A stretch of 64,000 nt of DNA from the NCBI GenBank assembly GCA_030744435.1, contig JASLQO010000009.1, forward strand, positions 254,176 through 318,175, written 5' to 3'. Under the pieces are notes generated by a model. The model saw only the letters and a list, made by a program, of their open reading frames with translations. It had not been told where the DNA came from and searched no databases. Shown here in pieces: positions 1-64,000 of the stretch. The translations under genes were made by a program, and so were the position numbers. Each line of letters opens with the position of its first letter. Positions within the stretch are counted from its first letter, which is position 1. Source of the stretch: Pseudomonadales bacterium. GTDB taxonomy: Bacteria > Pseudomonadota > Gammaproteobacteria > Pseudomonadales > Azotimanducaceae.

Positions 1-19
1 GCGTTCTGTCCACGCGGGT

Positions 20-943
20 CTAGCTCTTCAGCGCCTTGCTGGTGATGGCCGTGATTTCGCTGTCCACGTTTTCGATGTCCTCCTGGAACTTGAGGATCAC
101 GTTCAGTGTATCGCGCACCAGTTGTGGGTCCAGAGTCTCCGTATGCAGCAGTAGCAGCGTGCGCGCCCAGTCGATGGTCTCGGAAATTGCCGGGACCTTC
201 TTCAGGTCCAGATCCCGCAGTTCCTGAATGAAGGTCACCAACTGCCGGCGCAGCTCCTCCGGAATGTCCGGCACGCGGGCATGAATGATACGTTGCTCGA
301 TATCCACATCCGGGAATGGAATGTACAGGTGCAGGCAGCGCCGTTTTAGTGCATCTGAGATCTCCCGGGTGTTGTTGGAGGTGAGGAACACCATCGGAGG
401 TTCCTTGGTTGCCTTCACCGTACCGATCTCCGGGATGGAGACCTGATAGTCGGAGAGAATCTCCAGCAGCAGCGACTCGAACTCGTGATCGGACTTGTCG
501 ACCTCATCGATCAACAGCACGCAGCCGTCTTCCTCACGCAGAGCCTTCAACAGCGGCCTCGGTTCGAGAAATTCCTCGGAGAAGAAGATATCGCCGAACT
601 CGTGCAGGCGGCCGACCGATTCGGCGAAACCCTGGGCACCCTGCAGAACCTCGTCCAGGGTTTCCTTCAGCACCTGCGTGTAGAGGAGCTGCTTGCCGTA
701 TTTCCACTCATAGATTGCCTTGGCTTCATCGAGTCCCTCGTAGCACTGCAGGCGGATGAGGGGCAGGTCGAACATCTCCGAGGTCGTCTTCGCAAGCTCG
801 GTCTTACCGACGCCGGGTGGGCCCTCGACGAGTACGGGTTTGCGCAGGTGGAATGCGAGATACACTGCTGTGGCAACCTGATCGCTGCAGATGTAACGGT
901 GTTCCTCGAAGTGCGCCTTCAGCGCCTCCACCGATTCGGCCAT
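20..943 (-). CDS. MoxR-like AAA+ ATPase
   Basis: Track ORF 20..1336(-) trimmed to the ATG at 943 (MAESVEALKAHF...). Walker A GPPGVGKT, Walker B LLIDEVDK, MoxR/AAA_3-type layout. The 131 upstream codons are Arg/Pro-rich and look non-coding. Confidence 0.85.
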   Translation of the reverse strand: MAESVEALKAHFEEHRYICSDQVATAVYLAFHLRKPVLVEGPPGVGKTELAKTTSEMFDLPLIRLQCYEGLDEAKAIYEWKYGKQLLYTQVLKETLDEVLQGAQGFAESVGRLHEFGDIFFSEEFLEPRPLLKALREEDGCVLLIDEVDKSDHEFESLLLEILSDYQVSIPEIGTVKATKEPPMVFLTSNNTREISDALKRRCLHLYIPFPDVDIEQRIIHARVPDIPEELRRQLVTFIQELRDLDLKKVPAISETIDWARTLLLLHTETLDPQLVRDTLNVILKFQEDIENVDSEITAITSKALKS

Positions 944-1096
944 TTTCGCTATGTCGGGCACCTTTTCCCCTAAAATCAAGCACAAACAAACAATTATCCG
1001 GACCTGGGAGTGCCTTGTATAGGTGCGTGAGCTGTGGAGTCCCCGTATTGGATCCCGGGGCAGGTAGAATGACAAGCTGAAGCAGAGGGGGAAGAA

Positions 1097-1332
1097 ATGA
1101 CGAGATGGTCCTGGCTGGTGCTCGGCGTGTGTGTCTGCGGGCAGGTGTCTGTGGGCAGGTGTACCCAACTGCCGCATACGCCGAGTTGGTGATTCATGCG
1201 GGACGCATGGTGGACGTGGAGATGCTGGAGGTATTGGAAGAGCGCTCCATCGTTGTGGAGGGCGAACGTATCGTCGAGGTGGTCGAGGACTATCGCGATG
1301 GTGATGAAAGCTGGGTCGGTGTACAACCATGA
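1097..1332 (+). pseudogene. N-terminal remnant of a secreted amidohydrolase-type gene (frameshifted and truncated)
   Basis: ATG 1097 behind a GAGGGGGAAG RBS gives signal-peptide-like MTRWSWLVLGVCVCGQV, then hits a stop. Track ORF 1105..1332 in another frame continues QVYPTAAYAELVIHAGRMVDVE...IVVEGERIVEV, the usual N-terminal pattern of metal-dependent amidohydrolases. The two frames are separated by a 14-bp tandem duplication (1131-1158). No HxH catalytic region follows because ggt starts at 1329. Confidence 0.45.
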
Positions 1333-2951
1333 GCACTAGTCAGACAACTCACGGCATGGTGAGCGCCCCACAACCGGAGGCTGTGGAAGCCGGTGCTTTG
1401 GCGCTGAAGCGTGGCGGCAATGCGGTAGACGCCGCCATTGCCTGTGCACTGGTGCAGACGGCGGTGGACCCGCAGATGTGCGGTATCGCGGGATTCGGTT
1501 CCCTGCACGTCTATCTGCCCGAGCGCGCAGAGCACTGCTTCATCGATTTCCACGGCGCAGCGCCGCTGGCCGCCACCGCCGACATGTGGGCGGATAAAAT
1601 CGTGGCCGAGACCGAGGACGGTTTCGGATTCATTCTGAAGGGGCATGTCAATGATCTGGGCTATGGCTCCATCACGGTGCCAGGATCACTGAAGGCGTTT
1701 GCCGAGGCGTTGCAACGCTGGGGCAATCTGACGCTTGGGGATCTCCTGCCCGCCGCGATCGAGTATTGCGAAAACGGCTTCATCGTGCGTCCGCACGTGG
1801 CGAGCTACTGGAACCTGGTGGAAGTCGCCGGACGCGTTCCGCACGGTGAGCGGCTTACGCGCATCCCGGCGACAGCAAAAATCTACACCACGGATGAAGG
1901 GCGAATTCGAAAGGCGGGTGAGTTGCACCGCAACCCGGACATGGGGCGAACCTACCGGCGTATAGCAGAGCATGGCGTGGAGGACTTCTATGAGGGTGGC
2001 ATCGCCCGCGAGATAGATATTGACATGCGTACCAACGGTGCGCTGCTCTCCCTGGCGGATCTCGGTCAGTACGAGACTATCGATGCCCGACCGCTGTGGG
2101 GAGAGTATCGCGGCCATCGCATTGCCACCAACCAACTGCCTGGCGGCGGCGCCATGGTTCTGGAGATGCTCAATATTCTCGAGCACTTTGATCTGACCGG
2201 CATGGGGCACAATTCGCCCGATTATCTTGCGACCGTGGCTGAGGCGATGAAGATCGCGACCGTCGACAAGGACGAGCACTTCGGCGACCCGCGCTTCGTG
2301 GAGGTGCCCCTCGAGCGCCTGCTGTCCCACGAGCATGCCGCGAACATGGCCGAGCGCATCATCGCCGGGGAGAAGACCTATGTGCCGCGCCTCAATCGGG
2401 GGGCAGACAACAAAGACACGACACATGTGTGTGCGGTGGATGAGCGTGGCAGCTGCGTGTCGATGACGCACTCGCTGGGCAATCCTTCCGGAGTCGTCAC
2501 CGATGGGCTCGGTTTTATGTACAACGGATGCATGAACGTGTTCGATCCGCGTCCCGGCAGAGCGGATTCCATTGCACCTGGAAAGTCCCGCTTCACAGCG
2601 ATGTCACCGACGATAGTGTTCAGAGACGAGCATCCGTATCTCGTGATCGGGGCGCCTGGCGGCACGTTCATCACCATGGGCGTGCTACAGGGCATCCTCA
2701 ACGTGCTCGATTTCGGCATGAACGCGCTGGAAGCGGTGTCCGCACCACGTTTTTGTGTCACCAGCGACATCATCGATCTCACCAATCGCATCCCCCGCTA
2801 TATCGAGGCGGAGCTGAACCGGCGCGGATACCAGACACGGCGTACGCATCTCAGTTATCACTTCGCCGGTGTGCATGCCATTCGCCTCACGGAGCAGGGC
2901 TGGGATGGCGGTGCCGACCCGGGTAGGGATGGTATGGCGCTGGTGGTTTGA
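1329..2951 (+). CDS. ggt: gamma-glutamyltransferase family protein
   Basis: 540-aa ORF. GGT-family pattern throughout, with the autoprocessing/nucleophile Thr context NKDTTHVCAVDERG and a C-terminal GGADPGRDG-type end. Confidence 0.9.
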   Translation: MSTSQTTHGMVSAPQPEAVEAGALALKRGGNAVDAAIACALVQTAVDPQMCGIAGFGSLHVYLPERAEHCFIDFHGAAPLAATADMWADKIVAETEDGFGFILKGHVNDLGYGSITVPGSLKAFAEALQRWGNLTLGDLLPAAIEYCENGFIVRPHVASYWNLVEVAGRVPHGERLTRIPATAKIYTTDEGRIRKAGELHRNPDMGRTYRRIAEHGVEDFYEGGIAREIDIDMRTNGALLSLADLGQYETIDARPLWGEYRGHRIATNQLPGGGAMVLEMLNILEHFDLTGMGHNSPDYLATVAEAMKIATVDKDEHFGDPRFVEVPLERLLSHEHAANMAERIIAGEKTYVPRLNRGADNKDTTHVCAVDERGSCVSMTHSLGNPSGVVTDGLGFMYNGCMNVFDPRPGRADSIAPGKSRFTAMSPTIVFRDEHPYLVIGAPGGTFITMGVLQGILNVLDFGMNALEAVSAPRFCVTSDIIDLTNRIPRYIEAELNRRGYQTRRTHLSYHFAGVHAIRLTEQGWDGGADPGRDGMALVV

Positions 2952-3835
2952 GTACGGTCGTACGCAAACCGCGAATGGATGCGCTCGCCGCGTCGATACT
3001 GATCACGTTCAACATCATCCTGGGACTCAACCAGGCACTGGTGAAAGTGGTGAACGCCGGCTTCTCGCCGGTGTTTCAGGCGGGTCTGCGCTCCATCTGC
3101 GCGATCGTACCGGTGCTTGCCTTTGCGCTGCTGATGCGCAGGCGTGTGAGCATCACGGACGGGTCGCTACCGCTTGGATTGCTGAACGGGCTGCTCTTTT
3201 CCATCGAGTTTTCATTGCTGTTCCTGGCGCTCGACTACACGACCGTCGCCCGGGTCTCGTTGTTGTTCTACACCATGCCGTTCTGGGTGGGGTTGGCTGC
3301 GCATTTCCTTTTTCCAGGTGAGCGCCTCACCGTTGCTCGTTCGGCAGGACTGTTGCTGGCACTCGGCGGTGTAGCGCTGGTATTGACCGAAGAGGGGGTG
3401 AGCGCGGGGGAACAGGCCTGGATCGGAGACTTGCTGGCGCTGGCTGCCGCACTGGCCTGGGGTTCGATAGCGCTACTCACGCGCGGGACGCGGCTGTCCG
3501 AAGTGACCCCCGAGATGAATCTTCTATACCAGTTGGGCGTTTCAGCGGTGGTGCTGACGGTCGCGGCAGCCTTGTTAGGTGACATGGTGCGAGAGCCGAC
3601 CAGCACAATCTATGCCGTATTTGCCTTTCAGGTGATCGTGGTGGTGGCTATTGGCTTTTCCGTGTGGTTCTGGATTCTCTCCATCTACCCGGTGTCGAAT
3701 ATGGCCTCATTTAGCCTGTTGGCACCGGTCTGTGGCGTATTTTTCGGTGCGTTGATCTTCGATGAAGTGATTTCGGCGACTTTCATCGCCGCGCTCGCGC
3801 TGGTCGTCTCTGGTATTGTGCTGGTGAACCGCTGA
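2948..3835 (+). CDS. DMT superfamily (EamA-like) transporter
   Basis: About 10 predicted hydrophobic helices arranged as two EamA-like halves. The track start is TTG 2948, overlapping the ggt stop. An alternative ATG at 2975 (MDALAAS...) is equally plausible. Confidence 0.8.
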   Translation: MSTVVRKPRMDALAASILITFNIILGLNQALVKVVNAGFSPVFQAGLRSICAIVPVLAFALLMRRRVSITDGSLPLGLLNGLLFSIEFSLLFLALDYTTVARVSLLFYTMPFWVGLAAHFLFPGERLTVARSAGLLLALGGVALVLTEEGVSAGEQAWIGDLLALAAALAWGSIALLTRGTRLSEVTPEMNLLYQLGVSAVVLTVAAALLGDMVREPTSTIYAVFAFQVIVVVAIGFSVWFWILSIYPVSNMASFSLLAPVCGVFFGALIFDEVISATFIAALALVVSGIVLVNR

Positions 3836-3851
3836 CGGGGAGCGCAAAAAC

Positions 3852-4976
3852 ATGTATCGGGGCTGGATAGCCGTCATCGTGATCAGTGCCGCAGTCGCGG
3901 GAGGTCTTGGGTATTACAAATACCAGCAGATACAAGCCGCGATCGCCATGGCAGCCGCGTTTCCGGAACCGATAGAAGCGGTGGAGGTATTTGTCTCCCG
4001 TGAGGAATTGTGGCAGCCGGTGACATCCGTGACCGCGGAAGTGGTCGCGCGGCGATCGGTGACGCTGCGTAACGAACTGGCGGGTACGATAGAGGCGGTG
4101 GGGTTCGAGCCAGGGGACGAGGTGGAGAGCGGACAGCTGCTGCTGCGCCTCGATACCAGTGAAGAGCGTGCGAACCTGGCGGCGGCAAAAGCAGAAGCGC
4201 AGGTCGCGAAATTGGATCTCGCGCGCAACCAGAAACTCATCGCTTCGGGTGCGGGCACGGAAGAGGCGCGGGACCGTGCGCGAGCGCGTTTCGATGCCGC
4301 GATGGCGGTGGTCAGGCGGCTGGAAGCCGTCATCGGGAAAAAGACACTGCGGGCCCCGTTCGCCGCCCGTGCCGGATTGCACGAACTGGAGGCCGGCCAG
4401 TTTCTCGACAAAGCCAGCACCATCACCCGCCTCATGGGTCTGGACGAAGAAATCTGGGTAGATTTTTCGCTGCCGCAGGAGCAGGCCGCGCTGGAGATTA
4501 GTTCTTCGGTCATGGTGACCCTCGGAGGACCGGATGGACGATCTGCCAGCGCCCGGATTATAGGGCGGGATGCGTTTGTCAACGAACGCTCACGCAATGT
4601 GCGGTTCAGGGCACTGGTGACGAACGACTTACTGCGTGCAGTGCCAGGGTCGCTGGCTAGCGTAGAGGTACCGCTCGGCGAAGCGCGGGTAGCCGCTCTC
4701 GTGCCTGTCACCTCAGTGCGCAAGGATTCGTTCGGCGCGAAAGTGTTCGTGCTGCAACCGGCTGAAGAGGGCGCCCGAGGGGACAGTCGCGCCGAGTCTC
4801 GTAGCGTGACGCTGGGCCCGCAGCGCGGTGATCTCGTTATCGTGGTCGGCGTGGAAGTGGGAGAGCGCGTCGCTGCCAATGGCGCGTTCAAGTTGCGTCA
4901 TGGCGTTCTGGTGAACGGCCGAACGTCGGAACAGACGGCCGCAGCCGATGCCATTTTCTCGGAGGAGGGTTCGTGA
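3852..4976 (+). CDS. RND efflux periplasmic adaptor (HlyD/MFP family)
   Basis: N-terminal membrane anchor, coiled-coil region (ANLAAAKAEAQVAKLDLARNQKL) and beta-barrel part. Overlaps the downstream RND pump start by 4 nt. Confidence 0.85.
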   Translation: MYRGWIAVIVISAAVAGGLGYYKYQQIQAAIAMAAAFPEPIEAVEVFVSREELWQPVTSVTAEVVARRSVTLRNELAGTIEAVGFEPGDEVESGQLLLRLDTSEERANLAAAKAEAQVAKLDLARNQKLIASGAGTEEARDRARARFDAAMAVVRRLEAVIGKKTLRAPFAARAGLHELEAGQFLDKASTITRLMGLDEEIWVDFSLPQEQAALEISSSVMVTLGGPDGRSASARIIGRDAFVNERSRNVRFRALVTNDLLRAVPGSLASVEVPLGEARVAALVPVTSVRKDSFGAKVFVLQPAEEGARGDSRAESRSVTLGPQRGDLVIVVGVEVGERVAANGAFKLRHGVLVNGRTSEQTAAADAIFSEEGS

Positions 4977-7900
4977 ATCTCGTTCGTGCCGCCCGCACGC
5001 CGCGCTTCACAGATGTGTTCATACGCCGGCCGGTACTGGCGCTGGTGATTTCCATCGCTTTGGTGGTGATTGGCGTGAGGGTGGCCGTGGACATGCCGGT
5101 GTTGCAGTTCCCTCAGATCGAGAGTGCCTCTCTGGTGATAACGACACCGTACATCGGTGCATCTGCAGAGGTCGTGCAGGGCTTTGTCACCGATCCCATC
5201 GAACGTGCCGCGGCCACCATTCCGGGTGTGGACTTCATCGATTCAGTGACCACCGCCGGAATGAGCACGGTGACGGTATATCTGAAACTCAACGAGCGCA
5301 GCACGGATGCGCTCGCTGAATTGTCGACGCGTCTGGGACAGATCCGCTTCGAGCTGCCACGTGGCGCGGAAGATCCATCCGTACTGGTGCAGCGCGCAGA
5401 TCGGCCTCAGGCCGGTTGGTATCTCGGTGTGAAACTCAACGACCATGCCACGCACTCTGAGGTAACCGATTATCTGCGTCGCGAGGTGGTGCCGCAGCTA
5501 TCCTCCATCACCGGTGTGCAGCAGGTGTGGCTCGGTGGCGGGCGCCTGCCGGCGATGCGCATCTGGCTGAATCCCGATCGCATGGCGATGTTCAACGTGA
5601 ATGCCGCGGACGTGGAAACCGCACTCGCCCGCAACAACATCATCGCGACCATCGGCCAGAGTGAAAATGCTAACCAGCAGATCGATCTGATGGTGGATAC
5701 CTCGCTCAAGAGTGCCGAAGAATTCGAGCGTATCGTCATTCGGGAAGCGGATGGCGCGTTGATACGTATAGGTGATGTGGCGCGGGTCGAGCTGGGAGAG
5801 GAGGAGAACAACAGCCTGGGCAGGCTCAATCAGTCCATCACCGTTTGGCTCGGTCTGTACCCGCTGCCGGGTTCAAACGAGATCGAAATCGCCGACGAGA
5901 TGTACGGCGTGCTCGATGACATCAACGCCACCATGCCGTCCGGGCTCGAAATCGAGATCGGTCACGACGTCACCCAATATATGCGCAACGCGCTGCGAGA
6001 GATCTTCATCACGCTGGGTGAGACGGTCCTCCTCGTGGGTCTGGTGGTGGTTGCACTCATGGGATCGTTTCGCACCGCGCTGGTACCTCTGGTGACTATT
6101 CCCGTGTCCCTGCTCGGCGCGGTGGCGGCCATGGCCATCATGGGCTTCTCATTCAACCTGCTCACGGTTCTCGCCATCGTGCTTTCCGTGGGGCTGGTCG
6201 TGGACGATGCCATCGTGATGGTGGAAAACGTGGCTCGCTACATGCGCGAGGGACATTCGCGTTTCGAGGCGGCGCTCGCGAGTTCCAGGCAGCTGGTCTC
6301 GCCCATCATTGCCATGACGCTGACGCTCGCCACCGTTTACGCGCCCATCGGTTTTCTGTCCGGGCTGACCGGCGTACTGTTCAAGGAGTTTGCCTTCACG
6401 CTGGCGGTAGCCGTGCTCATATCGGGATTTCTGGCGCTCACGCTGTCGCCGGTGATGAGTTCGTGGGTGGCGCCGGAGCGCGGACGGGAAGCGAAGATGA
6501 CACAGAGGGTCAATGCGCTGTTTGAGGCCACGCGCTCCGTGTACAGCCGATTGCTCAATGTGGTGCTGGTGTCCAACGGTAAAGTCGTATTCGTGGCGCT
6601 GTTCGCGACGCTGCTCGCCATACCTTTTTTCCTTTTCTCGCAGAAAGAACTCGCCCCAACAGAGGATCAGGGCTCCATCAATGTGGCGTTTACCGCGCCA
6701 CCCGAGGCTTCGATCGGGTACACCGAGCGCTACATGTTCGCTGTGGTCGACGCCATGCTGGAACTTCCGGGGTCCGACGAGATGTGGCAGATGGTGAATC
6801 CCTCGGGGGGCTTTGGCGGTATAGAGTTCGTCGATTTCGATCTCCGCGAGAATTCCGTACACGATCTGTTGCCGCGTGCCTTCGGCACCTTGTCCCAGGT
6901 CACGGGTCTCACCGTGTTCCCGGTGCTGCCATCGGCGCTTCCGAGCGCGGGACGCTATGACATGGAGTTTGTCGTGTTGTCCTCCGATGATGCGCAAACC
7001 ATGCTGGGGCATGCTGATCGACTGCTGGAAGCAGCGAGAGCGAGCGGAGTGTTCATGTTCGTGGACACCGACCTTCGTATCGACCTTCCCCAGGGACGCT
7101 TTCTGCTCGATCGTGAACGGGTGGCGGATCTAGGCATGGATCTGGCCACCGTGTCGCGTCAGCTCGGCACCTATCTTTCCGCCAATTACGTCAACCGCTT
7201 CAATCTGGGCGGAACCGCGTATCGGGTGATCCCGATGGTCGAAGAGGGGGGGCGCTCCGATCCCACGGCGCTTTTGGACCTGCAATTACGCACACCGGCC
7301 GGTGACCTGGTGCCTCTGCGCGCCATTGCCCGGCTGGACCAGAGCGTGGCGCCCCGCCAACTGGCCAAGTTTCAGCAGAAAAACTCGTTCCGCATTCGCG
7401 GTGGCATCATTCCCGGGCGTACCAAGGAGGAAGGGCTGCAGGCCATGGAACGGCTGGCTGGACAGATTCTGCCGCCTGCCTACCAGGTGGATTATGCGGG
7501 TGAGTCGCGTCAGTTGCGCCAGGAAGGCAACACGCTGGTGGGCGTGCTCGGTGTTTCGCTCGTGTTCGTGTTCATGGCGCTGGCGGTGCAGTTCAACAGC
7601 TTCCGCGACCCGCTGGTGGTGCTGCTCGGCTCAGTTCCGCTTGCGCTGTCGGGCGCATTGCTGTTCACCTTTCTCGGACTCACTACCATCAACATCTACT
7701 CGCAGATCGGTTTCATCACACTGGTGGGGCTGATTGCGAAGAACGCGATTCTCATTGTCGAATTCGCGCGCCAGTCGCGCAGTGAAGGGAAGAGCAAACT
7801 GCAAGCCATTCACCAATCCGCGGAGACGAGGCTACGTCCCGTGCTGATGACGGCGGGTGCGACCATCATGGGGCACCTGCCGCTGGTGCTGGTAACCGGT

Positions 7901-8101
7901 CCGGGTGCGGAAGCCCGAAATAGCATCGGTATCGTATTGGTGGCCGGTATGGCGGTAGGAACGCTCTTCACGCTGTTCGTGTTGCCGAGCATCTACTATC
8001 TGCTGGCGAGCGAAACTCAGCAGACTCACGGTGATGTGTCGCAAGATAGCCGCGTGGCGGATGGGGCCCTGGCGCCCGAAACAGGCGGTGCAGTCCGCTG
8101 A
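4973..8101 (+). CDS. RND efflux transporter permease (AcrB/AcrD/AcrF family)
   Basis: 1042-aa ORF with a 12-TM/large-loop RND architecture. GTG start behind a GGAGGAGGG RBS. Typical FIRRPVLA.V N-terminus. Confidence 0.9.
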   Translation: MNLVRAARTPRFTDVFIRRPVLALVISIALVVIGVRVAVDMPVLQFPQIESASLVITTPYIGASAEVVQGFVTDPIERAAATIPGVDFIDSVTTAGMSTVTVYLKLNERSTDALAELSTRLGQIRFELPRGAEDPSVLVQRADRPQAGWYLGVKLNDHATHSEVTDYLRREVVPQLSSITGVQQVWLGGGRLPAMRIWLNPDRMAMFNVNAADVETALARNNIIATIGQSENANQQIDLMVDTSLKSAEEFERIVIREADGALIRIGDVARVELGEEENNSLGRLNQSITVWLGLYPLPGSNEIEIADEMYGVLDDINATMPSGLEIEIGHDVTQYMRNALREIFITLGETVLLVGLVVVALMGSFRTALVPLVTIPVSLLGAVAAMAIMGFSFNLLTVLAIVLSVGLVVDDAIVMVENVARYMREGHSRFEAALASSRQLVSPIIAMTLTLATVYAPIGFLSGLTGVLFKEFAFTLAVAVLISGFLALTLSPVMSSWVAPERGREAKMTQRVNALFEATRSVYSRLLNVVLVSNGKVVFVALFATLLAIPFFLFSQKELAPTEDQGSINVAFTAPPEASIGYTERYMFAVVDAMLELPGSDEMWQMVNPSGGFGGIEFVDFDLRENSVHDLLPRAFGTLSQVTGLTVFPVLPSALPSAGRYDMEFVVLSSDDAQTMLGHADRLLEAARASGVFMFVDTDLRIDLPQGRFLLDRERVADLGMDLATVSRQLGTYLSANYVNRFNLGGTAYRVIPMVEEGGRSDPTALLDLQLRTPAGDLVPLRAIARLDQSVAPRQLAKFQQKNSFRIRGGIIPGRTKEEGLQAMERLAGQILPPAYQVDYAGESRQLRQEGNTLVGVLGVSLVFVFMALAVQFNSFRDPLVVLLGSVPLALSGALLFTFLGLTTINIYSQIGFITLVGLIAKNAILIVEFARQSRSEGKSKLQAIHQSAETRLRPVLMTAGATIMGHLPLVLVTGPGAEARNSIGIVLVAGMAVGTLFTLFVLPSIYYLLASETQQTHGDVSQDSRVADGALAPETGGAVR

Positions 8102-8144
8102 ATGTAGGGCGGGCGTGGTCCCGGCGAAAATAGCCTCTTGAGCC

Positions 8145-8545
8145 TCAGTTGCGCGCCAACTCACTGAGCCGGCTGATGCGCGCGTCGTCCGGCCCCAGGT
8201 GTTCGATCAGGGTACCGAGGACCTCGGTGAAATCGAGTGTTCCTGCCAGTGCCATTTCCTCGAGATCAGCCCAGTGCTTCGTCCGATTGAAGAAGGCTTT
8301 GAATATGGCGAGATCGGTGCATGCGAGGAAGGGCACATTGCAGCCCATGAATGACTCCCACCGGATCCGAGTGGACGCCTTGTCGTGCAGCGGGAACGTA
8401 TTGAGGAATACTCCACCGGTGTTGCGCGCCACCACGAGCGAACCTGGGCGTCGTGTCGAAGACGTTCGCGTTGCTTGACGGTGGGGGTGATCTCATCGGG
8501 TAGTGCCGCGAGTGTGCGCTCCATTTCCGCGACGCCGACAAACAC
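8145..8545 (-). pseudogene. decayed nucleotidyltransferase-like (antitoxin/MNT-type C-terminal) gene
   Basis: Two minus-strand frames (8207..8545 and 8145..8435) must be joined by a frameshift near 8430. This gives ...FVGVAEMERTLAALPDE...VPFLACTDLAIFKAFFNRTKHWADLEEMALAGTLDF..., which resembles the C-terminal part of HTH-nucleotidyltransferase proteins. No intact N-terminal part exists on this strand. Confidence 0.4.
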
Positions 8546-8551
8546 GCGGGC

Positions 8552-8713
8552 ATGAGTCTGAGGGAACTTGCCCGACGAGCGGGAACCTCACACGCAACGC
8601 TCAGCGCGTACGAGAAAGGGGTCAAGACACCCTCGACCTCCACCTTCGTACGCCATGCACGGGCACAAGGCTGTCTGGATGCGGTGGCGGATTTCATGGA
8701 AAACATCGCCTGA
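8552..8713 (+). CDS. short XRE-type helix-turn-helix peptide (possibly a detached gene fragment)
   Basis: My own translation (below the track cutoff): MSLRELARRAGTSHATLSAYEKGVKTPSTSTFVRHARAQGCLDAVADFMENIA, 53 aa. Classic XRE HTH pattern. Lies head-to-head with the decayed gene at 8145..8545. Confidence 0.4.
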   Translation: MSLRELARRAGTSHATLSAYEKGVKTPSTSTFVRHARAQGCLDAVADFMENIA

Positions 8714-8813
8714 TCCGGTTCGGCGCTCCGGCAAGAGGTCTTGGTTTATCTATCTGTTGCTTCCCCTATACCGTGCTCGGCTCGCCGCGGGTGATTTGTA
8801 GGGCCCGCGTTCG

Positions 8814-9631
8814 TTACGAGGTGCCTTTGTTCTTCTCCTTTTCGAGCGCCAGTGCCACACCGCCGAGACGGCGTTGCTCGGGATCTGCATCCTTCGCACG
8901 CACGGAGCCCGCCATCTCCAGCATCATGTAGCTGGAATGCGTTGCCTGAACAGCGTTGCGGTAGCCCATGGCGTCCTGAGCGGCGTTGATGGAGTTCTTC
9001 AGCATGCGCAGGGTGAGGGCGTCGTTTTTTGCGATTCGCTGCGCCTGGGCCATGGCAGATTCCATCAGCTCTTCGCGCGGGACCACCTCACACACCAGCC
9101 CGAGTTCGAGCGCTTCCGCGGCGTGGATGAAGCGGTTCTCGTACAGGATCTGCTTCGCCTTGCGCACTCCGAGATCCCAGGGTGCGGTAAAGAGCTGGAG
9201 ATGCGCGGGTAGAAACTTTGCATCGTCCGCGGCGATGATCAGGTCCATGCATGACGCGATCAGGTAGCCACCGAAAATGCAGTACCCCTGCACCGCGGCG
9301 ATGGTGGGTTTTTGACGTCGCGCCAACGAAGGCTCGAATCGATCATCAGGTGCCATGAGCGATTGATCCGGCCGAGCGTGCCGGGACCGAAGGGCTCGGC
9401 CTCCTGATCCGCGATTTCTTCAGGGGTGCCGAGATCGTGGCCGGCGGAGAAGTGCTCACTGGCGCCGCACAGCACGACGACACGCACGGAGGTGTCGTTG
9501 TCGGCCTCGGCAAAGGCATCGTTCATTTCCTCCAGCAGTATGCGTGATTGCGCGTTGCGGTAGCGCGGCCGGTTGAGGCGAATGATGGCGATGCGGTCGT
9601 GTTTTTCGGTTTCGATCTGCTGGTAGCTCAT
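8814..9631 (-). pseudogene. enoyl-CoA hydratase/isomerase family gene with a frameshift
   Basis: N-terminal half in the frame of ORF 9260..9745, from ATG 9631 (MSYQQIETEKHDRIAIIRLNRP...FSAGHDLG). C-terminal half in ORF 8814..9356 (...RQKPTIAAVQGYCIFGGYLIASCMDLIIAADDAKF). The frames switch around 9350-9370. The span of 818 nt is not a multiple of 3. Confidence 0.7.
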
Positions 9632-9645
9632 GCGAGGTGCCCTTC

Positions 9646-9930
9646 TTATCTGTCTCTTGAATGAAAGCTTATCGTGAATCCGGTGCACTGCCACATATGC
9701 CACGTCAAGACGAGGTAGAAAGCGAGTGCGGTGGCGAAGTGCCACTCGGAGATGTTTTCCAGCCAGTCATCGTTTTCGACCAGGTTGGCGAGCGTGGCCA
9801 GAACAAGGTCCTCCAGCAGCATGAAGAGCCCGACATCGAATAGGGCCGTCGCGAGGTCGGCGAAGACGCCGTGAAAAGCGCTGATGCCGAATAAAAAGAG
9901 TGTTATCAGCCCGAGGTTCCGTGGCAACAT
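9646..9930 (-). CDS. small hypothetical membrane protein
   Basis: ORF 9646..10053 trimmed to ATG 9930 (MLPRNLGLITLFLFGISAF...) so that it does not overlap the upstream B12-domain gene. Two or three hydrophobic helices. No recognisable family. Confidence 0.4.
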   Translation of the reverse strand: MLPRNLGLITLFLFGISAFHGVFADLATALFDVGLFMLLEDLVLATLANLVENDDWLENISEWHFATALAFYLVLTWHMWQCTGFTISFHSRDR

Positions 9931-9970
9931 GAAGTCACCGCCACTGGCTTGCGGTGGTTGGAAACCGTTG

Positions 9971-10381
9971 TCACTTCGAATCGCACTTAGCCAGATCACG
10001 AATGGCATCCACAATCTCGTTTTGAGATGCCCTCGCATCGAACACGCCGTCAACTCCCTTCTCGATCATCTCCTCGGCGTCTTTGCTGGTTATGATCGAA
10101 CCTCCGATCACCACCCGGCAGTCGAGTCCTCTACTTCTGATGTCAGCGATGAGCCGAGGCACGAGCGTCAGATACTCCCAGGAGTGGCAGCTGATTCCGA
10201 CTACGTGTGCGCCCACTTTCTCGGCGTGCGCTGCAACCTGAGCGGGCGTATTGAAGACACCCATATAGCTCACGAACATCTGAGATTCCAACAGCATGCG
10301 TTGCACGGCTATCGCGCCATTTTCGTGCTGGTCTATACCCATGGTCGCGATCACGATTCTCGGTACACCCTTCATGTTCAA
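9971..10381 (-). CDS. cobalamin-binding small subunit of a divergent acyl-CoA mutase
   Basis: 136 aa. Rossmann-like B12-binding domain with the DxHxxG motif as GIDQHENG and a later GG motif (VIGGSII). The start overlaps the stop of the upstream large subunit by 4 nt. Confidence 0.85.
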   Translation of the reverse strand: MNMKGVPRIVIATMGIDQHENGAIAVQRMLLESQMFVSYMGVFNTPAQVAAHAEKVGAHVVGISCHSWEYLTLVPRLIADIRSRGLDCRVVIGGSIITSKDAEEMIEKGVDGVFDARASQNEIVDAIRDLAKCDSK

Positions 10382-11964
10382 AGCGGCAACTCGATCGTCG
10401 GCTCGATCATTGCATATGGATCATATGGCCGGTTCGTGACGAGCCGCATGATACCCGCCATCTCTCCGACCGTGACGTCGGCTTCGAAGCATTGCATGAC
10501 GACCGGTACGAGATTCCCACCATCCCTTACTGCTGTGGCGAGTCCCCGCATTGAATCTTTCGCGGCAGTTTGATCCCGGGTCCGTTTCAGGTTTCGAACC
10601 CGCTCCGTCTGGGTTTTGCATGCTTCGATCTTGGTTTCGGCGATATCCTTGAGAAGTTGGTCTTCTTCCTCAGGAACCACGTGGCAGTTCACACCGACAA
10701 TCGAGAGTTCTTCCTTCTGAACGGCGCGCTGACCTTCTTCCATCGCGCTGTGAAAAATATCTCGGAAGTAACCGCGTTCCTGAATCGCTTCGATATCCCC
10801 TGCGTTTTCTATCTCTTCGATTCGAGTCAGTATCCTGGTTTCGATTTCGTCAGTGAGCCATTCGACGAAGTGCGATCCGCCCAGGGGGTCGACCACTCGT
10901 GTCACCCCTGTCTCGGTTTCGATGATCTGCTGGGTACGAAGCCCTACGAGATGTCCTTCTTGGGAAGGCGTGCGATAGGCCTCGTCAAAGGTGGAGATTT
11001 CGATGGCATGAGCACCTCCGAGCACCAGCGATAACGCCTGCAGCGCACCGCGCGAAATATTGTTGACCGGTTGCTGGGCGGTCAGGGACAGACCCGACGT
11101 ATGACTGGTGAGTACGACCGTCTGGGAGCGCGGGTCCCGTGCGCCGAACTCGTCGCGCATGGTGCGTGCGAAAATGCGTCGGCTCGCCCGTAGCTTCGCC
11201 ACCTCCTCGAAGAAATCCATGCCGCAGTTGACGAGGATTGCGATTCTTGGAGCAAAAGCATCGATCTCCACACCGCGCTCGAGCAGTTTTCGTGTGAGGT
11301 GCCTTATCTCGACAAACCCCAGGGCCATTTCTTCCACCGCATCTAGACCGGACTCGCTGAAGAAGTAGGTATCTTCGACGTATGCGTGGAACTTCGGCAT
11401 GTGGCGCGCGCAGTATTCCATGCAATCCAGGGAGAGCCTGACACGCAATTCGACCGGCAGATGGTTGGCATAGGTGCAATCCTCGCCATAGAGCGGCATC
11501 TGTAGCACCGACCCCCGGACGGCGTCGGGCGGATAACCGTAGTGCTTTGCGGCGCACAGCAGGCCTGCAAGCGACATCAGGGACGGTACAGAGCTCGAGA
11601 CGGCCACCTTGTCCAGCGGAATATCTCTGAACAGATCGATGTAGTCCTGTTTGCAGCACAGCGAAACCCCCTGCGTGCCAACCGATGACTCGAGCAGTGG
11701 GTGGTCGGCGTCGAACATGCTCATGGTCGGGCCATCGCCGATGATATCCACGCCATCCTGACCCAGCTCCAACAGATACTTGATCTGCTGGTTGGATCGT
11801 TTGCCGTCTCCCTCACCCGACAACTCGCGCTGTTGCCAGCCCCCGGTCCTCGGTTGTGCGAATCGGCCGCGTGTGAAAGGAAAAACGCCGGGGCTTTCCG
11901 CGCCCTCTTTGCTATAGAAGGGTTGCAGCGAAACTCCGGATCGTGTTCTTTTTCTATCGTCCAT
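10378..11964 (-). CDS. divergent methylmalonyl-CoA-mutase-family catalytic (large) subunit, substrate unknown
   Basis: ORF trimmed to ATG 11964 behind a GAGGAGGG RBS. The C-terminal two thirds are MCM-family-like (FFEEVAKLRASRRIFA, TSGLSLTAQQPVNNISRGALQAL, VVDPLGGSHFVEWLTDEIE). The N-terminal substrate-binding motifs are replaced (see findings). Confidence 0.85.
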   Translation of the reverse strand: MDDRKRTRSGVSLQPFYSKEGAESPGVFPFTRGRFAQPRTGGWQQRELSGEGDGKRSNQQIKYLLELGQDGVDIIGDGPTMSMFDADHPLLESSVGTQGVSLCCKQDYIDLFRDIPLDKVAVSSSVPSLMSLAGLLCAAKHYGYPPDAVRGSVLQMPLYGEDCTYANHLPVELRVRLSLDCMEYCARHMPKFHAYVEDTYFFSESGLDAVEEMALGFVEIRHLTRKLLERGVEIDAFAPRIAILVNCGMDFFEEVAKLRASRRIFARTMRDEFGARDPRSQTVVLTSHTSGLSLTAQQPVNNISRGALQALSLVLGGAHAIEISTFDEAYRTPSQEGHLVGLRTQQIIETETGVTRVVDPLGGSHFVEWLTDEIETRILTRIEEIENAGDIEAIQERGYFRDIFHSAMEEGQRAVQKEELSIVGVNCHVVPEEEDQLLKDIAETKIEACKTQTERVRNLKRTRDQTAAKDSMRGLATAVRDGGNLVPVVMQCFEADVTVGEMAGIMRLVTNRPYDPYAMIEPTIELPL

Positions 11965-12003
11965 GGACCCTCCTCGTACCGGGTATGCCGTGTGGCTACG
12001 CAC

Positions 12004-12076
12004 TGTGATTCAGCATAACGAGCGAACGCGCGCTGAGAAACCGGAAGCTGATTCAGGGAAGCACTGAGCGAACGAG
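12004..12076. repeat. imperfect direct repeat in the 5' region of the divergent mutase gene
   Basis: TGATTCAG...GAGCGAACG occurs twice. The TGATTCAG copies are at 12006-12013 and 12049-12056, and the GAGCGAACG copies at 12020-12028 and 12066-12074. Both lie in the 149-nt gap between the 12114 stop and the 11964 start. Confidence 0.35.
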
Positions 12077-12113
12077 AATTGGTCGGAGCTTCCCCGCCAC
12101 TGGTGCGGCGCGC

Positions 12114-12530
12114 TCAAATCTGACGCACTTTCATCCGGCAGCGCTCAGCGCCTTCCGGAATTGTTTCACTGATCGTCAACTCTGCGCCGCAGCGTCTCAA
12201 CATGATGCGATCCATGTCCATAGCGGTGTCGCATGCGTAGCGATGCTCGCTTGCCGTGAATCCATACGGGCAATATGGAAGCTCGAGGGTGAACTCGTTT
12301 CCATCGATTTCAGAAAACCGAAACGGGAAGCCAAACTGCTGGCCAGAGTCGATGAGCTGCTGCTTCGTTTCGGCAATGGAATCCGTCTTGCGTACGCCCC
12401 CGAGCCATGGCAGAAAAGCCATGCACCAGCTCACCCCCCGCGCCAGAGGCTCTCCGATCAGCGGGATGTGCGACAGGAGCACATGAATCCCGCCCAGTAT
12501 GCGCATGAACGCGTCGATGTATCGCTGCAT
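12114..12530 (-). CDS. hypothetical Cys-containing protein (weak resemblance to the ATC-hydrolase-like domain)
   Basis: ORF 12114..12692 trimmed to ATG 12530 (MQRYIDAFMRILGG...). The C-terminal pattern LELPYCPYGF...ACDTAMDMDRIMLRRCGAELTISETIPEGAERCRMKV recalls PF14196-type proteins. This is from memory only. Confidence 0.4.
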   Translation of the reverse strand: MQRYIDAFMRILGGIHVLLSHIPLIGEPLARGVSWCMAFLPWLGGVRKTDSIAETKQQLIDSGQQFGFPFRFSEIDGNEFTLELPYCPYGFTASEHRYACDTAMDMDRIMLRRCGAELTISETIPEGAERCRMKVRQI

Positions 12531-12564
12531 TGCACTGTTCTCGGGTAGTGCCTTCAGAGGCTCC

Positions 12565-13098
12565 CTAGATGAAGACCTCCACCAGGTTTTCGATAAAAGC
12601 GGCCCCAATCCACGTGATCGGCACGATGACGGGGTACAAACCGAAACGCGCCACGATACTGAGGTTGAACGGCCACTCCGCCACCGTAGCAACTTCCCTT
12701 CGATAGGTCAGCAGGGGCCCCAGTATTTCAGCATTTACCAGCGGATCTCCACCCCTCGTTTCCTTGATGCTGTCCTGTATACGGGCGAGTACCGCCTGCT
12801 TTGCCTGCCGGAGCGCCAGGTGAATCGGCCAGACGGGAGCGAGGAAGAGGAACACCAGCGGTACAGCGGTTGCAACGAGTCCGGGGATGGTCGTCCGGGG
12901 GTCGGTGTCCGAAACCAGCCACATGATGGCAAACAGCGCCTGTGCTCCGATGACCATCAGCGTAGAATTCAGCGTCATGTCTCCAAACGGCATGAGGTTT
13001 CGATTGTCGAGCAGATCGATGGTCAGCTGATTCGAAAGTCTGCGGAACAGTCGTGCATTGTCACCAGTGCGCGCATCGCACAGGTCATGAACACTCAT
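12565..13098 (-). CDS. hypothetical integral membrane protein
   Basis: ORF 12565..13401 trimmed to ATG 13098 (MSVHDLCDARTGDN...). Several hydrophobic helices (LMVIGAQALFAIMWLV, GLVATAVPLVFLFLAPVW, FGLYPVIVPITWIGAAFI). May be the 3' part of one frameshifted gene together with 13145..13444. Confidence 0.45.
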   Translation of the reverse strand: MSVHDLCDARTGDNARLFRRLSNQLTIDLLDNRNLMPFGDMTLNSTLMVIGAQALFAIMWLVSDTDPRTTIPGLVATAVPLVFLFLAPVWPIHLALRQAKQAVLARIQDSIKETRGGDPLVNAEILGPLLTYRREVATVAEWPFNLSIVARFGLYPVIVPITWIGAAFIENLVEVFI

Positions 13099-13144
13099 GC
13101 GAATGCGGGCACTATGGCCATGGCAAACGTATTCACGCTGTTGG

Positions 13145-13444
13145 TTAGTGCATCCAGCATGCGTTGAAATCCTCCTGCCAGAAACCAGCTCTGCGACAGC
13201 CACAGTCCGATACCAAGAGCGGTATTTCCAACACCCACATGATGGAAAAGAGGTATGAGAGGGAATGAAGCGTCCTGTGTCCACGAAACACCAGGGGGGA
13301 CAGCATAGCCAAAACCAGAACCAGCGACAGTGGGCCTGCGAGCCAGAAAGCAAACGTAAATACCGGCATCGGGAACAGGGGATAGGACTCACGAATTGCA
13401 AGGACGGTGGAATTGTAGAGGAAGAAAGCCGTTAAGAACTTCAT
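13145..13444 (-). CDS. hypothetical small membrane protein (or 5' part of a split gene)
   Basis: ORF 13145..13513 trimmed to ATG 13444 (MKFLTAFFLYNSTVLAI...). Three hydrophobic segments. The stop lies 46 nt before the next ORF, and the neighbouring frame is open across the junction. Confidence 0.4.
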   Translation of the reverse strand: MKFLTAFFLYNSTVLAIRESYPLFPMPVFTFAFWLAGPLSLVLVLAMLSPLVFRGHRTLHSLSYLFSIMWVLEIPLLVSDCGCRRAGFWQEDFNACWMH

Positions 13445-13598
13445 CGGCGGCGTGGAGAGCGAGAGCGGCGACCAGCATGATCCAACCAAAAACCGCGAAG
13501 GCGCATCTGTCACATTTTGACCACGTTCGAAATGTAGAAAAATCCATTGAAATCAATATGATTGGCTTCAACTGCGCCGTACTCATGCAATATCCGGG

Positions 13599-14501
13599 CT
13601 AGAGGACCTCACCCAGTTTGCGCGCGAGTTCGGCATAGACTTCGCGGATGGGTCGTTGCAGGAGATCGCTTCGAGCCTCGTCGAACAGCTCGGCCACGCG
13701 CCGACTCATGAGGCTTTCCACGTGATAGCGCAGCCGCGCACGGCGGTGCAGATCGGCATCGTTGTGGTCATCACGCCAAAGGCTGTGTGCATTGATCGCT
13801 TCATCCAGCTCGGCGATAGAGTCGTCGGTAATTGACGCCGAGAGCACCGGTGGGCGCCATTCACCGGGTTCGACGTGACGATAGTCCACGACTGAGCGAA
13901 TGTCGTGCAACATCTGTTCGGCTCCCGCACAGTCGCACTTATTGACAACGTAGATGTCGGCTGTCTCGAGAATACCGGCCTTCATCGCCTGCACCGCATC
14001 TCCGGATTCGGGCACGAGTACTAATACCACGGTATCCACGAGGTTGCGGATCTCGTAGTCCGCCTGACCGACCCCGACGGTTTCGAGAATCACCTCGTCG
14101 AATCCGTGCTTATCGAGAACCATCAGCATTTCACAGATGTTGTCGGCCAGACCGTCATGGGCATTGCGACTGGGAATCGAGCGGATATACAGCCCAGGGT
14201 GTTCGGCCACGGTGTCCATACGAATCCGGTCACCGAGAATGGAGCCACGTGAGATGGGGCTGGTGGGGTCTATGGCTAGTACCGCCATTCGCGCCCGCGC
14301 TTCGAGGCGAGTGGCCGCCAGGCGCGCGATGAGCGTGCTCTTTCCTGCGCCCGGCGGCCCGGTTATACCGATTCGCGTTGCCGGGTCATGCGGTGAACTG
14401 GCCACGGCGGCCAGACAGTCTGCGACACTGGCGCGTGAGGCCCTCGTGAGGGCCCGGCTCAGGGCGCGTCGGTTGGAGAGGCGGGGTGGCGACTCCATCA
14501 C
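13599..14501 (-). CDS. meaB: methylmalonyl-CoA-mutase-associated G-protein chaperone (MeaB/ArgK family)
   Basis: P-loop GITGPPGAGKSTLI and NKxD motif VVNKCD. 4-nt overlap with the upstream B12-subunit gene. Confidence 0.9.
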   Translation of the reverse strand: MMESPPRLSNRRALSRALTRASRASVADCLAAVASSPHDPATRIGITGPPGAGKSTLIARLAATRLEARARMAVLAIDPTSPISRGSILGDRIRMDTVAEHPGLYIRSIPSRNAHDGLADNICEMLMVLDKHGFDEVILETVGVGQADYEIRNLVDTVVLVLVPESGDAVQAMKAGILETADIYVVNKCDCAGAEQMLHDIRSVVDYRHVEPGEWRPPVLSASITDDSIAELDEAINAHSLWRDDHNDADLHRRARLRYHVESLMSRRVAELFDEARSDLLQRPIREVYAELARKLGEVL

Positions 14502-14893
14502 GACAACGCCGCTTCCAGCGCGCTGAGCGTATCGTTGAGGCTCATCTCGCTGGTGAATACACCGAGTGCACCCATCTCCAGCAGAGCCTGGGTATCCTGC
14601 GGTGCAATGGTGCCGCCGATGAACACCCCTATATTCGCCGCGCCGAGCTTGGCGAGTTCATCCAGCGTTTGGGCCAGAAGTGTGTGGTGGGAACCGGACA
14701 GGATACTCAAGCCCACCGCATCGACATCCTCGTCGGCCGCTACACGCGCGATGTAGTCAGGGCTCTTTCGCAGGCCCGTGTAGATGACGTCCGCACCGGC
14801 ATCCCGGAGAGCCAGCGTGATGATCTTGGCACCGACGTCGTGACCGTCGAGACCAGGCTTGGCGATCAGAATACGTTTTCCTTTGAGACTCAT
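14498..14893 (-). CDS. cobalamin-binding small subunit of acyl-CoA mutase
   Basis: 131 aa. DxHxxG as GLDGHDVG, SxL-type LSILSGSH and GG motif FIGGTI. Confidence 0.9.
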   Translation of the reverse strand: MSLKGKRILIAKPGLDGHDVGAKIITLALRDAGADVIYTGLRKSPDYIARVAADEDVDAVGLSILSGSHHTLLAQTLDELAKLGAANIGVFIGGTIAPQDTQALLEMGALGVFTSEMSLNDTLSALEAALS

Positions 14894-14924
14894 GAATGGT
14901 CCTCTCCAGTGGCGGGAAGTAGCT

Positions 14925-16559
14925 TCATGCCCTCAGAGGAGGCTCCTGAAACTCTCCCCAGTGCCTCTTGAGCTCTCCCACCATCTCACCGACGGTGGCA
15001 TAGGCGTGGCAACACTCGACCAGAAGGGGCATTAGGTTGACATCATCATGGATCGCGGCGCTGGCGAGCGCTTTGAGCGCTTTCTCCGTGCGCACATTGT
15101 CACGCCGGTCTCGAATCGCTTCGTATTTGGCGATGATGCGCCTGCGATTATCGGGATCCTGACGAAACACCTCACCGAAACCCGCGTGCTCTTCGTCTCG
15201 CTGGTAACGGTTCACACCCACCACTATACGTTGACCCGCGTCCACCTGCCGCTTGCGCTCCCGTGCCCGTTCGACGATGCGCATCTGAATGTAGCCCTCC
15301 TCGATGGCTTTCACGACCCCTCCGTAGTCGTCGATCTCCTGCATTACCCGCAGAATCTTATCCTCCATGCGATCGGTTAGATACTCCACGTAGTAGCTGC
15401 CGCCGAGCGGATCGACAGTGTCGGCGATGCCGCTTTCGTGGGAGATGATCTGTTGGGTGCGCAGAGCCAGTTCGGCACTCTGTTCGGTCGGAATCTGAAA
15501 GGCCTCGTCGTACGCGGAGGTAAAAATGGATTGCGCGCCGCCCAGTACCGCGGCCATGGTTTCCGTGCCCACACGAACCACGTTGTTGAGTGGTTGTGCG
15601 GCCGTTAGGGAAGAACCACCACACACGACACCGAAGCGAAACAGAAGGCTTCTGGGATCCTTTGCATCGTAGCGTTCCTGCAGGAGCCGCGCCCATATGC
15701 GCCTGGCCGCCCGAAACTTGGCCACTTCCTCGAAGAGGTCCATATGTACGTAGAAAAAGAAGCTCAGGCGCCGGGCGAAACTGTCGATATCGACACCGCG
15801 AGCCAGTAGTTCATTCACGTAGGCAAGTCCGTTGGCGAGCGTGTAGCCGATCTCCTCCGCCGCTGTGCAGCCGGCATCACGCACATGCGCACCAGCGATA
15901 CTGATGGGGTTGAAACGTGGGCTTTCCTGATTGGCGTACACGATCGAGTCGGCGATTAGGCGCATGGAGGGTTTCACCGGGAAGATCCAGGTGCCGCGCG
16001 CTACGTACTCCTTGAGGATGTCGTTTTGGATGGTGCCGGACAACGACGCTCTCGGCACTCCCGCGTTGTCCGCGGCGGCCAGGTACATGGCGAAGATGAT
16101 GGCCGCGGTGCTATTGATGGTGAACGACGTGGAGATGGCGCCGAGGTCGATGCCATCCAACAACACTTCCATTTCCGCGAGGTTCGACAGCGATACACCA
16201 ACCTTGCCCACCTCGGCGCTCGCCACGATGTCCACCGGGTCGTAGCCGCATTGAGTCGGCAGGTCCAGCGCCACGGACAGACCGGTCTGGCCCTGATCCA
16301 ACAGAAACCGGTAACGCTCGTTGGATTCTTCGGCAGAACCGAACCCCGAATACTGGCGCATGGTCCAGCGGCGACCGCGAAATCCGTTGGCGAAGATGCC
16401 ACGCGTGTAGGGCATCTGACCGGGCAGTCCGGGATCAGGATTTCCCAGCATCTCCGGCGTTACCAGCACCGGCACTTCTATACCCGAAGGCGTGAACGCG
16501 GGTGCGGGCTCAGGTTTGGTTTCGGTCGTCACTTCGAGCTCCTCTGGTCTTGCTTGCAA
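14925..16559 (-). CDS. acyl-CoA mutase large (catalytic) subunit, MCM-like
   Basis: 544 aa. YTRG...WTMRQYSGFGSAEESNERYRFLLDQGQTGLSVALDLPT, GTIQNDILKEYVARGTWIFP, QPLNNVVRVGTETMAAVLGG, VDPLGGSYYVEYLT. Tyr and Arg are retained at the MCM Tyr89/Arg207-type positions. Confidence 0.9.
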   Translation of the reverse strand: MQARPEELEVTTETKPEPAPAFTPSGIEVPVLVTPEMLGNPDPGLPGQMPYTRGIFANGFRGRRWTMRQYSGFGSAEESNERYRFLLDQGQTGLSVALDLPTQCGYDPVDIVASAEVGKVGVSLSNLAEMEVLLDGIDLGAISTSFTINSTAAIIFAMYLAAADNAGVPRASLSGTIQNDILKEYVARGTWIFPVKPSMRLIADSIVYANQESPRFNPISIAGAHVRDAGCTAAEEIGYTLANGLAYVNELLARGVDIDSFARRLSFFFYVHMDLFEEVAKFRAARRIWARLLQERYDAKDPRSLLFRFGVVCGGSSLTAAQPLNNVVRVGTETMAAVLGGAQSIFTSAYDEAFQIPTEQSAELALRTQQIISHESGIADTVDPLGGSYYVEYLTDRMEDKILRVMQEIDDYGGVVKAIEEGYIQMRIVERARERKRQVDAGQRIVVGVNRYQRDEEHAGFGEVFRQDPDNRRRIIAKYEAIRDRRDNVRTEKALKALASAAIHDDVNLMPLLVECCHAYATVGEMVGELKRHWGEFQEPPLRA

Positions 16560-17313
16560 GTGCCCCGTCCGCGGCCTCCCAGTGATCCGCGTGAGTCCAG
16601 GTCGTCACCAGGCCGCTGGTTTCCTCGGCTTGCAGGGCGCTGTGACTCTGACCCGCGCGCCCTGCATTCGCAAGTGCCTTGAAAGCGCGCAGAACCTGGG
16701 GTTTTTGCCCCAGCAATGGCTGCAGGAAGGTATCGAGTACTTCTCCGAGTTCGGAGGCCCCGGCCACCATGTCGACGAGACCCGCGGCGTGCGCATCATG
16801 TGCACTGAGCAGCTCGCTGCGGCAGAGTACAGCCAGGGCACGTTGGGGGCCGAGGAGGCTCACCAGATCGGTGCCGCCGCCCCATGCGGTGGAGATGTTG
16901 AGGTGCCCCTGGATGAAACCGATATGCGCCGTGGCAGCCGCTACACGAAAATCACACGCCAGCGCCAGCTCGGCGCCACCTCCCCTGGCATCCCCATTCA
17001 GCAGTGCAACGACCGGTACCGGAAACTCGCGAATGGCCTGCAGGGTTGCCATACCCTGTGCGGACATCGCCCTGGCTTCGTCTTCGCTGCGTACCTGGGC
17101 AAGATCGACGAGATCGCCACCAGCGGCGAAACTCCTTTCGCCTGCGCCGGTGAGAACGGCGCACTTGAGGGTATCGTCTTCGCGGTGCAACTCGAACAGT
17201 TCGCGCAATGCATCCAATGTCCCCCGGCTTAATGCATTGTGCTTTTCGGGGCGGTTCAACGTGACTCGCACGATTGCGCCGGCCCGTTCGGTGAGAATCT
17301 CGTCTGTCATCAA
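16510..17313 (-). CDS. enoyl-CoA hydratase/isomerase family protein
   Basis: IVRVTLNRPEKHNAL...SFAAGGDL crotonase signature. Its 3' end overlaps the mutase start by 50 nt. Confidence 0.85.
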   Translation of the reverse strand: MMTDEILTERAGAIVRVTLNRPEKHNALSRGTLDALRELFELHREDDTLKCAVLTGAGERSFAAGGDLVDLAQVRSEDEARAMSAQGMATLQAIREFPVPVVALLNGDARGGGAELALACDFRVAAATAHIGFIQGHLNISTAWGGGTDLVSLLGPQRALAVLCRSELLSAHDAHAAGLVDMVAGASELGEVLDTFLQPLLGQKPQVLRAFKALANAGRAGQSHSALQAEETSGLVTTWTHADHWEAADGALASKTRGARSDDRNQT

Positions 17314-17575
17314 TACCTCGACGAAGTGATGGAAGTAGATGTGGCTGGGATCCTAAGTATTGCATTGACGCGTACCCACCGGGTAACCGCAATCCACTCC
17401 GCGGGCTTCGGCACGCCATGCGCCTGATCTCTTGCGTGCGGGTTGTTGTCCGGAGGAAACCGCAACATCACCGCCGCCGATGATTTCGCTTGGAAAAACA
17501 CTGCGGTAGTGTGTGTTGGCAGTGGCGTGAATCGCGCCGTCGGAGATGGATTGTTGCTACTGATTGGGAGGTCAT

Positions 17576-18394
17576 ATGCCTGAATACGAATTTCTGCTCT
17601 ACGATGTGTCGGAGCGAATCTGCACGATCACGTTCAACCGCGCCGAGAAGCGCAACGCCCTCAACACGAAGCTCTTGGAGGAGCTGGACGACGCCCTGGA
17701 TGTGGCCGAAGCGGACGATGACGTTCGTGTCGTCCTGTTCAAGGGCGCGGGCACCGCTTTCAGCGCCGGATACGACCTGCGTGACAACCCCTACACTGTC
17801 CCGCCCGAGGGGCAGGATCATTGGCGGTTGAATGATGCAGCACCGGCGCTCAGGAAAATCAGTAACCGTTACCTTCGTATCTGGTACTACCCCAAACCCA
17901 CAATTGCTCAGGTGCAGGGGCCCGCGATTGCGACAGGTTGCTATTTTCAGATGCTCTGTGATATCGCCTTCGCAGCAGACACGGCGACCTTCGGCCATCA
18001 GGCGCAACGTGTAGGCGGTGTGACCAGTCTACCGTTGTGGGTGTGGATGTTGGGCCTGCGGCAGGCCAAGTACTTGCTGTTGACCGGAAGATTGATCACC
18101 GCCAGGGAAGCGCAAAAAATCGGCCTGGTCACGCGGGTCTTCCCTGCGGATCAACTGGAAGGCGAGGTGAGTCGACTATGTGAAGACCTGGCGGCGGCTA
18201 ACCCAGTCGGAACGACCTGGTTGAAGGACGCGATCAATGCTGACTACGACATGATGGGTTTCCGGGCTTCGTTTCCGATGCATCATTCGATGAACGCTGC
18301 GATGCGGGTGCTGGAAAAGCAACCAGGGGAGTTGAACCTGGCTGACATCGTGTTTGGCGGTGATCGGCAGGATGTTCCCGAAGGTGAGGCGTGA
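17576..18394 (+). CDS. enoyl-CoA hydratase/isomerase family protein
   Basis: ATG 17576 behind a GGGAGG RBS. ICTITFNRAEKRNAL...AFSAGYDL crotonase signature. Confidence 0.85.
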   Translation: MPEYEFLLYDVSERICTITFNRAEKRNALNTKLLEELDDALDVAEADDDVRVVLFKGAGTAFSAGYDLRDNPYTVPPEGQDHWRLNDAAPALRKISNRYLRIWYYPKPTIAQVQGPAIATGCYFQMLCDIAFAADTATFGHQAQRVGGVTSLPLWVWMLGLRQAKYLLLTGRLITAREAQKIGLVTRVFPADQLEGEVSRLCEDLAAANPVGTTWLKDAINADYDMMGFRASFPMHHSMNAAMRVLEKQPGELNLADIVFGGDRQDVPEGEA

Positions 18395-18422
18395 GGTGAT
18401 GGCATTCACGCCGACCGGGGAA

Positions 18423-18476
18423 TATGAGACAAATCTTGATTGTGTCTCATAAACGAGACAAAATCGCGGTCTGTTT
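18423..18476. promoter_or_regulatory. operator-like inverted repeats upstream of the hydrolase/TetR-like pair
   Basis: Perfect 9-bp arms TATGAGACA (18423-18431) and TGTCTCATA (18443-18451) with an 11-nt spacer. A second imperfect pair follows: AAACGAGAC (18451-18459) and GTCTGTTT (18469-18476). The stems are AT-rich, unlike an intrinsic terminator. Confidence 0.4.
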
Positions 18477-18499
18477 CATATGGTCAGGATCTTACCGGC

Positions 18500-19222
18500 G
18501 TGAGCAGTCGTGCAATTCCCGGGCGGAATCGATATTGGGTGATGGCCGCGGGGCCGTGTGCCGCACTCGTGCCCGCGGCCCCGTTTCTCTATCAGGTGCC
18601 TAGGGGGGATGGCCACCCGGTGTTGGTGATGTCTGGCTTTGGCGGAGATGACAGCTCGACCGCGGTGCTGAGAGGATTCCTGAGTTGCGTCGGCTATCGA
18701 AGCCGCGCCTGGAAATTAGGCACCAATTGCGGGACTGATATGCCGGATCTGCTGCTCAACCTCGCCAGCCGTCTCGATGCGATATTCACGGCGGCAGGTG
18801 AGGTCAAGGTGAGTCTCGTGGGTTGGAGCCTTGGCGGTGTGTATGCGCGCGTGCTGGCGCACCACTACCGGAAGAAGCTACGGCAGGTCATTACCCTGGG
18901 CAGTCCCTTCGCCAGCAACTCGCGGACCACCCCCTCTTGCGTGCGCCTGCTGGCCGGAGAACGTCTGCCCGGGATTCCGAGCACGGCCGTGTTCAGTAAG
19001 ACGGACGTCGTGGTTCCCTGGCAGCTTGCCACACAACAGCCCACCGAAATCGCGGAAAACGTCGAAGTCTATGCCAGCCATGTGGGCCTCGGGTTCAATC
19101 CCGCCGTTTTATACGCTGCGGCCGATCGCCTTGCTAATCGTGAGGGACAGTGGCGTTCGATGCAGCGTACGGGCTGGAAACGTCTGATCTACGGACCGGC
19201 ACGACTGTCGACGGAGCACTAG
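18500..19222 (+). CDS. alpha/beta-fold hydrolase (lipase/esterase-like)
   Basis: GDGHPVLVMSGFGGDD and nucleophile elbow GWSLGG. The start is uncertain: the track start 18440 (TTG) lies inside the palindromes, so GTG 18500 is preferred. ATG 18542 is also possible. Confidence 0.7.
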   Translation: MSSRAIPGRNRYWVMAAGPCAALVPAAPFLYQVPRGDGHPVLVMSGFGGDDSSTAVLRGFLSCVGYRSRAWKLGTNCGTDMPDLLLNLASRLDAIFTAAGEVKVSLVGWSLGGVYARVLAHHYRKKLRQVITLGSPFASNSRTTPSCVRLLAGERLPGIPSTAVFSKTDVVVPWQLATQQPTEIAENVEVYASHVGLGFNPAVLYAAADRLANREGQWRSMQRTGWKRLIYGPARLSTEH

Positions 19223-19225
19223 AAC

Positions 19226-19834
19226 GTGTCGCCAAGAACCTGGCATACCTGTCAGCCAATGGATCTACAGAGTCTCGCACGACAGTGGTTTCTGAGTTCG
19301 CGGAGGATAGAACTACAGAAGCTCGCGGTGGAGCTCGGCATTTCGCGAGCGACCGCCTACCGGTGGGGTGGCAGTGCCGAACAACTCGTGGGACGCGTGC
19401 TCGCGTCACTGGTCGATGACACCTTCCGTCAGCTCGCGCACCGCAGCAGGGCAACCGGTGGCGAGCGTGTGCTCGACGTGCTGGAGCGTGGGATGCGTTA
19501 TGCGCACAAATTCCGGCCGTTACAGCAATTCCTGGCCAGAGACGCGCAATTGGGGCTGAGGATAGTTGCTTCCAAGCACAGTCCGGTTCAGGAACGCACG
19601 ATCGCCAACCTTCAGTGGTTGCTGGAGGAGGAGATCGACGCCGGCCATATGTCACTGCCGGTCACACCCGATGTCATGGCATACGCGCTCACGCGTATCG
19701 TCGAGTCTTTTTTGTACTCAGACCTCATTATCGGTGCTGCAGCGGAGCTTGAGAACGCATCGAGCATTGTGAAGCTCATGTTGTGCCAGGATCCGCAGCG
19801 CGAGCCTGTCCAAACAGAAACACGAATCCCGTAG
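19226..19834 (+). CDS. TetR/QsdR-like transcriptional regulator
   Basis: HTH LQKLAVELGISRATAYRWGGS followed by an all-helical C-terminal domain. GTG 19226 or ATG 19259 as start. Confidence 0.65.
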   Translation: MSPRTWHTCQPMDLQSLARQWFLSSRRIELQKLAVELGISRATAYRWGGSAEQLVGRVLASLVDDTFRQLAHRSRATGGERVLDVLERGMRYAHKFRPLQQFLARDAQLGLRIVASKHSPVQERTIANLQWLLEEEIDAGHMSLPVTPDVMAYALTRIVESFLYSDLIIGAAAELENASSIVKLMLCQDPQREPVQTETRIP

Positions 19835-19860
19835 CGGGATAGCTGATAGGAGATTCTCTC

Positions 19861-20313
19861 ATGTTGAGAATTGGCGATATGGCACCCGAGTTCGAACTCG
19901 CCGACCAGTCCGGCAGCACCGTAACGCTGAACCAGCTAGTTGCCGATGGCGATGTCGTTCTCTATTTCTATCCGGCTGACTTCTCGCCGGTATGCACCGC
20001 TGAAGCGTGTGCGTTTCGCGACAGCTACGAAGACGTCTCGAGTGTGGGGGTGCGGGTCGTGGGTGTGAGTCCGCAAGGCGTCGGTAGCCATCAACGATTC
20101 TCAAACCGTTTTTCCATCCCGTTTCCGCTCTTGAGCGATCCGCAGAAAATCACCATCAAGGCCTATGGTGTAGATGGTCCTTTGGGTTTCGGGGTCAGGC
20201 GAGCCACCTTTCTGATCGACGCTAAGAAAACCGTTCGAAACCGGGTCGTCTCGGATCTGTTCATTGGCTCTCACACGGAACTGCTCAACAAAACCGTGCG
20301 CGAACGCGTATAG
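19861..20313 (+). CDS. bcp: thiol peroxidase (peroxiredoxin Bcp type)
   Basis: APEFELADQSG...VVLYFYPADFSPVCTAEACAFRD with the peroxidatic Cys motif. Confidence 0.9.
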   Translation: MLRIGDMAPEFELADQSGSTVTLNQLVADGDVVLYFYPADFSPVCTAEACAFRDSYEDVSSVGVRVVGVSPQGVGSHQRFSNRFSIPFPLLSDPQKITIKAYGVDGPLGFGVRRATFLIDAKKTVRNRVVSDLFIGSHTELLNKTVRERV

Positions 20314-20333
20314 CGGCGTTGCTGCCGGGAAAG

Positions 20334-22796
20334 CTATTTCAACAATCCCCGTGCCTCGGCGTCGAGTACTGCCGCCTCGTCCATGTTCAGCCATTGCTGC
20401 AGGACAATGGCATTGTCCTCACCCAGCTCGCGTGTGCGCCGGTAGCTGTTACAGGGTGTGCGTTCGAAGTCGATCGGCAGGCGATCGGCCCACGCCTGGT
20501 TGATTGCAGGGCTAACATCGTCGATCGGTCGTGCGAAGCGAGACACGGCAAGCTGTGGATCCTGTTCCATCAGATCGATTCCGGTCTGGACCACACCTGC
20601 GGGCACACCCGCTCGCTGGCAGATGTCCATCACCGTGTAGGCGTCCTTGTGGCTGGTCCATCGTGCGATCTGTTCGTCGATTTCTGCCATTGCGCGAACA
20701 CGGCCAGCGCTGGTATCCAACTCGGCGTTGGCCGCCCATGGAGGATCGCCCAGAACGTGTTTCAGATTCCGCCATTGTTCGTCGCTCATGCACGCGATTG
20801 CCACCCAACGCTCATCGGCAACTGTCCGAGCCACCTCGGGCTCACAGCGGTAACAGCCGTGAGGTGCCGCCAGATCGTAAGGGAGCCGGTTTCCAGTGGG
20901 TCGAACCGCGCAAGCGTTCGCGAACAGATCGAGCAGTGCGGGGCCGGCGAAATTGACACCCACCTCGAATTGGGAAATATCCACTCTCTGACCACGGCCC
21001 GTGCGATGCCGCGCTTCCAATGCCGCCAGGATGGCGACGGCCCCGTGTAAACCGGCTTGATGATCGTTGTACGAAAAACCGAGACCGATATTGTCGCGTC
21101 CTTCCACACCGGTCAGGTGGGTCAGTCCGGCCAGGGCATGAACTGTTGGTGCGTAGGTGACGAACCCCGACCAGGGCCCGCCATCGCCCATGCCGGACAT
21201 CTGCACGTAGATAACGCCCGGTCGGGTTGCGCTGATTTGCTCATAACCGACTCCCCATCGCTCGAGCACACCGACGGAGAAGTTGTCGATGACCACATCC
21301 GCATTTTCGCACAGCTGCCGGCAGATGCTGTGACTCTCGGGGTGTGTCATATCCAGCGCGAGCGAGCGCTTGTTGCGGTTCCACATCAGATAGTAGGGAT
21401 GCTCGGTCCCATGGGTGCCGATAGCTCGGTCGGCGGAGTTTACCTTTACCACGTCCGCACCCATGTCACCGAGTACGCGCGTCGCGAAGGGTCCTGCCAG
21501 GACGTGGGTGAAGTCTAGAATACGCAGGCCTTCGAGGGGCCGCTGGGAAGGTTGCACCGGGCCACCCGCCGCCGTCGTCGTTGGCCGATCTTCCCAGCCG
21601 ATGTCGGTGATCGGCCCGGCTGCCTCGCCAGGATAGGCATGCAGGCTCCACGGTGTACGCGAGAAATGGTAAGGCGCACCGGGCGAGCGGATCTCGGCTT
21701 CGTTGACTCGATACGGTACAAACCAGTCCCGTGCTTCGAGCTGCGGGTTGTCGGCGACTTTTTCGATGGGCAGCACCCAGCCATAGGGTACATGTCGTTG
21801 CTGAGCATCGAAAAAGAGCTTCTCGACATCCTTAGTGGCGGCCCAGCGTCGCAGTACGTCCATGGTTCGCTCGATACGCAAACTCATGTTCTCGGGTTCG
21901 AGGTACTTTGGATCCGCGAGATCCTCGTGGGCATCCTCCTCGATCAACCACACCAGTTGCGCATCGAAATCCGGGGCCGGTGTGATCATGATATCGCCGC
22001 CCCGGGCGTGCATAACGTCGTATGCGTTCGACCAGTGCAAGGCGCCCCGCCGCGGCAGCATCTTGTCATTGGGTCGACCCATGGCTTCTGCGTACCAGTA
22101 CAGCATAAACACCTGCTCCAGGCAGGATGCGATGCACTCGTGCACCGGCACCCCTACCTGTTGGCTGAATCCCCGTACGCGCCGGTTGCACAGTGCGGCC
22201 AGTGCCGCAATAGCGACGTACACGCCGGAAACCATGAAATTGAGCTCGCCAAAACCCTTCAGGGGAGGTGTGTCCACATCTCCCGTCGTGGCCGCAGCGC
22301 CTGCGAGTGCACCGGCTACGAGATCCGGTGCCAGATAGTCCCGCCAGGGACCGTTCGTACCGAACGAGGAGCAGTTGACGACGATCAGCTCCGGCCTGCG
22401 GGCGCGAGCACCTTCGAGATCGAGGTGGTCCAGGCAGAAACCGCCCCGACAGGTCAGAACCAGATCTGACTGGTCGATGAGCTCTTCGAGCCCGGCGAGG
22501 TCCGTTGCATTGTGTGGATCGACTCCGACAAAGCGTCGATTAGATGCGAAGAATGCATGCCACAGGGAAGTGCTTGGCTGATCCGAGTGCTCGTGATACG
22601 GGCCACGATTGCGCAGGGGATCTCCTCCCGGCGGCTCCGGTCGGACGACGTCGGCACCGAGGTCGGCCAACAACTTTGCTCCGTAAATAGCCCGTTCGTC
22701 GGTGAGATCGACCACACGAATAGCGGACAGAGCACCTCCGGACGGTTCAGTGTTGCTGTTTTTTCCACCGGTCTTTCCACTGGCGTGGTCCATCAA
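20334..22796 (-). CDS. tandem-fused family III (CaiB/BaiF) CoA-transferase, two complete modules
   Basis: 820 aa. Module 1 starts LSAIRVVDLTDERAIYGAKLLADLGADVVRPEPPGGDP. Module 2 starts LEGLRILDFTHVLAGPFATRVLGDMGADVVKVNS. Each module is about 400 aa. Confidence 0.85.
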   Translation of the reverse strand: MMDHASGKTGGKNSNTEPSGGALSAIRVVDLTDERAIYGAKLLADLGADVVRPEPPGGDPLRNRGPYHEHSDQPSTSLWHAFFASNRRFVGVDPHNATDLAGLEELIDQSDLVLTCRGGFCLDHLDLEGARARRPELIVVNCSSFGTNGPWRDYLAPDLVAGALAGAAATTGDVDTPPLKGFGELNFMVSGVYVAIAALAALCNRRVRGFSQQVGVPVHECIASCLEQVFMLYWYAEAMGRPNDKMLPRRGALHWSNAYDVMHARGGDIMITPAPDFDAQLVWLIEEDAHEDLADPKYLEPENMSLRIERTMDVLRRWAATKDVEKLFFDAQQRHVPYGWVLPIEKVADNPQLEARDWFVPYRVNEAEIRSPGAPYHFSRTPWSLHAYPGEAAGPITDIGWEDRPTTTAAGGPVQPSQRPLEGLRILDFTHVLAGPFATRVLGDMGADVVKVNSADRAIGTHGTEHPYYLMWNRNKRSLALDMTHPESHSICRQLCENADVVIDNFSVGVLERWGVGYEQISATRPGVIYVQMSGMGDGGPWSGFVTYAPTVHALAGLTHLTGVEGRDNIGLGFSYNDHQAGLHGAVAILAALEARHRTGRGQRVDISQFEVGVNFAGPALLDLFANACAVRPTGNRLPYDLAAPHGCYRCEPEVARTVADERWVAIACMSDEQWRNLKHVLGDPPWAANAELDTSAGRVRAMAEIDEQIARWTSHKDAYTVMDICQRAGVPAGVVQTGIDLMEQDPQLAVSRFARPIDDVSPAINQAWADRLPIDFERTPCNSYRRTRELGEDNAIVLQQWLNMDEAAVLDAEARGLLK

Positions 22797-22895
22797 AACG
22801 ACATGCGCGTGACAACGATCCCGGATAGGGTAAACGCGACCGAACCCATGCGTATATCCTGCCGCGACTCACTTCGGCGCATTGGCCGGCCCGTG

Positions 22896-23414
22896 CTAGC
22901 CAGGTTTGACGATGGCGAGAAACCAGAGAAGGGGAATCGTGATTCTCACCACCGGGCTGACGAATCTGAAGAACTTGAGCTGATCTCCGCGCATCTTCTT
23001 GTAGCCTTCCGGGTCTTCTTCCTTACGCGCTTCTGCCCGCGCGGAATAGTAGTGGGAGAACCAGATGTCGTATGCCTCCAGAGGGACGTAGATGATCACA
23101 ATGATCGACAGCTTGAGCATGATCCAGGTGGACTCGAGAGTCCAGCCGCTCGCCAGGAACATCAGCGGTCCCGTGATGATGAGTACGGGCCAGGCGATGT
23201 GTTCCAGGATGATCAGCTTGTCGACCTGATCCCAGGACCACCACATTCGACGCTCCAGTTCTGCATTCGAGGGTTCGCCTTGATAGTCGTTGATCGCGCG
23301 ACGGACATACACCGTGTAGGCCGGTGGGACCGCCAGTCCCCAAAGGAACGCAAAGAAGACGTGGATGAACTTGATGTAGAGAAAATTGCTAGCGACGAAA
23401 GCAGTGAGATCCAT
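22896..23414 (-). CDS. hypothetical integral membrane protein
   Basis: ORF trimmed to ATG 23414 (MDLTAFVASNFLYIKFIHVFFAFLWG...). Four hydrophobic helices. Family not recognised. Confidence 0.6.
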   Translation of the reverse strand: MDLTAFVASNFLYIKFIHVFFAFLWGLAVPPAYTVYVRRAINDYQGEPSNAELERRMWWSWDQVDKLIILEHIAWPVLIITGPLMFLASGWTLESTWIMLKLSIIVIIYVPLEAYDIWFSHYYSARAEARKEEDPEGYKKMRGDQLKFFRFVSPVVRITIPLLWFLAIVKPG

Positions 23415-23566
23415 GAGTGCTTCTCCCGCATGGGATGCCATCAACAACGCCGAGCGGACTCAGCACGCAAATACTTAGCAATGCAAGAATTTAGCACTAT
23501 CATCGGGAGGCGGCAAATGGTTCAATGAAACGGTGGGTTAAGAAGGGGTGGTGGTATGCTGAAGAT

Positions 23567-24390
23567 TCACCAGCGAATCTTAGTTCTGAACATCGTCTGT
23601 TTTGGTGTATTCCTGGTGCTGGCAGGCAGCATACTTCTGCGCTGATCTGCGGTGCGGAGTCCCAGTCTTGACGGTCGAGTAGCCCTGCTCCTGGGCGAGA
23701 TCTGCAGCACGTCGGCGATGCTATCGGTCAAGGCGTGCTGAACACTCGAATTCAACTCACTTCGACTCACCGATTGTATTGCCCGGGTAAGGGCACGGCG
23801 CAGATCCTCGGGTAAGTGGCCCATCAGATGCCGATCCGCGGTCACGGACACGGCCATCGCTTCACGGCGTGCATGATTGCGTTCTGCGACGAGGTGGTGA
23901 TGCACCCAGGCCCGGCCCAGGATCACCCACGGAAAATTGGCCGCGTGAACCAGACCGATTTGCAGAACACGCCCCGCACAGCCTGTCCGAGCACCTTCAC
24001 GCGGGCGATTTCACCACCGCCGAGCCACGCGCCGCCCCGCCCAGCAGAGCTCCCAATCCCGCCCCCAGCAGCACGGTGGTGGCGTCGTCGCTGGCGAGGC
24101 CACCGTGCCGGTGCAGGTTCTGAATGGTTTCGCGTGAGAGCCGTTCGCGCTTGCGAATGCGTGTCTGCAGACGCTCAGTCAGTCTCTGCCGCATCGGTGC
24201 GGCTTGTTCGTCATCTGAAAGCGCACGGCGTTCGGTGATGCACAGTGTTTCTATCAGACAGATCGGCGATCTCGGCTGCGCTGCGCGCACGGCGATGAGT
24301 GTGCTCGGTGTTCAGTGCCGCCATTTCTCTGTGCTCGTCGGTCCAGTCGGGCTCGGGAAGCGGGTCGACGCGAGGGCGATATAGACGCAT
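23567..24390 (-). pseudogene. possible decayed gene(s); the N-terminus resembles the carboxymuconolactone-decarboxylase (AhpD-like) family
   Basis: Three minus-strand ORF pieces in different frames (24390-24211, 24290-23997, 23926-23567). The first begins MRLYRPRVDPLPEPDWTDEHREM, typical of CMD-family N-termini. The rest is only vaguely protein-like. Confidence 0.3.
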
Positions 24391-24563
24391 AGTGTTGCTG
24401 CCGGGGAACGAGATATCGCGGTCATCATGGCATTGTGCAGGAGGTCCGCAGCAGTCTGTCAGGAGCGGGTTGTGGGCTGCGCTATCTCTTCTGTCGGCCA
24501 TCAACGGGTCACTGAGGCTGGCGAACGTTATCATCGTGTAGAAAACCAAGGAACAACAAGATC

Positions 24564-25007
24564 ATGAAACTCACTCACCTGTTCGACTATCATGCCGATC
24601 TGAAAGAGCCTCAGGCCGTGGGTCGTGCGCAATTCGGTACGAGGATGATCTACGACGTCACCGGCGGTACGTTCGAGGGACCCAGGGCGCGTGGTCACGT
24701 ACTACCCAGTGGTGCCGATTGGCTTTTGATCGACGATGAGGGCGTTGGCCGGCTGGATGTTCGCGCTACCTTCGAAACCGACGATGGTGCGTTGATCTAC
24801 ATGCAGTACTTCGGGGTGGTGATGTTGCCCAGCACCGATGACGAGGAACTGATCGAGACTCAGTATGGAGACCTCTATTTCATGACGCAGCCGCGTTTTG
24901 AAACGGCGGATGAGCGCTATGCCTGGCTGAACGGTATCGTCGCGGTCGCACAGGGGCGAACGTTGCCGGGCGCGGTTGAATATCGTGTCTATGCGCTGGA
25001 AAACTGA
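24564..25007 (+). CDS. DUF3237 (UPF0311) family protein
   Basis: RMIYDVTGGTFEGPRARGHVLPSGADWLLIDDEGVGRLDVRATFETDDGALIYMQY...PRFETADERYAWLN matches the DUF3237 pattern as I recall it. Confidence 0.75.
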   Translation: MKLTHLFDYHADLKEPQAVGRAQFGTRMIYDVTGGTFEGPRARGHVLPSGADWLLIDDEGVGRLDVRATFETDDGALIYMQYFGVVMLPSTDDEELIETQYGDLYFMTQPRFETADERYAWLNGIVAVAQGRTLPGAVEYRVYALEN

Positions 25008-25053
25008 GTTGTAAGGGCTTGCGTGCTGCCCGTCTCGTGGGTAGCTTGAGGAT

Positions 25054-25929
25054 CTACTTGTCGTGGACTCTGATCAGCCCTTCCTGGGCCGCGGAGGCGA
25101 CCAGCAGACCGGCCTCGTTGTAGATTAGCCCGCGGTTCAGTCCGCGCCCACCCGACGCGGCGGGGCTGTCCTGAACGTACAACAGCCATTCGTCAGCCCG
25201 AAACGGATGGTGGAACCACATGGCGTGATCGAGGCTCGCCACCTGCATGGCAGTCTGAGTGAAACTCACGGCATGGGGCATCATCGAGGTATCGATCAGC
25301 GACCAGTCCGACAGATAGGCGAGCACGCACTGGTGCAGGCGGCGGTCGTCCGGCAGGCGCTCGCGTGAGCGCATCCAGCACATCTGCTCAGGGGCGTGAA
25401 TCTGCGGCAGGAAGATGTTCACCGGGTCCACGGGGTGAATCTCGATGGGCCGGTTGCGGTCGTTGCCCGACATGTCCCACCGAGGGGGGTCTTGGAGTTC
25501 GGCGTAGTGCCGCTCCCGTACCTCCGCCTCATCGGGAAGCGCACCGGGCGCTGGTGCCGTGGGCATGTCGATTTGATGCGTCAGGCCATCCTCGTCCACC
25601 TGAAAGGAGATGGACATGTTGAAGATCGCCTGGCCGTTCTGTATAGCCACCACGTGGCGTGTGGTGAAGCTGCGGCCGTCGCGGATGCGGTCCACTTTGT
25701 AGAGAATTGGTGTGTGCATCGCGCCCGGGCGCAGGAAATAACCGTGCAGCGAGTGTGCGTGACGGTCCTCATCCACCGTTCGGGAGGCGGCGACCAGCGC
25801 CTGGCCGATGACCTGTCCACCATAAACGCGCTGCCAGCCTTCGTTGGGGCTGGTGGCGCGGTAGTGGTTCTTTTCGATCTCTTCGAGGTCCAGAAGACCG
25901 ATGAGATCCTGAAGTGACTGCTGCTCCAT
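25054..25929 (-). CDS. tesB: acyl-CoA thioesterase II
   Basis: LLDLEEIEKNHYRATSPNEGWQRVYGGQVIGQALVAA and double hot-dog length (291 aa). Confidence 0.9.
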   Translation of the reverse strand: MEQQSLQDLIGLLDLEEIEKNHYRATSPNEGWQRVYGGQVIGQALVAASRTVDEDRHAHSLHGYFLRPGAMHTPILYKVDRIRDGRSFTTRHVVAIQNGQAIFNMSISFQVDEDGLTHQIDMPTAPAPGALPDEAEVRERHYAELQDPPRWDMSGNDRNRPIEIHPVDPVNIFLPQIHAPEQMCWMRSRERLPDDRRLHQCVLAYLSDWSLIDTSMMPHAVSFTQTAMQVASLDHAMWFHHPFRADEWLLYVQDSPAASGGRGLNRGLIYNEAGLLVASAAQEGLIRVHDK

Positions 25930-26005
25930 GTGTTCCTTCAGATTTCCCTTCGGGAAAAGGCGCGCTATTGTAGTCGTTTCCCGCCAAACGAGAAGAAGAG
26001 AAAAA

Positions 26006-26479
26006 ATGCCGTCGCGACGTGAACTGATTCAGCTTACCCACGAGGAAATGGCTGAATTCCTCGATACTTCCAGAACCCTCATCATCGTCTCCAACGGTGT
26101 GGATGGATACCCGCACCCCGTGCCCATGTGGTTCTGCCGGGATGCGGAGGGGCGTTTGTGCTGCACTACCTTCAAGAAAGCCCAGAAGGTACTCAACTTT
26201 CGGCGCGATCCGAAAGCGTCGCTGCTCGTCGAGAGCGGTCATGACTACGAGGAGCTCAAGAGCGTGCTGATCTATGCGCATGCGGATGTGGTGGAGGACG
26301 TCGATGCTGTTCGGGATACGCTGGTTGGTATCAACTCAAAGGGTCGTACGGTGTCGGAAGCGGAACGGGAGGAGCTGCGTGAGGCGGTTTCGAACACCGC
26401 CGAGAAGCGCGTGATGATCCGATTTACGCCCCAGCGTTACGTGAGTTGGGACCACGCCAAACTCGGTGGCCGTTACTAG
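26006..26479 (+). CDS. pyridoxamine-5'-phosphate-oxidase-fold (PPOX class) protein
   Basis: ORF trimmed to ATG 26006. EEMAEFLDTSRTLIIVSNGVDGYPHPVPMWF...FKKAQKVLNFRRDPKASLLVE is the typical split-barrel pattern. Confidence 0.8.
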   Translation: MPSRRELIQLTHEEMAEFLDTSRTLIIVSNGVDGYPHPVPMWFCRDAEGRLCCTTFKKAQKVLNFRRDPKASLLVESGHDYEELKSVLIYAHADVVEDVDAVRDTLVGINSKGRTVSEAEREELREAVSNTAEKRVMIRFTPQRYVSWDHAKLGGRY

Positions 26480-26498
26480 CAACGATGGAAGAACCGGC

Positions 26499-26518
26499 GC
26501 CGGGGCCGGAGCCCCGGC
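26499..26518. terminator. GC-rich hairpin between convergent genes
   Basis: GCCGGGGC (26499-26506), loop CGGA, GCCCCGGC (26511-26518). Lies between the PPOX-fold gene stop (26479) and the ahcY stop (26533). No U-tract. Confidence 0.4.
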
Positions 26519-26532
26519 AGATGCGTACGGTA

Positions 26533-27894
26533 TCAGTATTTGTAGGTCTCGGGCTTGAAAGGTCCTTCCTGATTCACACCGATGTAGCTGGCCTGGGTAC
26601 TGGTCAGGGTGGTGACCACGCCGCCAAAACCCTCGACCATAAGCTGAGCGACTTCTTCGTCGAGCTTCTTCGGCAGCACTTCCACCTTGATCGGCTCGCG
26701 CTGGATGGGAGGCTGATCTGCCCAACGCTGCTCGAACAGGTGCATCTGTGCGAGCACCTGATTGGCGAACGAGCCATCCATGATGCGCGACGGGTGACCC
26801 ATCGCATTGCCGAGATTCACCAGACGACCCTCTGAGAGCAATATCAGGTAATCGTGCGCATCATTGCTGCGGAATATCTGGTGTACCTGGTCCTTCACGG
26901 CATCCCAGCGCCAGTTGTCTCGCATGAATTGAGTGTCGATCTCGTTGTCGAAGTGACCGATATTGCACACGATCGCACCGCGTTTGATGGTCGCCAGCAT
27001 GTTGGCGTCGCAGACGTTCGCATTACCGGTGCAGGTGACCAGCAGATCAGTGTCGTTTAGCAGCGTGGTGTTGATGTCCTCGGCCTTGCCCGTGTTCACA
27101 CCGTTGTTGTAAGCGGACACCACCTCGAAGCCGTCCATGCACGCTTGCATGGCGCAAATCGGGTCGACCTCCACCACGCGCACGATCATTCCCTCCTGGC
27201 GAAGACTCTGGGCGGAACCCTTGCCGACATCGCCATAGCCGATCACGAGCGCGCGCTTGCCGGACATCAGCATGTCGGTGCCGCGCTTGATGGCATCGTT
27301 GAGGCTGTGACGGCAGCCGTATTTGTTGTCGTTCTTCGACTTGGTGACGGAATCGTTGACATTGATGGCGGGCACTTTCAACTCGCCGGTTTCAATCATT
27401 TCGTAGAGCCGGTGCACGCCTGTGGTGGTTTCTTCGCTGATGCCGTGAATGGATTCGAGCATCGCCGGGTACTTTTCGTGGATAATCTGCGTCAGGTCAC
27501 CTCCGTCATCGAGCAAGAGGTTGGCATCCCAGGGTGCGTCATCGGTGTTGATGGTCTGTTCGATACACCACCAGTACTCCTCCTCGGTTTCACCTTTCCA
27601 CGCGAACACCGGCACACCGGCGGCGGCCATCGCCGCAGCGGCGTGGTCCTGCGTCGAAAAGATATTGCATGAGGACCAGCGTACCTCGGCGCCGAGATCG
27701 GTGAGTGTCTCGATGAGCACGGCGGTCTGAATAGTCATATGGATGCAGCCGATGATCTTCGCGCCCTGAAGCGGTTGCTCGTCCCGGTACTTGCGACGGA
27801 GTGCCATCAGGGCCGGCATCTCCGCTTCCGCGAGAGTAATCTCCCTACGACCGAAATCCGCGAGGCTAATGTCAGCCACCTTGTAATCCGTCAT
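26533..27894 (-). CDS. ahcY: adenosylhomocysteinase
   Basis: ORF trimmed to ATG 27894 ([33 protein letters not shown]). NAD motif [13 protein letters not shown]-terminal ...[10 protein letters not shown]. Confidence 0.95.
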
Positions 27895-28895
27895 GTGTCT
27901 TCTCCAGAGTCGGATAGTTGAGGTTTGAGAAAGCTCAGGGTTTGAATGCGAAAGCCATTCTTCTGGGCGAGAAACTCGGGTTCGCGTGGCTCGAATCCGG
28001 CGTCGATCGCCCACCGGAGCAGTGTGCTGGTATCGAAACCGAGCCACAGGTCACCGCACGCATCGCGGACCCATTCCTGGTCGTGTTGTACCAGCTCGGC
28101 GATCAGGAGCAGGCCACCGCTGTTGAGCAGGGCGTGTGCGTGTGTAAAAAACCTTGCGGGGGATGGCATGTGGTGTACCACCATGGCGGTCACCAGCAGG
28201 TCGTAATGTGGATGTGCCGGGAGTTGTTCGAACTCCCTATTTTCCAGCCGGACGTTGCCGAGGCCCTCGCACCGGCGCTCGGGTGCCGCGAGCATCGCGA
28301 GAGAACTGTCGATACCGTGCACTCGATCGAAATCCCTGGCGAGACTGGCAAGTAGTTCGCCGTCACCGGGGCCTATCTCCAAAGCCTCTCCTCGCTCAGT
28401 ATCGGTATGGCGCCATGCCGCCACCATGCTCTCAGCGTAGGCTGACGATGGACTGATGAGGGTCTGTTGGCTGGCCAGGGCATTGGCATTGGATGCAAAG
28501 AACGCCTCACTCGATGTCCGTCGTTGACGGTAAGTGGCTTCGAGCCTGGTGGCGATTTCCCCCGGTATGGGCAATTCGTCGATTGTCGAGAACAGATTGG
28601 CGTGCAGAGTGCTGCGTATGGGCGATTCGTCTACGTGCACGCGGCGACGATAGAAGATGCTGTTGCCCTCTCGGTGACGGGCGACCAGTCCCGCCTGATG
28701 CAGCACTTTCAGGTGGTGGCTCAACGCCGGCTGCGCCGTGTCGAAGATGGCGCACAACTCCAGCACGCCGAAAGAGTCGCTGTGCAAAACGCGCAGGATG
28801 TTCGCGCGCAGCCGGTCTCCGGCCGCCTTGGTGACCGCGACGAACTCCTCCAGAGGGGATTCGGGTGATTGTGTCTGTAAAACGACCTGCGGCAT
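27891..28895 (-). CDS. ArsR/SmtB-family HTH fused to a SAM-dependent methyltransferase
   Basis: ORF trimmed to ATG 28895. w[30 protein letters not shown]. Methyltransferase motif [16 protein letters not shown] overlap with ahcY. Confidence 0.85.
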
Positions 28896-28952
28896 GAGTG
28901 GTGCGGCCGTGCCCTTTGCGGAAACGGCGCGCACTATAGCATTGCCTTGGTG

Positions 28953-28974
28953 AATATCAAAATATTTTGATATT
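28953..28974. promoter_or_regulatory. 22-bp perfect palindrome, candidate ArsR-type operator
   Basis: AATATCAAAATATTTTGATATT is perfectly self-complementary. It sits in the divergent gap between the ArsR-methyltransferase gene (start 28895) and the aminotransferase gene (start 29039). Confidence 0.55.
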
Positions 28975-29038
28975 GGGTTTTTGCCTTCAGCCTGCCACAA
29001 TGACTGGCTTTCTCGTGCGGAGAGCGACGAGCACTCAG

Positions 29039-30199
29039 ATGTCTGGACAGAGCCTGCAATCGAAACTGCCCGGGGTGGGTACCACCATCTTCACTGTCAT
29101 GTCTCAGATGGCGGCAGATGAGGGGGCGCTCAATCTGTCCCAGGGGTTTCCGGACTTCGATGGTCCACCGGAACTGCTCGAGCGTGTGCAGTACTACCTC
29201 ACCCATGGCTACAACCAATATCCGCCGATGATGGGGGTGGCGGCGTTGCGCGAAGCAATTTCCCACAAGGTGAGTGATCTGTACGGCCTTGTGGCCGATC
29301 CAGATCGCGAGATCACGGTGACCTCGGGTGCGACCGAGGCGCTGTTCTGCGCGATTGCGGCGGTGGTGCATCCGGGTGACGAGGTGATCGTCTTCGATCC
29401 GGCCTATGACAGCTACGAGCCGGCGGTCACCTTGCAGGGTGGAGTGACGCGCCACATTCCCATGCGCGCACCCGCCTTCGATATCGACTGGGACCTGGTG
29501 GCGGACACTGTGACTGAGCATACGCGCCTGATCATCACCAACACGCCGCACAATCCGAGTGGCAGTATCTGGAGCCTGGCCGATGTCGACGCGTTGCGAC
29601 GCATCGTCTCAGGGCACAGCGTGTTTGTGCTGGCGGATGAGGTATACGAGCACATCGTGTTCGACGGTCTCCAGCATGAGAGCTTGTGTCGCTACCCTGA
29701 TCTCATGGAGCGTAGTTTTGTCGTCTCCTCATTCGGCAAGACCTACCACACCACGGGTTGGAAGGTCGGGTACTGCGTGGCACCGCCGGACCTCACCGCT
29801 GAATTTCGCCGTGTACATCAGTTTGTGACCTTCACCACCAACACGCCGGTGCAGTATGGGCTGGCCGACTTCCTCGAACATCATCCCGAGCACCATCTCG
29901 AGCTGGGTGCCTTCTACCAGCGCAAGCGTGATCTGTTCTGCCAGTTACTGGAAGGTTCGCGCTTCAGCCTCACACCCAGTTCCGGCACCTATTTCCAGTT
30001 GCTCGGGTATGAAAACTACTCTGATGAAGGCGACGTGATCCTCGCCGAGCGATTGACCCGGGAAGCCAAGGTCGCCTCAATTCCGGTGTCGGTGTTCTAC
30101 GAGGATCCCGCCGCTCACGAGCATCGAGTTCTACGCTTGTGTTTCTGCAAGGACGACGCCACCCTGCGCGCGGGAGCGGAGATTCTGTGTCATCTTTGA
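29039..30199 (+). CDS. class I/II aminotransferase (methionine aminotransferase YbdL-like)
   Basis: ORF trimmed to ATG 29039. LNLSQGFPDFDGPPEL, NTPHNPSG, PLP-lysine context SSFGKTYHTTGWKVGY. Confidence 0.85.
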   Translation: MSGQSLQSKLPGVGTTIFTVMSQMAADEGALNLSQGFPDFDGPPELLERVQYYLTHGYNQYPPMMGVAALREAISHKVSDLYGLVADPDREITVTSGATEALFCAIAAVVHPGDEVIVFDPAYDSYEPAVTLQGGVTRHIPMRAPAFDIDWDLVADTVTEHTRLIITNTPHNPSGSIWSLADVDALRRIVSGHSVFVLADEVYEHIVFDGLQHESLCRYPDLMERSFVVSSFGKTYHTTGWKVGYCVAPPDLTAEFRRVHQFVTFTTNTPVQYGLADFLEHHPEHHLELGAFYQRKRDLFCQLLEGSRFSLTPSSGTYFQLLGYENYSDEGDVILAERLTREAKVASIPVSVFYEDPAAHEHRVLRLCFCKDDATLRAGAEILCHL

Positions 30200-30987
30200 C
30201 GGGGCTCGCGCAATGTGAGGATCTCCGCGTGACGTTGATCCAGACGGCCACGCACTGGCACGATCCGGTACGCAACCGGGACATGTTCGACAACTGGTTT
30301 CGACACGTACCGCAGAAAAGCCAGTTGGTGGTGCTGCCGGAGATGTTCTCGACGGGATTTACCATGGCGTCATCTCAGGTTGCTGAACCCATGGATGGCC
30401 CCACTGTGGAGTGGATGTGTGCCCGGGCTGCCGAACTGAACAAGGTAGTGTGCGGGAGCGTGGTCATCGAGGAAGACGGCGCGTTCTACAACCGCTTTCT
30501 CTGGGTGACACCGGCGGGTGTGGAGGGCATCTACGACAAGCGCCACCGTTTTCGCATGGCCGGAGAGCACCAATACTACTCCGCAGGTGCACAGCGTCTC
30601 GTGGTCGAGCTGAAAGGCTGGAGACTGTGTCCGTTGGTATGTTATGACCTGCGTTTCCCCGTGTGGCTGCGCAATCGAGGTGACTATGACGTGCTACTTT
30701 GTGTCGCGAACTGGCCGAGTGTGCGGGAAGTGGCATGGCGAGCGTTGATCCAGGCGCGGGCGGTGGAGAATCTGGCTTACATGGTCGCGGTCAATGCCGT
30801 GGGCACTGACGGCAACGACGTACGCTACAGTGGAGGCAGTGCGGTGTTCGGCCCCGGTGGCGAGGTGCTCGTCGACTGCGGGCGGGTAGAGCACCTCACC
30901 AGTTGCACTCTGAAAGCCGGGGACCTGGCTGCGTTCAGGGACGGGTTTCCGGCGTGGCAGGATGCGGACGAATTCCAACTGAAGTGA
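30196..30987 (+). CDS. nitrilase-superfamily omega-amidase (YafV-like)
   Basis: LPEMFSTGF (Glu), KRHRF (Lys), LVCYDLRFP (Cys) catalytic-triad contexts. The start is uncertain: TTG 30196 overlapping the upstream stop, or GTG 30229. Confidence 0.8.
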   Translation: MTGLAQCEDLRVTLIQTATHWHDPVRNRDMFDNWFRHVPQKSQLVVLPEMFSTGFTMASSQVAEPMDGPTVEWMCARAAELNKVVCGSVVIEEDGAFYNRFLWVTPAGVEGIYDKRHRFRMAGEHQYYSAGAQRLVVELKGWRLCPLVCYDLRFPVWLRNRGDYDVLLCVANWPSVREVAWRALIQARAVENLAYMVAVNAVGTDGNDVRYSGGSAVFGPGGEVLVDCGRVEHLTSCTLKAGDLAAFRDGFPAWQDADEFQLK

Positions 30988-31003
30988 TTGAGGATGTCTG
31001 GTG

Positions 31004-31431
31004 ATGAAAGTGCGAGCACTATTAGCGGCGGGTTGTGTCGTGCTGACCGGAAGTGGCGACTCAGGGGGCAGGTAAGCGCGAAACAGCCGGGAGAGGAGAC
31101 GTACAACGCGTACTGCTTTTCATGCCACGGCGCCGGTGTGGCCGGAGCGCCCAGAATCGGTGATGTTGAGGCCTGGGCGCCTCGCGTCGCCAAAGGCCGG
31201 GTGGTGCTCATCGCGACCAGTCTGCGAGGTATTCCGCCGGGCATGCCGCCCAGGGGCATGTGCATGGATTGCACGGATGCGCAGTTGGCGGATGCAGTGG
31301 ACTACATGCTCGATCACAGCAGGTGGACGGGGTTATTTTGTGGCGAATATCGCCACGTGCAAAGGGATGTCCGCCGTGCGGGCCGCTTGTTCAGTGGGCG
31401 CAGTCCTGGCCCGCTTTTTGCCTATTGTTGA
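31004..31431 (+). pseudogene. lipoprotein-type cytochrome c5-like gene interrupted by a frameshift at a G5 run
   Basis: ATG 31004 gives MKVRALLAAGCVVLTGSGDSGG, then stop 31073. Track ORF 30988..31431, in the next frame, continues QVSAKQPGEETYNAYCFSCHGAGVAGAPRIGD...MPPRGMCMDCTDAQLADAVDYML (heme motif CFSCH). One extra G in the run 31064-31068 would fuse the two frames. Confidence 0.65.
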
Positions 31432-31465
31432 GAGGGAATCGGGAAATTCGAAGCTGGAGCAGGTC

Positions 31466-31885
31466 ATGAGTCGTTACCTTCCGGGAGATGTGGTCTCACG
31501 CCGCAAGGGTGTTGTCATGCACAAGGGTGTGGTGCTACGCGATGGCAGTATTCTCCACAATACGCCGTTTCGTGGAGAGCATGTTTGTTCTGAAGAGGAG
31601 TTTCGAGCAGGAAAACGCCTGCGCGCCACGCGACTGGAAGGATACGAGCGTCGCCGAGTACTGCACCACGCCGAGAACGGCGACCGCCGGCGCTACAATC
31701 TACTCACCAACAACTGTGAGCACACCGTGACAAGAGCGGCCACCGGCAGCGCACACAGTCCGCAACTGACTTCGTGGGTGGCGGGCGTTGGATTGGGCGC
31801 GGTTGCTTTTGCCCTCACGCGTCATCCTGCCATCACCGTGGCGGGCTACGCGCTGGGTTATCGGCTCGTGAAAAAGCTGCGGTGA
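31466..31885 (+). CDS. LRAT/NlpC-P60-like (H-box, NCEH) domain protein with a C-terminal hydrophobic tail
   Basis: ORF trimmed to ATG 31466. VVMHKGVVL His context and YNLLTNNCEHTV Cys motif. The tail is WVAGVGLGAVAFALT...ITVAGYALGY. Confidence 0.7.
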   Translation: MSRYLPGDVVSRRKGVVMHKGVVLRDGSILHNTPFRGEHVCSEEEFRAGKRLRATRLEGYERRRVLHHAENGDRRRYNLLTNNCEHTVTRAATGSAHSPQLTSWVAGVGLGAVAFALTRHPAITVAGYALGYRLVKKLR

Positions 31886-32523
31886 ACGGGGGCAGTAAAG
31901 ACCCCGAAGTCGGGCAACACCAACTTGTGTGCGTGCAGCATCATACGGGGTGAGTGCTGTTGCGCCGATCCGGGTCTTGCGTAGAGGGTATCTCCGAGTA
32001 CCGGATATCCGACCCAGGACAGGTGGACGCGCAGCTGATGCGTGCGTCCGGTGATAGGTTTCAGCAGCAATGTCGTAGTGCCCTCGCTGCATCTGATGGT
32101 GCGCAGCCTGGTACAGCTGGGGTGCCCCTCCGACGAGGAGATGTCCCAACCACCCTCGTGACTCCGGATGTCCGAGCGCAGCCCCGCCACACGGTAGCGG
32201 CTCTTGCGACCACGTCTGAGCGGTAAATCGATTGTCAGAGTTCCGTTGCTGCGCAATTCACCGGCGACGCGGGCGACGTAGTACTTGGATGGAAGGCGCC
32301 TGGCGAAAGCCTGCGTGAGGTGTTTCTGGGTGGCCGCATCGAGAGCCACGGCGAGCACGCCGCTGGTGCCCTTGTCGAGGCGGTGCACCAGGTAGGGTTT
32401 GTCGCACATCGAATGCAGATGGTCCCACAGGCAGGCCTCACCGCTGCGATCAGCCAGCAAGGACACGTCTGTAGGTTTGTTGACTACGAGCAGATGCTCA
32501 TCGGCATGTAGAATTTCAAGCAC
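31858..32523 (-). CDS. RluA-family pseudouridine synthase
   Basis: LLVVNKP..., catalytic Asp motif HRLDKGTSGVL, GRTHQLRVH. GTG start. Confidence 0.85.
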   Translation of the reverse strand: MLEILHADEHLLVVNKPTDVSLLADRSGEACLWDHLHSMCDKPYLVHRLDKGTSGVLAVALDAATQKHLTQAFARRLPSKYYVARVAGELRSNGTLTIDLPLRRGRKSRYRVAGLRSDIRSHEGGWDISSSEGHPSCTRLRTIRCSEGTTTLLLKPITGRTHQLRVHLSWVGYPVLGDTLYARPGSAQQHSPRMMLHAHKLVLPDFGVFTAPVHRSFFTSR

Positions 32524-33670
32524 GCGCCAATTCCCGGGTGACGGTGAGCAATGCGCTTACGTAGCGCACGGTGGCCTCCATGTCGACCGAGTCGGGTAGC
32601 CGATCGTCCGGGTGATGGAACAGCGGATTGCTGCCGAGAATGGAAATGAAGCGTCCATTGCCGTCGTGAATATTGCGCGCCTCACCGTATGGGCGATCGC
32701 CGACCTCGGTGTGCGTATCGGGTGACACGTCGTGTCGGTGCATGGCCTCGCGCATCAGGTCGAGCAACGTCTGGCTCGACGCCTGAATGCGCACCTTCGA
32801 CTCATGCGCGGCGAAGTTGGCGCCGAGATGAAACCATGCGTGTGCACCGGCTATCAGATGATGTTGTTCCGCGAGCCATGCATCGAGACCCACATGTCCG
32901 AGTTCGTGGCCGGTGTTGGCGGTGAATATGATGTCGCGCAGTGGCGGGTCTAGTGCGTACTCGCGTGCGCAGGTGAGCCAGGTGGCAACTCCCCCCCCGC
33001 GCTCAGAGGTGCTGTGCCACCAGCCGCTGCGCGGCGTCATGATGACCAGCGGCGCAAGGTCCGGGTCGGTGCCTTTGATCGCGGCCTGCACGTTACTCGC
33101 CTCGGTGGCCTCGAGGCTGGTGTGAGAGACGAACTCTCCTTCGGACCCGTCTCTGGCCTCGGCGGTCAGCCAGTCGCGGTGCAGCGTCGCCACTTGCAGC
33201 ACCGGCGGACCGTATGGAGCCTGCCACTTATCTGCATTGAGCAGTGCCAGTCCCTCTCGCACCCCCTCACCGCGCGCCACGGCGACGATGGCCTGATGTC
33301 TGGCTTGCAGCCGTGCGTTTTCCAGATGATCGTTGCTCGGGTGGCCGGCGAAAGGAGTGAACTGTGTGATCGCGATGGTATCGGGAGAACCTCCGAGTGG
33401 CGCAAGCGGTGCGCTTAAAACCTGCGCACCCGTGAATCCGCCGTCGAACAACGGGACGCCCTCCGCGATACGATTGCGGACCATTATCTCGCAGCGCTTC
33501 AGAACGCGCCTGTGGAACGGAAAGCGGTGCAATACGGGGTCGAGGCCCGCGTGAGTCAGTTCCGCGGCGAGCCAGTCGGCGGTTTCCGCATCTCCACGGG
33601 TTCCAGTGCGGTGGCTGGTGATCTGATCCCAGCGCCGGATATCCGCCTCGATCTGTTCTCTTAGCTGCAA
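32516..33670 (-). CDS. hypothetical protein, possibly an M28-like metallopeptidase fold
   Basis: 384-aa ORF. TTG start behind a GAGGAGG RBS. RTGTRGDAETADWLAAEL and FTANTGHELGHVG resemble aminopeptidase-like families. The assignment is weak. Confidence 0.5.
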   Translation of the reverse strand: MQLREQIEADIRRWDQITSHRTGTRGDAETADWLAAELTHAGLDPVLHRFPFHRRVLKRCEIMVRNRIAEGVPLFDGGFTGAQVLSAPLAPLGGSPDTIAITQFTPFAGHPSNDHLENARLQARHQAIVAVARGEGVREGLALLNADKWQAPYGPPVLQVATLHRDWLTAEARDGSEGEFVSHTSLEATEASNVQAAIKGTDPDLAPLVIMTPRSGWWHSTSERGGGVATWLTCAREYALDPPLRDIIFTANTGHELGHVGLDAWLAEQHHLIAGAHAWFHLGANFAAHESKVRIQASSQTLLDLMREAMHRHDVSPDTHTEVGDRPYGEARNIHDGNGRFISILGSNPLFHHPDDRLPDSVDMEATVRYVSALLTVTRELARA

Positions 33671-33765
33671 GTTGCCTCCTCGATCCGGGCCTCATTCGGA
33701 TGGTGTCGCCACCCGGCAATGATACGTACCATAGTCACCCTGTGGGTATACGGGGAATCAGGCAG

Positions 33766-34644
33766 GTGAATCTGCGCGATCTGCGCTATCTGGTAGCGGT
33801 AGCCGAACACCGTCACTTCGGTCGTGCGGCCCGGGCCTGCTTCGTGAGTCAGCCGACCTTGTCCACGCAACTGAAGAAGTTGGAAGAAACCCTTGGCGTG
33901 GTGTTGATAGAACGCACCAACCGTCAGGTGATGCTGACGGCTGTGGGCGAGCGCATCGTTGCCCAGGCTGAGCGTGTGTTGTTGGAGGTCAGCCAGCTGG
34001 CCCACATCGCCGATGAATACCGGGATCCGTTCGGCGGCGAGTTCCGGCTCGGCATCATCCCGACCGTCGCGCCCTATTTGCTGCCGAAAATACTGAGCCC
34101 CGTGGGGCGGGCATTGCCGCACCTGAACATCCAGCTGAATGAGGGGCAGACCGCGTCGATCGTGCGGTCGTTGAAAGCCGGTGAGCTCGACGCCGTGATT
34201 CTGGCGCTTCCGAGCGATGAGGAAAACGTCGTCGAGAGGCACCTGTATCGTGAGGCGTTTTTGATGGCTGTACCGAAAGGGCACCCGTGCGCGAGGCGTA
34301 AATCAGTGGCGGAATCCGACCTCGAGAACGAGACGGTGTTGCTGCTCGAAGATGGCCACTGTCTGCGGGATCAGGCTCTGGCCGTGTGCAGCTCACACAA
34401 TGCCTTGGAGAATACGAGTTTTAGGGCCACCAGCCTCGAGACGCTGAGACAGATGGTAGCCGCGGAGGCTGGAATCACGCTCATGCCCGAGCTCGCGGTG
34501 AGTGGACGCTCGGCCAGCGTGCGCTACATTCCATTTCGCGGTAAGAACCCACCACATAGGGATATCGGTTTGTGTTGGCGCGCCAGCTCCACCAGGGAGC
34601 CGTTACTCGAGAAACTCTCGCAAGTGCTGAGGGCGAGTGCCTAG
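33766..34644 (+). CDS. oxyR: LysR-family hydrogen-peroxide sensor OxyR
   Basis: GTG 33766. NLRDLRYLVAVAEHRHFGRAA...SQPTLSTQLKKLEE and the redox Cys pair context LLLEDGHCLRDQALAVC. Confidence 0.85.
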   Translation: MNLRDLRYLVAVAEHRHFGRAARACFVSQPTLSTQLKKLEETLGVVLIERTNRQVMLTAVGERIVAQAERVLLEVSQLAHIADEYRDPFGGEFRLGIIPTVAPYLLPKILSPVGRALPHLNIQLNEGQTASIVRSLKAGELDAVILALPSDEENVVERHLYREAFLMAVPKGHPCARRKSVAESDLENETVLLLEDGHCLRDQALAVCSSHNALENTSFRATSLETLRQMVAAEAGITLMPELAVSGRSASVRYIPFRGKNPPHRDIGLCWRASSTREPLLEKLSQVLRASA

Positions 34645-35222
34645 CCGAGATCCGAGATCAGGCTTGCACGCACGAGTTCACCTACCTCGATGGAACATTG
34701 CATCGCGGGATGATCGATGCCCATCGTCAGCCGTTCGCCTGAATGCAGGGCGTTGATCTGATCTGCGTCGAGTTCGAAACGCAGAAAGTGCACCGCGGAG
34801 GTCTTCTCGTCGTTGGAGCGTTCAAGATCCTCGTTGGCGATGGCGTAAACCGGGTCGTGTGTGCCGATCGCAATCCAGATGCGGTGTTCGATGCCGGTCA
34901 TGCGCGCAAGTGCCTCGCGCCGCTGTTCTGCGTCGGCGTATTCGAGCATGAAGGTTGCTTTCCAGTTGCTACCGTCCGGAATCATGGGGTTGTAAGCGTC
35001 GATTTCCGCCTGGATGGCATCGGGCTCGAAGATACGTTCTACGCGCAGCATCTCCTGTACCTGATACTTCATCGTGATGAAGTCCTCGAAATAGAGGGTT
35101 GCGTGGCCGCCGAGAGGCACCTGACGGTTTTTCTTGTGGTTGATGACCTGCGTGCGGAATCGCGTACGCTCCATTGCGTAGGATTCGAGGTTCCAGAGGT
35201 TCGAACGGTTTAGCTTGGTCAT
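34641..35222 (-). CDS. DUF3501 family protein
   Basis: 193 aa. The pattern ...ATLYFEDFITMKYQVQEMLRVERIF...FMLEYADAEQRREAL...VHFLRFEL matches DUF3501 as I recall it. Translationally coupled (TGATG) to the upstream Fe-S gene. Confidence 0.75.
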   Translation of the reverse strand: MTKLNRSNLWNLESYAMERTRFRTQVINHKKNRQVPLGGHATLYFEDFITMKYQVQEMLRVERIFEPDAIQAEIDAYNPMIPDGSNWKATFMLEYADAEQRREALARMTGIEHRIWIAIGTHDPVYAIANEDLERSNDEKTSAVHFLRFELDADQINALHSGERLTMGIDHPAMQCSIEVGELVRASLISDLG

Positions 35223-36553
35223 CAGATACCGTACGCCTTACGCACCATAGAGATTGGATGACTCGCCTCGCCGGCGTCCTCCAGCCCGTGCGCGATCATG
35301 CGTCCGGCCATCGGGCAGTCGGAGCCGAACCGGTCCGGCTCGATCTCCGTGACCCGTCTCACAACTGGCCGGGCGATCTTCATGGCCTTCTCGTAAGTTT
35401 CTTCCTTCACGGCATAGGTGCCGTCATGGCCGGAACAGCGTTCGATGGTCGTGACTTCCGTATCCGGCACGAGACTCAGGAAGTCGGAGGTCTTCGCACC
35501 TATGGCCTGCACACGCTGATGGCAAGCCACGTGATAGGCGACCTTGCCGAGTGGGTGGGTAAAGCGCGTATCGATGAGGCCGGCTTTGTGCCGCGCCATC
35601 AGATACTCGAATGGATCGAAGAAAGCGGCCTTCACCCGGGCGACATTGGTATCCGCAGGGAACATGAGAGGTAGTTCCTGCTTGTACATGAGAACACAGG
35701 ACGGAATGGGGGCAATGATGTCGTAGCCCTGATCCAACGCTTCGAGGAACACGGGTATGTTTGCATCCTTGAGTTTTTCCACCTTTTCCAGATCGCCGAG
35801 TTCGAGCTTGGGCATGCCACAGCATCTCGCGTCTTTGAGGATGCGCGCCGGGACGTCGTTGTGGTTCAGCACGGCTACGAGGTCCTCGATGACCTGTGGT
35901 TCGTTGTGATCGCCGTAGCAGGTTACATAGATTGCAACCTTGCCGGTCGTACCTCCGGCCGACGTCGCAGCCAGGCTCGCGCCGATGTGTTCGGCCAGCC
36001 GCCTGGTGACGGGTTTGGCCGTGAAAGGCGGCAGCGGTGCGTCCTCGTGGATCCCGGCAATATTCTCCCCGAGATCACGCATCGTTTCATTGCCGGTCGC
36101 CCAGTTGGCCAGCGGTGCGATGCCTGGAAGGCTGATCGCGTCAAACACGGGGTCCGTACTCGTGATCAACCGGTCGCGCCACTTCGTATCGCCCTTGCGA
36201 AACCGGTATGCCTTCGCCCTCAGCATGAGGTGTGGAAAATCGACTGCCCAGTCATGGGGGGGCAGGTAGGGGCACTTGGTCTCCGCGCACAGGTCGCATA
36301 GGAAACACTGATCCACAACCTTCATGTAGTCATCGTTGTCCACACCGTCTACTTCGAAAGTGTCGGATTCGTCTACCAGATCGAACAGGGTCGGAAAGGA
36401 TGCGCACAGAGACACACAGCGACGGCACCCGTGGCAGATGTCGTACACCCGCTCGAGTTCGCTGTACAGCGATTGTTTGTCGTAGAACTCGTCCGAGCGC
36501 CAGTCGAGAGGCTGACGATCGGGCGCTTCGAGGCTGCCTTCGCGTACGGTCAT
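35222..36553 (-). CDS. (Fe-S)-binding protein with CCG domains (HdrD/GlpC-like)
   Basis: ORF trimmed to ATG 36553. Ferredoxin-type [11 protein letters not shown] and [13 protein letters not shown]. Cys-rich CCG-type motif DARCCGMPK. Confidence 0.85.
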
Positions 36554-36633
36554 GAGAATTCTGAGATAGTGGAAAGAGAGGAAGAAGGACGGGTGCGCAC
36601 ACACCCGCCCTGCGGCTGTCGCCGGGGCTGGTG

Positions 36634-37050
36634 TCAGCCCATCGCGTCCAGGGCTTTCTGGAAGCGGTTGGCATGCGAGCGCTCGGCCTTCGCCAGCGTC
36701 TCGAACCAATCGGCGATTTCATCGAAACCCTCGTCACGCGCGGTTTTGGCCATGCCCGGATACATATCGGTGTATTCGTGCGTTTCACCCGCGATAGCGG
36801 CTTTCAGATTGTTCTCGGTGTTACCGATGGGCAGTCCGGTGGCTGGATCGCCAACGCTTTCCATGTATTCGAGATGGCCGTGTGCGTGGCCTGTTTCACC
36901 CTCGGCAGTGGAGCGGAACACGGTTGCGATATCGTTCTCGCCTTCGACGTCCGCCTTTGCCGCGAAGTACAGGTACCGGCGGTTGGCCTGCGACTCACCT
37001 GCGAATGCGTCCTTCAGATTTTGCAGAGTATTGCTGTCCTTGAGATCCAT
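36634..37050 (-). CDS. rubrerythrin-family ferritin-like protein (no rubredoxin domain)
   Basis: [46 protein letters not shown] di-iron ligand motifs. 138 aa. Confidence 0.9.
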
Positions 37051-37168
37051 GACGTCTTTCCCCCTTGGATGTTGAGCCCGCCTGCCTGGTGGTCGGCGGT
37101 ATTTGGTTTCGAGTGCTCAGTATAAGCGCTCGGGCGCTCGGGGCTATTCGAAAGTATGAATGATGGTG

Positions 37169-37183
37169 ATAGACAGAAACTAT
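37169..37183. promoter_or_regulatory. OxyR-type half site ATAG-N7-CTAT
   Basis: ATAGACAGAAACTAT lies about 120 nt upstream of the rubrerythrin start, in the divergent gap. Only one clean half of the four-element OxyR motif is visible. Confidence 0.3.
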
Positions 37184-37314
37184 TGATGCGGGAAGAACAT
37201 TAGGCCACCCATATAATAATGATTCTCACTCAGTCGCGTCACGCTGCGCGCAGGCACCCCACCCGGGGGCGGCAACGGGTACAATGCGCGGCCCTCCGAA
37301 CACCGGATACGTCA

Positions 37315-38679
37315 GTGATTGGCAAAGAATTGAGGCGCTTGTCCCGCCTCGCACTCCCAATGATCCTCACCCAGCTCTTGCAGATGGGCATGGGTGTCGC
37401 CGACACGCTGATGGCCGGCCGGGTGAGTGCGGCGGATCTCGCGGGAGTGGCCATTGGCGGCAACGTGTTCTGGCCGGTGCTGCTGTTCATTTCCGGCATC
37501 GTCATGTCGGTGACGCCGTCAGTGTCTCAATTGCATGGCCGTGGCAAGGAGCACGAGGCTGGCGAGGTTGTCCGTCAGGCGCTTTGGATTACGTTGGTTG
37601 GCGGTCTGTTGCTGATCGCGCTGCTCAGAAACGCGGAGTCGTTGTTCTTAGCACTTGGCATTGATCCGCTGGCCATCCCCATTGCGGTAGCTTACCTCGA
37701 TGCGCTGGCCTGGGGGGTTCTGCCGGTACTGTTCTATTTCGCCATGCGCTATCTGTGCGAGGGCATGTCCTGGACCTTACCGGCGATGCTGGTGGCCTTG
37801 TCTGCGCTGTTGTTGAAGGTCCCGCTCAATTACCTGTTTATCTATGGACACGAGAGCATTGGGCTGCCGGCGATGGGTGGGGTGGGTTGCGGTTGGTCGA
37901 GCGCAATCGTCATGACCTACGAGATGCTGGCAATGGGACTGATCGTGGCGTTCTCGCGGATGCGCCGTACGGGTGTGTTTCACCGTGTTTCGCTTCCCAA
38001 CCGTGCCGAGATAGCGCGACTCGTGCGTCTTGGTCTACCAATCGGAGCGACGACGTTTCTCGAGTTTTCCGTGTTCTCGGTGATGACGCTGTTGATTGGC
38101 AGGCTTGGGGTCGATGCGGTCGCGGCCCACCAGATCACGAGTAATGTCGCGGGTTTGACCTTCATGATTCCGTTGGGCATCGGCATGGCCGCTACCGTCC
38201 GCGTGGGTTTCAACGTTGGGGCCGGGGACCTGCCGGGTGCTCGTCTCAGCGCCAACGTTGCCGTGGGGGCATCCTGGGTGTTCGCAGTACTGGCGGCCGC
38301 CACCGTGTACAGCACGCGATTTCACATAGCCGGGCTCTACAGTACGGATGCGACGGTCATTGCGGTTGCGGCGGAGCTGATGCTGTTTGTCGCTGTTTAT
38401 CAGCTTTTCGACGACAGCCAGGTGGCCTGCATTGGGTCATTGCGTGGTTTCAAGGACACACGCACACCCATGTGGGTGGCGATCATGTCGTATTGGCTTG
38501 TGGGTTTCCCGATCAGCGTGGTGCTCGGATTCGGTCTCGCCGGTGCGCCGGATCTGGGTGTGGCGGGTTTCTGGTGGGGGCTCGTCGTCGGATTGGCGGT
38601 GGCCGCCGCTGTACTCCTGTGGCGGCTGCGCTGGCTATTGGGTAATGACGCCAGGGTGCGGGAACTCGCGCTGCGCTAG
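37315..38679 (+). CDS. MATE family efflux transporter
   Basis: GTG 37315 (VIGKELRRLSRLALPMILTQLLQMGMGVADTLMAGRV). 12 hydrophobic helices. NorM-like N-terminus. Confidence 0.85.
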   Translation: MIGKELRRLSRLALPMILTQLLQMGMGVADTLMAGRVSAADLAGVAIGGNVFWPVLLFISGIVMSVTPSVSQLHGRGKEHEAGEVVRQALWITLVGGLLLIALLRNAESLFLALGIDPLAIPIAVAYLDALAWGVLPVLFYFAMRYLCEGMSWTLPAMLVALSALLLKVPLNYLFIYGHESIGLPAMGGVGCGWSSAIVMTYEMLAMGLIVAFSRMRRTGVFHRVSLPNRAEIARLVRLGLPIGATTFLEFSVFSVMTLLIGRLGVDAVAAHQITSNVAGLTFMIPLGIGMAATVRVGFNVGAGDLPGARLSANVAVGASWVFAVLAAATVYSTRFHIAGLYSTDATVIAVAAELMLFVAVYQLFDDSQVACIGSLRGFKDTRTPMWVAIMSYWLVGFPISVVLGFGLAGAPDLGVAGFWWGLVVGLAVAAAVLLWRLRWLLGNDARVRELALR

Positions 38680-38769
38680 CGTGCTTAGCGTACGGAGGGA
38701 GTTTGGCTTACTGTGTAGATGCATCGATACACGTCTTGTCAGTCCGTGGGGAATAGAACGGGAGAACCT

Positions 38770-40704
38770 ATGCGCAAACTGATTACCCTCGCAGCGTTGC
38801 TTGCGTGCGGCTGTTCCGACCGGGATCCGTCGAGCACCGCGGGCCAGCCTCAGACCCAGGAGCCGACCGACGTTGGTCCGCAACGATGTGACAATTTTGA
38901 TGAGACCGGTATGCCGCTGTTTGGCGATCTGCATGTGCACACCAGTTTTTCCTTCGATGCGGCGGCTAACCAGACGGGTGCCACGCCCGAGGACGCTCAA
39001 GCGTATGCGCAAGGGGAGGCAATTGCGTTTTTCCCGATCGACGACAACGGTGTGCCGACGGGCTCGGTGCGGATCGATCGGCCCCTGGACTTTCTGGGTG
39101 TTACCGATCATGGCGAGTTTCTGGGTGAGCGTGCCGTGTGTCACCGTGAAGGCTCGTTGGTGTATGAAAGTGCCTTCTGTGAGACCTATCGCGCCAACGA
39201 ACGGCAGGGTGCGCGGATGCTCGCAGGCGTGATATTCACCGAATCACCCAAACGTATTGCGCAGATATGTGGCTCCGATGGTGCGCTGTGCCGGGAGTAT
39301 GCGGCAGCCCCCTGGCGGGAGATCCAGCGAGCGGCCAATGCGGCGAATCAACCCTGCAAATTCACGAGCTTCATCGCCTACGAATACACAGGTACCCCGG
39401 GTGGTTCGAATTACCACCGCAATGTCGTGTTTCGAAACGAACTCGTGCCAAATCTGCCGGTCAGTTATATCGATGCGCCCATCGACAGCGAATTGTGGGC
39501 AGGACTCGATACGGCCTGTCCGGAAGAATCCGGGTGTGACTACCTCACCATTCCACACAATTCCAACCTGGCGAACGGGCGCATGGCCCCTTACATGAAC
39601 CTTGAGCGGAACGACGAAAACAAGCGCGCGTATGCTGAGAGGAGACTGCGTCGCGAACCCATCATGGAAATCTTCCAGCACAAGGGGAACTCGGAGTGTG
39701 TCAACGGTCTGTCGAGTATTCTGGGTGCACCGGATGAACTCTGCGATATCGAGTCCGTGCGCCGGATGGGAGAAGAAAAAACCTACCTGACCAGCGGGTC
39801 GGAGGGTCTTTCCGGCAACACCTCGTTGCAGACGACGCGTGAATGCCGGCTGGGTGAAGTCGGGACGTACGGCATGCTTGGCGCAGGATGCATACACCCC
39901 ACCGACTTTCAACGCTCCGGTCTTCTGGTCGGACTTGAGGAAGAACAACGGGTCGGTCTGAATCCGGTGAAACTCGGCATCATCGCGTCTACCGACACGC
40001 ATACGGCGACGCCGGGCGGTGTGTCGGAACAGGATTGGGGAGGTGCGGTTACCGGAGAGGCGACACCGACAGAGAGATTGCAACCCGGCATTCTGACCAG
40101 CGGGATCGATGGCAATCCCGGAGGGCTCGCAGGGGTGTGGGCGAAAGAAAACACCCGCGATGCAATATTTGACGCGATACTGAGACGTGAGGTGTTCGGC
40201 ACATCCGGTCCACGCATCGTGCCGAGATTGTTCGCCGGATGGGCGTTGCCCGATCGCTTGTGTGATGATCCTGAACGTGATGCGACGGCGTACGCACAGG
40301 GCGTGCCGATGGGTTCTGATCTGATCAGGGCCGCAAACGGTGACAAACCCAGGCTGTTGGCGTATGCCGCGAAGGATCCCGCGGGGCGAAACCTCCAGGC
40401 GTTGCATCTGATCAAGGGCTGGGTTGGTGGTGACGGGAGCCTGAACACTGCCGTGTTGCCGATCGTAGAATCTGAGGAAGGTGCAGCGACGCTATGCGCG
40501 CTCTACACGGACGAAGATTTCGACCCGGCGCAGTCCGCATACTATTACCTGCGCGTGGTGGAGCCACCCACGAAGCGCTGGCACACCTACGATTGTGCCC
40601 GAACCGCGGAGGCTGAACGCCCGGAGGTGTGTAGCAATGGAGCATACCCAGAGATGATCCGGGAGATGGCCTGGACCTCACCGATATGGTACCGGGGGGG
40701 CTGA
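38770..40704 (+). CDS. DUF3604 domain protein with a lipoprotein-type signal
   Basis: ATG 38770 behind a GGAGAA RBS. MRKLITLAALLACGCSD signal, FGDLHVHTSFSFDA metal-site motif and a C-terminal MAWTSPIWY. Confidence 0.85.
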   Translation: MRKLITLAALLACGCSDRDPSSTAGQPQTQEPTDVGPQRCDNFDETGMPLFGDLHVHTSFSFDAAANQTGATPEDAQAYAQGEAIAFFPIDDNGVPTGSVRIDRPLDFLGVTDHGEFLGERAVCHREGSLVYESAFCETYRANERQGARMLAGVIFTESPKRIAQICGSDGALCREYAAAPWREIQRAANAANQPCKFTSFIAYEYTGTPGGSNYHRNVVFRNELVPNLPVSYIDAPIDSELWAGLDTACPEESGCDYLTIPHNSNLANGRMAPYMNLERNDENKRAYAERRLRREPIMEIFQHKGNSECVNGLSSILGAPDELCDIESVRRMGEEKTYLTSGSEGLSGNTSLQTTRECRLGEVGTYGMLGAGCIHPTDFQRSGLLVGLEEEQRVGLNPVKLGIIASTDTHTATPGGVSEQDWGGAVTGEATPTERLQPGILTSGIDGNPGGLAGVWAKENTRDAIFDAILRREVFGTSGPRIVPRLFAGWALPDRLCDDPERDATAYAQGVPMGSDLIRAANGDKPRLLAYAAKDPAGRNLQALHLIKGWVGGDGSLNTAVLPIVESEEGAATLCALYTDEDFDPAQSAYYYLRVVEPPTKRWHTYDCARTAEAERPEVCSNGAYPEMIREMAWTSPIWYRGG

Positions 40705-40957
40705 AGACGATGGCTACGTCAGCCCGGATATCTTCTGTCAGGGATGGCTGCAGATCTTGCGGCATGTCCACATATGGGCTGACAGGTAGAAACCGGGTAG
40801 ATAGATCTTGCATCGATGGATTCATTATTTCCTCTGTGTGCAAAGCTCGGAGCACGTGCGTGTTTTTGCGCGTAAAAGTGAGCGTGTGCTGCATCGCTGC
40901 ACCTCGCGGCGGCCCGCAGCAAGGCTCAGACGTCGCCGTATTTGTGGAACAGGGCAC

Positions 40958-41767
40958 TTAGTGTCCGGTGAACTTCGGTTCCCGGCGTTCCACGAAACAA
41001 AGCGCACCCTCACGATGATCGCTGGTGGTACCGCTGGCGATCATGGTAGTGGCCTCCTGGGCCAGAGCATCCTCGAGCGTCGCGCGTTCCGCGATATTGA
41101 AATTGGCCTTCATGTTGCCGTAGGCACGGGTAGGGCCGGCCGCCAGACGTGCGCAATATGCGATGCCTTCGGCCATGAACCGGTCATGGCCGATCACGTG
41201 GTTGGCGATGCCAAGCGCCAGAGCCCTTTCGGCACTTACCCGTTCACCCGTGAAATACAGTTCGATCGCGCGGCCGTAACCAATGAGACGTTGGAGATAG
41301 TAGGAACCGCCGTAGTCTCCAGACAGGCCCACCTTTGCAAAGGCCGTGTGGAAGCTCGCCTTGTCGGAGCAGATTCTGATATCGCAGGCCAGAGCGACTG
41401 ACAGACCCGCACCGGCGGCGGGACCGTTGACAAGGGCAACCACGGGTTTTGCCATCGTATGCAGTGTGTGGCTGATCTGCATGTGACCTTTCTGAAGCGA
41501 CGCGACCTTCTGCTCAAAGGTAGGGCGCGCCGGCTGTGTCTGGTCACTGGCGCTGGCAGATTGCTGCTTCACGTCCCCACCCGCACAGAATCCGCGGCCG
41601 GCGCCTGTCAGCGCGACACACCTCACGGTCGGGTCCTGTTCACAGTTCCGGAGATAGTCGGCGAGCAGCTTCTGCAGCTCGGCGCTGACCGCGTTCAGAT
41701 GATCGGGCCGGTTGAGTGTGATCAGGGCGACTCCGTCGTCGCGTTTGTCCATCAGGCAATCAGTCAT
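40958..41767 (-). CDS. enoyl-CoA hydratase/isomerase family protein
   Basis: VALITLNRPDHLNAV...GFCAGGDV crotonase signature. Confidence 0.85.
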   Translation of the reverse strand: MTDCLMDKRDDGVALITLNRPDHLNAVSAELQKLLADYLRNCEQDPTVRCVALTGAGRGFCAGGDVKQQSASASDQTQPARPTFEQKVASLQKGHMQISHTLHTMAKPVVALVNGPAAGAGLSVALACDIRICSDKASFHTAFAKVGLSGDYGGSYYLQRLIGYGRAIELYFTGERVSAERALALGIANHVIGHDRFMAEGIAYCARLAAGPTRAYGNMKANFNIAERATLEDALAQEATTMIASGTTSDHREGALCFVERREPKFTGH

Positions 41768-41772
41768 GTGGG

Positions 41773-42636
41773 TTACCTTTGTATTGGTGGGTCCACGACG
41801 TCGGGGCGCCCGGAAAAATCCCAGGGTGTCGTGGTACGAGAAATACCCATCAGCAGACCGTGCAGATCGCGCGGGTGGGTCCAGAAGGCATCCCGCTCAT
41901 CCTCCTTGCTTGGCCCACGGGGTGTCCACAGTACGCCTGCCTCCATGAAGCGTGAGATGACGTTCTCCAGATCGTGGGTCTCGCAGGATGCCATATACAG
42001 GGAGTCGCCGAACATCTGTGTCCAGCGTGCCATGTGCACATCGTCGCGAACCACCTGGGAAAGCTCCAGACGATCAAGCCGGTCTGGCGGGTTGAACATC
42101 GTGAGGGTACCGTCGTAGCCGAACAGCTCACTCGAGATAGGACAGAAGCGGCGTGGATTGAGGCCGAAAATGCCGGCGTAGTGGGTAGCGGCCATTCGCC
42201 AGTCGCTGACCAGCGTGTTGGTTACCTCGAACAGAAAACTGATTGGACCGATGCGATTGCGGGGCCGGGTTTTGGAGATCACGAAGGCAATACCGTAATG
42301 CTGATCGCCTGGCAGGTAGAACTGATCGCCATCCTCCACTACCTCGAAGCCGAGAGATCCGATACGTTCCTTGAGACGGCCGGGCGTTGCACAACACAGA
42401 CCCGCTGACAGCAGTCCTTCGCCGCGCTCGCTGAGGAAATCGGCGGCGATACCGCTCCCGTCCGGTTCGCAGAGTTCGACTTCGCTCTCACCCATGGCCA
42501 AAATCGTTCGATTGGCACCGAGATAGACCGACGATTTCCGATTCACTACCTCGGTACCCAGCAGTGCGTTGAACGTTTCGGCGGCGTCGTCGGCCGAGGC
42601 CACGACCAACTGAATGCGATCCACTCGATCCATCAT
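41773..42636 (-). CDS. VOC (glyoxalase/dioxygenase-fold) family protein
   Basis: ORF 41773..43062 trimmed to ATGATG 42636 behind a GGGAG RBS. Two betaalphabetabetabeta-like repeats (IQLVVASADDAAETFNALLG...; VTNTLVSDWRMAATHYAGIFGL...). Confidence 0.6.
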   Translation of the reverse strand: MMDRVDRIQLVVASADDAAETFNALLGTEVVNRKSSVYLGANRTILAMGESEVELCEPDGSGIAADFLSERGEGLLSAGLCCATPGRLKERIGSLGFEVVEDGDQFYLPGDQHYGIAFVISKTRPRNRIGPISFLFEVTNTLVSDWRMAATHYAGIFGLNPRRFCPISSELFGYDGTLTMFNPPDRLDRLELSQVVRDDVHMARWTQMFGDSLYMASCETHDLENVISRFMEAGVLWTPRGPSKEDERDAFWTHPRDLHGLLMGISRTTTPWDFSGRPDVVDPPIQR

Positions 42637-42841
42637 GCTTTCCACTCCCGGATGAACACTCTGCAGCCACTCTGCGCTTGCACCACCCGGTGCCAGGACA
42701 GCTTTCGGGCGGAAGCAGATGCTTGCACCGAGTTTAGCGTGTCTGTACCCGGATGGCGCTTGATGGCGGGTAAATGAGATATCGATACCGGGTGGTGAAC
42801 GAGTGTTACCGCTATACTCCAGGGTGCAGTCAGGGAGGGTG

Positions 42842-43546
42842 ATGAGCGATACCGTGAACGGTCCCGTGGAAGTGCAGCGACACGACGGCTGGGCCGAGGT
42901 CGTTCTCAATCGGCCGGAGCGCAAGAACGCCATCACAGGGCCGCTGGGTGTGGCGTTGTCTGCAGCGATTGAGGGCTGCGATGCGGACGAAGGCATTCGG
43001 GCCATTGTACTGCGTGGGGCCGACGGCAGCTTCTGCTCAGGTCTGGATCTCAAGGAATTCAACGCGCAGCCCTCACCCGAATGGCTGCCGGACTTTCAGA
43101 GGACCTGGCGGGGTGTGCACCGGGCGTTATTCGACTGCAGCACGCCCATCGTCGGCGCGCTGGAACGCTTCGCCATCAACGGAGGTGCAGCTCTTGCACT
43201 GGCGTGTGATCTGCTGGTGGCGGGAGAGGGCGCCTTTCTGCAGGTTGGAGAGGTACAGCTTGGCATGGCTGCACCATACAACGTGGCGTGGCTCAATCTG
43301 AGAGTCAGTGAGGTAATCGCCGCCCGCATCGTGCTTCTCGGGGAGCGTTTGTATGCGGAGCAGCTGCGAGCCTTGCAGCTGGTGGAGCGCATTGTTCCGG
43401 ACGATGCAGTGGTGGAGGAGGGACGCCAACTTGCCGAGCAAATCGCCGCATATCCGGAAGGTGTGGCGCGCATCAAGGCGAGCCTGCGCTCACGTTGCGA
43501 CGATGATGCGGATGCCTGGTTCGACCGGGTCGTTACCGTTCGCTAG
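42842..43546 (+). CDS. enoyl-CoA hydratase/isomerase family protein
   Basis: ORF trimmed to ATG 42842. WAEVVLNRPERKNAI...SFCSGLDL crotonase signature. Confidence 0.85.
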   Translation: MSDTVNGPVEVQRHDGWAEVVLNRPERKNAITGPLGVALSAAIEGCDADEGIRAIVLRGADGSFCSGLDLKEFNAQPSPEWLPDFQRTWRGVHRALFDCSTPIVGALERFAINGGAALALACDLLVAGEGAFLQVGEVQLGMAAPYNVAWLNLRVSEVIAARIVLLGERLYAEQLRALQLVERIVPDDAVVEEGRQLAEQIAAYPEGVARIKASLRSRCDDDADAWFDRVVTVR

Positions 43547-44097
43547 AGCGGCGGTGGCAGGATGCCTGCATGTTCTTGTTGCAGGCGCACCCACTCCATC
43601 TGAAACCAGGGTGTGTAGAGCTGCGGATTCTCTGTCAGATCGCGCGAGAGTTCATCGGGTGCCGTCCAGCGCCACGATTCTATCTCGGTGGTATTGATGA
43701 CGGGCTCGGCGTTCGTGGAGGCAATGTAGACCCAGCAGAGTTCGTGCTCGCTGCCCAGCGCACCAAAATGTGCCTGGTACTCGAATCTGTAGATGAAAAT
43801 CGGCTCCACATGCTCGTTGGTAAATCCGAGCTCCTGCAGCAGGCGCCGGCCCACCGCGATCTGCATGTTCTCTCCCTGGCGTGGATGGGAACAGCAGCTG
43901 TTGGACCAGAAGCCGGGCCATAATCTTTTCCCAGTCGCGCGCTGCTGTAGGAGCAGTTCGCCATCAGCATTAAAAATAAAAGCTGAAAACGCGCGGTGCA
44001 GAATTCCGGCGCCGTCGTGACAGGCGGCTTTGTCCAGGTACCCGATCTCGCGATCGTTGCTATCCACCAGGATCAGGGCCTCCTGCTCGGAGGACAC
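43543..44097 (-). CDS. idi: isopentenyl-diphosphate delta-isomerase, type 1 (Nudix)
   Basis: Only the 3' part of the 545-aa track ORF is protein-like: LILVDSNDREIGYLDKAACHDGAGILHRAFSAFIFNADGELLLQQRA..KRLWPGFWSNSCCSHP...ELCWVY. The start is GTG 44097 or GTG 44139 and is uncertain. Confidence 0.8.
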   Translation of the reverse strand: MSSEQEALILVDSNDREIGYLDKAACHDGAGILHRAFSAFIFNADGELLLQQRATGKRLWPGFWSNSCCSHPRQGENMQIAVGRRLLQELGFTNEHVEPIFIYRFEYQAHFGALGSEHELCWVYIASTNAEPVINTTEIESWRWTAPDELSRDLTENPQLYTPWFQMEWVRLQQEHAGILPPPL

Positions 44098-44205
44098 TAC
44101 CCTGGCGGTGGTTTGTATGGATTTTCGCGTGTCGCTCACCGCATCAGTGTAACCCCAATCCGTGTCCCCCAGGGTAGAATGGCGCGCTTTTGCGGCAGGA
44201 AATTG

Positions 44206-45117
44206 ATGACGGCAAGTGCTGGGGTGCGGGAGAGGTGGCTGCGACTGGAAGATCTCGATTTGTGTGTGTTCGAATGGGGAGAAGTAGACGCGCCTACAGT
44301 AGTGCTGCTGCACGCGACTGGTTTTCATGGCCGTTGCTGGGATGCGGTGGCGGAGCAGCTGGCTTTCGAATACAGGGTTCTGGCGCCGGATATGCGCGGA
44401 CACGGGCGCAGCGGCAAACAACCGCCGTTCACCTGGAAGATGTTCACACACGACATCGAACAGATGCTGGAGCAGTTGGGCGTCGTACATGCGGTGGGCA
44501 TTGGCCACTCGATGGGCGGGCATTGCATGGTAGGTGTGGCGGCCAGACAAAGCGGGGTGCTCGATCGGTTGGTGCTGGTGGATCCGGTCATTTTGCCTCC
44601 CGAATTCTATGCCATGGGCGAGTCTACCCATGGGCGTATGGCGTCCGTCGCCGAGGACCTCCCGGTGGCGCGACGACGAAATCGATGGAAGAACTGGCAG
44701 GAGATGGTGGCACACTTGCGGGAGCGCGAGCCTTTCTCGAACTGGCGGCGGCGCGTGCTGGAGGACTACTGTCGATATGGCCTGCTGGCTGCCGAAGATG
44801 GCTATACACTCGCCTGTCCACCGCTGGTAGAAGCGTCGATTTACATGGGTAACACGAAGACGGATGTATATGAGCGTCTGGCCGATGTGGACATTCCCGT
44901 GCTGGTGATGCGTGGCCGCCAGAGCGAGATGGAAGAAGGTAGGATGAACTTCTCCAATTCGCCCACCTGGCCGGAGCTGGCGTCGAGATTCCCTCAGGGT
45001 AGGGACTTGTATCTGCCTCGACATAGCCACTTCATCCCCATGGAGGATCCCGAATTGATCGTCATGGCGGTACGGGAGCCGGAATCGTTGTCGGGTGATC
45101 CGGCGACCACCAACTGA
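44206..45117 (+). CDS. alpha/beta-fold hydrolase
   Basis: ATG 44206 behind an AGGAA RBS. VVLLHATGFHGRCW, DMRGHGRS and nucleophile elbow GHSMGG. Confidence 0.8.
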   Translation: MTASAGVRERWLRLEDLDLCVFEWGEVDAPTVVLLHATGFHGRCWDAVAEQLAFEYRVLAPDMRGHGRSGKQPPFTWKMFTHDIEQMLEQLGVVHAVGIGHSMGGHCMVGVAARQSGVLDRLVLVDPVILPPEFYAMGESTHGRMASVAEDLPVARRRNRWKNWQEMVAHLREREPFSNWRRRVLEDYCRYGLLAAEDGYTLACPPLVEASIYMGNTKTDVYERLADVDIPVLVMRGRQSEMEEGRMNFSNSPTWPELASRFPQGRDLYLPRHSHFIPMEDPELIVMAVREPESLSGDPATTN

Positions 45118-45197
45118 GATAACAGTGGCTGCCGGTCGGGACCCGGCGCGCGTTGATCGGTTATCGTGATCGTTCATCACTGAGATTGGGAGGCACT

Positions 45198-46055
45198 ATG
45201 CGAATCGGCGTGACCATGGCATTCAATCACCGTACGGATCCCGAGTTCATCGGAGCGGCGGCGCGCCTCGTAGAGGATACGGGTTTCCATTCGGTGTGGG
45301 TGCCGGAACACGTGCTGTTCTTTCCGGATTATGCATCCACATATCCATATTCGGCCGATGGCCGCATTCCGGGAGATCCCGTTGGGGTGCTCGATCCGTT
45401 TGCTGCGCTCACCTGGGTGGCTGCCCACACGAGCAAACTGCGGCTCGGTACCGGCATCTGCCTGGTGCCGCAGCGCCAACCCGTCTATACGGCCAAGGCC
45501 GTGGCGGATCTCGACTATCTGTCGGGAGGCCGTGTCGATTTTGGCGTGGGGATTGGCTGGCTCAAGGAGGAGTTCGACAATCTGCAAATGAACTTCGGGA
45601 AACGCGCTGCGCGATGTGTGGAATATCTCGAAGTGATGCGCGCGCTATGGGGGCCGGGGGTGAGTCGGTACCGGGGCGAGACCATCGAACTCGAGGACTG
45701 TCACTTCAATCCGAAGCCCGTACAGACACCGCACCCACCCGTGCTGTTCGGTGGCGAAAGCGAGGCGGCGCTTGCCCGGGTCGCACACCACGGGGACGGC
45801 TGGTACGGCTTCGACCTCGATCCGAACCAGGTCGGATCGGCGCTGGCGAGCCTAGAAAGGCACTTGGCGGATGCCGGCCGTCATCGCGGTGACGTGCAGG
45901 TGTTCATCGGCAGCAGTTCGAAACCGGTAACGCCGGAGACGGTGGCTGCGTGGGGTGATACGGGTATCGACCAACTCATCGTACCGCTGATGGCCGGTAG
46001 TCTGGAGCGTCTCGAACAGCGACGCGACAAGCTCGTTGCGTCGCTGAGTATGTAA
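45198..46055 (+). CDS. luciferase-like monooxygenase (LLM class) oxidoreductase
   Basis: ATG 45198 behind a GGGAGG RBS. MRIGVTMAF...GFHSVWVPEHV...LRLGTGICLVPQRQP...GGRVDFGVGIGW. Confidence 0.85.
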   Translation: MRIGVTMAFNHRTDPEFIGAAARLVEDTGFHSVWVPEHVLFFPDYASTYPYSADGRIPGDPVGVLDPFAALTWVAAHTSKLRLGTGICLVPQRQPVYTAKAVADLDYLSGGRVDFGVGIGWLKEEFDNLQMNFGKRAARCVEYLEVMRALWGPGVSRYRGETIELEDCHFNPKPVQTPHPPVLFGGESEAALARVAHHGDGWYGFDLDPNQVGSALASLERHLADAGRHRGDVQVFIGSSSKPVTPETVAAWGDTGIDQLIVPLMAGSLERLEQRRDKLVASLSM

Positions 46056-46151
46056 AATATCTAGACAACACAAACATACACATTTCCGCAACAGACATGT
46101 GAGGTGCGTTGCAGCACACTAGATGTACAGACAAAGCTGGTAGTTGTCGTC

Positions 46152-46466
46152 ATGAAAACAGCTCGTCACACATCCGCGCACTCACGAGAGGCGCGTCGGG
46201 GTAGCTCCGAGAGCACGTGGTTCCGTTCCGATCGTGTATTCGAGGCAGATGATCAGTGGTACTTCCATACGCGTGAAGGCGTGGACGTCGGACCTTACGA
46301 GACTCGTTTCGAAGCGGAAATAGAGGCTGGCATGCTTCGAGAGTTGCTGCTGGAGGTTCCGCAGGGCGAATCCACGATGCCTGTGATCCGCGAGTTCGTG
46401 CTCGAATCCTTTGCGATGGGCCGCCCGCTGATGCCGTATTTCCGGGACGAACTACTGGCAAGCTGA
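46152..46466 (+). CDS. small hypothetical protein (DUF6316-like pattern)
   Basis: ORF trimmed to ATG 46152. WFRSDRVFEADDQWYFHTREGVDVGPYETRFEAE resembles the DUF6316 signature from memory. Confidence 0.5.
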   Translation: MKTARHTSAHSREARRGSSESTWFRSDRVFEADDQWYFHTREGVDVGPYETRFEAEIEAGMLRELLLEVPQGESTMPVIREFVLESFAMGRPLMPYFRDELLAS

Positions 46467-46487
46467 ATTGATTCATTCGGAACCTCA

Positions 46488-46507
46488 CGCGTTTGCGTTG
46501 AAACGCG
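46488..46507. terminator. hairpin downstream of the small ORF
   Basis: CGCGTTT (46488-46494), 6-nt loop, AAACGCG (46501-46507). No clear U-tract. Confidence 0.3.
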
Positions 46508-46562
46508 ATTGGCATAAATCCGGATAGGGTTGTCACAGGGGCGAGGTATTCAGTCCCAGGCG

Positions 46563-47113
46563 CTAGCGCCATGATGCCGGTCGATACCAGATTGGTGAGG
46601 TCCACGCCATTTCCTGAATCATCTCTGGTGCTTCGTTGTTGCAGGCAGCCGGACGTTGATCCACTGGTAAGTATTCACATTGGCGGAAGCTCCAACGCTC
46701 GGTGGGGGATTCCACAACACGGACGCAATAGTAGGCGGGCTGGTCGATGCACAGCCGTTGCGTCGCGCGACCGGAAGTATCGTATGGAGGCATTTCGATC
46801 TCTTCGCCCTTCGCAAACCGGTAGGCATGCTCGGGTGTGGTGCGGGTCCCATTGGCACTGGCATTCCACGAGTAGGTGGTATGGACGTGCAAATCGCCGA
46901 AGGCCGAAGTAGGCATTGCCAAAAGGGGTGTTCGGAGCAAGGGCCACAAATCTCTGTGTAGCGAATCGGCCCGATTTTCTGTTGTCCCGCAGACAGCGTC
47001 ACCTCTTCGCGCTACGCTTCGGCATCCTCTGCGGCGTCGGGTTCTTTGTCACATCCGATACAGGGGAGCAGCGTGGCTGTCGTCAGCAGGATCGCGATCA
47101 AACGCATCTGCAT
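46563..47113 (-). pseudogene. collapsed DUF3604 paralog (nonsense codon, frameshift and large internal deletion)
   Basis: ATG 47113 gives lipoprotein signal MQMRLIAILLTTATLLPCIGCDKEPDAAEDAEA, then TAG (47014-47012). After a frame change, ORF 46563..46949 reads ...FGDLHVHTTYSW...RLCIDQP|AYYCVRVVESPTERW...EMIQEMAWTSPIWY. That is the N- and C-termini of the 38770..40704 protein joined directly. Confidence 0.75.
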
Positions 47114-47220
47114 ACGCCAGAAATGCGCGTTCTATCCAGGTAATCGCTCCGGGGGTGATTACTGGAAAGGGCTTTCCAGAAGTCTTCAATCTGTGCCAAT
47201 GACATGGCCGGAGGCCCGTA

Positions 47221-48270
47221 TCAGAGCCCCGGATTGACCACGAGGCGCACCACGTCGGTGTCCTTGCTGGCAAGCCTTGCCAGGGCGTCGTTGATCCCAG
47301 CGAGCGCATAGCGACCCGAAACTGAGCGGTCGAGATTCAATCGTCCGCCGGCGACGAGCGCGAAGAGATCCTCGATATCGCGCTTGTCCATACCGAATGA
47401 ACCCGCGACTGAATGTTCACGGCCGACAAAGCTGACCAGCGGCGGCAGCTGTACGCGGGCAGCTCCGACCCCCACCACGATCACCCGTCCGCCGGTGTCG
47501 AGCGTGTTCACCGCGATGTCCACCGTTTCCGCCCGCCCCACGAATTCCAGGGCGAGATCGACACCACGTCCGAGCCGCTGGCGAATGTACTTACCCACCC
47601 TTGGTTCGGCGGCCGGGTCGATTGCAAGATCGGCACCGAGTTCCAGCGCGCGGTCCCTGGCCTGTTCTTGAGTATCGATTGCGACGATGAATCCCGCTCC
47701 CATCATTCGCGCCAGCATAACTGCATGCGTACCCAACCCTCCGCAGCCGACGACGGCCACTGATTCGCCGGCGCTGAGCCTGCCCCGCGATCGCAGCGCG
47801 TGAAAGGGCGTGGAGACACCGTCGGTAATGATGGCGGCGATCTCGGACGGTACGGATTCCGGAATTGGAATGAGCGACCATGAAGGTGCGGCGACGTACT
47901 GCGCCAGTGAGCCGTCCTGGGCCATGCCGTAGACCCTCGCGTTTTCGCAGAGCGATTCATGCCCCGCCATGCAGAATCGGCAGCGGCCGCAAGTCGCGGA
48001 CGGGAATAGCGCAACGCGATCTCCGGTCGAGAACTCGGTCACCGAATCACCGACACTCGCCACGGTTCCTGCAGCTTCATGGCCCAGGGTGATGGGTGTG
48101 TGTTGCACGGGAATGTCGCCATCCACTGCCAGATGTATGTCCGTGCCGCACAGACCACAGGCCTCTACCTGCACCACTACCTCGTGAGGCTCGGGTTGCG
48201 GGATCGGGACCGATTCGATTGTCAGCGGTTCTCCCGGAACATGCAGGCGTGCGGCTTTCATGATCGTCAT
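47221..48270 (-). CDS. zinc-dependent alcohol dehydrogenase (MDR family)
   Basis: ATG 48270 forms an ATGA overlap with the TetR stop. CGLCGTDIH, GHEAAGTV, CGRCRFC, GCGGLG. Confidence 0.9.
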   Translation of the reverse strand: MTIMKAARLHVPGEPLTIESVPIPQPEPHEVVVQVEACGLCGTDIHLAVDGDIPVQHTPITLGHEAAGTVASVGDSVTEFSTGDRVALFPSATCGRCRFCMAGHESLCENARVYGMAQDGSLAQYVAAPSWSLIPIPESVPSEIAAIITDGVSTPFHALRSRGRLSAGESVAVVGCGGLGTHAVMLARMMGAGFIVAIDTQEQARDRALELGADLAIDPAAEPRVGKYIRQRLGRGVDLALEFVGRAETVDIAVNTLDTGGRVIVVGVGAARVQLPPLVSFVGREHSVAGSFGMDKRDIEDLFALVAGGRLNLDRSVSGRYALAGINDALARLASKDTDVVRLVVNPGL

Positions 48271-48905
48271 GGTCGGTCTCGGTTGTCGAATTCGGACAGG
48301 AATCCTCGCTTCAGGAACTGGAAAGCGGCGGTGCGGTCCTTCAGACCGGTGCGGATGTCTTCGTGACCGAGGTTTACCCTCGAGCCACGCAATATCATCA
48401 GGCCGAGGAACGTGGACCACAGCGTGTCCGCCATGTGCTGGCCGTCCGAGCGACCAGTGATGTCCTCGAGCAGCTTGGCCAAACGCTGGAAGTTCGCACC
48501 GGAGCTTTCGGTAATCTGTTCCTTGATTTCGGGCGATACGCCCTGGAGTGTGTTGGGCTGAGCGAGGTAGGCGGAAACCACATAGTATTCGGGGTGCTCG
48601 TCGTTGACCTTCTCGTGGAAGCGCCAGATCTGCTCCAGACGTTTCCCAGTGGACTGCCTGGATCGCTCGAGTCTTTGGAAACCATCTGCCCAGAAACGGA
48701 TACTCTCAAACAGCAGCGATAGGAGGATTTCGTCCTTGTTTTTGAAATAGAAGAACAGGGTAGCCTCGGAGAGTTCGCACAGTTCAGCGATCTCTTTTGT
48801 GGTCGTGCCGCGGAATCCTTTTTCGAGTAGCAACCGACGTGCCGCATCCAGTACCGCTTCTTTTCGTGCCTGGCGTTCCCTTTCGCGTCGCTCGGCTACG
48901 CCCAT
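48267..48905 (-). CDS. TetR family transcriptional regulator
   Basis: HTH GFRGTTTKEIAELCELSEATLFFYFKNKDEIL. 212 aa. Confidence 0.9.
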   Translation of the reverse strand: MGVAERRERERQARKEAVLDAARRLLLEKGFRGTTTKEIAELCELSEATLFFYFKNKDEILLSLLFESIRFWADGFQRLERSRQSTGKRLEQIWRFHEKVNDEHPEYYVVSAYLAQPNTLQGVSPEIKEQITESSGANFQRLAKLLEDITGRSDGQHMADTLWSTFLGLMILRGSRVNLGHEDIRTGLKDRTAAFQFLKRGFLSEFDNRDRP

Positions 48906-48944
48906 GTTAGTACTCCTTTCCGCGTCTCAAGCCGTTGGTCGAGC

Positions 48945-50087
48945 TCACACACCAAGCTGCCGTGCGATGGTTTCCCGCTGTATTTCGCTGGTGCCCTCAC
49001 CTATTTCCAGAACCTTACAATCCCGGTAGAAGCGTTGGGCAGCGCTGTCCTTCATGTAACCCTGCGCCCCACACAAATGTAAAGTGCGTTCACAAGCCCA
49101 CGTGGCGGTTTCGGTGGCGAACAGCTTGGCCATGGACGCCTCCCGGTCATGTGGTTGGCCGGCGTCGGCCAGTCTCGCGGTATGCAGCGTCAGCTGCCAC
49201 GCAGCCTCGAGCCGGGTGGCCATGTCGGCGAGAGTGAAGCGGATGAACTGATTAGCTGTCAAAGGTGCTCCAAACTGCACTCTTTGCGCACAGTAGTTTT
49301 GGCTCTCCTGTAGTGCGGCACGACTGAGCCCCACGCCGAACGCGGCACTTGCGATACGACCGAGGGTGAGGACCTTCAGTGAGCGAATGAAGCCCGCTTC
49401 CTCGGGTCCGAGGCGATTCTCGGCCGGGATACGGCAGTCATCGAAGACGATTTCGGCCATCTCGGAGGCGCCCATGCCCAGTTTCTTGAGCGGAGCGGCA
49501 ACGTTCACACCCGGCGTGTCTGCATCGACCACGAACACGGAGAGCCCTTTGAGCCCCAGCTCGGGGTGGGTGGCGGCGACCACCACCATGAAATCGGCGA
49601 ACGGAGAATTGGTGATGTACATTTTCGTGCCGTTCAGCACGTATTGGTCGCCATCCCGTGCGGCCGTGGTGGCAACTGTGGAGACATCGGCGCCGGCGTT
49701 CGGCTCCGCATAGGCCCAACAGCCTATCCGTTCGCCGCTCATCGCACCCGGCAACCAACGTTTTCGCTGCGCTTCGTCGCCCAGATGGACGAGCGCCGAG
49801 CTGGCCAGAGCCGTGTGCACGTAGAAACCGAGCGCGATAGCGGCGGAACCTCGCGCCAGCTCTGCGCACAACAGCGCGTAGAGCACGGATCCACCACCAC
49901 TGCCGCCGTAACTCTCGGGCACAGAGACACCCAACCAGCCCAGATTTCCGAATTCGCGTAGCAACTGCTGAGGGTAGCGCTCTTCGAGATCCCAGGAGGT
50001 CGCATGCGGGATAATCTCGCTGTCCACGAACCTGCGCACCGATTCCACGAACTGGGCGTGCTCCGGGTCTATCAGTGGGTCCGACAT
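48945..50087 (-). CDS. acyl-CoA dehydrogenase
   Basis: 380 aa. ...YAEPNAGADV..., YITNSPFAD, C-terminal EIGEGTSEIQRETIARQL. Confidence 0.9.
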   Translation of the reverse strand: MSDPLIDPEHAQFVESVRRFVDSEIIPHATSWDLEERYPQQLLREFGNLGWLGVSVPESYGGSGGGSVLYALLCAELARGSAAIALGFYVHTALASSALVHLGDEAQRKRWLPGAMSGERIGCWAYAEPNAGADVSTVATTAARDGDQYVLNGTKMYITNSPFADFMVVVAATHPELGLKGLSVFVVDADTPGVNVAAPLKKLGMGASEMAEIVFDDCRIPAENRLGPEEAGFIRSLKVLTLGRIASAAFGVGLSRAALQESQNYCAQRVQFGAPLTANQFIRFTLADMATRLEAAWQLTLHTARLADAGQPHDREASMAKLFATETATWACERTLHLCGAQGYMKDSAAQRFYRDCKVLEIGEGTSEIQRETIARQLGV

Positions 50088-50111
50088 CGCTGGTCTCCTG
50101 TTGGCCTACCG

Positions 50112-50873
50112 TTAGTGCTGTTTTGCGAAGAACGCGGCAACGCGTTCGCGGTGGGCTTCGCTTTGCAGGCACTGGACCTGAGCGAAGATTTCGTAATCGA
50201 ATTCGTTTTCCATGTCGCGGTCCAGGGAGCGGCGAATGGCGTTCTTGGTGAACGCCAGCGCCCTGGCAGGACCCGTCACGAAGCTGCCGGCGAGTTGCAT
50301 GACTGTCTCGTCCAGTTTCGCTTCGGGTACCAGTCTGGACAGGAGTCCCATCTCATGTGCTTCCTCGGCGGCAACGAATCTCGCCGTCATCATCATGTCC
50401 GTGGCCCGACCCAGGCCGACCAGGCGAGGCAAAAAGTACCCGCACGACATGTCGCAACCAGCGAGCCCTATATTCACGAACGGTGCGCAATAGCGAGAGC
50501 CCGCGGCACCTACTCTGAAATCACAGGCCAGAGCAAGCCCCAGACCACCCCCCACGACGTCGCCGTGACATCTGGCAATGACGGGTTTTTCCATGTTCGC
50601 GATGAGGCGCACGGGATCCAGATAATGGTCGACGATCTGTTCCCAGTCGGCTGGCGTGCGGTCGATCATCTGTCCGATGTCGGCACCGGCGCAGAACACG
50701 CGTCCCGCACCGGCCAGCACGAGCGCACCGGTTTCGTCGTCTTTCCCGGCAGCTTCGAGCGCTTCGATGAGTGCATCGAGCATCTCGATGTCGATGGCGT
50801 TCAGGCGATCCGGACGATTGAGCGTTATCGTGAGCACGCCGTCAGTGCGATCCGTTTTCAGTTTGTCCGTCAT
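50112..50873 (-). CDS. enoyl-CoA hydratase/isomerase family protein
   Basis: VLTITLNRPDRLNAI...VFCAGADI crotonase signature. Confidence 0.9.
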   Translation of the reverse strand: MTDKLKTDRTDGVLTITLNRPDRLNAIDIEMLDALIEALEAAGKDDETGALVLAGAGRVFCAGADIGQMIDRTPADWEQIVDHYLDPVRLIANMEKPVIARCHGDVVGGGLGLALACDFRVGAAGSRYCAPFVNIGLAGCDMSCGYFLPRLVGLGRATDMMMTARFVAAEEAHEMGLLSRLVPEAKLDETVMQLAGSFVTGPARALAFTKNAIRRSLDRDMENEFDYEIFAQVQCLQSEAHRERVAAFFAKQH

Positions 50874-50900
50874 GATTTCCTCTTTGGCAGTACAGTGATG

Positions 50901-51755
50901 CTAGACGGTGAGCCTCAGCGCCCGGACCACGTTATCCCGCACTAGCTTTCGGTACACCTCGTCGCTCACACCTAGGTCTTCCAGTTCAGTCAGTGTGCGG
51001 TCGAACGCGAGCAGGGGGTAGTCGGTGGCCCAGATGACCTTGTCCTGTCCCCAGCCGGTGGCGAAATCCACCAGTGACTGGGGCCACTGGCGGGGGCCCC
51101 GCGCGGATGTCTCGAGGTATACGTTTGGGTGTTTCCACGCGAAGATCATCATCTCCTCGTGCCAGGGCTGGCCTACGTGGCAGCCGAGGATAACCAGCTC
51201 CGGGAAGGCCAGCGCCACCTCGTCCAGATAGATCGGGCGGCCGCATTCGGAAGGCAGTAAAGGCCCGGTGTGGCCGACCTGCAGGGCGACGGCGACGCCG
51301 AGTTCCACGCACTTCATGTAGACCGGCCAGTAGTGTTTGTCGTTTGGCGGCAGTCCGGTCATGCCATCGCCATTCATGTACGGTTCCAGCCGGATACAGA
51401 CCATGCCGAGTTCGTTGACCAGGTAGGAGACGTCGCGGGCGACATCCATCGGTTTTTGCATGACGTTCACGGCCCCCGCGCCGATAAAGCGGTCCGGGTG
51501 CTGCTTGACGTACTGAGCCACCTCCTCGTTGGTGAGAACCCAGTCGCCCCTGTAGTGGAAGGAAGAGAGTATCAGCCGGTCCACGCCCGCGGTGTCCATC
51601 TCTTCGAGCAGTGCCTCGATCGACTGCCCTTCCATCATTACGGCGGGAGACCGGTACTTTCTGAATATGTGCTTGAATTCGTCCGGCCAGCGGGTGGCAC
51701 CCTTGGGAGTGATGTGGGTCGCCCATGCGTCTATGGCGATTTTGGGTCGTGTCAT
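50901..51755 (-). CDS. amidohydrolase-2 (PF04909-like) family protein
   Basis: IAIDAWATHI..., GVDRLILSS, VALQVGHTG, VILGCHVGQPW, WATDYP: TIM-barrel metal-hydrolase/decarboxylase pattern. Confidence 0.8.
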   Translation of the reverse strand: MTRPKIAIDAWATHITPKGATRWPDEFKHIFRKYRSPAVMMEGQSIEALLEEMDTAGVDRLILSSFHYRGDWVLTNEEVAQYVKQHPDRFIGAGAVNVMQKPMDVARDVSYLVNELGMVCIRLEPYMNGDGMTGLPPNDKHYWPVYMKCVELGVAVALQVGHTGPLLPSECGRPIYLDEVALAFPELVILGCHVGQPWHEEMMIFAWKHPNVYLETSARGPRQWPQSLVDFATGWGQDKVIWATDYPLLAFDRTLTELEDLGVSDEVYRKLVRDNVVRALRLTV

Positions 51756-51803
51756 CGTGCGTTGCTCCGGTCGATGCGTCTGATGTCCTGTATGGTGCGG
51801 CCG

Positions 51804-52595
51804 TTAGCGGCCATGAAACACCGGCGTCCTCTTCTCGACAAAGGCCTGTACGCCTTCCTGCGCATCCTCACTGACGCGCAGTGGTTCGGCATGAAACTGC
51901 TCCAGGCGCAGGGCCTCGTCCAAATCTAGATGGCGGCCCTGGTAGACGGCGTCGCGCGCTGCCCGGACGGCCAGCGGACCGTTCGCTGCAATGAGTTCGG
52001 CTACGCGCAGCGCCTCAGTGAGCAGGTTGTTCAGTTCGGTTATCCTGCTGACGAGTCCCCAGCGCAACGCCGCCTCGGCATCAATGGGTGCCCCGGTCAG
52101 GATCATCTCGAGTGCGACGCCCAAGGGCAGCGCGCGCGGCAGCCTTTGCGTGCCGCCGGCGCCGGGGAGGATACCTCGTTTGACCTCGGGCAATCCAAAC
52201 ACGGCGTGCTTCGCGGCGATTCGGATGTCGCAGGCCAGAGCGAGTTCAAGACCGCCCGCCAGACAGGGACCGTTGATGGCCGCGATCACCGGTTTGCGCG
52301 GGTCGAAATTCCTGGTCAGCGCCCCGAGCCCCGGGGTGCGTTCGCCGTTCTCACGCCGCTCGACGGGGGTCATCGAGCGGTAGTAGTCACCCATTTCCTT
52401 CAAATCGGCGCCGGCACAAAACGACTGGTCACCGGCTCCGGTCAATACAGCGACGCGCGCCGTATCCGAGTCCCGATATTCGTTCCATACATCGAGCAGG
52501 GCTTCGCGCATCTCGGTATTCAGTGCATTGCGTGCCTCGGGGCGATCCAGCGTCACGATCAGGACCTGTCCGCGCAATTCCGTTCGAACGCTCAC
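51804..52595 (-). CDS. enoyl-CoA hydratase/isomerase family protein
   Basis: VLIVTLDRPEARNAL...SFCAGADL crotonase signature. 4-nt overlap with the upstream ACAD. Confidence 0.9.
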   Translation of the reverse strand: MSVRTELRGQVLIVTLDRPEARNALNTEMREALLDVWNEYRDSDTARVAVLTGAGDQSFCAGADLKEMGDYYRSMTPVERRENGERTPGLGALTRNFDPRKPVIAAINGPCLAGGLELALACDIRIAAKHAVFGLPEVKRGILPGAGGTQRLPRALPLGVALEMILTGAPIDAEAALRWGLVSRITELNNLLTEALRVAELIAANGPLAVRAARDAVYQGRHLDLDEALRLEQFHAEPLRVSEDAQEGVQAFVEKRTPVFHGR

Positions 52596-53743
52596 TGTCC
52601 GCGAGCCACCAGGTCTTCACTGCGGGCGATGATGCCGCGCATTGTCTCACTGGTTCCGGCGCCGATGGTGAGAGCGAGCGAATCGCGATACAGGCGTCCA
52701 ATCAGACACTCATCCATATGGCTGAGCCCGCCCTGGATCTGGGCGCATTCCCGAGCGGTATCCAGCGCCATCTCAGTGGCAAACAGCTTCGACATGGAGA
52801 TCAGGGAGTTAGCGTCTTCTCCCCTCGTGTACTTGTCTATGGCCTGAATCATGAGGGCTTCAGCGGCTTCGATGTTGGTCAGGACATCCGCGAGCCGGTG
52901 TTGCCAGACCTGAAATCCAAGTAGTGGTTGGCCGAAGGCCTGTCGGTCGTGACCCCATCTGCGCGCTTCCTCGAAGAGCATGCGGGCCTGCGAGCAGGCC
53001 ATGACGGAAAGCACCAGCCGCTCGCCCTCGAATCCACCCATGATGAGGCCGAAGCCCCTGTTCTCTTCGCCGACGAGATTGCTCGCTGGTACGCGAACGT
53101 CATCGAAGAAGATCTCGGCCGTGTCGGAGGCGTGCGTGCCGATCTTCTGCAGCCGCCGGCGTGTAAGCCCCTCGCTGTCGGCCGGGACGACGATGAGTGA
53201 GATGCCGCGATGTCCCTCTCCGCCCGTGCGCACCGCCGTGGTGATGTAGTCGGCGATGGTGCCGTTGCTGATGTAGAGTTTCGATCCGTTGATGACGTAA
53301 TCGCTACCGTCTCGAACCGCCCGGGTCTTGAGTGCGGCGACATCGCTGCCGGCATCCGGTTCCGAGACGCCGAGTGCTCCGATCAGTTTTCCTTCCGCCG
53401 CCGGGCGGACGTATTTTTCCTTTAGCGCGCTCGAACCGCCCCGGTCAATGACCTTGGTGGCGAATTCGGCGTGCGCCATGATGGCGACGGCGACACCGAT
53501 GGAACCGCTTTTCATCAGTTCCTGAAGCAGCACGGCAGTGAACCAGAAATCCTGGCCGCCGCCACCAAACTCCGGCGAAAGGCGCACACCCAGGTAGCCG
53601 AGCTCGGCAAGTTTGCTGAACAGGCTGCGGGGAACTTCCCCGTCGCGCTCCCATTGAAGGGCGTTGGGCTTCACCTCGCGTTCCACCAGATCGGCGACTG
53701 CATGGCGCATCATCTCGTGTTCTTCAGATAGTACCGGCTGCAT
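52592..53743 (-). CDS. acyl-CoA dehydrogenase
   Basis: 383 aa. VSEPDAGSDV, YISNGTIAD, TIGAGTSETMRGIIAR. AGGAGA RBS. Confidence 0.9.
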   Translation of the reverse strand: MQPVLSEEHEMMRHAVADLVEREVKPNALQWERDGEVPRSLFSKLAELGYLGVRLSPEFGGGGQDFWFTAVLLQELMKSGSIGVAVAIMAHAEFATKVIDRGGSSALKEKYVRPAAEGKLIGALGVSEPDAGSDVAALKTRAVRDGSDYVINGSKLYISNGTIADYITTAVRTGGEGHRGISLIVVPADSEGLTRRRLQKIGTHASDTAEIFFDDVRVPASNLVGEENRGFGLIMGGFEGERLVLSVMACSQARMLFEEARRWGHDRQAFGQPLLGFQVWQHRLADVLTNIEAAEALMIQAIDKYTRGEDANSLISMSKLFATEMALDTARECAQIQGGLSHMDECLIGRLYRDSLALTIGAGTSETMRGIIARSEDLVARGQ

Positions 53744-53775
53744 GCCGTTCTCCTGGCTGGGTCATGCCCCGCAAA

Positions 53776-53824
53776 TTATTAGACTGACACTCGAATGTCA
53801 AGTGACACTCAGTAAAACTGAAAT
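53776..53824. repeat. copy 1 of a roughly 48-bp intergenic element (promoter/operator-like)
   Basis: TTATTAGACTGACACTCGAATGTCAAGTGACACTCAGTAAAACTGAAAT. Shares an identical 17-mer CACTCGAATGTCAAGTG (53788-53804) with copy 2. On the gene (minus) strand it contains TTGACA followed 15 nt later by AATAAT, about 30 nt upstream of the ACAD start. Confidence 0.6.
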
Positions 53825-54809
53825 GGTGGCGTCAGAGCCTGATGTCTCGATGCCGAGAGTCTGTTCGATATTGCCGACCAGCGTCGTGGGTACCGATGCT
53901 CCGCCACCGCCGATGGTCTTCAGGGAACCGAGATTTCGCATGCTGAACTCGGGATGCTCCATCATGGTGATGAGTACGGTGGGAACGCGGCCCATGACGG
54001 TGCTACGCTCGCGCTCACACATATCGAGCACCAGGCCCGGTTCGAATACCTCTGGCAGGATCAGCGTCGCGGAGTTGGTGAGTGCACCGAGGACGGCGAC
54101 CACGCATCCCGCGGCGTGAAACAGTGGCAGGGGTTCAGGAAGGCGCCACCCGGCTGCAAACAGAGGCTTATGCCGATGAACCGGCCATTGTTGGTTACCC
54201 CGCGGTGATGCAGCCGTGCCCCCTTGGGAGCACCGGTGGTTTCGGAGGTGTATTGAATCAAAGCCGTATCCGTGAGGGTTACCTCCGGTAGGGCCCGAGT
54301 CTACGAGCCGCTGGTGTAGAACATCTCCCAGTCGTCGAAAGAGATGGCATGGCGCAAAGTCGAATTCGTGCGTATCGCATCGTCTACCCAGTCCGCCAGC
54401 GGGTTGTTTCTGTACTTGGGTACGAAGAAGATGCCCGTCGCCTGCGATTGGTGTAGCGCTTACCCCAGTTCGGGGCGCTAGTAGGCCGGATTCAGGAGCA
54501 CCAGCACCATACCGGCCATGCCCACGGCGAGCTGGACGATCACCCATTCGGGTAGGTTGGGTGCCCGGAGCGCAATGTGTTCGCCAGGCTCAAATCGCGT
54601 GAGCAGCGCGTTTGCGCAGTGGCCTGCCTGTGAATACATCTCGGCGAAGGTCCAGCGCCGGTGGGCTCGCCGAAAGTGTCACCAGCCACGAGTCCGGTCC
54701 AGCCGGGATGATCCATGGCCGCCTGGCGCAGTATGCTGGCGACAGTCGAATCGTGCACTGGCTGGGATGTATCGGCCGGATAGTACGACCTGGTGAGGGG
54801 TGCGCTCAT
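53798..54809 (-). pseudogene. decayed AMP-dependent acyl-CoA synthetase gene
   Basis: N-terminus MSAPLTRSYYPADTSQPVHDSTVASILRQAA (from 54809). After a frameshift near 54680: RRWTFAEMYSQAGHCANALLTRFEPGEHIAL...NPAY*RPELG*ALHQSQATGIFFV...YTSGS*...IQYTSETTGAPKGA. After another frameshift: LPLFHAAGCVVAVLGAL...GGGGASVP. In-frame TAG, TAA and TAG codons are present, and the whole C-terminal domain is missing. Confidence 0.8.
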
Positions 54810-54831
54810 CGAGGAACGGCCACGCTTGCGA

Positions 54832-55629
54832 TTACCGGCCCTGGAATCTGGCCGGGCGTTTGTCGAGAAAGGCGCTGGCAGCTTCCTTCAGATCCTCGGT
54901 GCCCATGGTTGCCGCCTCGAGAAACATCGATGTATCCAGTGCCAGGTTGACCTGTTCTCGCAACAGCTTGTTCATCGAGTACTTCGTCCACCGGATCGCC
55001 ATGGGCGCGCCATCAGCCATCCTGCGTGCGAAGGCATTCGCCTTGGGGAGTACCTCGGGTGTCGGCAATGCGAAATTCACCAGCCCGATGCGTTCGGCCT
55101 CGCTTCCCGATATCCAGTCACCGGTGAACAGATACTGCTTGGCGCGGGCCATGCCGATGAGTGCGGGCCAGATGATCGCGCCGCCGTCCCCCGCCACGAG
55201 TCCCATCTTGACGTGGGTATCGCCGATTCGGGCGGTTTCAGCGACGAAGGTGATGTCACACATCAGCGCGAGCGTCGCGCCGAGCCCGGCCGCGTCACCG
55301 TTGATGGCGCCGATGATCGGCTGCTCGACATCGAGCATGTGATTGACCAACCGGCGTACGCCGTTGAATGGAATGCGGGGTCCGCTCGGCATGAACTCGC
55401 CGGAATCCATGGATGAGGCATCTCCGCCTGCGCAGAACGCCTCACCGGCGCCGGTCAGCACGATGGCGCGAACCGAGTCGATGGCACCCACGTCGGAGAA
55501 TATGGTCTCCAGCTCCTGATGCATGGGATCGTGTGCGGCGTTACGAAGTTTCGGGCGATTCAGCGTGATCGTCGCCACACCGTCGTCGATCGAGACCTCG
55601 AGAAACTGATAGGAACTGAAATCGGTCAT
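54832..55629 (-). CDS. enoyl-CoA hydratase/isomerase family protein
   Basis: ORF trimmed to ATG 55629 (MTDFSSYQFLEVSIDDGVATITLNRPKLRNA...AFCAGGDA). Confidence 0.9.
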   Translation of the reverse strand: MTDFSSYQFLEVSIDDGVATITLNRPKLRNAAHDPMHQELETIFSDVGAIDSVRAIVLTGAGEAFCAGGDASSMDSGEFMPSGPRIPFNGVRRLVNHMLDVEQPIIGAINGDAAGLGATLALMCDITFVAETARIGDTHVKMGLVAGDGGAIIWPALIGMARAKQYLFTGDWISGSEAERIGLVNFALPTPEVLPKANAFARRMADGAPMAIRWTKYSMNKLLREQVNLALDTSMFLEAATMGTEDLKEAASAFLDKRPARFQGR

Positions 55630-55685
55630 GGTTTGTCTCTGTCTGTTTGTCTCACTGGTGAAGCGGTCACGTGGCGGCCAAGGGT

Positions 55686-55732
55686 TTATTAGCTTCACTC
55701 GAATGTCAAGTGTTACTCAGGAATATTGAAAT
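55686..55732. repeat. copy 2 of the roughly 48-bp intergenic element
   Basis: TTATTAGCTTCACTCGAATGTCAAGTGTTACTCAGGAATATTGAAAT. Identical 17-mer at 55696-55712. Lies 60-100 nt upstream of the crotonase start at 55629 and downstream of the ACAD stop at 55789. Confidence 0.6.
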
Positions 55733-55788
55733 CATGACATAATCGTCCCCGGGGCGGTCGCGATAGTGGCGCCATTGTGCGGGGGGCG

Positions 55789-56958
55789 TCAGGACCCGGT
55801 CAGCTCACCGGCAATGATCATTTTGCGAATCTCACTGGTGCCTGCACCGATCTCGAGTGCTCTTGCAGCGCGATAGAGCCGATTGACCTCACTTTCCCAC
55901 ATGAATCCGGACCCGCCGTGAATCTGCACCGCGTGGTCGACGATGGAGCGGGTCTGCTGCGCGCAGAATAGCGCGGCCGCCGCGCTCAGTTTGTGTATTT
56001 CCCCGCGCCCGCCCTCGTCGGCGCGCAGATCGTTGCACGCCCTGGCAACCCGGTAGGCGAAAGCACGGCATGCTTCCAGTGACGTGTACATCTCGGCCAG
56101 TTTCGCCTGTATGAGTTGAAAGTTTCCGATCGGTTGTCCGAACTGTTCGCGCGTCGTGGCGTAGTCGAGCGACAGCTCGAGCGCGCGTTCTCCCAGCCCC
56201 AGCGTGCTCACCGCGAGGAAGGCGCGCTCCAGATCCAGTCCGGACATGAGTACGGAGATGCCACGATGCTCCTCACCGAGGAGGTTTTCGGCCGGTACCC
56301 GGCAATCGCTGAACACCAGTTCGCTGGTAGGGCTGCCACGGTAGCCCATCTTGCGCAGCGTTTTACCGGAGGCGAAGCCCTCGAAAGCGCGTTCGACAAT
56401 GAATGCCGAAACCCGTTCCGGCCCGTTGTCCTGTGCCCGGGTTTTGGCATAGACGAGGACGACGTCCGCGATGGGCCCGTTGGTGATGAACTGCTTGGAT
56501 CCATTCAGCAGATAGGTATCTCCCTCGCGGCGGGCGGTGGTGCGCATGCTCCCGATGGCATCAGAACCCGCACCGGGTTCTGTGAGCGCCAGGGCGCCTG
56601 TCTTCCTTCCAGAGCACAGGTCCGGCAGGTGCCTGGCGTGTTGGTCCTCGTTTCCATTGCGAAGGAGGTTGTTGACGCACAGATTGTCGTGCGTGCCATA
56701 GCTGAAGCCGACGGCCGGATTCCATTTCGTAATCGATTGCAAGATCAGGGTGCTGGAGAAGAAATCCAGCCCCGCACCGCCATAGATCTCCGGCACCGTT
56801 ACCCCCAGATAGCCGATCTCACCGAGCCTGGGGAACACGTCATCCGGCCACCATTCTTCGTCGTCCATCTTCTGCTGTAGCGGGTAGAGCTGTTCCCGGG
56901 CAAAGCGATCGGACTGACTGAGAATCTCACGAGATTCGACACTGAGTTCATCGTTCAT
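55789..56958 (-). CDS. acyl-CoA dehydrogenase
   Basis: ORF trimmed to ATG 56958 (MNDELSVESREILSQSDRFAREQL). LTEPGAGSDA, FITNGPIAD, EIGAGTSEIRKMIIAGEL. Confidence 0.9.
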   Translation of the reverse strand: MNDELSVESREILSQSDRFAREQLYPLQQKMDDEEWWPDDVFPRLGEIGYLGVTVPEIYGGAGLDFFSSTLILQSITKWNPAVGFSYGTHDNLCVNNLLRNGNEDQHARHLPDLCSGRKTGALALTEPGAGSDAIGSMRTTARREGDTYLLNGSKQFITNGPIADVVLVYAKTRAQDNGPERVSAFIVERAFEGFASGKTLRKMGYRGSPTSELVFSDCRVPAENLLGEEHRGISVLMSGLDLERAFLAVSTLGLGERALELSLDYATTREQFGQPIGNFQLIQAKLAEMYTSLEACRAFAYRVARACNDLRADEGGRGEIHKLSAAAALFCAQQTRSIVDHAVQIHGGSGFMWESEVNRLYRAARALEIGAGTSEIRKMIIAGELTGS

Positions 56959-56975
56959 CGGCACCTCTGACCCGG

Positions 56976-57003
56976 TTGCATCCGGGAGAACCAAAGCTAT
57001 AAT
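56976..57003 (+). promoter_or_regulatory. sigma70-like promoter for the esterase operon
   Basis: TTGCAT (56976-56981), 16-nt spacer, perfect TATAAT (56998-57003). About 45 nt upstream of ATG 57048. Confidence 0.45.
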
Positions 57004-57004
57004 C

Positions 57005-57038
57005 CTGAGGATCTGAGGATAGCTCATTTACTGAGGAA
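57005..57038. repeat. CTGAGGA(T/A) octamer repeats overlapping the predicted transcription start
   Basis: CTGAGGAT at 57005-57012 and 57013-57020 (tandem), CTGAGGAA at 57031-57038. The last copy is followed by CACTCAAAT, reminiscent of the CTGAGT..CACTTGACA core of the 48-bp element read on the gene strand. Confidence 0.5.
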
Positions 57039-57047
57039 CACTCAAAT

Positions 57048-58649
57048 ATGAGGGTGCTGTGCTTACTGCTGGGTTTGATTGCCTCGCCGGCACTCCTGGC
57101 GATGAGCGTGCCCGATGCGCGTTGTGTCGAACTCGCTGATGTGGTGGTCGATTCGGTTGGCGCGCTGAGCACAAAGCCGGTTCGTCAGTCGGATTCGCAG
57201 CCATCGCAGTGGCCGCGCGACGAAGTGGGTGCGACGGTCGTCCCAGTTCCGGACTATTGCCGGGTGCGGGGAACACTACGGCCAGCCATCGGATTCGAGG
57301 TCCGGTTACCACTCGAGAACTGGAACGGAAAGTTCTACATGGCGGGCTGCGGTGGGTTCTGCGGAGAGGTACTTCCGGATCGGTCCGGATATTCCAACGC
57401 CATAAACGTCGCCCTCGCCAGAGGCTATGCGGTGGTGACGTCCGACGCGGGGCACTGGGGAGAGAGTCGAGTGGATGCGTTCTGGGCATATCAGAATCGT
57501 TGCGCAGAAATCGATTGGGCGCACCGGAGCATTCCCGCAGTGACCCACGCGGCGCGCAAAATCGTCGCTCGGTTTTATGGATCACCGCCTGTGCGTTCCT
57601 ACTTTTCGGGCTGCTCGAACGGCGGCCGCATGGGCGCCATTGCCATGCAGCGCTACCCCGAGCTATTCGACGGGGTGATCATCGGCGCGCCTGCGCTCGA
57701 CTGGAGAACCCTGTCGCTGTATTCCGTCGCCGTCACGGCGGCCAATACCGATGCGCAGGGCCGGTACATACTCGATCACAAGAAACTCGCGGTACTGCAC
57801 GACGCGGTTGTGCAGGAGTGCGACGCGCGCGATGGTCTCACAGACGGTCTGATCGCCGACCCGCGACAGTGCAGGTTCGATGCGCGAACGCTCCTGTGCT
57901 CCGTAGGCGAGAATGAAGGTGCTTGTCTGACCCGCGAAGAAGTTCAGACCGTAGAGGGCTGGTATGCGGGATTGCAGAACGGCCACGGCGTGGACTGGCC
58001 GTTTCGAATGCCCCAGGGATCGGAACCATACTGGCGGCGCTGGTATGCACCGGCGCCGGGTCAGCAAGGTGCCGGTTATCTGTTTTCTGACGGGCTGATC
58101 CGCTACATCATGTACGAGCGTGACCCGGGCCCCGAATTCAGCCCCCTGGATGTCGACTTGGATGTGTATCCCCGGCAGATGGAAACCATGCGCCAGCTGG
58201 TACGCGCGGATGCCACGGATCTCGGCCGGTTCAGAGATCGGGGTGGTAAGGCAATCCTTTATCAGGGTTACGCGGATCCGGCAGCCATCCCCGAGATGAC
58301 CATCGGCTACTATGAGGACGTGCTCGAGACGATGGGCGGTCAGCGAGCCGTGGATGAGTTCCTGCGCCTGTTCATGATTCCCGGAGCCGGACACTGTTTC
58401 GAACCACCGCGCAACATCCCCGATCACTTCGACCCGCTGGCTGCGCTGGAACGCTGGGTGGAACGAGATATCGAACCGCGGCAAATGATCGCCGCGCAGT
58501 GGGACGCCAGCGGTGAGGTGGTCCGGTCCCGTCCGCTGTGCAGCTATCCCGGCGTTGCACGCTACCGGGGCAGAGGTAATGTCGACGAAGCAGGCAGCTT
58601 CGTGTGCGTCGCGCCCGACACTGGGGCTGATGGAGAGACGAACGAATGA
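57048..58649 (+). CDS. tannase/feruloyl-esterase family alpha/beta hydrolase, secreted
   Basis: Signal peptide MRVLCLLLGLIASPALLAMS. NGKFYMAGCGGFCG, nucleophile context FSGCSNGGRMG, C-terminal IPGAGHC. Confidence 0.85.
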   Translation: MRVLCLLLGLIASPALLAMSVPDARCVELADVVVDSVGALSTKPVRQSDSQPSQWPRDEVGATVVPVPDYCRVRGTLRPAIGFEVRLPLENWNGKFYMAGCGGFCGEVLPDRSGYSNAINVALARGYAVVTSDAGHWGESRVDAFWAYQNRCAEIDWAHRSIPAVTHAARKIVARFYGSPPVRSYFSGCSNGGRMGAIAMQRYPELFDGVIIGAPALDWRTLSLYSVAVTAANTDAQGRYILDHKKLAVLHDAVVQECDARDGLTDGLIADPRQCRFDARTLLCSVGENEGACLTREEVQTVEGWYAGLQNGHGVDWPFRMPQGSEPYWRRWYAPAPGQQGAGYLFSDGLIRYIMYERDPGPEFSPLDVDLDVYPRQMETMRQLVRADATDLGRFRDRGGKAILYQGYADPAAIPEMTIGYYEDVLETMGGQRAVDEFLRLFMIPGAGHCFEPPRNIPDHFDPLAALERWVERDIEPRQMIAAQWDASGEVVRSRPLCSYPGVARYRGRGNVDEAGSFVCVAPDTGADGETNE

Positions 58650-59779
58650 CACGCAAGGCGGTGATCGGTGGCATCGGCCACACGGAGTTTGGGCGATTTC
58701 CAGAGCGCACGGCATTCGACCTCGAGGTGGAAGCTGCCAGACGCGCGGTGGAAGATGCAGGGCTCAGGCCGGATGAAGTCGATGGGCTGATCACGGATCC
58801 CGGCCCGGCGCAGGGTATTCTCGACGGCATCACGCCGCACTATCTGGCGCTCGGTCAATACCTCGGTATCGATCCGGCGTATGCGGGATCCGACATTCTC
58901 GGCGGCGCCAGCAGCGCCGCCATCGTGCAGCGCGCGGTACTCGCGGTCGAGGCGGGTCTGTGTTCGGTCTGCCTGTGCGTGTACGGCGACTCGGCGCTTT
59001 CTTCACCGGGTTCTTTCGGCTATGGCCGCGGGGACGATGCGGCGTTCGGGCTGTTCGGCGCGGTTGGCCTGCATGCGCTAGCGGCTCGCCGTCACATGCA
59101 CCGCTGGGGCACCACCAGCGGGCAACTGGCCGAAGTCGCCATCGCCGCGCGGGCGCACGCCATGCGCACCCCGCACGCGCAGAAGAGGCAGCCGCTCACA
59201 CTCAAGCAGTACCAGGCCGCCGATTCGATCGTCGAACCCCTCAATCGTCACGATTGCTGTCTGGTGTCGGATGGCGCCGCTGCCGTACTGGTGGTTTCTT
59301 CCGACCGGGCTGCGGACCTTCGTCACATGCCGACACGAATTCTCGGGCATGGACAGGCTAGCAGCCTGTCGACCTGGTCTTCGCCCGGGCATTTCGACAC
59401 CCTGCCCGCGGCCCGGTGCGGTCCGGAGGCCTTCGCGCGAGCGGGTGTGAGCACTGCCGACGTGGATGTCGCAATGCTCTATGACTGTTTCACGATCGTG
59501 GTGTTGATGCAGCTCGAAGATTACGGTTTCTGCGAAAGGGGAGAGGCCGGCGCATTCGTCGCGGAAGGCCGCATTGGTCCGGGCGGGAGTTTTCCGGTCA
59601 ATCCCAGTGGTGGACTGTTGGCGGAAGGGTACGGCGGCGGGATGATGCATATCATCGAAGCGGTGCGGCAGCTGCGTGGGATCGCGGGTGAACGGCAGCT
59701 CGACGCACCTGAGATAGCGTTGGTTACGGGCCACGGATTGGGTATGAATACGCATTCGACCCTGATCCTCGCAGCTTGA
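58646..59779 (+). CDS. thiolase-fold (SCP-x/lipid-transfer type) protein, apparently lacking the nucleophilic Cys
   Basis: AVIGGIGHTEFGR..., NPSGGLLAEG. The expected C(A/G)(S/T)G nucleophile position reads LGGASSAA. ATGA overlap with the esterase gene. Confidence 0.8.
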   Translation: MTRKAVIGGIGHTEFGRFPERTAFDLEVEAARRAVEDAGLRPDEVDGLITDPGPAQGILDGITPHYLALGQYLGIDPAYAGSDILGGASSAAIVQRAVLAVEAGLCSVCLCVYGDSALSSPGSFGYGRGDDAAFGLFGAVGLHALAARRHMHRWGTTSGQLAEVAIAARAHAMRTPHAQKRQPLTLKQYQAADSIVEPLNRHDCCLVSDGAAAVLVVSSDRAADLRHMPTRILGHGQASSLSTWSSPGHFDTLPAARCGPEAFARAGVSTADVDVAMLYDCFTIVVLMQLEDYGFCERGEAGAFVAEGRIGPGGSFPVNPSGGLLAEGYGGGMMHIIEAVRQLRGIAGERQLDAPEIALVTGHGLGMNTHSTLILAA

Positions 59780-59789
59780 GGGAGAGACC

Positions 59790-60242
59790 ATGAGCGCCAC
59801 AGGGAGCGAAGCATATCCGTTACCCCAGCCAACAACGTTCACCCGACCATTCTGGGAGGCTTGTCAGAATCGGCAGCTGGGAGTTGCCGTCTGCCGGAAT
59901 TGCGGGCACCGGTTCATGCCCGGGGCACCGAACTGCCCGCAATGCTGGTCGGGCGATCCGGACTTCCAGTCCGTGTCCGGCAGGGGCGAGGTAGTCAGCT
60001 TCGCGGTCTACCGTCGCACCTATCATCCAGCCATTCCTGCACCCTATGTCGTGGCGCTAGTTCAGCTGGAAGAGGGGCCAAGGATGATATCCAATATCGT
60101 CGAATGTGCGCCTGAAGCCGTTGCCATAGGCATACGTGTGGAAGTCTGTTTTCAATCAGAAGCCGGTTTCCTGTTACCGCGATTCGTACCTGTCGGTACG
60201 GGTAGCACCGATCCATCAATCAGCTCCCCCGCGAGGACGTGA
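59790..60242 (+). CDS. DUF35 OB-fold/zinc-ribbon protein
   Basis: FWEACQNRQLGVAVCRNCGHRFMPGAPNCPQC zinc ribbon followed by an OB-fold segment. The usual partner of SCP-x-type thiolase-like proteins. Confidence 0.85.
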   Translation: MSATGSEAYPLPQPTTFTRPFWEACQNRQLGVAVCRNCGHRFMPGAPNCPQCWSGDPDFQSVSGRGEVVSFAVYRRTYHPAIPAPYVVALVQLEEGPRMISNIVECAPEAVAIGIRVEVCFQSEAGFLLPRFVPVGTGSTDPSISSPART

Positions 60243-61087
60243 AAATGACTGACCGCCCGAAAACACAGCGCCGCAGACACATTGGTCAATACATGGCCTC
60301 CGGGGAATGGGGAGATTATTGGAGCACCGGTATAAGCCGTGCCCAGGGCGGCAAGATCCTGGTGCGAGGTTACCCCGTCGAGGAACTGATCGAACGCTTG
60401 AGCTACACCGAGTCGGCGTTTCTCATTCTGCGCGGAGAGCTCCCGGATGAGCGTGAGACGGCTCTGTTCGATCTAGTACTGCGCAGCGGCATGGATCAGC
60501 AGTTCATCAGCGCGGCGGTCGGTGCGGCGCGCTTCACAGCATCGGCGTTCCCGGACTCCGTCGTCCCGGCGCTGGCGAGCGGCATGCTGGCGACGGGTTC
60601 GGTTACCGGCTCACCGCAGGAGCCAGCCGAGATGCTGATCGAGGCCGCCGCGTGGGATCTGGACGTGGAGCAGGCGAGTGCACGCGCGGTCGATCTCTGG
60701 CTGGAGCGGCGTGCCGCCGTTCCCGGACTGGGTCACCCGTTGCACAAGGAGGCGGAACCCAGAGCTGTTACCGTGCGTCGTCTTGCGATGCAGCGAGACG
60801 GATGGCGCGGCCATGGCTGCTTGCTGGACGCCATCGAAAGCGAACTCGAAGATCGCAAAGGACGCCACATCCCGATCAATCTCGCCGGCGCTCTCGGTGC
60901 TATCCTCGCGGACCTGGAGTTCGACCCGTTGATCATAGGCGGTATGGGCGCATTGAATTATGGGATGGCTCTGCTTGCGCACATAACGGAGGAGATTCGC
61001 GAGGGCGTGCCGTTGCGTATCATCCCGGACGAACTCGGCGCTCACTATACTGGTCCTGCCGAGCGCCATATGGGTGAAGACTCATGA
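60239..61087 (+). CDS. citrate-synthase-fold, citryl-CoA-lyase-like protein (divergent)
   Basis: ILVRGYPVEELIERLSYTESAFLILRGELPDE, VPGLGHPLHK (GH..YK-type motif). The HGGA-type motif position reads GSVTGSPQE. GTGA overlap upstream and ATGA overlap downstream. Confidence 0.65.
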   Translation: MKMTDRPKTQRRRHIGQYMASGEWGDYWSTGISRAQGGKILVRGYPVEELIERLSYTESAFLILRGELPDERETALFDLVLRSGMDQQFISAAVGAARFTASAFPDSVVPALASGMLATGSVTGSPQEPAEMLIEAAAWDLDVEQASARAVDLWLERRAAVPGLGHPLHKEAEPRAVTVRRLAMQRDGWRGHGCLLDAIESELEDRKGRHIPINLAGALGAILADLEFDPLIIGGMGALNYGMALLAHITEEIREGVPLRIIPDELGAHYTGPAERHMGEDS

Positions 61088-62637
61088 TTCATCCCTACTC
61101 TCATTATCCTGCGCGGGCGGCGCGGCACTGGCCGGATCACATCGCTCTGGTGGATGGGGATGAGACCCGAACCTACGCCGAACTGGATGTGAGGGCCAGC
61201 GGCATAGCCCTGTCTCTTCAAAACGCCGGTCTCGAAGTGGGGGAGCGGGTCGCGGTGCTGCAACACAATTGCATTGCTTATGTCGAGTCGGTCATTGGCA
61301 TCGCCAGAGCCGGCGGCGTACTCGTGCCGCTGCTCGGGGCGCTGACACCCCGAGAGCACAGCTACATTCTGGCTGATTCCGGTGCCCGTTTTGCCATCGC
61401 GCTGACGTCGGCGGGAGTGGCGGCGCTGCGTTCTGCGTCCGACGAAGGGTTGACGCTTCTGGCATTCGCAGGGGGCGAGGGCGTCATCGATCTCTCGCCT
61501 AAGGAAGCGCCACAGGGTTCGTTGACGCTCGTCGACCGGCCACCGTCGCAGATTGCCCAGATCCTCTACACATCAGGCACTACCGGTCAACCGAAAGGTG
61601 TTACCCACAGCTATGCCAGTGTGTCGGCAGCAATGAATTTCTGGGCCCAGAAATTCGACCTCGGTACGGAGGACCGTCTTCTCGGACAGCTGGCGCTGAG
61701 TCACTTCTGCGGTAGGGCAATGGACAGCTGCTGGGTAGCCGGTGCCCGTCTGGTCATACTTCCCGAGGCGGATCCGGCCGCCATTCTGGAGACCATCGAC
61801 GAGCAGAACATCACCATGATGTTGGTTGTGCCGACGCTGTTGCGCATGCTGCTCGATCACGAGGACGCCGTAAAAAGGGATCTCGGCAGTTTGAGGGCGG
61901 TCGTATATGCCGCTTCACCTGCGGCTCCGTCCCTGGTTGAACGTGCCTGCGATCGTCTCGGGGAGGTCTTGTACACCGGATTCGGGCAGACCGAGGCGTA
62001 CGGCCTCAATACCTTTATGGGCCCCCGGGAACACCAGCAGGCGCTTACCGAGGGCGGGCATCGTCTGACATCCGTGGGCCGGGAGTGCGCGGTCGCGCAG
62101 GTGCGTATCCGCTCCGAAGACGGTGAGGATGTCGCCACTGGTGAAGTTGGAGAAATCTGGGTCTCGGCACCGTGGGCCACGCCGGGATTCTGGCAGCGTC
62201 CGGACCTGGACGAACAGCGTCTGACAAACGGCTGGCTGCGGACGGGTGATCTGGGTCGCATGGACGAAAGTGGGTACATCTACCTTGCAGATCGGCGCGA
62301 AGACATGATCATTACCGGTGGTTTCAATGTCTATCCTGCGGAGATCGAGAATTGCCTGGTGGCGCACCCGGCGGTTGTTGAGTGCGGGGCCTTCTCCGTG
62401 CCGGACGCAAAATGGGGTGAAGCGGTGAATGCCTCGGTGGTGCTGCGTGAAGGGATGTTGGTCGGTGAGGAAGAGTTGCTGGCGTTCGCGAAGGCGAATC
62501 TCGCCCGATTCAAGGTGCCTAAGTCGATTCACGTGATGGAGGAACTTCCGAAAACGGCGGTCGGTAAAATTCTGCGTCGTTCGTTGCGGGCGCCATTCTG
62601 GGAAGGACAGATGCGGGATGTGCACGGGGTTCAGTAG
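61084..62637 (+). CDS. AMP-dependent acyl-CoA synthetase/ligase
   Basis: YTSGTTGQPKGV, GFGQTE, TGDLGRMDESGYIYLADRRED, PKTAVGKILR. Confidence 0.9.
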   Translation: MIHPYSHYPARAARHWPDHIALVDGDETRTYAELDVRASGIALSLQNAGLEVGERVAVLQHNCIAYVESVIGIARAGGVLVPLLGALTPREHSYILADSGARFAIALTSAGVAALRSASDEGLTLLAFAGGEGVIDLSPKEAPQGSLTLVDRPPSQIAQILYTSGTTGQPKGVTHSYASVSAAMNFWAQKFDLGTEDRLLGQLALSHFCGRAMDSCWVAGARLVILPEADPAAILETIDEQNITMMLVVPTLLRMLLDHEDAVKRDLGSLRAVVYAASPAAPSLVERACDRLGEVLYTGFGQTEAYGLNTFMGPREHQQALTEGGHRLTSVGRECAVAQVRIRSEDGEDVATGEVGEIWVSAPWATPGFWQRPDLDEQRLTNGWLRTGDLGRMDESGYIYLADRREDMIITGGFNVYPAEIENCLVAHPAVVECGAFSVPDAKWGEAVNASVVLREGMLVGEEELLAFAKANLARFKVPKSIHVMEELPKTAVGKILRRSLRAPFWEGQMRDVHGVQ

Positions 62638-62795
62638 GGTCAGTGGAGTGGGTGTGGCAATGGCGTTGTGCCATCGAGGCAATCGTAACTGGCTGATCCG
62701 CGCTAGAATCTCCTGAATAACAATGATCCCAGGGGGACACCACGCCACGTCTATGTGAAGTCAGTCGCGATGAGGCGCCGGACCACACTTAGCGT

Positions 62796-63374
62796 ATGTA
62801 TCGATTTCTGTTCGGAGACGAGGATCCGGTGGCCGAGCCGGGCACCGATACGGGTACGTCGGGTAACTAGTGGACGGTTTTTGCTCTGGTACTGGATTGC
62901 TTCGATCACGCGGTGGAGGGGTTTCGCTTATATCGCAGCGAGAATCGCCAGCTCCACCCGATGCTTCGTGAACTGGGCCAGACCCGTGCAGGTTAGGTGC
63001 GCGGTAGCCAATTCGTCTTCTCACAACATTGCAAGTCCATGCGCTACCTTGGCTTCAAGGAAGAACGGATCGAAGCCGTACCGCACTGGCAGGCGGCGAA
63101 GTGTTTTTCGGAAGTCGAGCGGCTGGTGCTCGCCTACGCGGATTGTCTGGTGAATCACGGCGGACGTACTCCGGCGGGCTTGTTCGATGCACCGAAGGAA
63201 CACCTCACGGATGAGGAGATTCTCGAGTTTACCTACATAACATGTCTCTACGAGGTGCATGCCAGGATGTGCAGGGCGCTGCGGCTGGAATACGATGACG
63301 TTGACGAGCGTATCGTGGAGATTCCCGCGCCGGGATCAGGAGGTGACATTCTGCGGGCCGTGGACGAGGACTGA
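62796..63374 (+). pseudogene. carboxymuconolactone-decarboxylase (AhpD-like) family gene with two in-frame TAG codons
   Basis: A single frame from ATG 62796 reads MYRFLFGDEDPVAEPGTDTGTSGN*WTVFALVLDCFDHAVEGFRLYRSENRQLHPMLRELGQTRAG*VRGSQFVFSQHCKSMRYLGF...ERLVLAYADCL.... The TAG codons are at 62868-62870 and 62994-62996. Track ORF 62997..63374 is the last third of this frame. Confidence 0.7.
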
Positions 63375-63399
63375 CAGCACGGCCGGCTTCGGGCCGCGT

Positions 63400-64000
63400 T
63401 TAACCGCGTACCGCTTCCAGGTACTCGCGCACCCGGGCCACGTGGCCGTCGGCATTCGTCATACCCGCATTGTGTGTGGTGACGGCGAGGTGGGTTGCGC
63501 CGAGTTTTTTCCACTTCGACGCCTGCCGCTGCCATCGGGCAGCGCTGCCGCCGGCGTACTCCGCACGCGCCTGGATGCCGAAACCTTCCCAGCTGAGGCC
63601 CGCCACCTCGCGGTGAGTACGAATGGTATCGATGCTTTCGCGGGTTGCGTCGTTCGCGCCTGTCTGGGGGATCCAGCCATCACCGAGGACGGCGCAGCGT
63701 CTCAGAAGTGCGGGTGCTGATCCGCCGAACCAGACTGGAATTGGTTTGCTGGGGCGCGGGTTGATACCGGCGGCGGTGATGGTGTGATAGTCACCGTGGT
63801 AGGTGAGCACGTCGTCCATCCACAGCCTGCGCAGCAGATCCACCTGCTCCGCCTGACGTTTTCCGCGGTTGGAGAATTCTTTGTTGAGGCCCTCGTACTC
63901 GACCTCATTCCAGCCGGTACCGACACCCAGGCGGAAACGATTGCCGGAAAGGACGGCCACCTCGGCCGCCTGTTTCGCCACCAGTACCGTTTGGCGCTGA
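63400..64000 (-). CDS. luciferase-like (LLM class) oxidoreductase, 5' end outside the window
   Basis: ...LSGNRFRLGVGTGWNEVEYEGL...PIPVWFGGSAPALLRR...GDGWIP. The frame stays open to the window edge upstream of the track Met at 63981. Confidence 0.8.
   Translation of the reverse strand, partial: QRQTVLVAKQAAEVAVLSGNRFRLGVGTGWNEVEYEGLNKEFSNRGKRQAEQVDLLRRLWMDDVLTYHGDYHTITAAGINPRPSKPIPVWFGGSAPALLRRCAVLGDGWIPQTGANDATRESIDTIRTHREVAGLSWEGFGIQARAEYAGGSAARWQRQASKWKKLGATHLAVTTHNAGMTNADGHVARVREYLEAVRG

Follow-up and report, generated by a model that had tools for sequence, protein, structure and literature searches.

Two AdoCbl acyl-CoA mutase cassettes of separate subfamilies, probably independent of each other, lie head to tail in a clonal marine lineage

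Based on gene content, synteny and active-site signatures, we propose that the 64-kb window (the whole stretch of DNA analysed here) probably carries two independent AdoCbl acyl-CoA mutase cassettes, which belong to separate, widespread subfamilies and stand head to tail in one clonal marine lineage. Pfam and NCBIfam profiles give the minus-strand order crotonase, large1, B12_1 and MeaB, followed by a 1.6-kb spacer and then by large2, B12_2 and a frameshifted crotonase (Table 1), and for each enzyme and chaperone gene they confirm the order and strand listed in the original prediction. Both pairs fit the AdoCbl acyl-CoA mutase superfamily (PF01642 and PF02310), with a full-length substrate domain and the DxHxxG motif in the small subunit. 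The two enzymes are variants of a known enzyme kind; that neither is a textbook mutase, as had been suspected, is borne out.

Table 1. Features of the mutase locus, in positions of the 64-kb window
Feature	Positions	Strand	Description
crot1	16510-17313	-	crotonase fold, first gene of cassette 1; ECH_1, 138 bits
large1	14925-16559	-	family-1 acyl-CoA mutase large subunit; PF01642 (MM_CoA_mutase), 651 bits, profile 2-512
B12_1	14498-14893	-	cobalamin-binding small subunit, cassette 1; PF02310 74 bits, TIGR00640 131 bits
MeaB	13599-14501	-	G-protein chaperone, last gene of cassette 1; PF03308, 232 bits
non-coding stretch, 500 bp	13099-13598		between MeaB and ORF-177; GC3 0.49
ORF-177	12565-13098	-	177 aa; probably the C-terminal remainder of a membrane protein of 291 aa
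ORF-138	12114-12530	-	small Cys-containing protein, small conserved family
large2	10378-11964	-	family-2 acyl-CoA mutase-like large subunit; PF01642, 417 bits, profile 1-510 (full length)
B12_2	9971-10381	-	cobalamin-binding small subunit, cassette 2; PF02310 54 bits, TIGR00640 80 bits
ORF-94	9646-9930	-	small hydrophobic ORF, lineage-specific; gene-called in independent assemblies; GC3 0.74
crot2	8814-9631	-	PRK08290-type crotonase, one frameshift; ECH_1 halves 9260-9631 and 8814-9356
divergent unit	17564-19834	+	crot3 (PRK08290-type crotonase), alpha/beta-hydrolase-like protein, TetR
fused double family III CoA-transferase	20334-22796	-	820 aa; PF02515 in two stretches

The array itself is genuine. 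Assemblies from Tara and JGI and three NCBI MAGs, nine in all besides that of the window, repeat the gene order at 99.97-100% identity. Nine contigs obtained from different samples and with different assemblers, L174 among them, read across the junction from MeaB to large2; these refute an assembly chimera as the origin of the juxtaposition, to which we give practically no chance. All contigs with this array are ~100% identical to the window and were counted as one clone. Recent duplication of one mutase is ruled out, since large1 and large2 are only 33% identical to each other.

Several details of the locus needed revision. Gene callers place the probable start of large1 at 16532, giving a protein of 535 aa. 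The small/large pairs and MeaB had been described as linked by 4-nt overlaps: large2 and B12_2 overlap in this way, as do B12_1 and MeaB, but large1 and B12_1 are separated by a gap of 31 nt. Within the region 12565-13444, previously read as membrane ORFs, the part up to 13098 behaves as coding, but from 13099 onward there is no codon periodicity, and the GC3 of the 500-bp stretch compares with 0.66-0.74 in genes. A single homolog of ORF-177 was found (P0242, 291 aa; 59% identity), with the alignment limited to homolog residues 123-290, its C-terminal 168 aa. ORF-138 is matched by 48 representative clusters (E <= 1e-3) and weakly, under the cutoff, by PF14196 (ATC_hydrolase); at other family-1 or family-2 loci it is linked to neither mutase family. 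For ORF-94, the profile search assigned no family and no homolog occurred among 180 related loci. The frameshift predicted in crot2 displaces the frame by one base at an A5 run (9309-9313), where one additional A restores an intact 272-aa crotonase, and the split is identical in every assembly compared. Its best paralog within the window is crot3 (31-45% identity). Many ECH, ACAD and ligase genes lie elsewhere in the window. GC3 gave no clear signal of horizontal transfer, the value for large2 and B12_2 (0.66) overlapping that for crot1 and the CoA-transferase (0.67-0.68).

Cassette 1 has a recognizable counterpart in other genomes. The family-1 cassette, [IclR]-crotonase-large-small-[family III CoA-transferase]-MeaB, was found at ~54 loci, namely 53 metagenome loci and a plasmid of Sulfitobacter dubius; the strain DSM 109990 is a cultured host, in which the cassette is accompanied by IclR and a TAXI-TRAP transporter. 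The transferase of these cassettes is of the PF02515 type (family III), and the fused 820-aa CoA-transferase of the window shares only 25-34% identity with them; cassette 1 is a version of the family-1 cassette without CoA-transferase. The window MeaB, which carries the motifs GPPGAGKST and NKCD and for which an exact look-up returned no matching record, holds the same position as the MeaBs of family-1 loci (44-65% identity) and is integral to cassette 1. At most loci the family-1 mutase gene is immediately preceded by an ortholog of crot1 (a 20-locus cluster). The hydratases said to flank a double module are each the usual partner of their own cassette, and crot1 may not be a hydratase at all, since it lacks the second catalytic Glu: it keeps the Glu144 equivalent and has Gln at the Glu164 equivalent (rat numbering), the two residues that we take to be the catalytic pair of enoyl-CoA hydratase. 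Within its family, the first Glu is present in 21/23 members and the second is Gln in 19/23.

The active site of large1 suggests what this cassette may do. In P. shermanii numbering, large1 keeps Tyr89, Arg207 and His244 and carries the changes Tyr243Ala, Phe117Leu, His328Gly, Gln330Val and His364Phe, with Ser at position 366 (Asn in MCM). Tyr89 and Arg207 are present in large1 and all 120 homologs listed. The motif AGAHVRDAG is there as originally predicted, and its Ala at Tyr243 is real and shared by all 120 listed homologs; taken together, Tyr243Ala and Phe117Leu occur in all or nearly all of the 120. The motif DxHxxG appears as DGHDVG in B12_1 and is found in 42/42 family-1 small subunits. 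Presuming that Tyr243, His328, Gln330 and His364 have the active-site roles assigned to them in the literature on P. shermanii MCM, the retained carboxylate clamp (Tyr89 and Arg207), combined with smaller or apolar residues at 243, 117, 328, 330 and 364, points to a bulky substrate. With His244 also kept, large1 may convert a bulky C-substituted succinyl-CoA to the corresponding substituted malonyl-CoA and back, and crot1 could process the mutase product, for example by decarboxylation, along the lines of the E. coli operon scpA-argK-scpB-scpC.

Family 2 differs in both active site and surroundings. The 119 homologs of large2, at 56-78% identity, define the signature L89, D114, I116, G117, Y207, Y243 and F244; in large2 and all 119, the carboxylate-clamp positions hold Leu and Tyr, not Tyr89 and Arg207, and large2 is also altered at 328, 330, 364 and 366. 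B12_2 carries DQHENG, and DQHE[NV]G is found in 23/23 family-2 small subunits. Within its own family, each window large subunit reaches 78-83% identity to other members; the family-1 consensus alters 13 of 83 near-universal mutase columns and the family-2 consensus 29. The usual neighbours of family 2 are an SDR (15/28 loci), a CoA ligase (11/28) and a crotonase of ~294 aa (10/28), together with a TetR regulator; on these neighbours and on the CoA-transferases, NCBIfam gave generic names only, below equivalog cut-offs. In cassette 2 of the window the core genes are intact, the usual SDR and CoA ligase are absent, the crotonase is frameshifted and the neighbouring gene (ORF-177) is truncated. 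Having lost the carboxylate clamp and His244, large2 may rearrange a non-carboxylated, probably branched acyl-CoA, which would let beta-oxidation-type enzymes continue. A single MeaB for two mutases had been singled out, and it is indeed the only one in the 64 kb, but this is not special: it is part of the family-1 cassette, and MeaB lies near family 2 at just 3 of ~30 loci and is missing from the other ~27. The MeaB of cassette 1 may also serve mutase 2 in trans, although nothing requires this.

We compared both signatures with those of E. coli ScpA, human MUT, HcmA (4r3u), Xaut_5021, Ruegeria MeaA and 54 MCM/ICM-type relatives, and they match none of these classes. Neither large subunit has the MCM (EC 5.4.99.2) set of Tyr243-His244, Phe117, His328, Gln330, His364 and Asn366; Phe117, Tyr243 and His244 are kept in ScpA, MUT, MeaA and the 54 relatives. 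The isobutyryl-CoA mutase pattern of Phe (89) and Gln (207), seen in 32 comparison sequences, is absent from large1 (Tyr/Arg) and large2 (Leu/Tyr). At the HCM signature positions Ile90, Asp117 and Gln208 (HcmA numbering; HcmA and Xaut_5021), large1 has Tyr, Ala and Arg and large2 has Leu, Ile and Tyr, even though HcmA 4r3u is the best solved-structure match of both (E = 5e-148 for large1 and 3e-82 for large2). The traits of ethylmalonyl-CoA mutase are likewise lacking: both window enzymes are split, and each departs from Ruegeria MeaA among the residues at 117, 243 and 244. His244 is kept in MCM-, ICM- and HCM-type sequences, HcmAB included, whereas it is Phe in family 2. Family 1 or 2 might coincide with IaaGH, MatB/ActD, RcmA or PCM; our search of the literature on Tyr243/Y243A and on pivalyl-CoA mutase found nothing usable.

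Known systems offer partial parallels. The "sleeping beauty" operon of E. coli resembles the family-1 cassette in combining a mutase, a G-protein chaperone, a crotonase-fold enzyme and a CoA-transferase, here methylmalonyl-CoA mutase, MeaB-like GTPase, crotonase-fold methylmalonyl-CoA decarboxylase and CoA-transferase. ScpA shares the carboxylate clamp with large1 but is one fused chain in which Tyr243, Phe117, His328 and Gln330 are intact. An orthology of crot1 with ScpB is ruled out (24% identity, with Gly in the crot1 family at the column of ScpB His66). ScpC is a propionyl-CoA:succinate CoA transferase according to its record annotation, and the transferase of the family-1 cassette is a PF02515 enzyme; we take these to be different transferase families. 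HcmAB, encoded with MeaH and a 2-HIBA-CoA ligase (Xaut_5018-5021), has the split large/small architecture of both window mutases, and the grouping of mutase with ligase and dehydrogenase is similar to the surroundings of family 2. Ethylmalonyl-CoA mutase (MeaA/Ecm) is a carboxylate-binding enzyme with a substrate larger than methylmalonyl-CoA, as we suggest for large1, but Ruegeria MeaA is fused, keeps Phe117, Tyr243 and His244, and is 35% identical to large1. In the auxin degradation of Aromatoleum aromaticum, the phenylsuccinyl-CoA/benzylmalonyl-CoA mutase IaaGH works with the family III CoA-transferase IaaL (PMC8360864). By description, this pairing of a mutase for a bulky substituted succinyl-/malonyl-CoA with a phenylsuccinyl-CoA transferase follows the logic that we suggest for family 1, and the iaa cluster holds many further genes absent from the window. 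MatB/MatQ and ActD, the split hexylmalonyl-CoA mutase of matlystatin and actinonin biosynthesis, belong to the HCM subclass with a proposed long-chain alkylmalonyl-CoA substrate (PMC5719088); compared by description, their biosynthetic clusters also encode a crotonyl-CoA carboxylase/reductase and an epimerase, both absent here. A Streptomyces N50 homolog (54% identity, Ser at 243 and Leu at 117) was rejected as a MatB/ActD-type biosynthetic mutase, its neighbours (ligases, amidohydrolase, luciferase-like oxygenase, CoA-transferase and SDRs) being catabolic-looking, without CCR.

Do the two cassettes work together? The original prediction took them for a double-mutase module, but the synteny offers no support: family 2 is present in 0/53 family-1 loci, 23 of which extend 6 kb or more downstream, and family 1 in 0/28-30 family-2 loci. 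The original prediction named as signs against itself a synteny unique to this genome and a decayed second module; the first is borne out, as the array is confined to one clone, and the second is not. Since the two families are kept apart in other genomes, the arrangement in the window seems a matter of chance placement, not of a pathway that uses two mutases. We nevertheless considered that all ten genes make up a single operon serving one pathway, whose two mutases would handle related acyl-CoAs, either one after the other or side by side, with one MeaB. The genes are all co-directional, the 64 kb holds no second MeaB, the arrangement is fixed in a population sampled at many places, and other multi-mutase arrays with one MeaB exist (for example, L126). 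A scan of 8500-18000 found no promoter or terminator beyond shuffled expectation and none on the minus strand between the cassettes, so co-transcription is possible; Rfam had no match at E <= 1 in 8000-23500, giving no riboswitch or other RNA between the cassettes, and a search of the intergenic regions for operator-like inverted repeats found just one weak 12-nt pair (12056-12094). Against a single operon, the families never occur together in ~80 other loci, each cassette is self-sufficient elsewhere, the 1.6 kb between them includes the shortened ORF-177 and the 500-bp non-coding stretch, and their active sites suggest chemically unrelated substrates, with and without a carboxylate. We therefore consider a single operon and pathway distinctly unlikely. 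Family 2 could also represent a new reaction class that does without His244, Tyr89 and Arg207 and that, in this marine lineage, came to share an operon with a mutase for substituted succinyl-CoA, a single MeaB maturing both for a pathway of two rearrangements; this we find improbable.

Cassette 2 could also be a relic in the course of being lost, its mutase pair intact in sequence but outside any working pathway. Every assembly carries the frameshift in the partner crotonase, the ORF-177 remnant adjoins non-coding DNA, and the SDR and CoA ligase are missing. On the other side, large2 retains 146/148 near-invariant family columns, B12_2 keeps DxHxxG, GC3 is normal in both, and crot3 or the many ECH, ACAD and ligase genes of the window could substitute. 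We consider a relic unlikely, if less so than a single operon. Finally, the loss of Tyr89, Arg207 and His244 in large2 would suit a catalytically inactive, beta-like subunit paired with large1, comparable to MutA beside MutB in Propionibacterium. This is very improbable, because large2 has its own B12 subunit with an intact motif, and the pair stands alone without family 1 in 28-30 other loci.

We favour two independent cassettes, and the interest of the locus probably lies elsewhere than in a pathway with two mutases. To our knowledge, biochemical work has defined the specificity of only a few acyl-CoA mutases, among them those for methylmalonyl-, isobutyryl-, ethylmalonyl-, 2-hydroxyisobutyryl- and pivalyl-CoA, alongside some proposed cases with alkyl or aryl substituents. 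The locus points to two large conserved subfamilies: family 1 keeps the clamp and opens a hydrophobic pocket, and family 2 has replaced even His244. The host population turns up repeatedly in marine assemblies from Tara, JGI and NCBI, so that both subfamilies bear on the cobalamin demand of the ocean, and both would be direct targets for finding new carbon-skeleton rearrangements.

Our comparison places the two mutase large subunits of the array in different subfamilies, family 1 (large1) and family 2 (large2). They share 33% identity; homologs of each form more than 100 separate clusters, with identities of 69-83% to large1 and 56-78% to large2. Pocket positions, in P. shermanii numbering, were read against E. 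coli ScpA, human MUT, HcmA (4r3u), Xanthobacter Xaut_5021 and Ruegeria MeaA (ECM), together with 54 MCM- or ICM-type relatives. Neither family matches any of the four resulting signatures (MCM, ECM, HCM and ICM-type), IaaGH, MatB/ActD, RcmA and PCM lying outside the comparison. Ala243 is present in 120/120 family-1 homologs, with Leu or Met at position 117; the family-2 pattern is kept in 112-119 of 119 homologs except at position 197, where 60 carry Gln and 55 carry His. Of the 83 columns with at least 97% invariance in the known-type set, 13 are changed in the family-1 consensus, including S241A, E247D, H328G, Q330V, H364F and N366C/S, and 29 in the family-2 consensus; the same differences were seen in HMMER alignments. 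Large1, labelled "canonical-looking" in the original prediction, is therefore not canonical either. The broader claim that both mutases are non-textbook enzymes is supported and can be extended. Existing annotation calls both subfamilies only "methylmalonyl-CoA mutase family" or "acyl-CoA mutase large subunit family."

Pocket signatures of mutase types (P. shermanii numbering)
Type	89	114	116	117	197	207	243	244
MCM and ECM	Y	S	A	F	Q	R	Y	H
HCM	I	S	D	F	Q	Q	Y	H
ICM-type	F	S	A	F	Q	Q	Y	H
Family 1	Y	S	A	L	Q	R	A	H
Family 2	L	D	I	G	Q	Y	Y	F

The minus-strand gene list proposed for the array was borne out by ORF listing and translation followed by Pfam and NCBIfam scans. Of the 4-nt overlaps described with it, those of large2 with B12_2 and of B12_1 with MeaB are present, but large1 and B12_1 are separated by a gap of 31 nt; in independent gene calls, large1 begins at 16532. 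The array is genuine, because the same order recurs in a 7.1-kb Tara contig that covers crot1 through large2 with 2 mismatches to the window, and in eight further contigs that hold the entire arrangement, split crotonase included, at 99.99-100% identity. These eight, up to 363 kb long, derive from Tara, JGI and three NCBI MAGs, and their matches to window positions 2565-23098 extend over 11-20.5 kb. Since all copies represent one clone, they provide no independent evolutionary evidence. The marine population carrying the array is strikingly clonal, the eight contigs having come from different projects.

Features of the array and of other parts of the window
Feature	Position	Strand	Evidence or remark
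crot1, crotonase	16510-17313	-	Pfam/NCBIfam
large1, mutase large subunit	14925-16559	-	PF01642, 651 bits
B12_1, B12 subunit	14498-14893	-	Pfam/NCBIfam; DxHxxG
MeaB	13599-14501	-	Pfam/NCBIfam; P-loop and NKxD motifs
Region between cassettes	12565-13598		looks like a truncated membrane-protein gene
ORF-177, spacer ORF	12565-13098		
ORF-138, spacer ORF	12114-12530		small Cys-containing protein
large2, second large subunit	10378-11964	-	PF01642, 417 bits, full length
B12_2, second B12 subunit	9971-10381	-	Pfam/NCBIfam; DxHxxG
Small ORF	9646-9930	-	ORF listing
crot2, crotonase in two frames	9260-9631 and 8814-9356	-	Pfam/NCBIfam
A5 run in crot2	9309-9313	-	GTCAAAAACCC (site 9300-9319)
Fused family III CoA-transferase	20334-22796		820 aa, two domains
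Second acyl-CoA metabolism cluster	47221-59779		
AMP-binding (acyl-CoA ligase) gene	53798-54585		fragments only

Does the array work as one functional double-mutase module sharing a single chaperone, as had been proposed? Comparative genomics does not support this idea, which is unlikely though still possible: in the other loci examined, families 1 and 2 are never adjacent. The family-1 cassette, found on the Sulfitobacter dubius plasmid pDSM109990_c as well as in 53 metagenome loci, has the order [IclR]-crotonase-large-small-[family III CoA-transferase]-MeaB, sometimes with a TAXI-TRAP transporter downstream; ORF clustering of these loci found no conserved gene besides the cassette members. 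The CoA-transferase is absent from at least nine of them, as it is from the window. The fused CoA-transferase encoded elsewhere in the window shares only 25-34% identity with the single-domain ones of family-1 cassettes. No family-2 gene was found in the 53 loci, 23 of which extend 6 kb or more downstream. Conversely, the family-2 large/small pair stands alone in 28-30 loci (Alpha-, Beta- and Deltaproteobacteria, Rokubacteria, Acidobacteria and Desulfotruncus), none of which contained family 1 and only three of which have an adjoining MeaB. Next to it lie an SDR in 15 loci, an AMP-forming CoA ligase in 11 and a crotonase of about 294 aa in 10, and a TetR regulator is frequent; in Desulfotruncus the cluster runs on into ACAD, crotonase and 3-hydroxyacyl-CoA dehydrogenase genes, and in the closest relative (a Pseudomonadales MAG, 78% identity) a carboxyltransferase gene and a thiolase-like one are present instead. 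The window MeaB is 44-65% identical to family-1-linked MeaBs and 37-45% to family-2-linked ones. A genuine multi-mutase array is found in the metagenome contig L126 (4310-11970), where a B12 subunit, two tandem divergent large subunits and one MeaB lie directly upstream of a family-1 cassette; these large subunits carry the motif SIVGQHMQQAG, with Gln at the Tyr243 position, and further uncharacterised mutase subfamilies thus exist.

Two observations had been named in advance as counting against the module, namely synteny unique to this genome and decay of the second half. The synteny is indeed unique to the window's lineage, but large2 retains 146 of the 148 near-invariant columns of family 2 and is therefore not decayed. 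Around the intact large2/B12_2 pair there is no ligase or SDR, the crotonase carries a frameshift and a flanking gene is truncated. crot2 is broken by exactly one single-base shift at its A5 run, identical across all independent assemblies; with one A added, it encodes an intact PRK08290-type crotonase of 272 aa. This gene may be a pseudogene that has become fixed, or its frame could be restored through slippage at C-AAA-AAC. A PRK08290-type paralog, crot3, is encoded at a distance of 7 kb, in a divergent plus-strand unit with a TetR regulator. In the spacer, the sole homolog of ORF-177 has 291 aa and is matched only over its C-terminal 168 residues, and the 500 bp upstream of ORF-177 are without codon periodicity. 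ORF-138 has about 48 representative homolog clusters with members of about 140 aa and a below-threshold resemblance to PF14196 (ATC_hydrolase); it was linked to mutases in no other locus examined. We found no RNA family, promoter or terminator signals between the two halves of the array. Elsewhere in the window, the AMP-binding gene may be disrupted as well: part of its domain is spanned by a 249-aa ORF, and two tblastn pieces seem, judged by coordinates, to be in different frames. The second acyl-CoA metabolism cluster encodes three acyl-CoA dehydrogenases, two crotonases, an Amidohydro_2 protein, a zinc alcohol dehydrogenase, a tannase/feruloyl-esterase-family protein and a thiolase-like protein.

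Based on these signatures and neighborhoods, we suggest plausible functions for both cassettes. Family 1 keeps the carboxylate clamp and His244, and its pocket is larger and apolar. Tyr243 of P. shermanii MCM, an enzyme studied by mutagenesis, presumably fills the space that a second C2 substituent or the 2S-methyl group would take. Ruegeria ECM keeps Tyr243, and the extra carbon of the ECM substrate sits at the migration terminus; this is consistent with family 1 taking a different substitution pattern. Frequent partners of family 1 are the family III CoA-transferase and a dicarboxylate-type transporter, and in the crot1-family crotonase-fold protein the first catalytic Glu is retained, the second being replaced by Gln in 19/23 members. 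In cassette 1, CoA transfer would activate a substituted succinate, the mutase would interconvert its CoA ester and a substituted malonyl-CoA, in this direction or the reverse, and the crotonase-fold enzyme would act on the mutase product, most simply by decarboxylation. This scheme has the same logic as the E. coli scpA-argK-scpB-scpC operon, and IaaL/IaaGH of auxin degradation (PMC8360864) and the proposed hexylmalonyl-CoA mutases (PMC5719088) match it as well. Family 2 has lost Tyr89, Arg207 and His244 while its cobalamin motif is conserved. In cassette 2, a ligase may activate a free acid, the mutase may rearrange a non-carboxylated, probably branched, acyl-CoA, and the product would then pass to a hydratase/dehydrogenase sequence.

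Positions 167101-175556 of plasmid pDSM109990_c hold a full family-1 set, comprising IclR, crotonase, mutase, B12 subunit, CoA-transferase, GTPase and TAXI-TRAP transporter; the mutase shares 70% identity with large1. As a cultured carrier, Sulfitobacter dubius DSM 109990 would be a practical organism for tests of function. What makes the locus valuable is the two enzyme subfamilies, not their side-by-side position.

Follow-up and report, generated by a model that had tools for sequence, protein, structure and literature searches.

A widely distributed clade of B12-dependent acyl-CoA mutase-like proteins with a conserved, rebuilt acyl pocket, represented by a two-subunit pair in a Pseudomonadales bacterium

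The minus-strand gene at 10378..11964 of the 64,000-nucleotide stretch of Pseudomonadales DNA analysed here (the window) encodes a full-length large subunit of the MCM family, and profile alignments show that the acyl end of its barrel was rebuilt and then frozen across phyla. The protein belongs to a clade, designated 'L-D-I-G ... H-Y-F ... H' after its pocket residues, that by sequence comparison is distinct, widely distributed and, as far as tested, without a characterised member. The large subunit and its B12-binding partner look functional, and the substrate or the catalytic arrangement of the clade is probably one that has not yet been described.

The product (528 aa, 58.8 kDa) matches Pfam PF01642 (MM_CoA_mutase) at E=1.5e-124 and 416.8 bits (cut-off 22.1) over model positions 1-510 of 512, as well as TIGR00641 at 357.4 bits (cut-off 303.8), which confirms the MCM-family assignment proposed in an initial annotation made from the letters alone. 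The open reading frame begins at GTG 12003; given the GGAGG 4 nt before ATG 11964 and the agreement of this ATG with the N-termini of homologues, the originally proposed limits of the gene, 10378-11964, are correct. The same annotation had aligned the C-terminal two-thirds of the protein with a second mutase large subunit in the window (14925-16559); all of the peptides it quoted are present, but the entire protein aligns and not just that part (33.7% identity over 498 aa). An AF2 model (pLDDT 74.8, pTM 0.78) is predicted to have the fold of a catalytic (alpha-type) chain: Foldseek superimposed it on catalytic chains (MMUT/MCM alpha, HcmA, and MutB) with TM 0.76-0.79 at ~30% identity, versus TM 0.55-0.59 at ~20% identity for MutA beta chains. 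Coordinates of the gene, its neighbors, and its key pocket segments are listed in Table 1.

Table 1. Location and supporting evidence of the features discussed, in window coordinates
Feature	Position	Strand	Evidence or remarks
Enoyl-CoA hydratase, PRK08290-like	8814..9745	-	Directly downstream of the pair; -1 frameshift
Small B12-binding subunit, ~134-136 aa	9971..10381	-	PF02310 2.4e-14; TIGR00640 79.6 bits (cut-off 57)
Large subunit (substrate-binding, TIM-barrel) of AdoCbl-dependent acyl-CoA mutase	10378..11964	-	PF01642, TIGR00641, AF2/Foldseek
SHTSG, strand 7	11092..11106	-	Gln330 -> His288 (258/258); His328 -> Thr286
PKFHAYVEDTYFFSESG	11347..11397	-	His193 (=Asn236), Tyr200 (=Tyr243), Phe201 (=His244), Glu204 (=Glu247)
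GSVLQMPLYGEDCTYANHLP, strand 4 and next loop/helix	11455..11514	-	Arg207 position without Arg or Gln
GVDIIGDG, barrel strand 2	11731..11754	-	Asp73 (=Ser114), Ile75 (=Ala116 in MCM, Asp117 in HcmA), Gly76 (=Phe117)
WQQRELSGEG, barrel strand 1	11809..11838	-	Arg46 (=Arg87) retained; Tyr89 -> Leu48
Shine-Dalgarno GGAGG	11969..11973	-	4 nt upstream of ATG 11964; direct sequence reading
MeaB G-protein chaperone	13599..14501	-	PF03308 at 1e-68
Second mutase	14498..16559	-	Upstream; large subunit 14925-16559, small subunit 14498-14893

By its motif content, the gene that follows is shown to supply the large subunit with its own His-on B12-binding subunit. Translation of this small subunit starts either at TTG 10381, with a 4-nt overlap with the large-subunit stop, or at ATG 10375, 2 nt past it. 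Its DxHxxG motif, already recognized in the initial annotation, reads DQHENG (10316-10333) and is kept in 25/25 aligned small subunits of the family. The only MeaB of the cluster lies 1.6 kb upstream of the pair and probably serves both mutases. The hydratase gene downstream is broken by its frameshift at a T5 run (9309-9313, plus strand). The ORFs at 12114-13513, between MeaB and the target, had no homologues in the fetched loci of relatives, and their only Pfam match was a sub-threshold ATC_hydrolase. A scan of the window against Rfam found no cobalamin riboswitch and no other Rfam family, and a promoter and terminator scan gave nothing above chance level.

Profile alignments with MutB of P. 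shermanii, human MCM, and HcmA served to map the pocket positions (MCM residues are given in P. shermanii numbering), and conservation was counted in an alignment of 258 sequences, the target and 257 homologues; which residues face the substrate is presumed from homology and from the published MCM and HCM structures. The three substitutions first noticed, Leu for Tyr89, Phe for His244, and the absence of Arg at the Arg207 position, were borne out, and careful alignment did not restore Tyr, Arg, or His equivalents at the canonical positions. Leu48 is present in 258/258 sequences, and Phe201 is Phe in 239 and Tyr in 18 (Phe/Tyr in 257/258). The register of residues 152-170 is ambiguous by one residue: gapless alignment places Thr164 (Gly/Ser in the family) at the Arg207 position, a one-residue shift places the invariant Tyr165 there, and Arg or Gln is never found; likewise, the Gln197 position is taken by Leu154, or by Gln155 in the shifted register. 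Besides positions 89, 207, and 244, some 20 more pocket positions are altered, with further replacements at Ala139 (Gln98), Thr166 (Ser125), Phe287 (Leu244), Arg326 (Val284), Ser362 (Ala320), and Asn366 (Ser324). Invariant in 258/258 are Leu48, Asp73, Gln98, Ser125, His193, Leu244, His288, Ala320, and Ser324, and Tyr200 is present in 257/258; Glu161-Asp162-Cys163 and Tyr165 within GSVLQMPLYGEDCTYANHLP are also invariant residues of the family.

The description of the substrate-contact motifs as all replaced is accurate for Tyr89, Arg207, and His244 but too sweeping, as Tyr243, Arg87, Gly91, Asp118, Ser164, Glu247, Arg283, and Glu370 are kept; the CoA-arm and adenosyl residues among these are Arg46, Gly50, Asp77, Ser123, Glu204, Arg240, and Glu328 in the target. 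The use of 14925-16559 as an internal reference was similarly only partly sound: this subunit retains Tyr89/Arg207/His244 but departs from MCM at Tyr243 (Ala), His328 (Gly), and Gln330 (Val). The earlier proposal that the pair is probably a functional cobalamin enzyme is upheld by the conserved DxHxxG partner, the retained cofactor and CoA contacts, and the predicted catalytic fold.

The limits of the clade are sharp. In BLASTP against the target, all family loci had at least 49% identity and all other mutases at most 40%, the 257 aligned homologues being 52-78% identical to the target. A neighbor-joining tree recovers the clade as monophyletic on a long stem, and clustering of a library at 50% identity reduces it to a single full-length representative (794 bits), the next full-length protein scoring 456 bits. 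Hundreds of distinct sequences are spread over Pseudomonadales, Alphaproteobacteria, Desulfobacterales, Acidobacteriota, Binatia, Chloroflexota, Actinomycetota, and Bacillota; among 72,556 plasmids searched, no family member was found on any. Between the target and its 78% relative, dN was 0.15 and dS was saturated, so that dN/dS is not computable. Orthologues are intact, abundant, and strongly constrained, in answer to the earlier concern that they might be consistently pseudogenised; an intact frame, a ribosome-binding site, and residues that do not vary among the 258 sequences rule out a pseudogene or chance divergence. The pocket changes are thus, on the alignment, conserved and not a product of drift. 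The implied singularity of the rebuilt pocket has to be tempered: the replacements are real, but 72 of the 110 closest full-length representatives of clusters likewise lack His244. Rebuilt pockets are therefore common among uncharacterised superfamily members, and the target clade is one of many uncharted ones.

These data bear on whether the large subunit is a non-catalytic paralogue, either a structural or regulatory subunit resembling MutA, the beta chain of MCM, or a gene that is decaying along with its operon, as the missing general acid His244, the frameshift in the adjacent hydratase, and a complete, canonical-looking mutase 3 kb away might suggest. Such a role is very improbable: the subunit has its own co-translated B12 partner with a DxHxxG conserved in all 25 aligned small subunits of the family, its fold is nearer to catalytic chains than to MutA, its TIGR00642 (MutA) score is 119 bits against a cut-off of 617, its reading frame is intact behind a strong ribosome-binding site, and in most genomes the family mutase is accompanied by an SDR and by no other mutase. 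Pocket invariance across phyla is, moreover, the opposite of what relaxed selection would leave.

The initial statement that the residue combination matches no characterised specificity class holds for the classes compared: MCM, HcmA, and IcmF structures are at most 36% identical to the large subunit, Xaut_5043 is 31% identical, and RcmA was compared by its published residues only. The best solved relative is HcmAB, the 2-hydroxyisobutyryl-CoA mutase (HCM) of Aquincola tertiaricarbonis (4r3u; 2.9e-82 with the single sequence and 1.9e-119 with the family profile), which has in common with the target split subunits, no carboxylate-binding Arg, an aliphatic residue at the Tyr89 position, and, likely, a link to 3-hydroxyacyl-CoA metabolism. 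However, HcmA is only ~36% identical, and the target N-terminus is ~40 residues shorter. HcmA has His244, Gln330, Asn236, and Ser114, where the target has Phe, His, His, and Asp; Gln197, where the target has Leu (or Gln in the shifted register); Asp117, where the target has Ile75; and the specificity residue Ile90, where the target has Leu48. HCM operons include the HCL ligase and a GntR regulator (PMC7176365), whereas the clade-associated ligase is of another type, its best solved relative being 3ivr, a 'long-chain' ligase, with HCL not among its 60 best solved relatives. An HCM-type enzyme is ruled out by Leu48, Ile75, Phe201, His288, and the non-HCL ligase.

In the acetone pathway of sulfate reducers, a FabG-annotated 3-hydroxybutyryl-CoA dehydrogenase is paired with an RcmAB-like 2-hydroxyisobutyryl-CoA mutase (PMC7888143, PMC7176365), and the RcmAB-like mutase of Desulfococcus biacutus has a FabG-annotated dehydrogenase and MeaB as partners (PMC7888143), as do many clade loci. 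RCM is the RcmAB enzyme of Kyrpidia tusciae and Bacillus massiliosenegalensis (RcmA accessions D5WTR7 and WP_019152977). Both specificity positions are hydrophobic in RCM (Ile95/Val122) and in the clade (Leu48/Ile75). The ten published residues of BmRcmA (B. massiliosenegalensis), V92, I95, E102, V122, E137, P163, V172, H174, Y252, and F296, meet Q45, L48, a variable position, I75, L90, P116, S125, P127, Y200, and L244 in the target clade, giving six or seven clashes of ten with family-conserved residues, depending on register. RcmA would also be ~45 residues longer than the 58.8-kDa target, judging from the residue numbers used for RcmA and from the 64.7-kDa mass of the D. cetonica subunit. 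An RCM or acetone-pathway mutase is set apart by these residue identities and by size. No D. biacutus, D. cetonica, or Kyrpidia protein was among the best 120 hits when members from Deltaproteobacteria and Bacillota were sought with a profile, and a homologue search with P0308, whose pattern looks RcmA-like, recovered a Deltaproteobacteria group with no named RCM in it.

A third comparison is offered by Xaut_5043/5044 of Xanthobacter autotrophicus Py2 (plasmid CP000782), which we take to be pivalyl-CoA mutase (PCM), an identification reportedly made by Kitanishi et al. in 2015. Split subunits, an adjacent MeaB, Leu at the Tyr89 position, Gln at -3, and Pro at the Asn168 position are common to both systems. 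In contrast to the target, Xaut_5043 retains His244, Gln330, Asn236, Ser114, Phe287, and Ser362; it is 31.5% identical to the target (29-36% to the clade) and clusters with ICM-like sequences (40-42%). A PCM of this kind is ruled out by the 31% identity and the retained His244. More broadly, the clade enzyme might be a purely aliphatic branched acyl-CoA mutase (for pivalyl/isovaleryl or quaternary-carbon 'neo' acids) with the PCM/ICM reaction carried out by another lineage, a reading that would suit the shared Leu, a hydrophobic wall of Ile75, Leu/Ile154, Phe201, Phe202, and Leu244, and the carboxyltransferase, ACAD, and ECH genes near some family members, reminiscent of leucine-type degradation. 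It is nonetheless improbable, in that Xaut_5043, which shares the Leu, is only 31% identical and retains His244, Gln330, Asn236, and Ser114, the most constant genomic partner, a 3-oxoacyl reductase/3-hydroxyacyl dehydrogenase, has no role in pivalate or isovalerate metabolism, and many invariant polar residues are left unexplained.

MCM (MutB/MMUT) and IcmF share with the target the fold, the cofactor module, and the chaperone, but neither the MCM set Tyr89/Arg207/His244/Gln197 nor the ICM set Phe/Gln/His is present in it. MCM (EC 5.4.99.2) was rejected on a score of 305.5 bits with the NCBIfam equivalog NF006944 (cut-off 876) and on Leu48, Thr164/Tyr165, Phe201, and Leu154/Gln155, and ICM/IcmF on an NF045497 score of 166.6 bits (against 1500) and a match to IcmF structures only at 1.8e-39; the ICM signature FAQQNYHQ occurs in ICM-like loci and not in the target. 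IaaGH is a benzylmalonyl-CoA mutase (PMC8360864); as the target has no Arg/Tyr pair, a dicarboxyl-CoA substrate of the ethylmalonyl- or benzylmalonyl-type appears unlikely. Literature on lactyl-, glutaryl-, and 3-hydroxypropionyl-CoA mutases yielded only engineered HCM/RCM variants. The nearest neighbors in the tree are other uncharacterised, non-canonical clades of PF01642, for example the 'V/L-I-Q-G-Y-Y-D-H' clade (Desulfobacterales, Syntrophaceae). They resemble the target clade in the loss of His244, in Ile at 116 and His at 330, and in the small residue at 207, but differ in having Asp at 244 (Phe in the target), Tyr at 236, a retained Gln197, at most 40% identity, and a different neighborhood, often with two or three paralogous mutases side by side.

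Of 30 family loci from the target clade, 20 have a FabG/PhaB/(3R)-hydroxyacyl-CoA-dehydrogenase-like SDR within 8 kb. In at least 12 loci, from Alpha-, Delta-, and Gammaproteobacteria, Anaerolineae, Binatia, and Bacillota, the SDR gene immediately precedes the mutase in the same orientation. Hydratases of the ECH or MaoC type and 3HCDH are also recurrent neighbors of family members (ECH also follows the small subunit in Desulfotruncus, locus L004, and Desulfobacterales, locus L086), an AMP-forming CoA ligase is found in 11/30 loci, and MeaB is within 8 kb in only 5/30. Since SDR, ECH/MaoC, 3HCDH, and CoA ligase all make or use 3-hydroxyacyl-CoA, we infer a hydroxylated acyl-CoA, although only through guilt by association, in neighborhoods where acyl-CoA genes abound. 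In the window itself, only hydratases flank the target pair, and neither tblastn with SDRs of family loci (E<1e-8) nor Pfam scans of selected ORFs found an SDR; its absence beside the pair and the non-HCL type of the clade ligase speak against a hydroxyacyl substrate.

The described substrate pairs of these enzymes are methylmalonyl/succinyl, isobutyryl/butyryl, ethylmalonyl/methylsuccinyl, 2-hydroxyisobutyryl/3-hydroxybutyryl, pivalyl/isovaleryl, and benzylmalonyl/phenylsuccinyl. The clade enzyme would catalyze the radical 1,2-shift of the -CO-SCoA group that is usual for the family, on a substrate that, because Arg207 and Tyr89 are both gone, would carry no carboxylate; this substrate may be an uncharged acyl-CoA of short or medium length that bears a hydroxyl. 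The likeliest reaction would interconvert a 3-hydroxyacyl-CoA, probably the (R)-form, and a 2-hydroxy-2-methylacyl-CoA, and HCM/RCM-type chemistry would then have been reached by a third lineage, with Asp73 and/or Asp162 binding the hydroxyl like Asp117 in HcmA. His244 hydrogen-bonds to the thioester carbonyl, a role most likely passed to the invariant His288 (Gln330 position) or His193 (Asn236 position); alternatively, its loss could mean a different chemical step. Taken as a whole, the view that this is a working two-subunit AdoCbl-dependent mutase of a distinct, uncharacterised clade with 3-hydroxyacyl-/2-hydroxy-2-methylacyl-CoA chemistry is an evenly balanced judgement. The further proposition, that an undescribed substrate pair is combined with a relocated apparatus (His288 and/or His193 for His244) in a new catabolic step, is put forward more tentatively.

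The invariant Asp73, Glu161, and Asp162 with two histidines exceed the apparent polarity needs of a C4 hydroxyacyl group, and the gained acidic residues and histidines would be equally compatible with an amino-acyl or polyhydroxy-acyl group. These residues might bind an acyl-CoA that is positively charged or polyhydroxylated (e.g., a 3-amino- or lactone-derived hydroxyacyl-CoA), in a reaction beyond the known repertoire. Such a reaction would accommodate the invariant Asp73, Glu161, Asp162, His193, His288, Gln98, and Tyr165 found in place of Ser, Phe, Met, Asn, Gln, Ala, and Asn. Its genomic context would be the ABC transporter adjoining the ligase-SDR-mutase genes in soil Alphaproteobacteria, with a permease that carries a fused SGL/strictosidine-synthase-like (lactonase-type) domain, together with the SGL protein, aminotransferase, and amidase close to the mutase of the 78% relative. 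This possibility appears rather unlikely, as the pocket-facing orientation of Glu161 and Asp162 is putative, the transporter association is confined to one lineage, and plain hydroxyacyl-CoA chemistry is the simpler account of the SDR, ECH, and ligase pattern.

To our knowledge, few reactions of B12-dependent acyl-CoA mutases have been described, and all of the acyl-CoA mutases studied so far that we know of use His244. With Phe in its place and two new invariant barrel histidines, the clade is a natural experiment on mechanism, and its pocket is conserved residue by residue, so its enzyme must do something specific and useful. The constant SDR partner suggests a cheap assay design with coupling to NAD(P)H, and Desulfotruncus alcoholivorax is a cultured clade host for physiology. 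A survey by Jost et al. (JBC, 2015) is said to have already predicted undiscovered specificities, and uncharted pocket variants being the rule and not the exception in the superfamily tempers the novelty. Known mutase reactions have each opened a pathway or an engineering route, for instance the ethylmalonyl-CoA pathway, MTBE and acetone degradation, and synthetic CO2-fixing modules (PMC11599936). If the undescribed substrate pair and the relocation of the His244 function are both true, the clade would represent a new catabolic step in bacteria from sea, soil, and sediment that belong to many phyla.

The gene pair at 9971-11964 is predicted to encode a functional B12-dependent acyl-CoA mutase that belongs to a sharply delimited, uncharacterised clade and acts on a hydroxylated acyl-CoA, an assignment to which we give roughly even chances as a whole. 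The prediction of a functional enzyme with a distinct specificity is held more firmly than this, and that of a hydroxylated acyl-CoA as the probable substrate less firmly. The open reading frame containing the large-subunit gene extends from GTG 12003 to 10378 on the minus strand. Since a GGAGG precedes ATG 11964 and the N-terminus so defined (MDDRKRTRSG...) agrees with those of homologues, the gene boundaries proposed in the initial annotation were retained. The product matches Pfam MM_CoA_mutase over its entire length (E=1.5e-124, model positions 1-510 of 512). The only NCBIfam model it passes is the generic TIGR00641 (357 bits vs. a cut-off of 304), scoring far under the cut-offs of the MCM (305 vs. 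876), IcmF (167 vs. 1500), and MutA (119 vs. 617) equivalogs. The small-subunit start either overlaps the large-subunit stop codon (TGA, 10378-10380) or lies next to it, and the DxHxxG motif previously read in the small subunit is present.

Coordinates of the features discussed (window positions, except for the last row)
Feature	Position	Strand	Details
Enoyl-CoA hydratase, frameshifted	8814-9745	-	directly downstream of small subunit
B12-binding small subunit	9971-10381	-	134-136 aa; PF02310, TIGR00640; DQHENG = DxHxxG
Large subunit	10378-11964	-	ATG 11964; 528 aa, 58.8 kDa
Shine-Dalgarno-like GGAGG	11969-11973	-	four bases 5' of ATG 11964
ORFs between MeaB and large subunit	12114-12692, 12565-13401, 13145-13513		within 1.6-kb stretch 12003-13599
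MeaB chaperone	13599-14501	-	upstream of large subunit
Second mutase, small subunit	14498-14893	-	upstream of large subunit
Second mutase, large subunit	14925-16559	-	upstream of large subunit
Tandem family-III CoA-transferase protein	20334-22796	-	two domains, 820 aa
Putative PCM operon (L090)	259432-264870		X. autotrophicus pXAUT01

To assign pocket positions, profile and pairwise alignments against solved structures (HcmA 4r3u, human MMUT, and the MCMs of M. tuberculosis and P. shermanii) were combined with a MAFFT alignment of 123 sequences anchored to P. shermanii numbering; the residues contacting substrate or cofactor in MCM are taken to be those described in the structural work of Mancia/Evans and Kurteva-Yaneva. 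Replacements comprise Tyr89 to Leu48, Ser114 to Asp73, Ala116 (HcmA Asp117) to Ile75, Phe117 to Gly76, Ala139 to Gln98, Thr166 to Ser125, Asn168 to Pro127, Asn236 to His193, His244 to Phe201, Phe287 to Leu244, Arg326 to Val284, His328 to Thr286, Gln330 to His288, Ser362 to Ala320, and Asn366 to Ser324. The stretch GSVLQMPLYGEDCTYANHLP stands in place of an equally long, 20-residue segment of the second large subunit in the window (a protein 33.7% identical to the first over 498 aa), and its alignment is uncertain by one residue, so that Arg207 corresponds to either Thr164 (Gly or Ser in relatives) or the invariant Tyr165, and Gln197 to Leu154 or Gln155; in both registers, position 207 holds neither Arg nor Gln. 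The Leu, the Phe, and the missing Arg first read at positions 89, 244, and 207 were thereby upheld, but the accompanying claim that all substrate-contact motifs are replaced was too broad: Tyr243 is unchanged (Tyr200), and Arg87, Gly91, Asp118, Ser164, Glu247, Arg283, and Glu370 are kept. In an AF2 model (pLDDT 74.8, pTM 0.78), the replaced residues map to predicted barrel strands (46-49, 71-76, 121-125, 150-154, 192-195, 242-245, and 284-288), and superposition of the model scores TM 0.76-0.79 with catalytic chains, compared to 0.55-0.59 with inactive MutA chains.

One homologue search returned at least 120 proteins, 56-78% identical to the large subunit except for one 100%-identical fragment, and a second, profile-based search at least 120 proteins 61-94% identical to its own query; combined, they yielded at least 257 full-length proteins (52-78% identity), all annotated only in generic terms (e.g., 'acyl-CoA mutase large subunit family protein'). 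Among the matches listed, the nearest relatives (78% identity) come from marine Pseudomonadales MAGs, and Desulfotruncus alcoholivorax is the only cultured host. A one-genome-per-species scan placed family loci in Alpha-, Delta-, and Gammaproteobacteria, as well as Holophagales/Acidobacteriota, Vicinamibacteraceae, Anaerolineaceae, Binatia, Solirubrobacteraceae, and Xanthobacteraceae. The clade is monophyletic with a long stem in an NJ tree, and it is separated from other mutases by an empty gap in BLASTP identity (≥49% for all family loci, ≤40% for all others); after clustering of a library at 50% identity, a single full-length sequence (794 bits) represents the whole clade, and the full-length protein ranked next reaches 456 bits. 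Leu48, Asp73, Gln98, Ser125, His193, Leu244, His288, Ala320, and Ser324 are unchanged in all 258 family sequences, and position 201 is Phe in 239 and Tyr in 18. Between the large subunit and a 78%-identical relative, dN is 0.15 and dS is saturated. Among the cognate small subunits, which constitute a separate conserved type (lG.DqHe.GA ... GiScHSweyl ... GGsvit), all 25 aligned have DxHxxG.

Solved structures and residue signatures gave no match to MCM, ICM/IcmF, or HCM (2-hydroxyisobutyryl-CoA mutase), in line with the initial annotation, which had found no fitting specificity class. Xaut_5043/5044 of Xanthobacter autotrophicus Py2, which we take to be the genes for pivalyl-CoA mutase (PCM), lie on plasmid pXAUT01 beside a MeaB homologue. 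Xaut_5043 also has Leu at position 89; however, it retains His244, Gln330, Asn236, and Ser114, clusters with ICM-like proteins, and is only 31.5% identical to the large subunit (29-36% to the clade), which argues against PCM identity. Consistent with this low identity, no PLSDB plasmid encodes anything >37% identical to the large subunit. Xaut_5043 carries Gln at the Tyr243 position, and its operon reads TetR, small subunit, large subunit, MeaB, PaaD-like thioesterase, phenylacetate-CoA-ligase-like protein, AMP ligase, and ABC transporter.

RcmA, of the second 2-hydroxyisobutyryl-CoA mutase type (RCM), was compared through ten published residues of the B. massiliosenegalensis protein, anchored at the Tyr89 position. 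These residues (V92, I95, E102, V122, E137, P163, V172, H174, Y252, and F296; PMC11599936 supplement) fall on Gln45, Leu48, a variable site, Ile75, Leu90, Pro116, Ser125, Pro127, Tyr200, and Leu244; judged from these ten, six or seven, depending on register, clash with family-conserved residues, which speaks against RCM identity. The published numbering also implies an N-terminus ~45 residues longer, in keeping with the acetone pathway of Desulfosarcina and Desulfococcus, whose 'RcmAB-like' large subunit has 64.7 kDa (PMC7888143, PMC7176365), as opposed to 58.8 kDa here. ECM (ethylmalonyl-CoA mutase) and IaaGH (PMC8360864) act on dicarboxylic substrates, and a substrate of this type is unlikely for the present enzyme because both Arg207 and Tyr89 are missing. 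The intact gene pair and the lack of a class match thus support the original interpretation of a cobalamin enzyme with distinct specificity, its activity being predicted.

Gene neighbourhoods were compared for 30 family loci and three further loci carrying Pfam labels. In 28 of the 30, the small-subunit gene comes after that of the large subunit. An SDR of FabG/PhaB type is present within 8 kb in 20 of them and, in at least 12 loci from different phyla, is the adjacent upstream gene on the mutase strand; the nearest solved relatives of this SDR are 3-oxoacyl reductases, (3R)-hydroxyacyl-CoA dehydrogenase, acetoacetyl-CoA reductases, and BbsD. AMP-forming CoA ligases, of a type other than HCL (the HCM-associated ligase), occur near the mutase in 11/30 loci, and crotonase/MaoC hydratases, 3HCDH, ACADs, and thiolase-like proteins also recur. 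Gene order is SDR-large-small-ECH in Desulfobacterales CP070771, large-small-ECH-ligase-SDR in Desulfotruncus, and large-small-ECH in the window, where the ORFs scanned include no SDR. For none of the three ORFs at 12114-13513 did the 88 loci compared contain a homologue; the sole Pfam match in 12003-13599 is a below-threshold ATC_hydrolase (E=0.006), and GC is slightly reduced (0.565-0.57).

Because every constant partner makes or uses 3-hydroxyacyl-CoA, the simplest reading of this gene content is a hydroxyacyl-CoA mutase that would interconvert 2-hydroxy-2-methylacyl-CoA and 3-hydroxyacyl-CoA, the latter probably in the (R)-form since the partner is of PhaB/FabG type. The acetone pathway offers a precedent, pairing a FabG-annotated dehydrogenase with a mutase (PMC7888143). 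The reaction would proceed by the radical 1,2-shift of the mutase family, with His288 or His193 hydrogen-bonding the carbonyl of the migrating thioester in place of His244 and Asp73 or Asp162 binding the substrate hydroxyl. The pocket is more polar and acidic than would seem necessary for a C4 hydroxyacyl group. In soil Alphaproteobacteria (L006, L007, L009, L087, L088), a sugar-type ABC transporter adjoins the ligase-SDR-mutase genes. An SGL/strictosidine-synthase-like (lactonase-type) domain forms part of its permease, and there is a second such protein as well, hinting at a lactone or hydroxy-acid substrate. Given this lactonase-fused transporter in some lineages, the polar and acidic pocket, the non-HCL ligase, and the lack of an SDR in the window, a genuinely new substrate is a live possibility.

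The second large subunit, used initially as an internal reference, keeps Tyr89, Gln197, Arg207, and His244 but departs from the canonical enzyme at Tyr243 (Ala), His328 (Gly), and Gln330 (Val). Since P0333, an independent representative from the 50% clustering, shares this signature, the second large subunit looks like a conserved class of its own, perhaps a dicarboxyl-CoA mutase with a pocket enlarged for alkyl-/aryl-malonyl/succinyl-CoA. In the hydratase beside the small subunit, a base missing from an A5 run (T5 on the plus strand, 9309-9313) breaks the gene into two overlapping ORFs, and six A would restore the frame ...LRWRDVKKPTIAAVQGYC...; this reflects either a homopolymer sequencing error or real inactivation. 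Another enoyl-CoA hydratase lies upstream of the large subunit on the same strand. Between the mutase cluster and the tandem CoA-transferase gene, a few kb away, lie a TetR regulator and a small ORF (19861-20313). The 64-kb window is rich in acyl-CoA metabolism (at least five crotonase-family hydratases and two ACADs) and also encodes ligases, a thioesterase, CoA transferases, and an RND pump; an Rfam scan of it detected neither a cobalamin riboswitch nor any other family.

Among the 110 full-length 50%-identity representatives closest to the family profile (within P0271-P0420), only 24 have a canonical-like triad (Tyr/Phe/Ile89, Arg/Gln207, and His244) and just 38 keep His244; since 72 of the 110 lack it, this 'universal' residue is universal only in the few enzymes studied. 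Residues at this position include Asn, Asp, Val, Ile, Gly, Gln, Cys, and Ala. The nearest tree neighbours of the clade have Asp or Val there, many with His at 330 and/or 236. The closest such clade (Val/Leu89, Ile116, Gly207, Tyr236, Asp244, His330) occurs in Desulfobacterales, Syntrophaceae, and Thermodesulfobacteriota (L031-L049), and several of its loci (L033, L036, L040) encode two or three distinct mutase large subunits next to one another. New specificities have reportedly been predicted already from such analyses by Jost et al. (JBC 2015). Pocket diversity in PF01642 extends far beyond what the characterised enzymes suggest, and the clade described here is one abundant, well-defined case within this large uncharted diversity.

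Follow-up and report, generated by a model that had tools for sequence, protein, structure and literature searches.

Organisation of the locus

The window (the whole stretch of DNA that was analysed, 64,000 nucleotides) holds five adjoining genes on the forward strand, together with upstream regulatory-like sites:

57048..58649, + strand: EST, serine esterase of the tannase/MHETase family, predicted to be exported (533 aa; Pfam Tannase PF07519, 4.8e-111)
58646..59779, + strand: THL, SCP2-thiolase fold (377 aa; Pfam Thiolase_C_1, 9.6e-50)
59790..60242, + strand: stand-alone DUF35 protein, Zn-ribbon plus OB fold (150 aa; Pfam OB_ChsH2_C and zf-ChsH2)
60239..61087, + strand: CSL, short citrate-synthase-fold protein (282 aa; Pfam Citrate_synt, 3.5e-17)
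61084..62637, + strand: LIG, AMP-forming acyl-CoA ligase (517 aa; Pfam AMP-binding and AMP-binding_C)
56976..57003, + strand: promoter-like TTGCAT-N16-TATAAT before EST (read directly; common to locus L058)
53788..53804, no strand: operator-like palindrome CACTCGAATGTCAAGTG, copy 1, upstream of ACADb (exact match)
55696..55712, no strand: operator-like palindrome, copy 2, upstream of ECHup (exact match)

The five reading frames and their Pfam families are confirmed, and direct reading gives all junctions as originally described: ATGA overlaps at EST/THL and CSL/LIG, a GTGA overlap at DUF35/CSL, and a 10-nt gap between THL and DUF35, where GGGAGAG stands ahead of the ATG. Alternative starts for CSL are an ATG at 60245, 3 nt past the DUF35 stop, and the later ATG of the public call (264 aa). 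Starts at 60239 or 60245 are more likely, because orthologues align from residues 2–12, and the DUF35–CSL spacing is tight whichever start holds. Within the five-gene unit, terminator-like and promoter-like sites were not in excess. The overlaps and the short gap bear out the proposal of a single tightly coupled unit, which would be co-transcribed. None of the five proteins reaches an NCBIfam curated cut-off, and by sequence all are divergent members of their families.

The genes on the opposite strand comprise a divergent arm, from ADH to ACADb, and three further elements between ACADb and EST:

47221..48420, − strand: ADH, Zn-dependent alcohol dehydrogenase family (Pfam ADH_N and ADH_zinc_N; orthologues in 27 loci)
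48267..48905, − strand: TetR-family regulator (Pfam TetR_N, 2.2e-15; orthologues of at least 45% identity in 20 loci)
48945..50087, − strand: ACADa, acyl-CoA dehydrogenase (Pfam ACAD N, M and C domains; orthologues in 31 loci)
50112..50873, − strand: ECHa, crotonase family (Pfam ECH_1, 1e-50; orthologues in 35 loci)
50901..51755, − strand: AMH2, amidohydrolase-2 family (Pfam Amidohydro_2, 7.6e-35; orthologues in 29 loci)
51804..52595, − strand: ECHb, crotonase (Pfam ECH_1, 6.2e-64; orthologues in 40 loci)
52592..53743, − strand: ACADb, acyl-CoA dehydrogenase (Pfam and gene order; orthologues in 40 loci)
53798..54809, − strand: psi-LIG2, decayed second acyl-CoA ligase gene (tblastn; Pfam AMP-binding fragment)
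54832..55698, − strand: ECHup, accessory crotonase, EchA15-like (Pfam ECH_1; top solved structures EchA15, 3e-50)
55789..57027, − strand: ACADup, extra acyl-CoA dehydrogenase (Pfam ACAD domains from residue 31)

The coordinates of ADH and ECHup are those of the longest reading frames. ADH probably starts near 48260, because its orthologues have about 348 residues; ECHup orthologues have 265. For ACADup, the position of the domains and the sequence as read point to a start at 56958. The TetR protein is 74% identical to its counterpart in L056. ECHb is closest to EchA19-type hydratases (NCBIfam EchA19, 281 bits, under the 400-bit cut-off). With the L056 LIG2 as query, psi-LIG2 is recovered as three tblastn pieces in different frames that cover residues 1–322 of 532, and the C-terminal part is absent.

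None of 100 shuffles gave three matches to the palindrome, which also occurs between ACADb and THL in L027, L028 and L056; this suggests shared regulation of the cluster. The promoter-like site before EST fails a stricter hexamer rule. As the promoter region of the esterase operon has no full operator, the esterase arm may be regulated differently from the other genes.

Active sites of the CoA enzymes

The solved structures most similar to THL are 4u4e (1.4e-73), Ltp2 (6ok1, 1e-56) and Sal (9myr, 3e-48). Among THL orthologues, Ala88 stands in place of the nucleophilic Cys in 40 of 41, the YDCF motif is kept in all 41 and Tyr329 in 40; the meaning given here to the aldolase motifs is taken from PMC12329534. 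Thiolysis is excluded by the missing nucleophile, and these residues suggest that THL is a 3-hydroxyacyl-CoA retro-aldolase, like Ltp2 and Sal rather than BbsB. DUF35 matches the DUF35 domains of ChsH2 (2.7e-20) and Shy (4.4e-17), its four zinc-finger Cys residues are invariant in 39 orthologues, and it is probably the partner of THL. Ltp2-ChsH2 and Sal-Shy are the nearest solved complexes of both proteins.

As for Ltp2-ChsH2 of Thermomonospora curvata and Sal-Shy of Comamonas testosteroni, the pair combines an SCP2-thiolase fold that lacks the nucleophilic Cys with an obligate DUF35 partner carrying a C4 zinc ribbon, and an acyl-CoA dehydrogenase and a hydratase come earlier in the pathway. 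THL carries the Tyr of the YDxF/Y motif; its YDC includes a Cys, as it does in Sal, and the position of Ltp2 Tyr344 is also taken by Tyr. Unlike in those systems, DUF35 is a separate protein rather than a fusion with a MaoC hydratase, crotonases take the place of MaoC-type hydratases, and the operon also encodes a citrate-synthase-fold protein and a ligase; sequence identity is modest, and the aldolase activity is a prediction. The genome has no match to KshA_C, and is therefore not that of a 9,10-seco steroid degrader. The benzoylsuccinyl-CoA thiolase BbsAB (7pxp) likewise pairs a thiolase-like protein with DUF35 in a CoA-dependent, β-oxidation-like route, but its similarity is much weaker (BbsB to THL, 4e-29; BbsA to DUF35, 7e-4) and its thiolytic reaction is precluded here. 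Of the two precedents originally named for this pair, the Ltp2-type aldolase is thus the one that THL resembles, rather than BbsAB. The archaeal complex of thiolase, DUF35 and HMG-CoA synthase (6esq) is also encoded by an operon joining a thiolase fold, DUF35 and a fold of the Claisen-condensing type, and by analogy suggests a DUF35-scaffolded multi-enzyme complex. In the present case the context is catabolic, the thiolase-fold member has no Cys, and the third partner has a citrate-synthase rather than an HMG-CoA synthase fold and is devoid of enolising residues.

CSL matches the citryl-CoA lyase Ccl of Hydrogenobacter thermophilus (6hxp, 9e-30) across its full length, and shares with Ccl and citrate synthase a short version of the fold and the equivalents of His320 (GH; His166) and Arg329 (EPR; Arg175). 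In contrast, two of the three catalytic residues are lacking, Thr123 and Ala216 standing for His274 and Asp375, and the Arg401 equivalent is also replaced, by Tyr241; all five positions are invariant in 51 orthologues. Unlike Ccl, CSL scores under every NCBIfam citryl-CoA-lyase cut-off and does not adjoin a citryl-CoA synthetase. Canonical Claisen cleavage, as first proposed for this protein, is unlikely because the His274 and Asp375 equivalents are absent. Judged by its sequence, CSL is an obligate but non-canonical cluster member without the residues that enolise acetyl-CoA, and assignment as a citryl-CoA lyase was rejected on this ground; a new activity or a role as non-catalytic partner is suggested instead.

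LIG belongs to the conserved core, with orthologues in 45 loci. Its solved-structure matches are FadD8, feruloyl-CoA synthetase (8wev, 1.7e-75) and FadD13, and NCBIfam PRK06187 scores 424 bits, under its cut-off.

Distribution of the cluster and position of the esterase

Eleven genes form the core cluster, namely the THL–DUF35–CSL–LIG arm and the divergent arm with ADH, TetR, two acyl-CoA dehydrogenases, two crotonases and AMH2. It recurs at about 40–45 of 50 CSL loci surveyed as species representatives, with 60–86% identity, in the order THL–DUF35–(ECHb)–CSL–LIG together with ACADb, ECHb, AMH2, ECHa, ACADa, TetR and ADH genes. The hosts include Gamma-, Alpha- and Betaproteobacteria, Myxococcota, Acidimicrobiia, Spirochaetes and others. 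Few relatives carry the cluster: it is present in 1 of 24 genomes of the same family and in none of 399 in the class sample. Phyla are mixed in the cluster tree. These patterns suggest a catabolic cluster for a carboxylic acid that is controlled by TetR and has spread horizontally, although transfer across phyla rests on the taxonomic labels of metagenome-assembled genomes, in which binning errors are possible. A literature search found no paper describing the cluster, in line with the original view that the combination is not a described pathway.

In canonical clusters ACADb is directly divergent from THL. Here an insert of ~4.9 kb (EST, ACADup, ECHup and psi-LIG2) interrupts an otherwise canonical arrangement. 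ACADup has no orthologue above 41% identity in any related locus and appears specific to this genome's version. ECHup occurs at 13 of the 50 CSL loci, and L056, L058 and L059 each have an orthologue of 84–87% identity next to the esterase gene.

EST has the predicted GCSNGG motif and an N-terminal signal-like peptide MRVLCLLLGLIASPALLA, and matches MHETase (8e-56) and FaeB (6e-47). The Ser190/Asp410/His449 triad and the Cys189/Cys450 pair are invariant in 60 homologues, which likewise bear signal-like peptides, and EST is intact and predicted to be exported, as first described. No esterase is present at the 50 loci or in the same-family genome with the cluster, which makes it dispensable for the core pathway. 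Conservation expected of all five genes thus holds for the last four and breaks down at the esterase.

This bears on the proposed self-contained path, in which the esterase frees an aromatic or hydroxy acid, LIG activates it, and a citrate-synthase-fold lyase performs Claisen cleavage with THL and DUF35. The tight coupling, the family assignments, the aromatic acids typically released by tannase-family enzymes and the resemblance of LIG, among others, to feruloyl-CoA synthetase agree with such a path. We consider it quite improbable, given the residues missing from CSL and THL, the inconstant esterase, and the neglect of the acyl-CoA dehydrogenase and crotonase genes, which are co-conserved with the four CoA genes and needed: the five genes hold no hydratase or dehydrogenase to make a cleavable β-hydroxy or β-oxo group.

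The link between the esterase and CoA-dependent C–C chemistry nevertheless does not appear accidental. All three close homologues (68–74% identity) are encoded in this same cluster, where they occupy no fewer than two positions: the esterase gene precedes THL and overlaps it by 4 nt in L058, follows LIG in L056 and neighbours ECHup in L059. The esterase-bearing versions fall within one subclade of the cluster tree, interleaved with esterase-free versions. All six homologues of 50–58% identity are neighbours of a TonB-dependent receptor, and genes for ACAD, thiolase-like, DUF35, ligase or CoA-transferase proteins lie close by; in L061 (55%) the esterase stands beside related ACAD/ECH/TetR cassettes. 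An unrelated passenger that landed in the divergent promoter region with ACADup, ECHup and psi-LIG2, and reads through into the CoA operon, would fit an insert with a pseudogene and a genome-specific dehydrogenase, the esterase's own promoter-like site, and the lack of an esterase orthologue among 40 related genomes (top match 39% identical). The recurrent positions, the conserved overlap in L058, the cassettes in L061 and the intact triad make this very improbable. A rare but recurrent accessory, serving as a periplasmic front end of the cluster, is suggested instead. Its ligase partner in other genomes is usually LIG2 rather than the operon's own LIG, contrary to the original pairing. Because LIG2 has decayed here, the esterase module may be declining rather than newly integrated.

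Proposed route and substrate

We favour, with a probability of roughly 0.68, a transferred aldolase-type catabolic cluster with an accessory exported esterase and a non-canonical CSL. LIG would form the CoA thioester of an acid, the divergent acyl-CoA dehydrogenases and crotonases would introduce a double bond and add water to give a 3-hydroxyacyl-CoA, and THL/DUF35 would cleave this by a retro-aldol reaction to a short acyl-CoA, probably acetyl-CoA, and an aldehyde or ketone. By gene content and Pfam, the usual families of 3-hydroxyacyl-CoA dehydrogenase are missing from the island, as is any thiolase with the Cys, and the cluster has no aldehyde dehydrogenase for onward use of an aldehyde product. 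Ltp2-ChsH2 and Sal-Shy cleave steroid side chains by retro-aldol reactions, and such a route serves when the β-carbon is branched, cyclic or bulky. Our best guess for the substrate is thus a β-substituted acid, branched or alicyclic. The esterase gene appears to have entered directly before the aldolase gene, bringing its own promoter, both here and in a few metagenomic relatives; its product would free the acid from an ester form in the periplasm.

EST shares with MHETase of Ideonella sakaiensis and fungal FaeB the Pfam Tannase domain, the Ser-Asp-His triad with its flanking Cys-Cys pair, and export. The similarity is distant (193 and 164 bits), the HMMER alignment places Gln and Tyr of EST opposite Arg411 and Phe415 of MHETase, and, unlike those enzymes, EST sits in a CoA-dependent cluster of aliphatic rather than aromatic-acid type. 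A module for hydroxycinnamate esters has been weighed, with EST as feruloyl esterase, LIG2 as feruloyl-CoA synthetase and ECHup as hydratase/lyase, the remainder handling dihydro- or phenylpropanoid acids, with an aryl aldehyde and acetyl-CoA as the products of the aldolase. The gene order EST–LIG2–ECH in L061 and L056 and the membership of feruloyl and chlorogenate esterases in the tannase family speak for it, aryl alcohols or aldehydes could be substrates of the Zn-dependent ADH, and EST homologues are mostly named feruloyl esterase in public records, but these names are automatic. The closest solved relatives of ECHup are EchA15 and plain hydratases, with no hydroxycinnamoyl-CoA hydratase-lyase among its best 60 structure matches; the island lacks vanillin or aldehyde dehydrogenase, demethylase and ring-cleavage genes; and two to three acyl-CoA dehydrogenases and at least four crotonases exceed the needs of a C3 side chain. 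This module is therefore rather unlikely, and the aldolase-type cluster for a β-substituted acid remains our preferred reading. Within that cluster the AMH2 slot is variable, with BKACE or DUF4442 in other versions and a replacement in L061 and L056; the closest solved structure to AMH2 is the uncharacterised BB4693.

Gene layout and recurrence of the cluster

The original prediction described five coupled genes as a self-contained route from an ester via an acid and a CoA thioester to C-C cleavage. All five ORFs lie exactly where predicted, with the junctions, in order, ATGA, a 10-nt gap, GTGA and ATGA, and Pfam confirms their families as Tannase, Thiolase_C_1, DUF35 (zf-ChsH2 and OB_ChsH2_C), Citrate_synt and AMP-binding. 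They are referred to here as EST (esterase), THL (thiolase-like), DUF35, CSL (citrate-synthase fold) and LIG (AMP-ligase). No terminator or promoter excess is seen inside the operon. An alternative CSL start, an ATG, is located 3 nt past the DUF35 stop, and the public gene call starts 18 codons later to give 264 aa (window 60239-60295). The longer form is favoured because the N-terminus is conserved in the orthologues, which align from residues 2-12.

Features in the window
57048-62637 (+), five-gene operon EST, THL, DUF35, CSL, LIG
50901-51755 (-), amidohydrolase-2 (AMH2), between two crotonases
53798-54809 (-), psi-LIG2, decayed second acyl-CoA ligase
53788-53804, palindrome upstream of ACADb
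55696-55712, palindrome upstream of ECHup
38719-40704 (+), intact exported DUF3604 gene near the island

The minus strand upstream of the operon carries, moving away from it, ACADup, ECHup, an AMP-ligase fragment, ACADb, ECHb, AMH2, ECHa, ACADa, TetR and a Zn alcohol dehydrogenase (ADH), where ACAD denotes acyl-CoA dehydrogenases and ECH crotonases. The downstream end of the island is marked by a luciferase-like monooxygenase followed by a class-I aminoacyl-tRNA synthetase. An NCBIfam scan of 14 cluster proteins reached no curated cut-off, the five operon proteins included (0/5), and therefore offers no clue to the substrate.

A CSL pattern search over contigs, with one genome per species, returned 50 loci labelled as Gamma-, Alpha- and Betaproteobacteria, Myxococcota/"Deltaproteobacteria", Acidimicrobiia, Spirochaetes, one planctomycete bin and Chloroflexi, the last with CSL copies at 55-58% identity. 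Orthologues were counted per locus by tblastn and ORF clustering.

Loci with an orthologue of each cluster protein (45% identity or more)
CSL, 51
LIG, 45
THL, 41
ECHb, 40
ACADb, 40
DUF35, 39
ECHa, 35
ACADa, 31
AMH2, 29
ADH, 27
TetR, 20

The usual order, with arrowheads for strand, is ADH< TetR< ACADa< ECHa< AMH2< ECHb< ACADb<, then THL> DUF35> (ECHb>) CSL> LIG>. Exactly this order, without the esterase, is found in the one same-family (Azotimanducaceae) genome that has the cluster (G014). Among relatives the cluster is rare, occurring in 1/24 same-family genomes, and a class-wide sample of 399 genomes held no CSL orthologue. A match to CSL at E<=1e-60 is found in at least 499 protein clusters (90% identity). 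Nearly all of these stem from metagenomes or MAGs, and their only public names are "citrate synthase" or "hypothetical". They cover many phyla and were sampled in marine, sediment, wastewater and bioreactor settings; a full-text literature search turned up no description of the cluster.

Phyla are intermingled in a THL+CSL tree, and the CSL of an Acidimicrobiia-labelled MAG is 79% identical to the window copy compared with 73-74% for the same-family genome, which argues for horizontal spread of the cluster, although the MAG bins behind such labels can be wrong. Two loci, L037 ('Betaproteobacteria PRO1') and L042 ('planctomycete PLA2'), have identical tblastn coordinates and identities and are nearly unseparated in the tree; they probably represent a single organism that ended up in two bins, or a contig placed in the wrong bin, and call for caution on transfer between phyla.

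The esterase and the inserted stretch

Co-conservation, the check proposed for the five genes, holds only for part of the operon. The CoA genes recur, but the esterase is missing from all 50 loci. It is the only tannase-family gene in the genome, and its closest homologue in 40 related genomes is 39% identical. Among 5.8 billion protein clusters, relatives at 68% identity or more amount to only three proteins, all three of them inside the cluster, in the following arrangements.

L058: ECHb< ACADb< (exported 401-aa protein)< ECHup< EST> THL> DUF35> CSL> LIG>
L056: full canonical cluster, then EST> LIG2> ECHup<
L059: ECHup< ACAD> EST>

In L058, EST and THL share the same 4-nt overlap as in the window. 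At 50-58% identity, a TonB-dependent receptor adjoins the esterase in 6/6 contexts. One locus (L061) combines EST> LIG2-like> ECH> with orthologues of TetR, ACADa, ECHa and ACADb (57-76%), the THL/CSL arm being absent within 10 kb; the other contexts at this level hold penicillin-amidase, DUF3604, CoA-transferase or thiolase-like/DUF35/MaoC genes. A linkage between esterase and cluster that persists through such rearrangement points to a functional tie. In the THL+CSL tree, the clusters with the esterase, namely those of the window, L058 and L056, share one subclade, interleaved with esterase-free clusters from L006, G014 and several alphaproteobacterial bins; the esterase was therefore either gained and then repeatedly lost, or inserted more than once. 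In the esterase-free L006, ECHup< directly precedes THL>.

In the window, about 4.9 kb holding psi-LIG2, ECHup, ACADup and the esterase separate ACADb from THL. The ligase remnant psi-LIG2 consists of three tblastn pieces in different frames that cover residues 1-322 of 532, with the C-terminal 210 residues missing, and is a true pseudogene. Intact LIG2 (66-75% identity) flanks the cluster or the esterase in seven loci (L006, L018, L020, L025, L028, L043 and L056); set against L006 and L056, psi-LIG2 is flipped with respect to ECHup. Orthologues of LIG2 and ECHup occur in only a minority of cluster loci (ECHup in 13/50), and none of the loci has a close orthologue of ACADup. No hydroxycinnamoyl-CoA hydratase-lyase is among the 60 best solved relatives of ECHup, and an HCHL-type function was rejected. 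In L058, the closest metagenomic relative, the psi-LIG2 slot (2935-4140, minus strand) is taken by the 401-aa protein, which has a signal-like N-terminus and a lipase-like AHSQG motif, and no Pfam match.

The esterase scores 372 bits against Pfam PF07519 (cut-off 29.8), which places it in the tannase/feruloyl esterase family, and among solved structures MHETase (8e-56) and FaeB (6e-47) come closest. The triad S190/D410/H449 and the pair C189/C450 fall on the MHETase residues in the alignment and do not vary across 60 esterase homologues, all of which have N-terminal signal-like peptides. In MHETase, Arg411 and Phe415 bind the terephthalate moiety. The corresponding residues in the esterase are Gln and Tyr in a HMMER alignment to 8ekg, a gapped stretch that gives the comparison moderate confidence; with the same reservation, the esterase lacks this terephthalate-binding pair of MHETase.

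In the arrangement that we propose, the esterase would serve in the periplasm as an accessory front end that takes the substrate in esterified form, and LIG2, dead in the window, would be its ancestral partner ligase. The esterase variants, the window included, are the best handle on the identity of the substrate, and they suggest that it also exists in ester form, with import or periplasmic processing of that ester. A DUF3604 gene lies directly between the TonB receptor and the esterase homologue in L064 (7939-9972), and together with the intact gene near the island it may represent a further accessory periplasmic enzyme of the system.

The aldolase-like pair and the citrate-synthase fold

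The solved structures nearest THL are 4u4e, followed by the steroid aldolases Ltp2 (1e-56) and Sal (3e-48), ahead of true thiolases and BbsB. The nucleophile position (88) is Ala in 40/41 orthologues, and the motif is YDCF, not HDCF, in all 41. In Ltp2 (YDHF) and Sal (YDCY), this motif provides the base and the acid that catalyse retro-aldol cleavage, and HDCF is the mark of true SCP2 thiolases (PMC12329534). Tyr329 occupies the position of Ltp2 Tyr344 and is Tyr in 40/41 orthologues. With the nucleophilic Cys and HDCF both absent, a thiolytic SCP2-type thiolase is not borne out. THL instead has the signature of the Ltp2/Sal type, i.e., no Cys nucleophile, a catalytic Tyr in YD(H/C)(F/Y), and a cognate zinc-ribbon partner in the adjacent DUF35 protein. 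The zinc site of the latter (C35, C38, C49 and C52) is invariant, and its best solved relatives are aldolase partners, namely the ChsH2 and Shy DUF35 domains. The suggested likeness to BbsAB falls short of equivalog level for the BbsA and BbsB models (104 bits against 750, and 34 bits against 250). We predict that THL-DUF35 most likely cleaves a 3-hydroxyacyl-CoA by a retro-aldol reaction. LIG belongs to the ANL superfamily (AMP-binding 262 bits, AMP-binding_C 71 bits) but is generic, reaching no NCBIfam equivalog cut-off; the nearest structures are FadD8, feruloyl-CoA synthetase and FadD13.

CSL aligns over its full length with the citryl-CoA lyase 6hxp (9e-30). In citrate synthase, the catalytic residues are His274, His320 and Asp375, and oxaloacetate is bound by Arg329 and Arg401 (pig numbering). 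Based on the alignment to 6hxp, CSL has Thr123, Ala216 and Tyr241 in place of His274, Asp375 and Arg401, and retains His166 (His320) and Arg175 (Arg329); all five are invariant in 51 orthologues. The best NCBIfam citryl-CoA lyase model, NF004869, gives 164 bits against a cut-off of 212. The predicted Claisen-type cleavage by a canonical citryl-CoA lyase or citrate synthase is therefore unlikely; CSL is obligate in the cluster, yet would not be a canonical lyase. Clustering of a library of short proteins of this fold at 50% identity reduces the CSL orthologue group to two representatives, and its nearest relatives (40-44% identity) have the Thr of CSL and keep the Asp. The canonical His/His/Asp/Arg set is present in only 21 of about 130 full-length representatives (P0121-P0270), so that many 'citryl-CoA lyase' annotations are probably wrong.

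A bolder reading, given roughly one chance in four, is that CSL with its invariant Thr/Ala/Tyr belongs to a new functional type. It might be a new CoA-ester enzyme, or a non-catalytic subunit of a DUF35-scaffolded complex of aldolase, CS-fold protein and ligase, which by analogy would resemble the archaeal thiolase-DUF35-HMGCS complex. In either case, the 11 genes would specify a pathway that has spread widely by transfer, is as yet undescribed and acts on an abundant natural acid, possibly esterified, beta-branched or alicyclic, with TonB uptake in some lineages. An 11-gene cluster without a single member at a curated family cut-off recurs across environmental metagenomes, and it carries two misleading annotations, an "acetyl-CoA acetyltransferase" incapable of thiolysis and a "citrate synthase" without the catalytic base. 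Once its substrate is worked out, it would represent a recurrent piece of environmental carbon turnover and a new use of the citrate-synthase fold.

Proposed pathway and regulation

The core reactions, all read from protein families, most likely run from LIG (acid to acyl-CoA) through an ACAD (acyl-CoA to enoyl-CoA) and a crotonase (enoyl-CoA to 3-hydroxyacyl-CoA) to THL-DUF35, where retro-aldol cleavage would yield a short acyl-CoA and a carbonyl compound. The second ACAD/crotonase pair, the Zn-ADH and AMH2 would presumably be used for another round, or to process a ring or a branch. The island lacks both an ordinary 3-hydroxyacyl-CoA dehydrogenase and a thiolase with the Cys, and aldolase logic without these enzymes favours a beta-branched or alicyclic acid as substrate; an arylpropanoid acid is possible. 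Despite the steroid-like aldolase and DUF35, degradation of the steroid nucleus (9,10-seco) was rejected, as KshA_C finds no match in the 98%-complete genome, and "bulky or branched acid" was retained. The gene between the two crotonases varies: AMH2 in most versions, it is a beta-keto acid cleavage enzyme (BKACE) in L061 (4523-5398) and a DUF4442 hot-dog protein in L056 (2992-3426), which hints that this step acts on a beta-keto intermediate.

The ACADb-THL intergenic region of the canonical clusters L027 (6357-6373), L028 (6342-6358) and L056 (5688-5704) contains a palindrome, CACTYGAWTGTCAAGTG, with arms CACTYGA and TCAAGTG. The window has it exactly twice, upstream of ACADb and of ECHup, and three matches occurred in 0/100 shuffles. 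It is probably a TetR operator, duplicated in the window, and CACTCGAATGTCAAGTG is a candidate site for the TetR of the cluster. In front of the esterase operon stands GGTTGCAT-N16-CTATAAT, common to the window and L058, and only the half-site-like ACACTCAAAT rather than the full palindrome, from which we infer that the insertion parted the THL arm from its ancestral operator.
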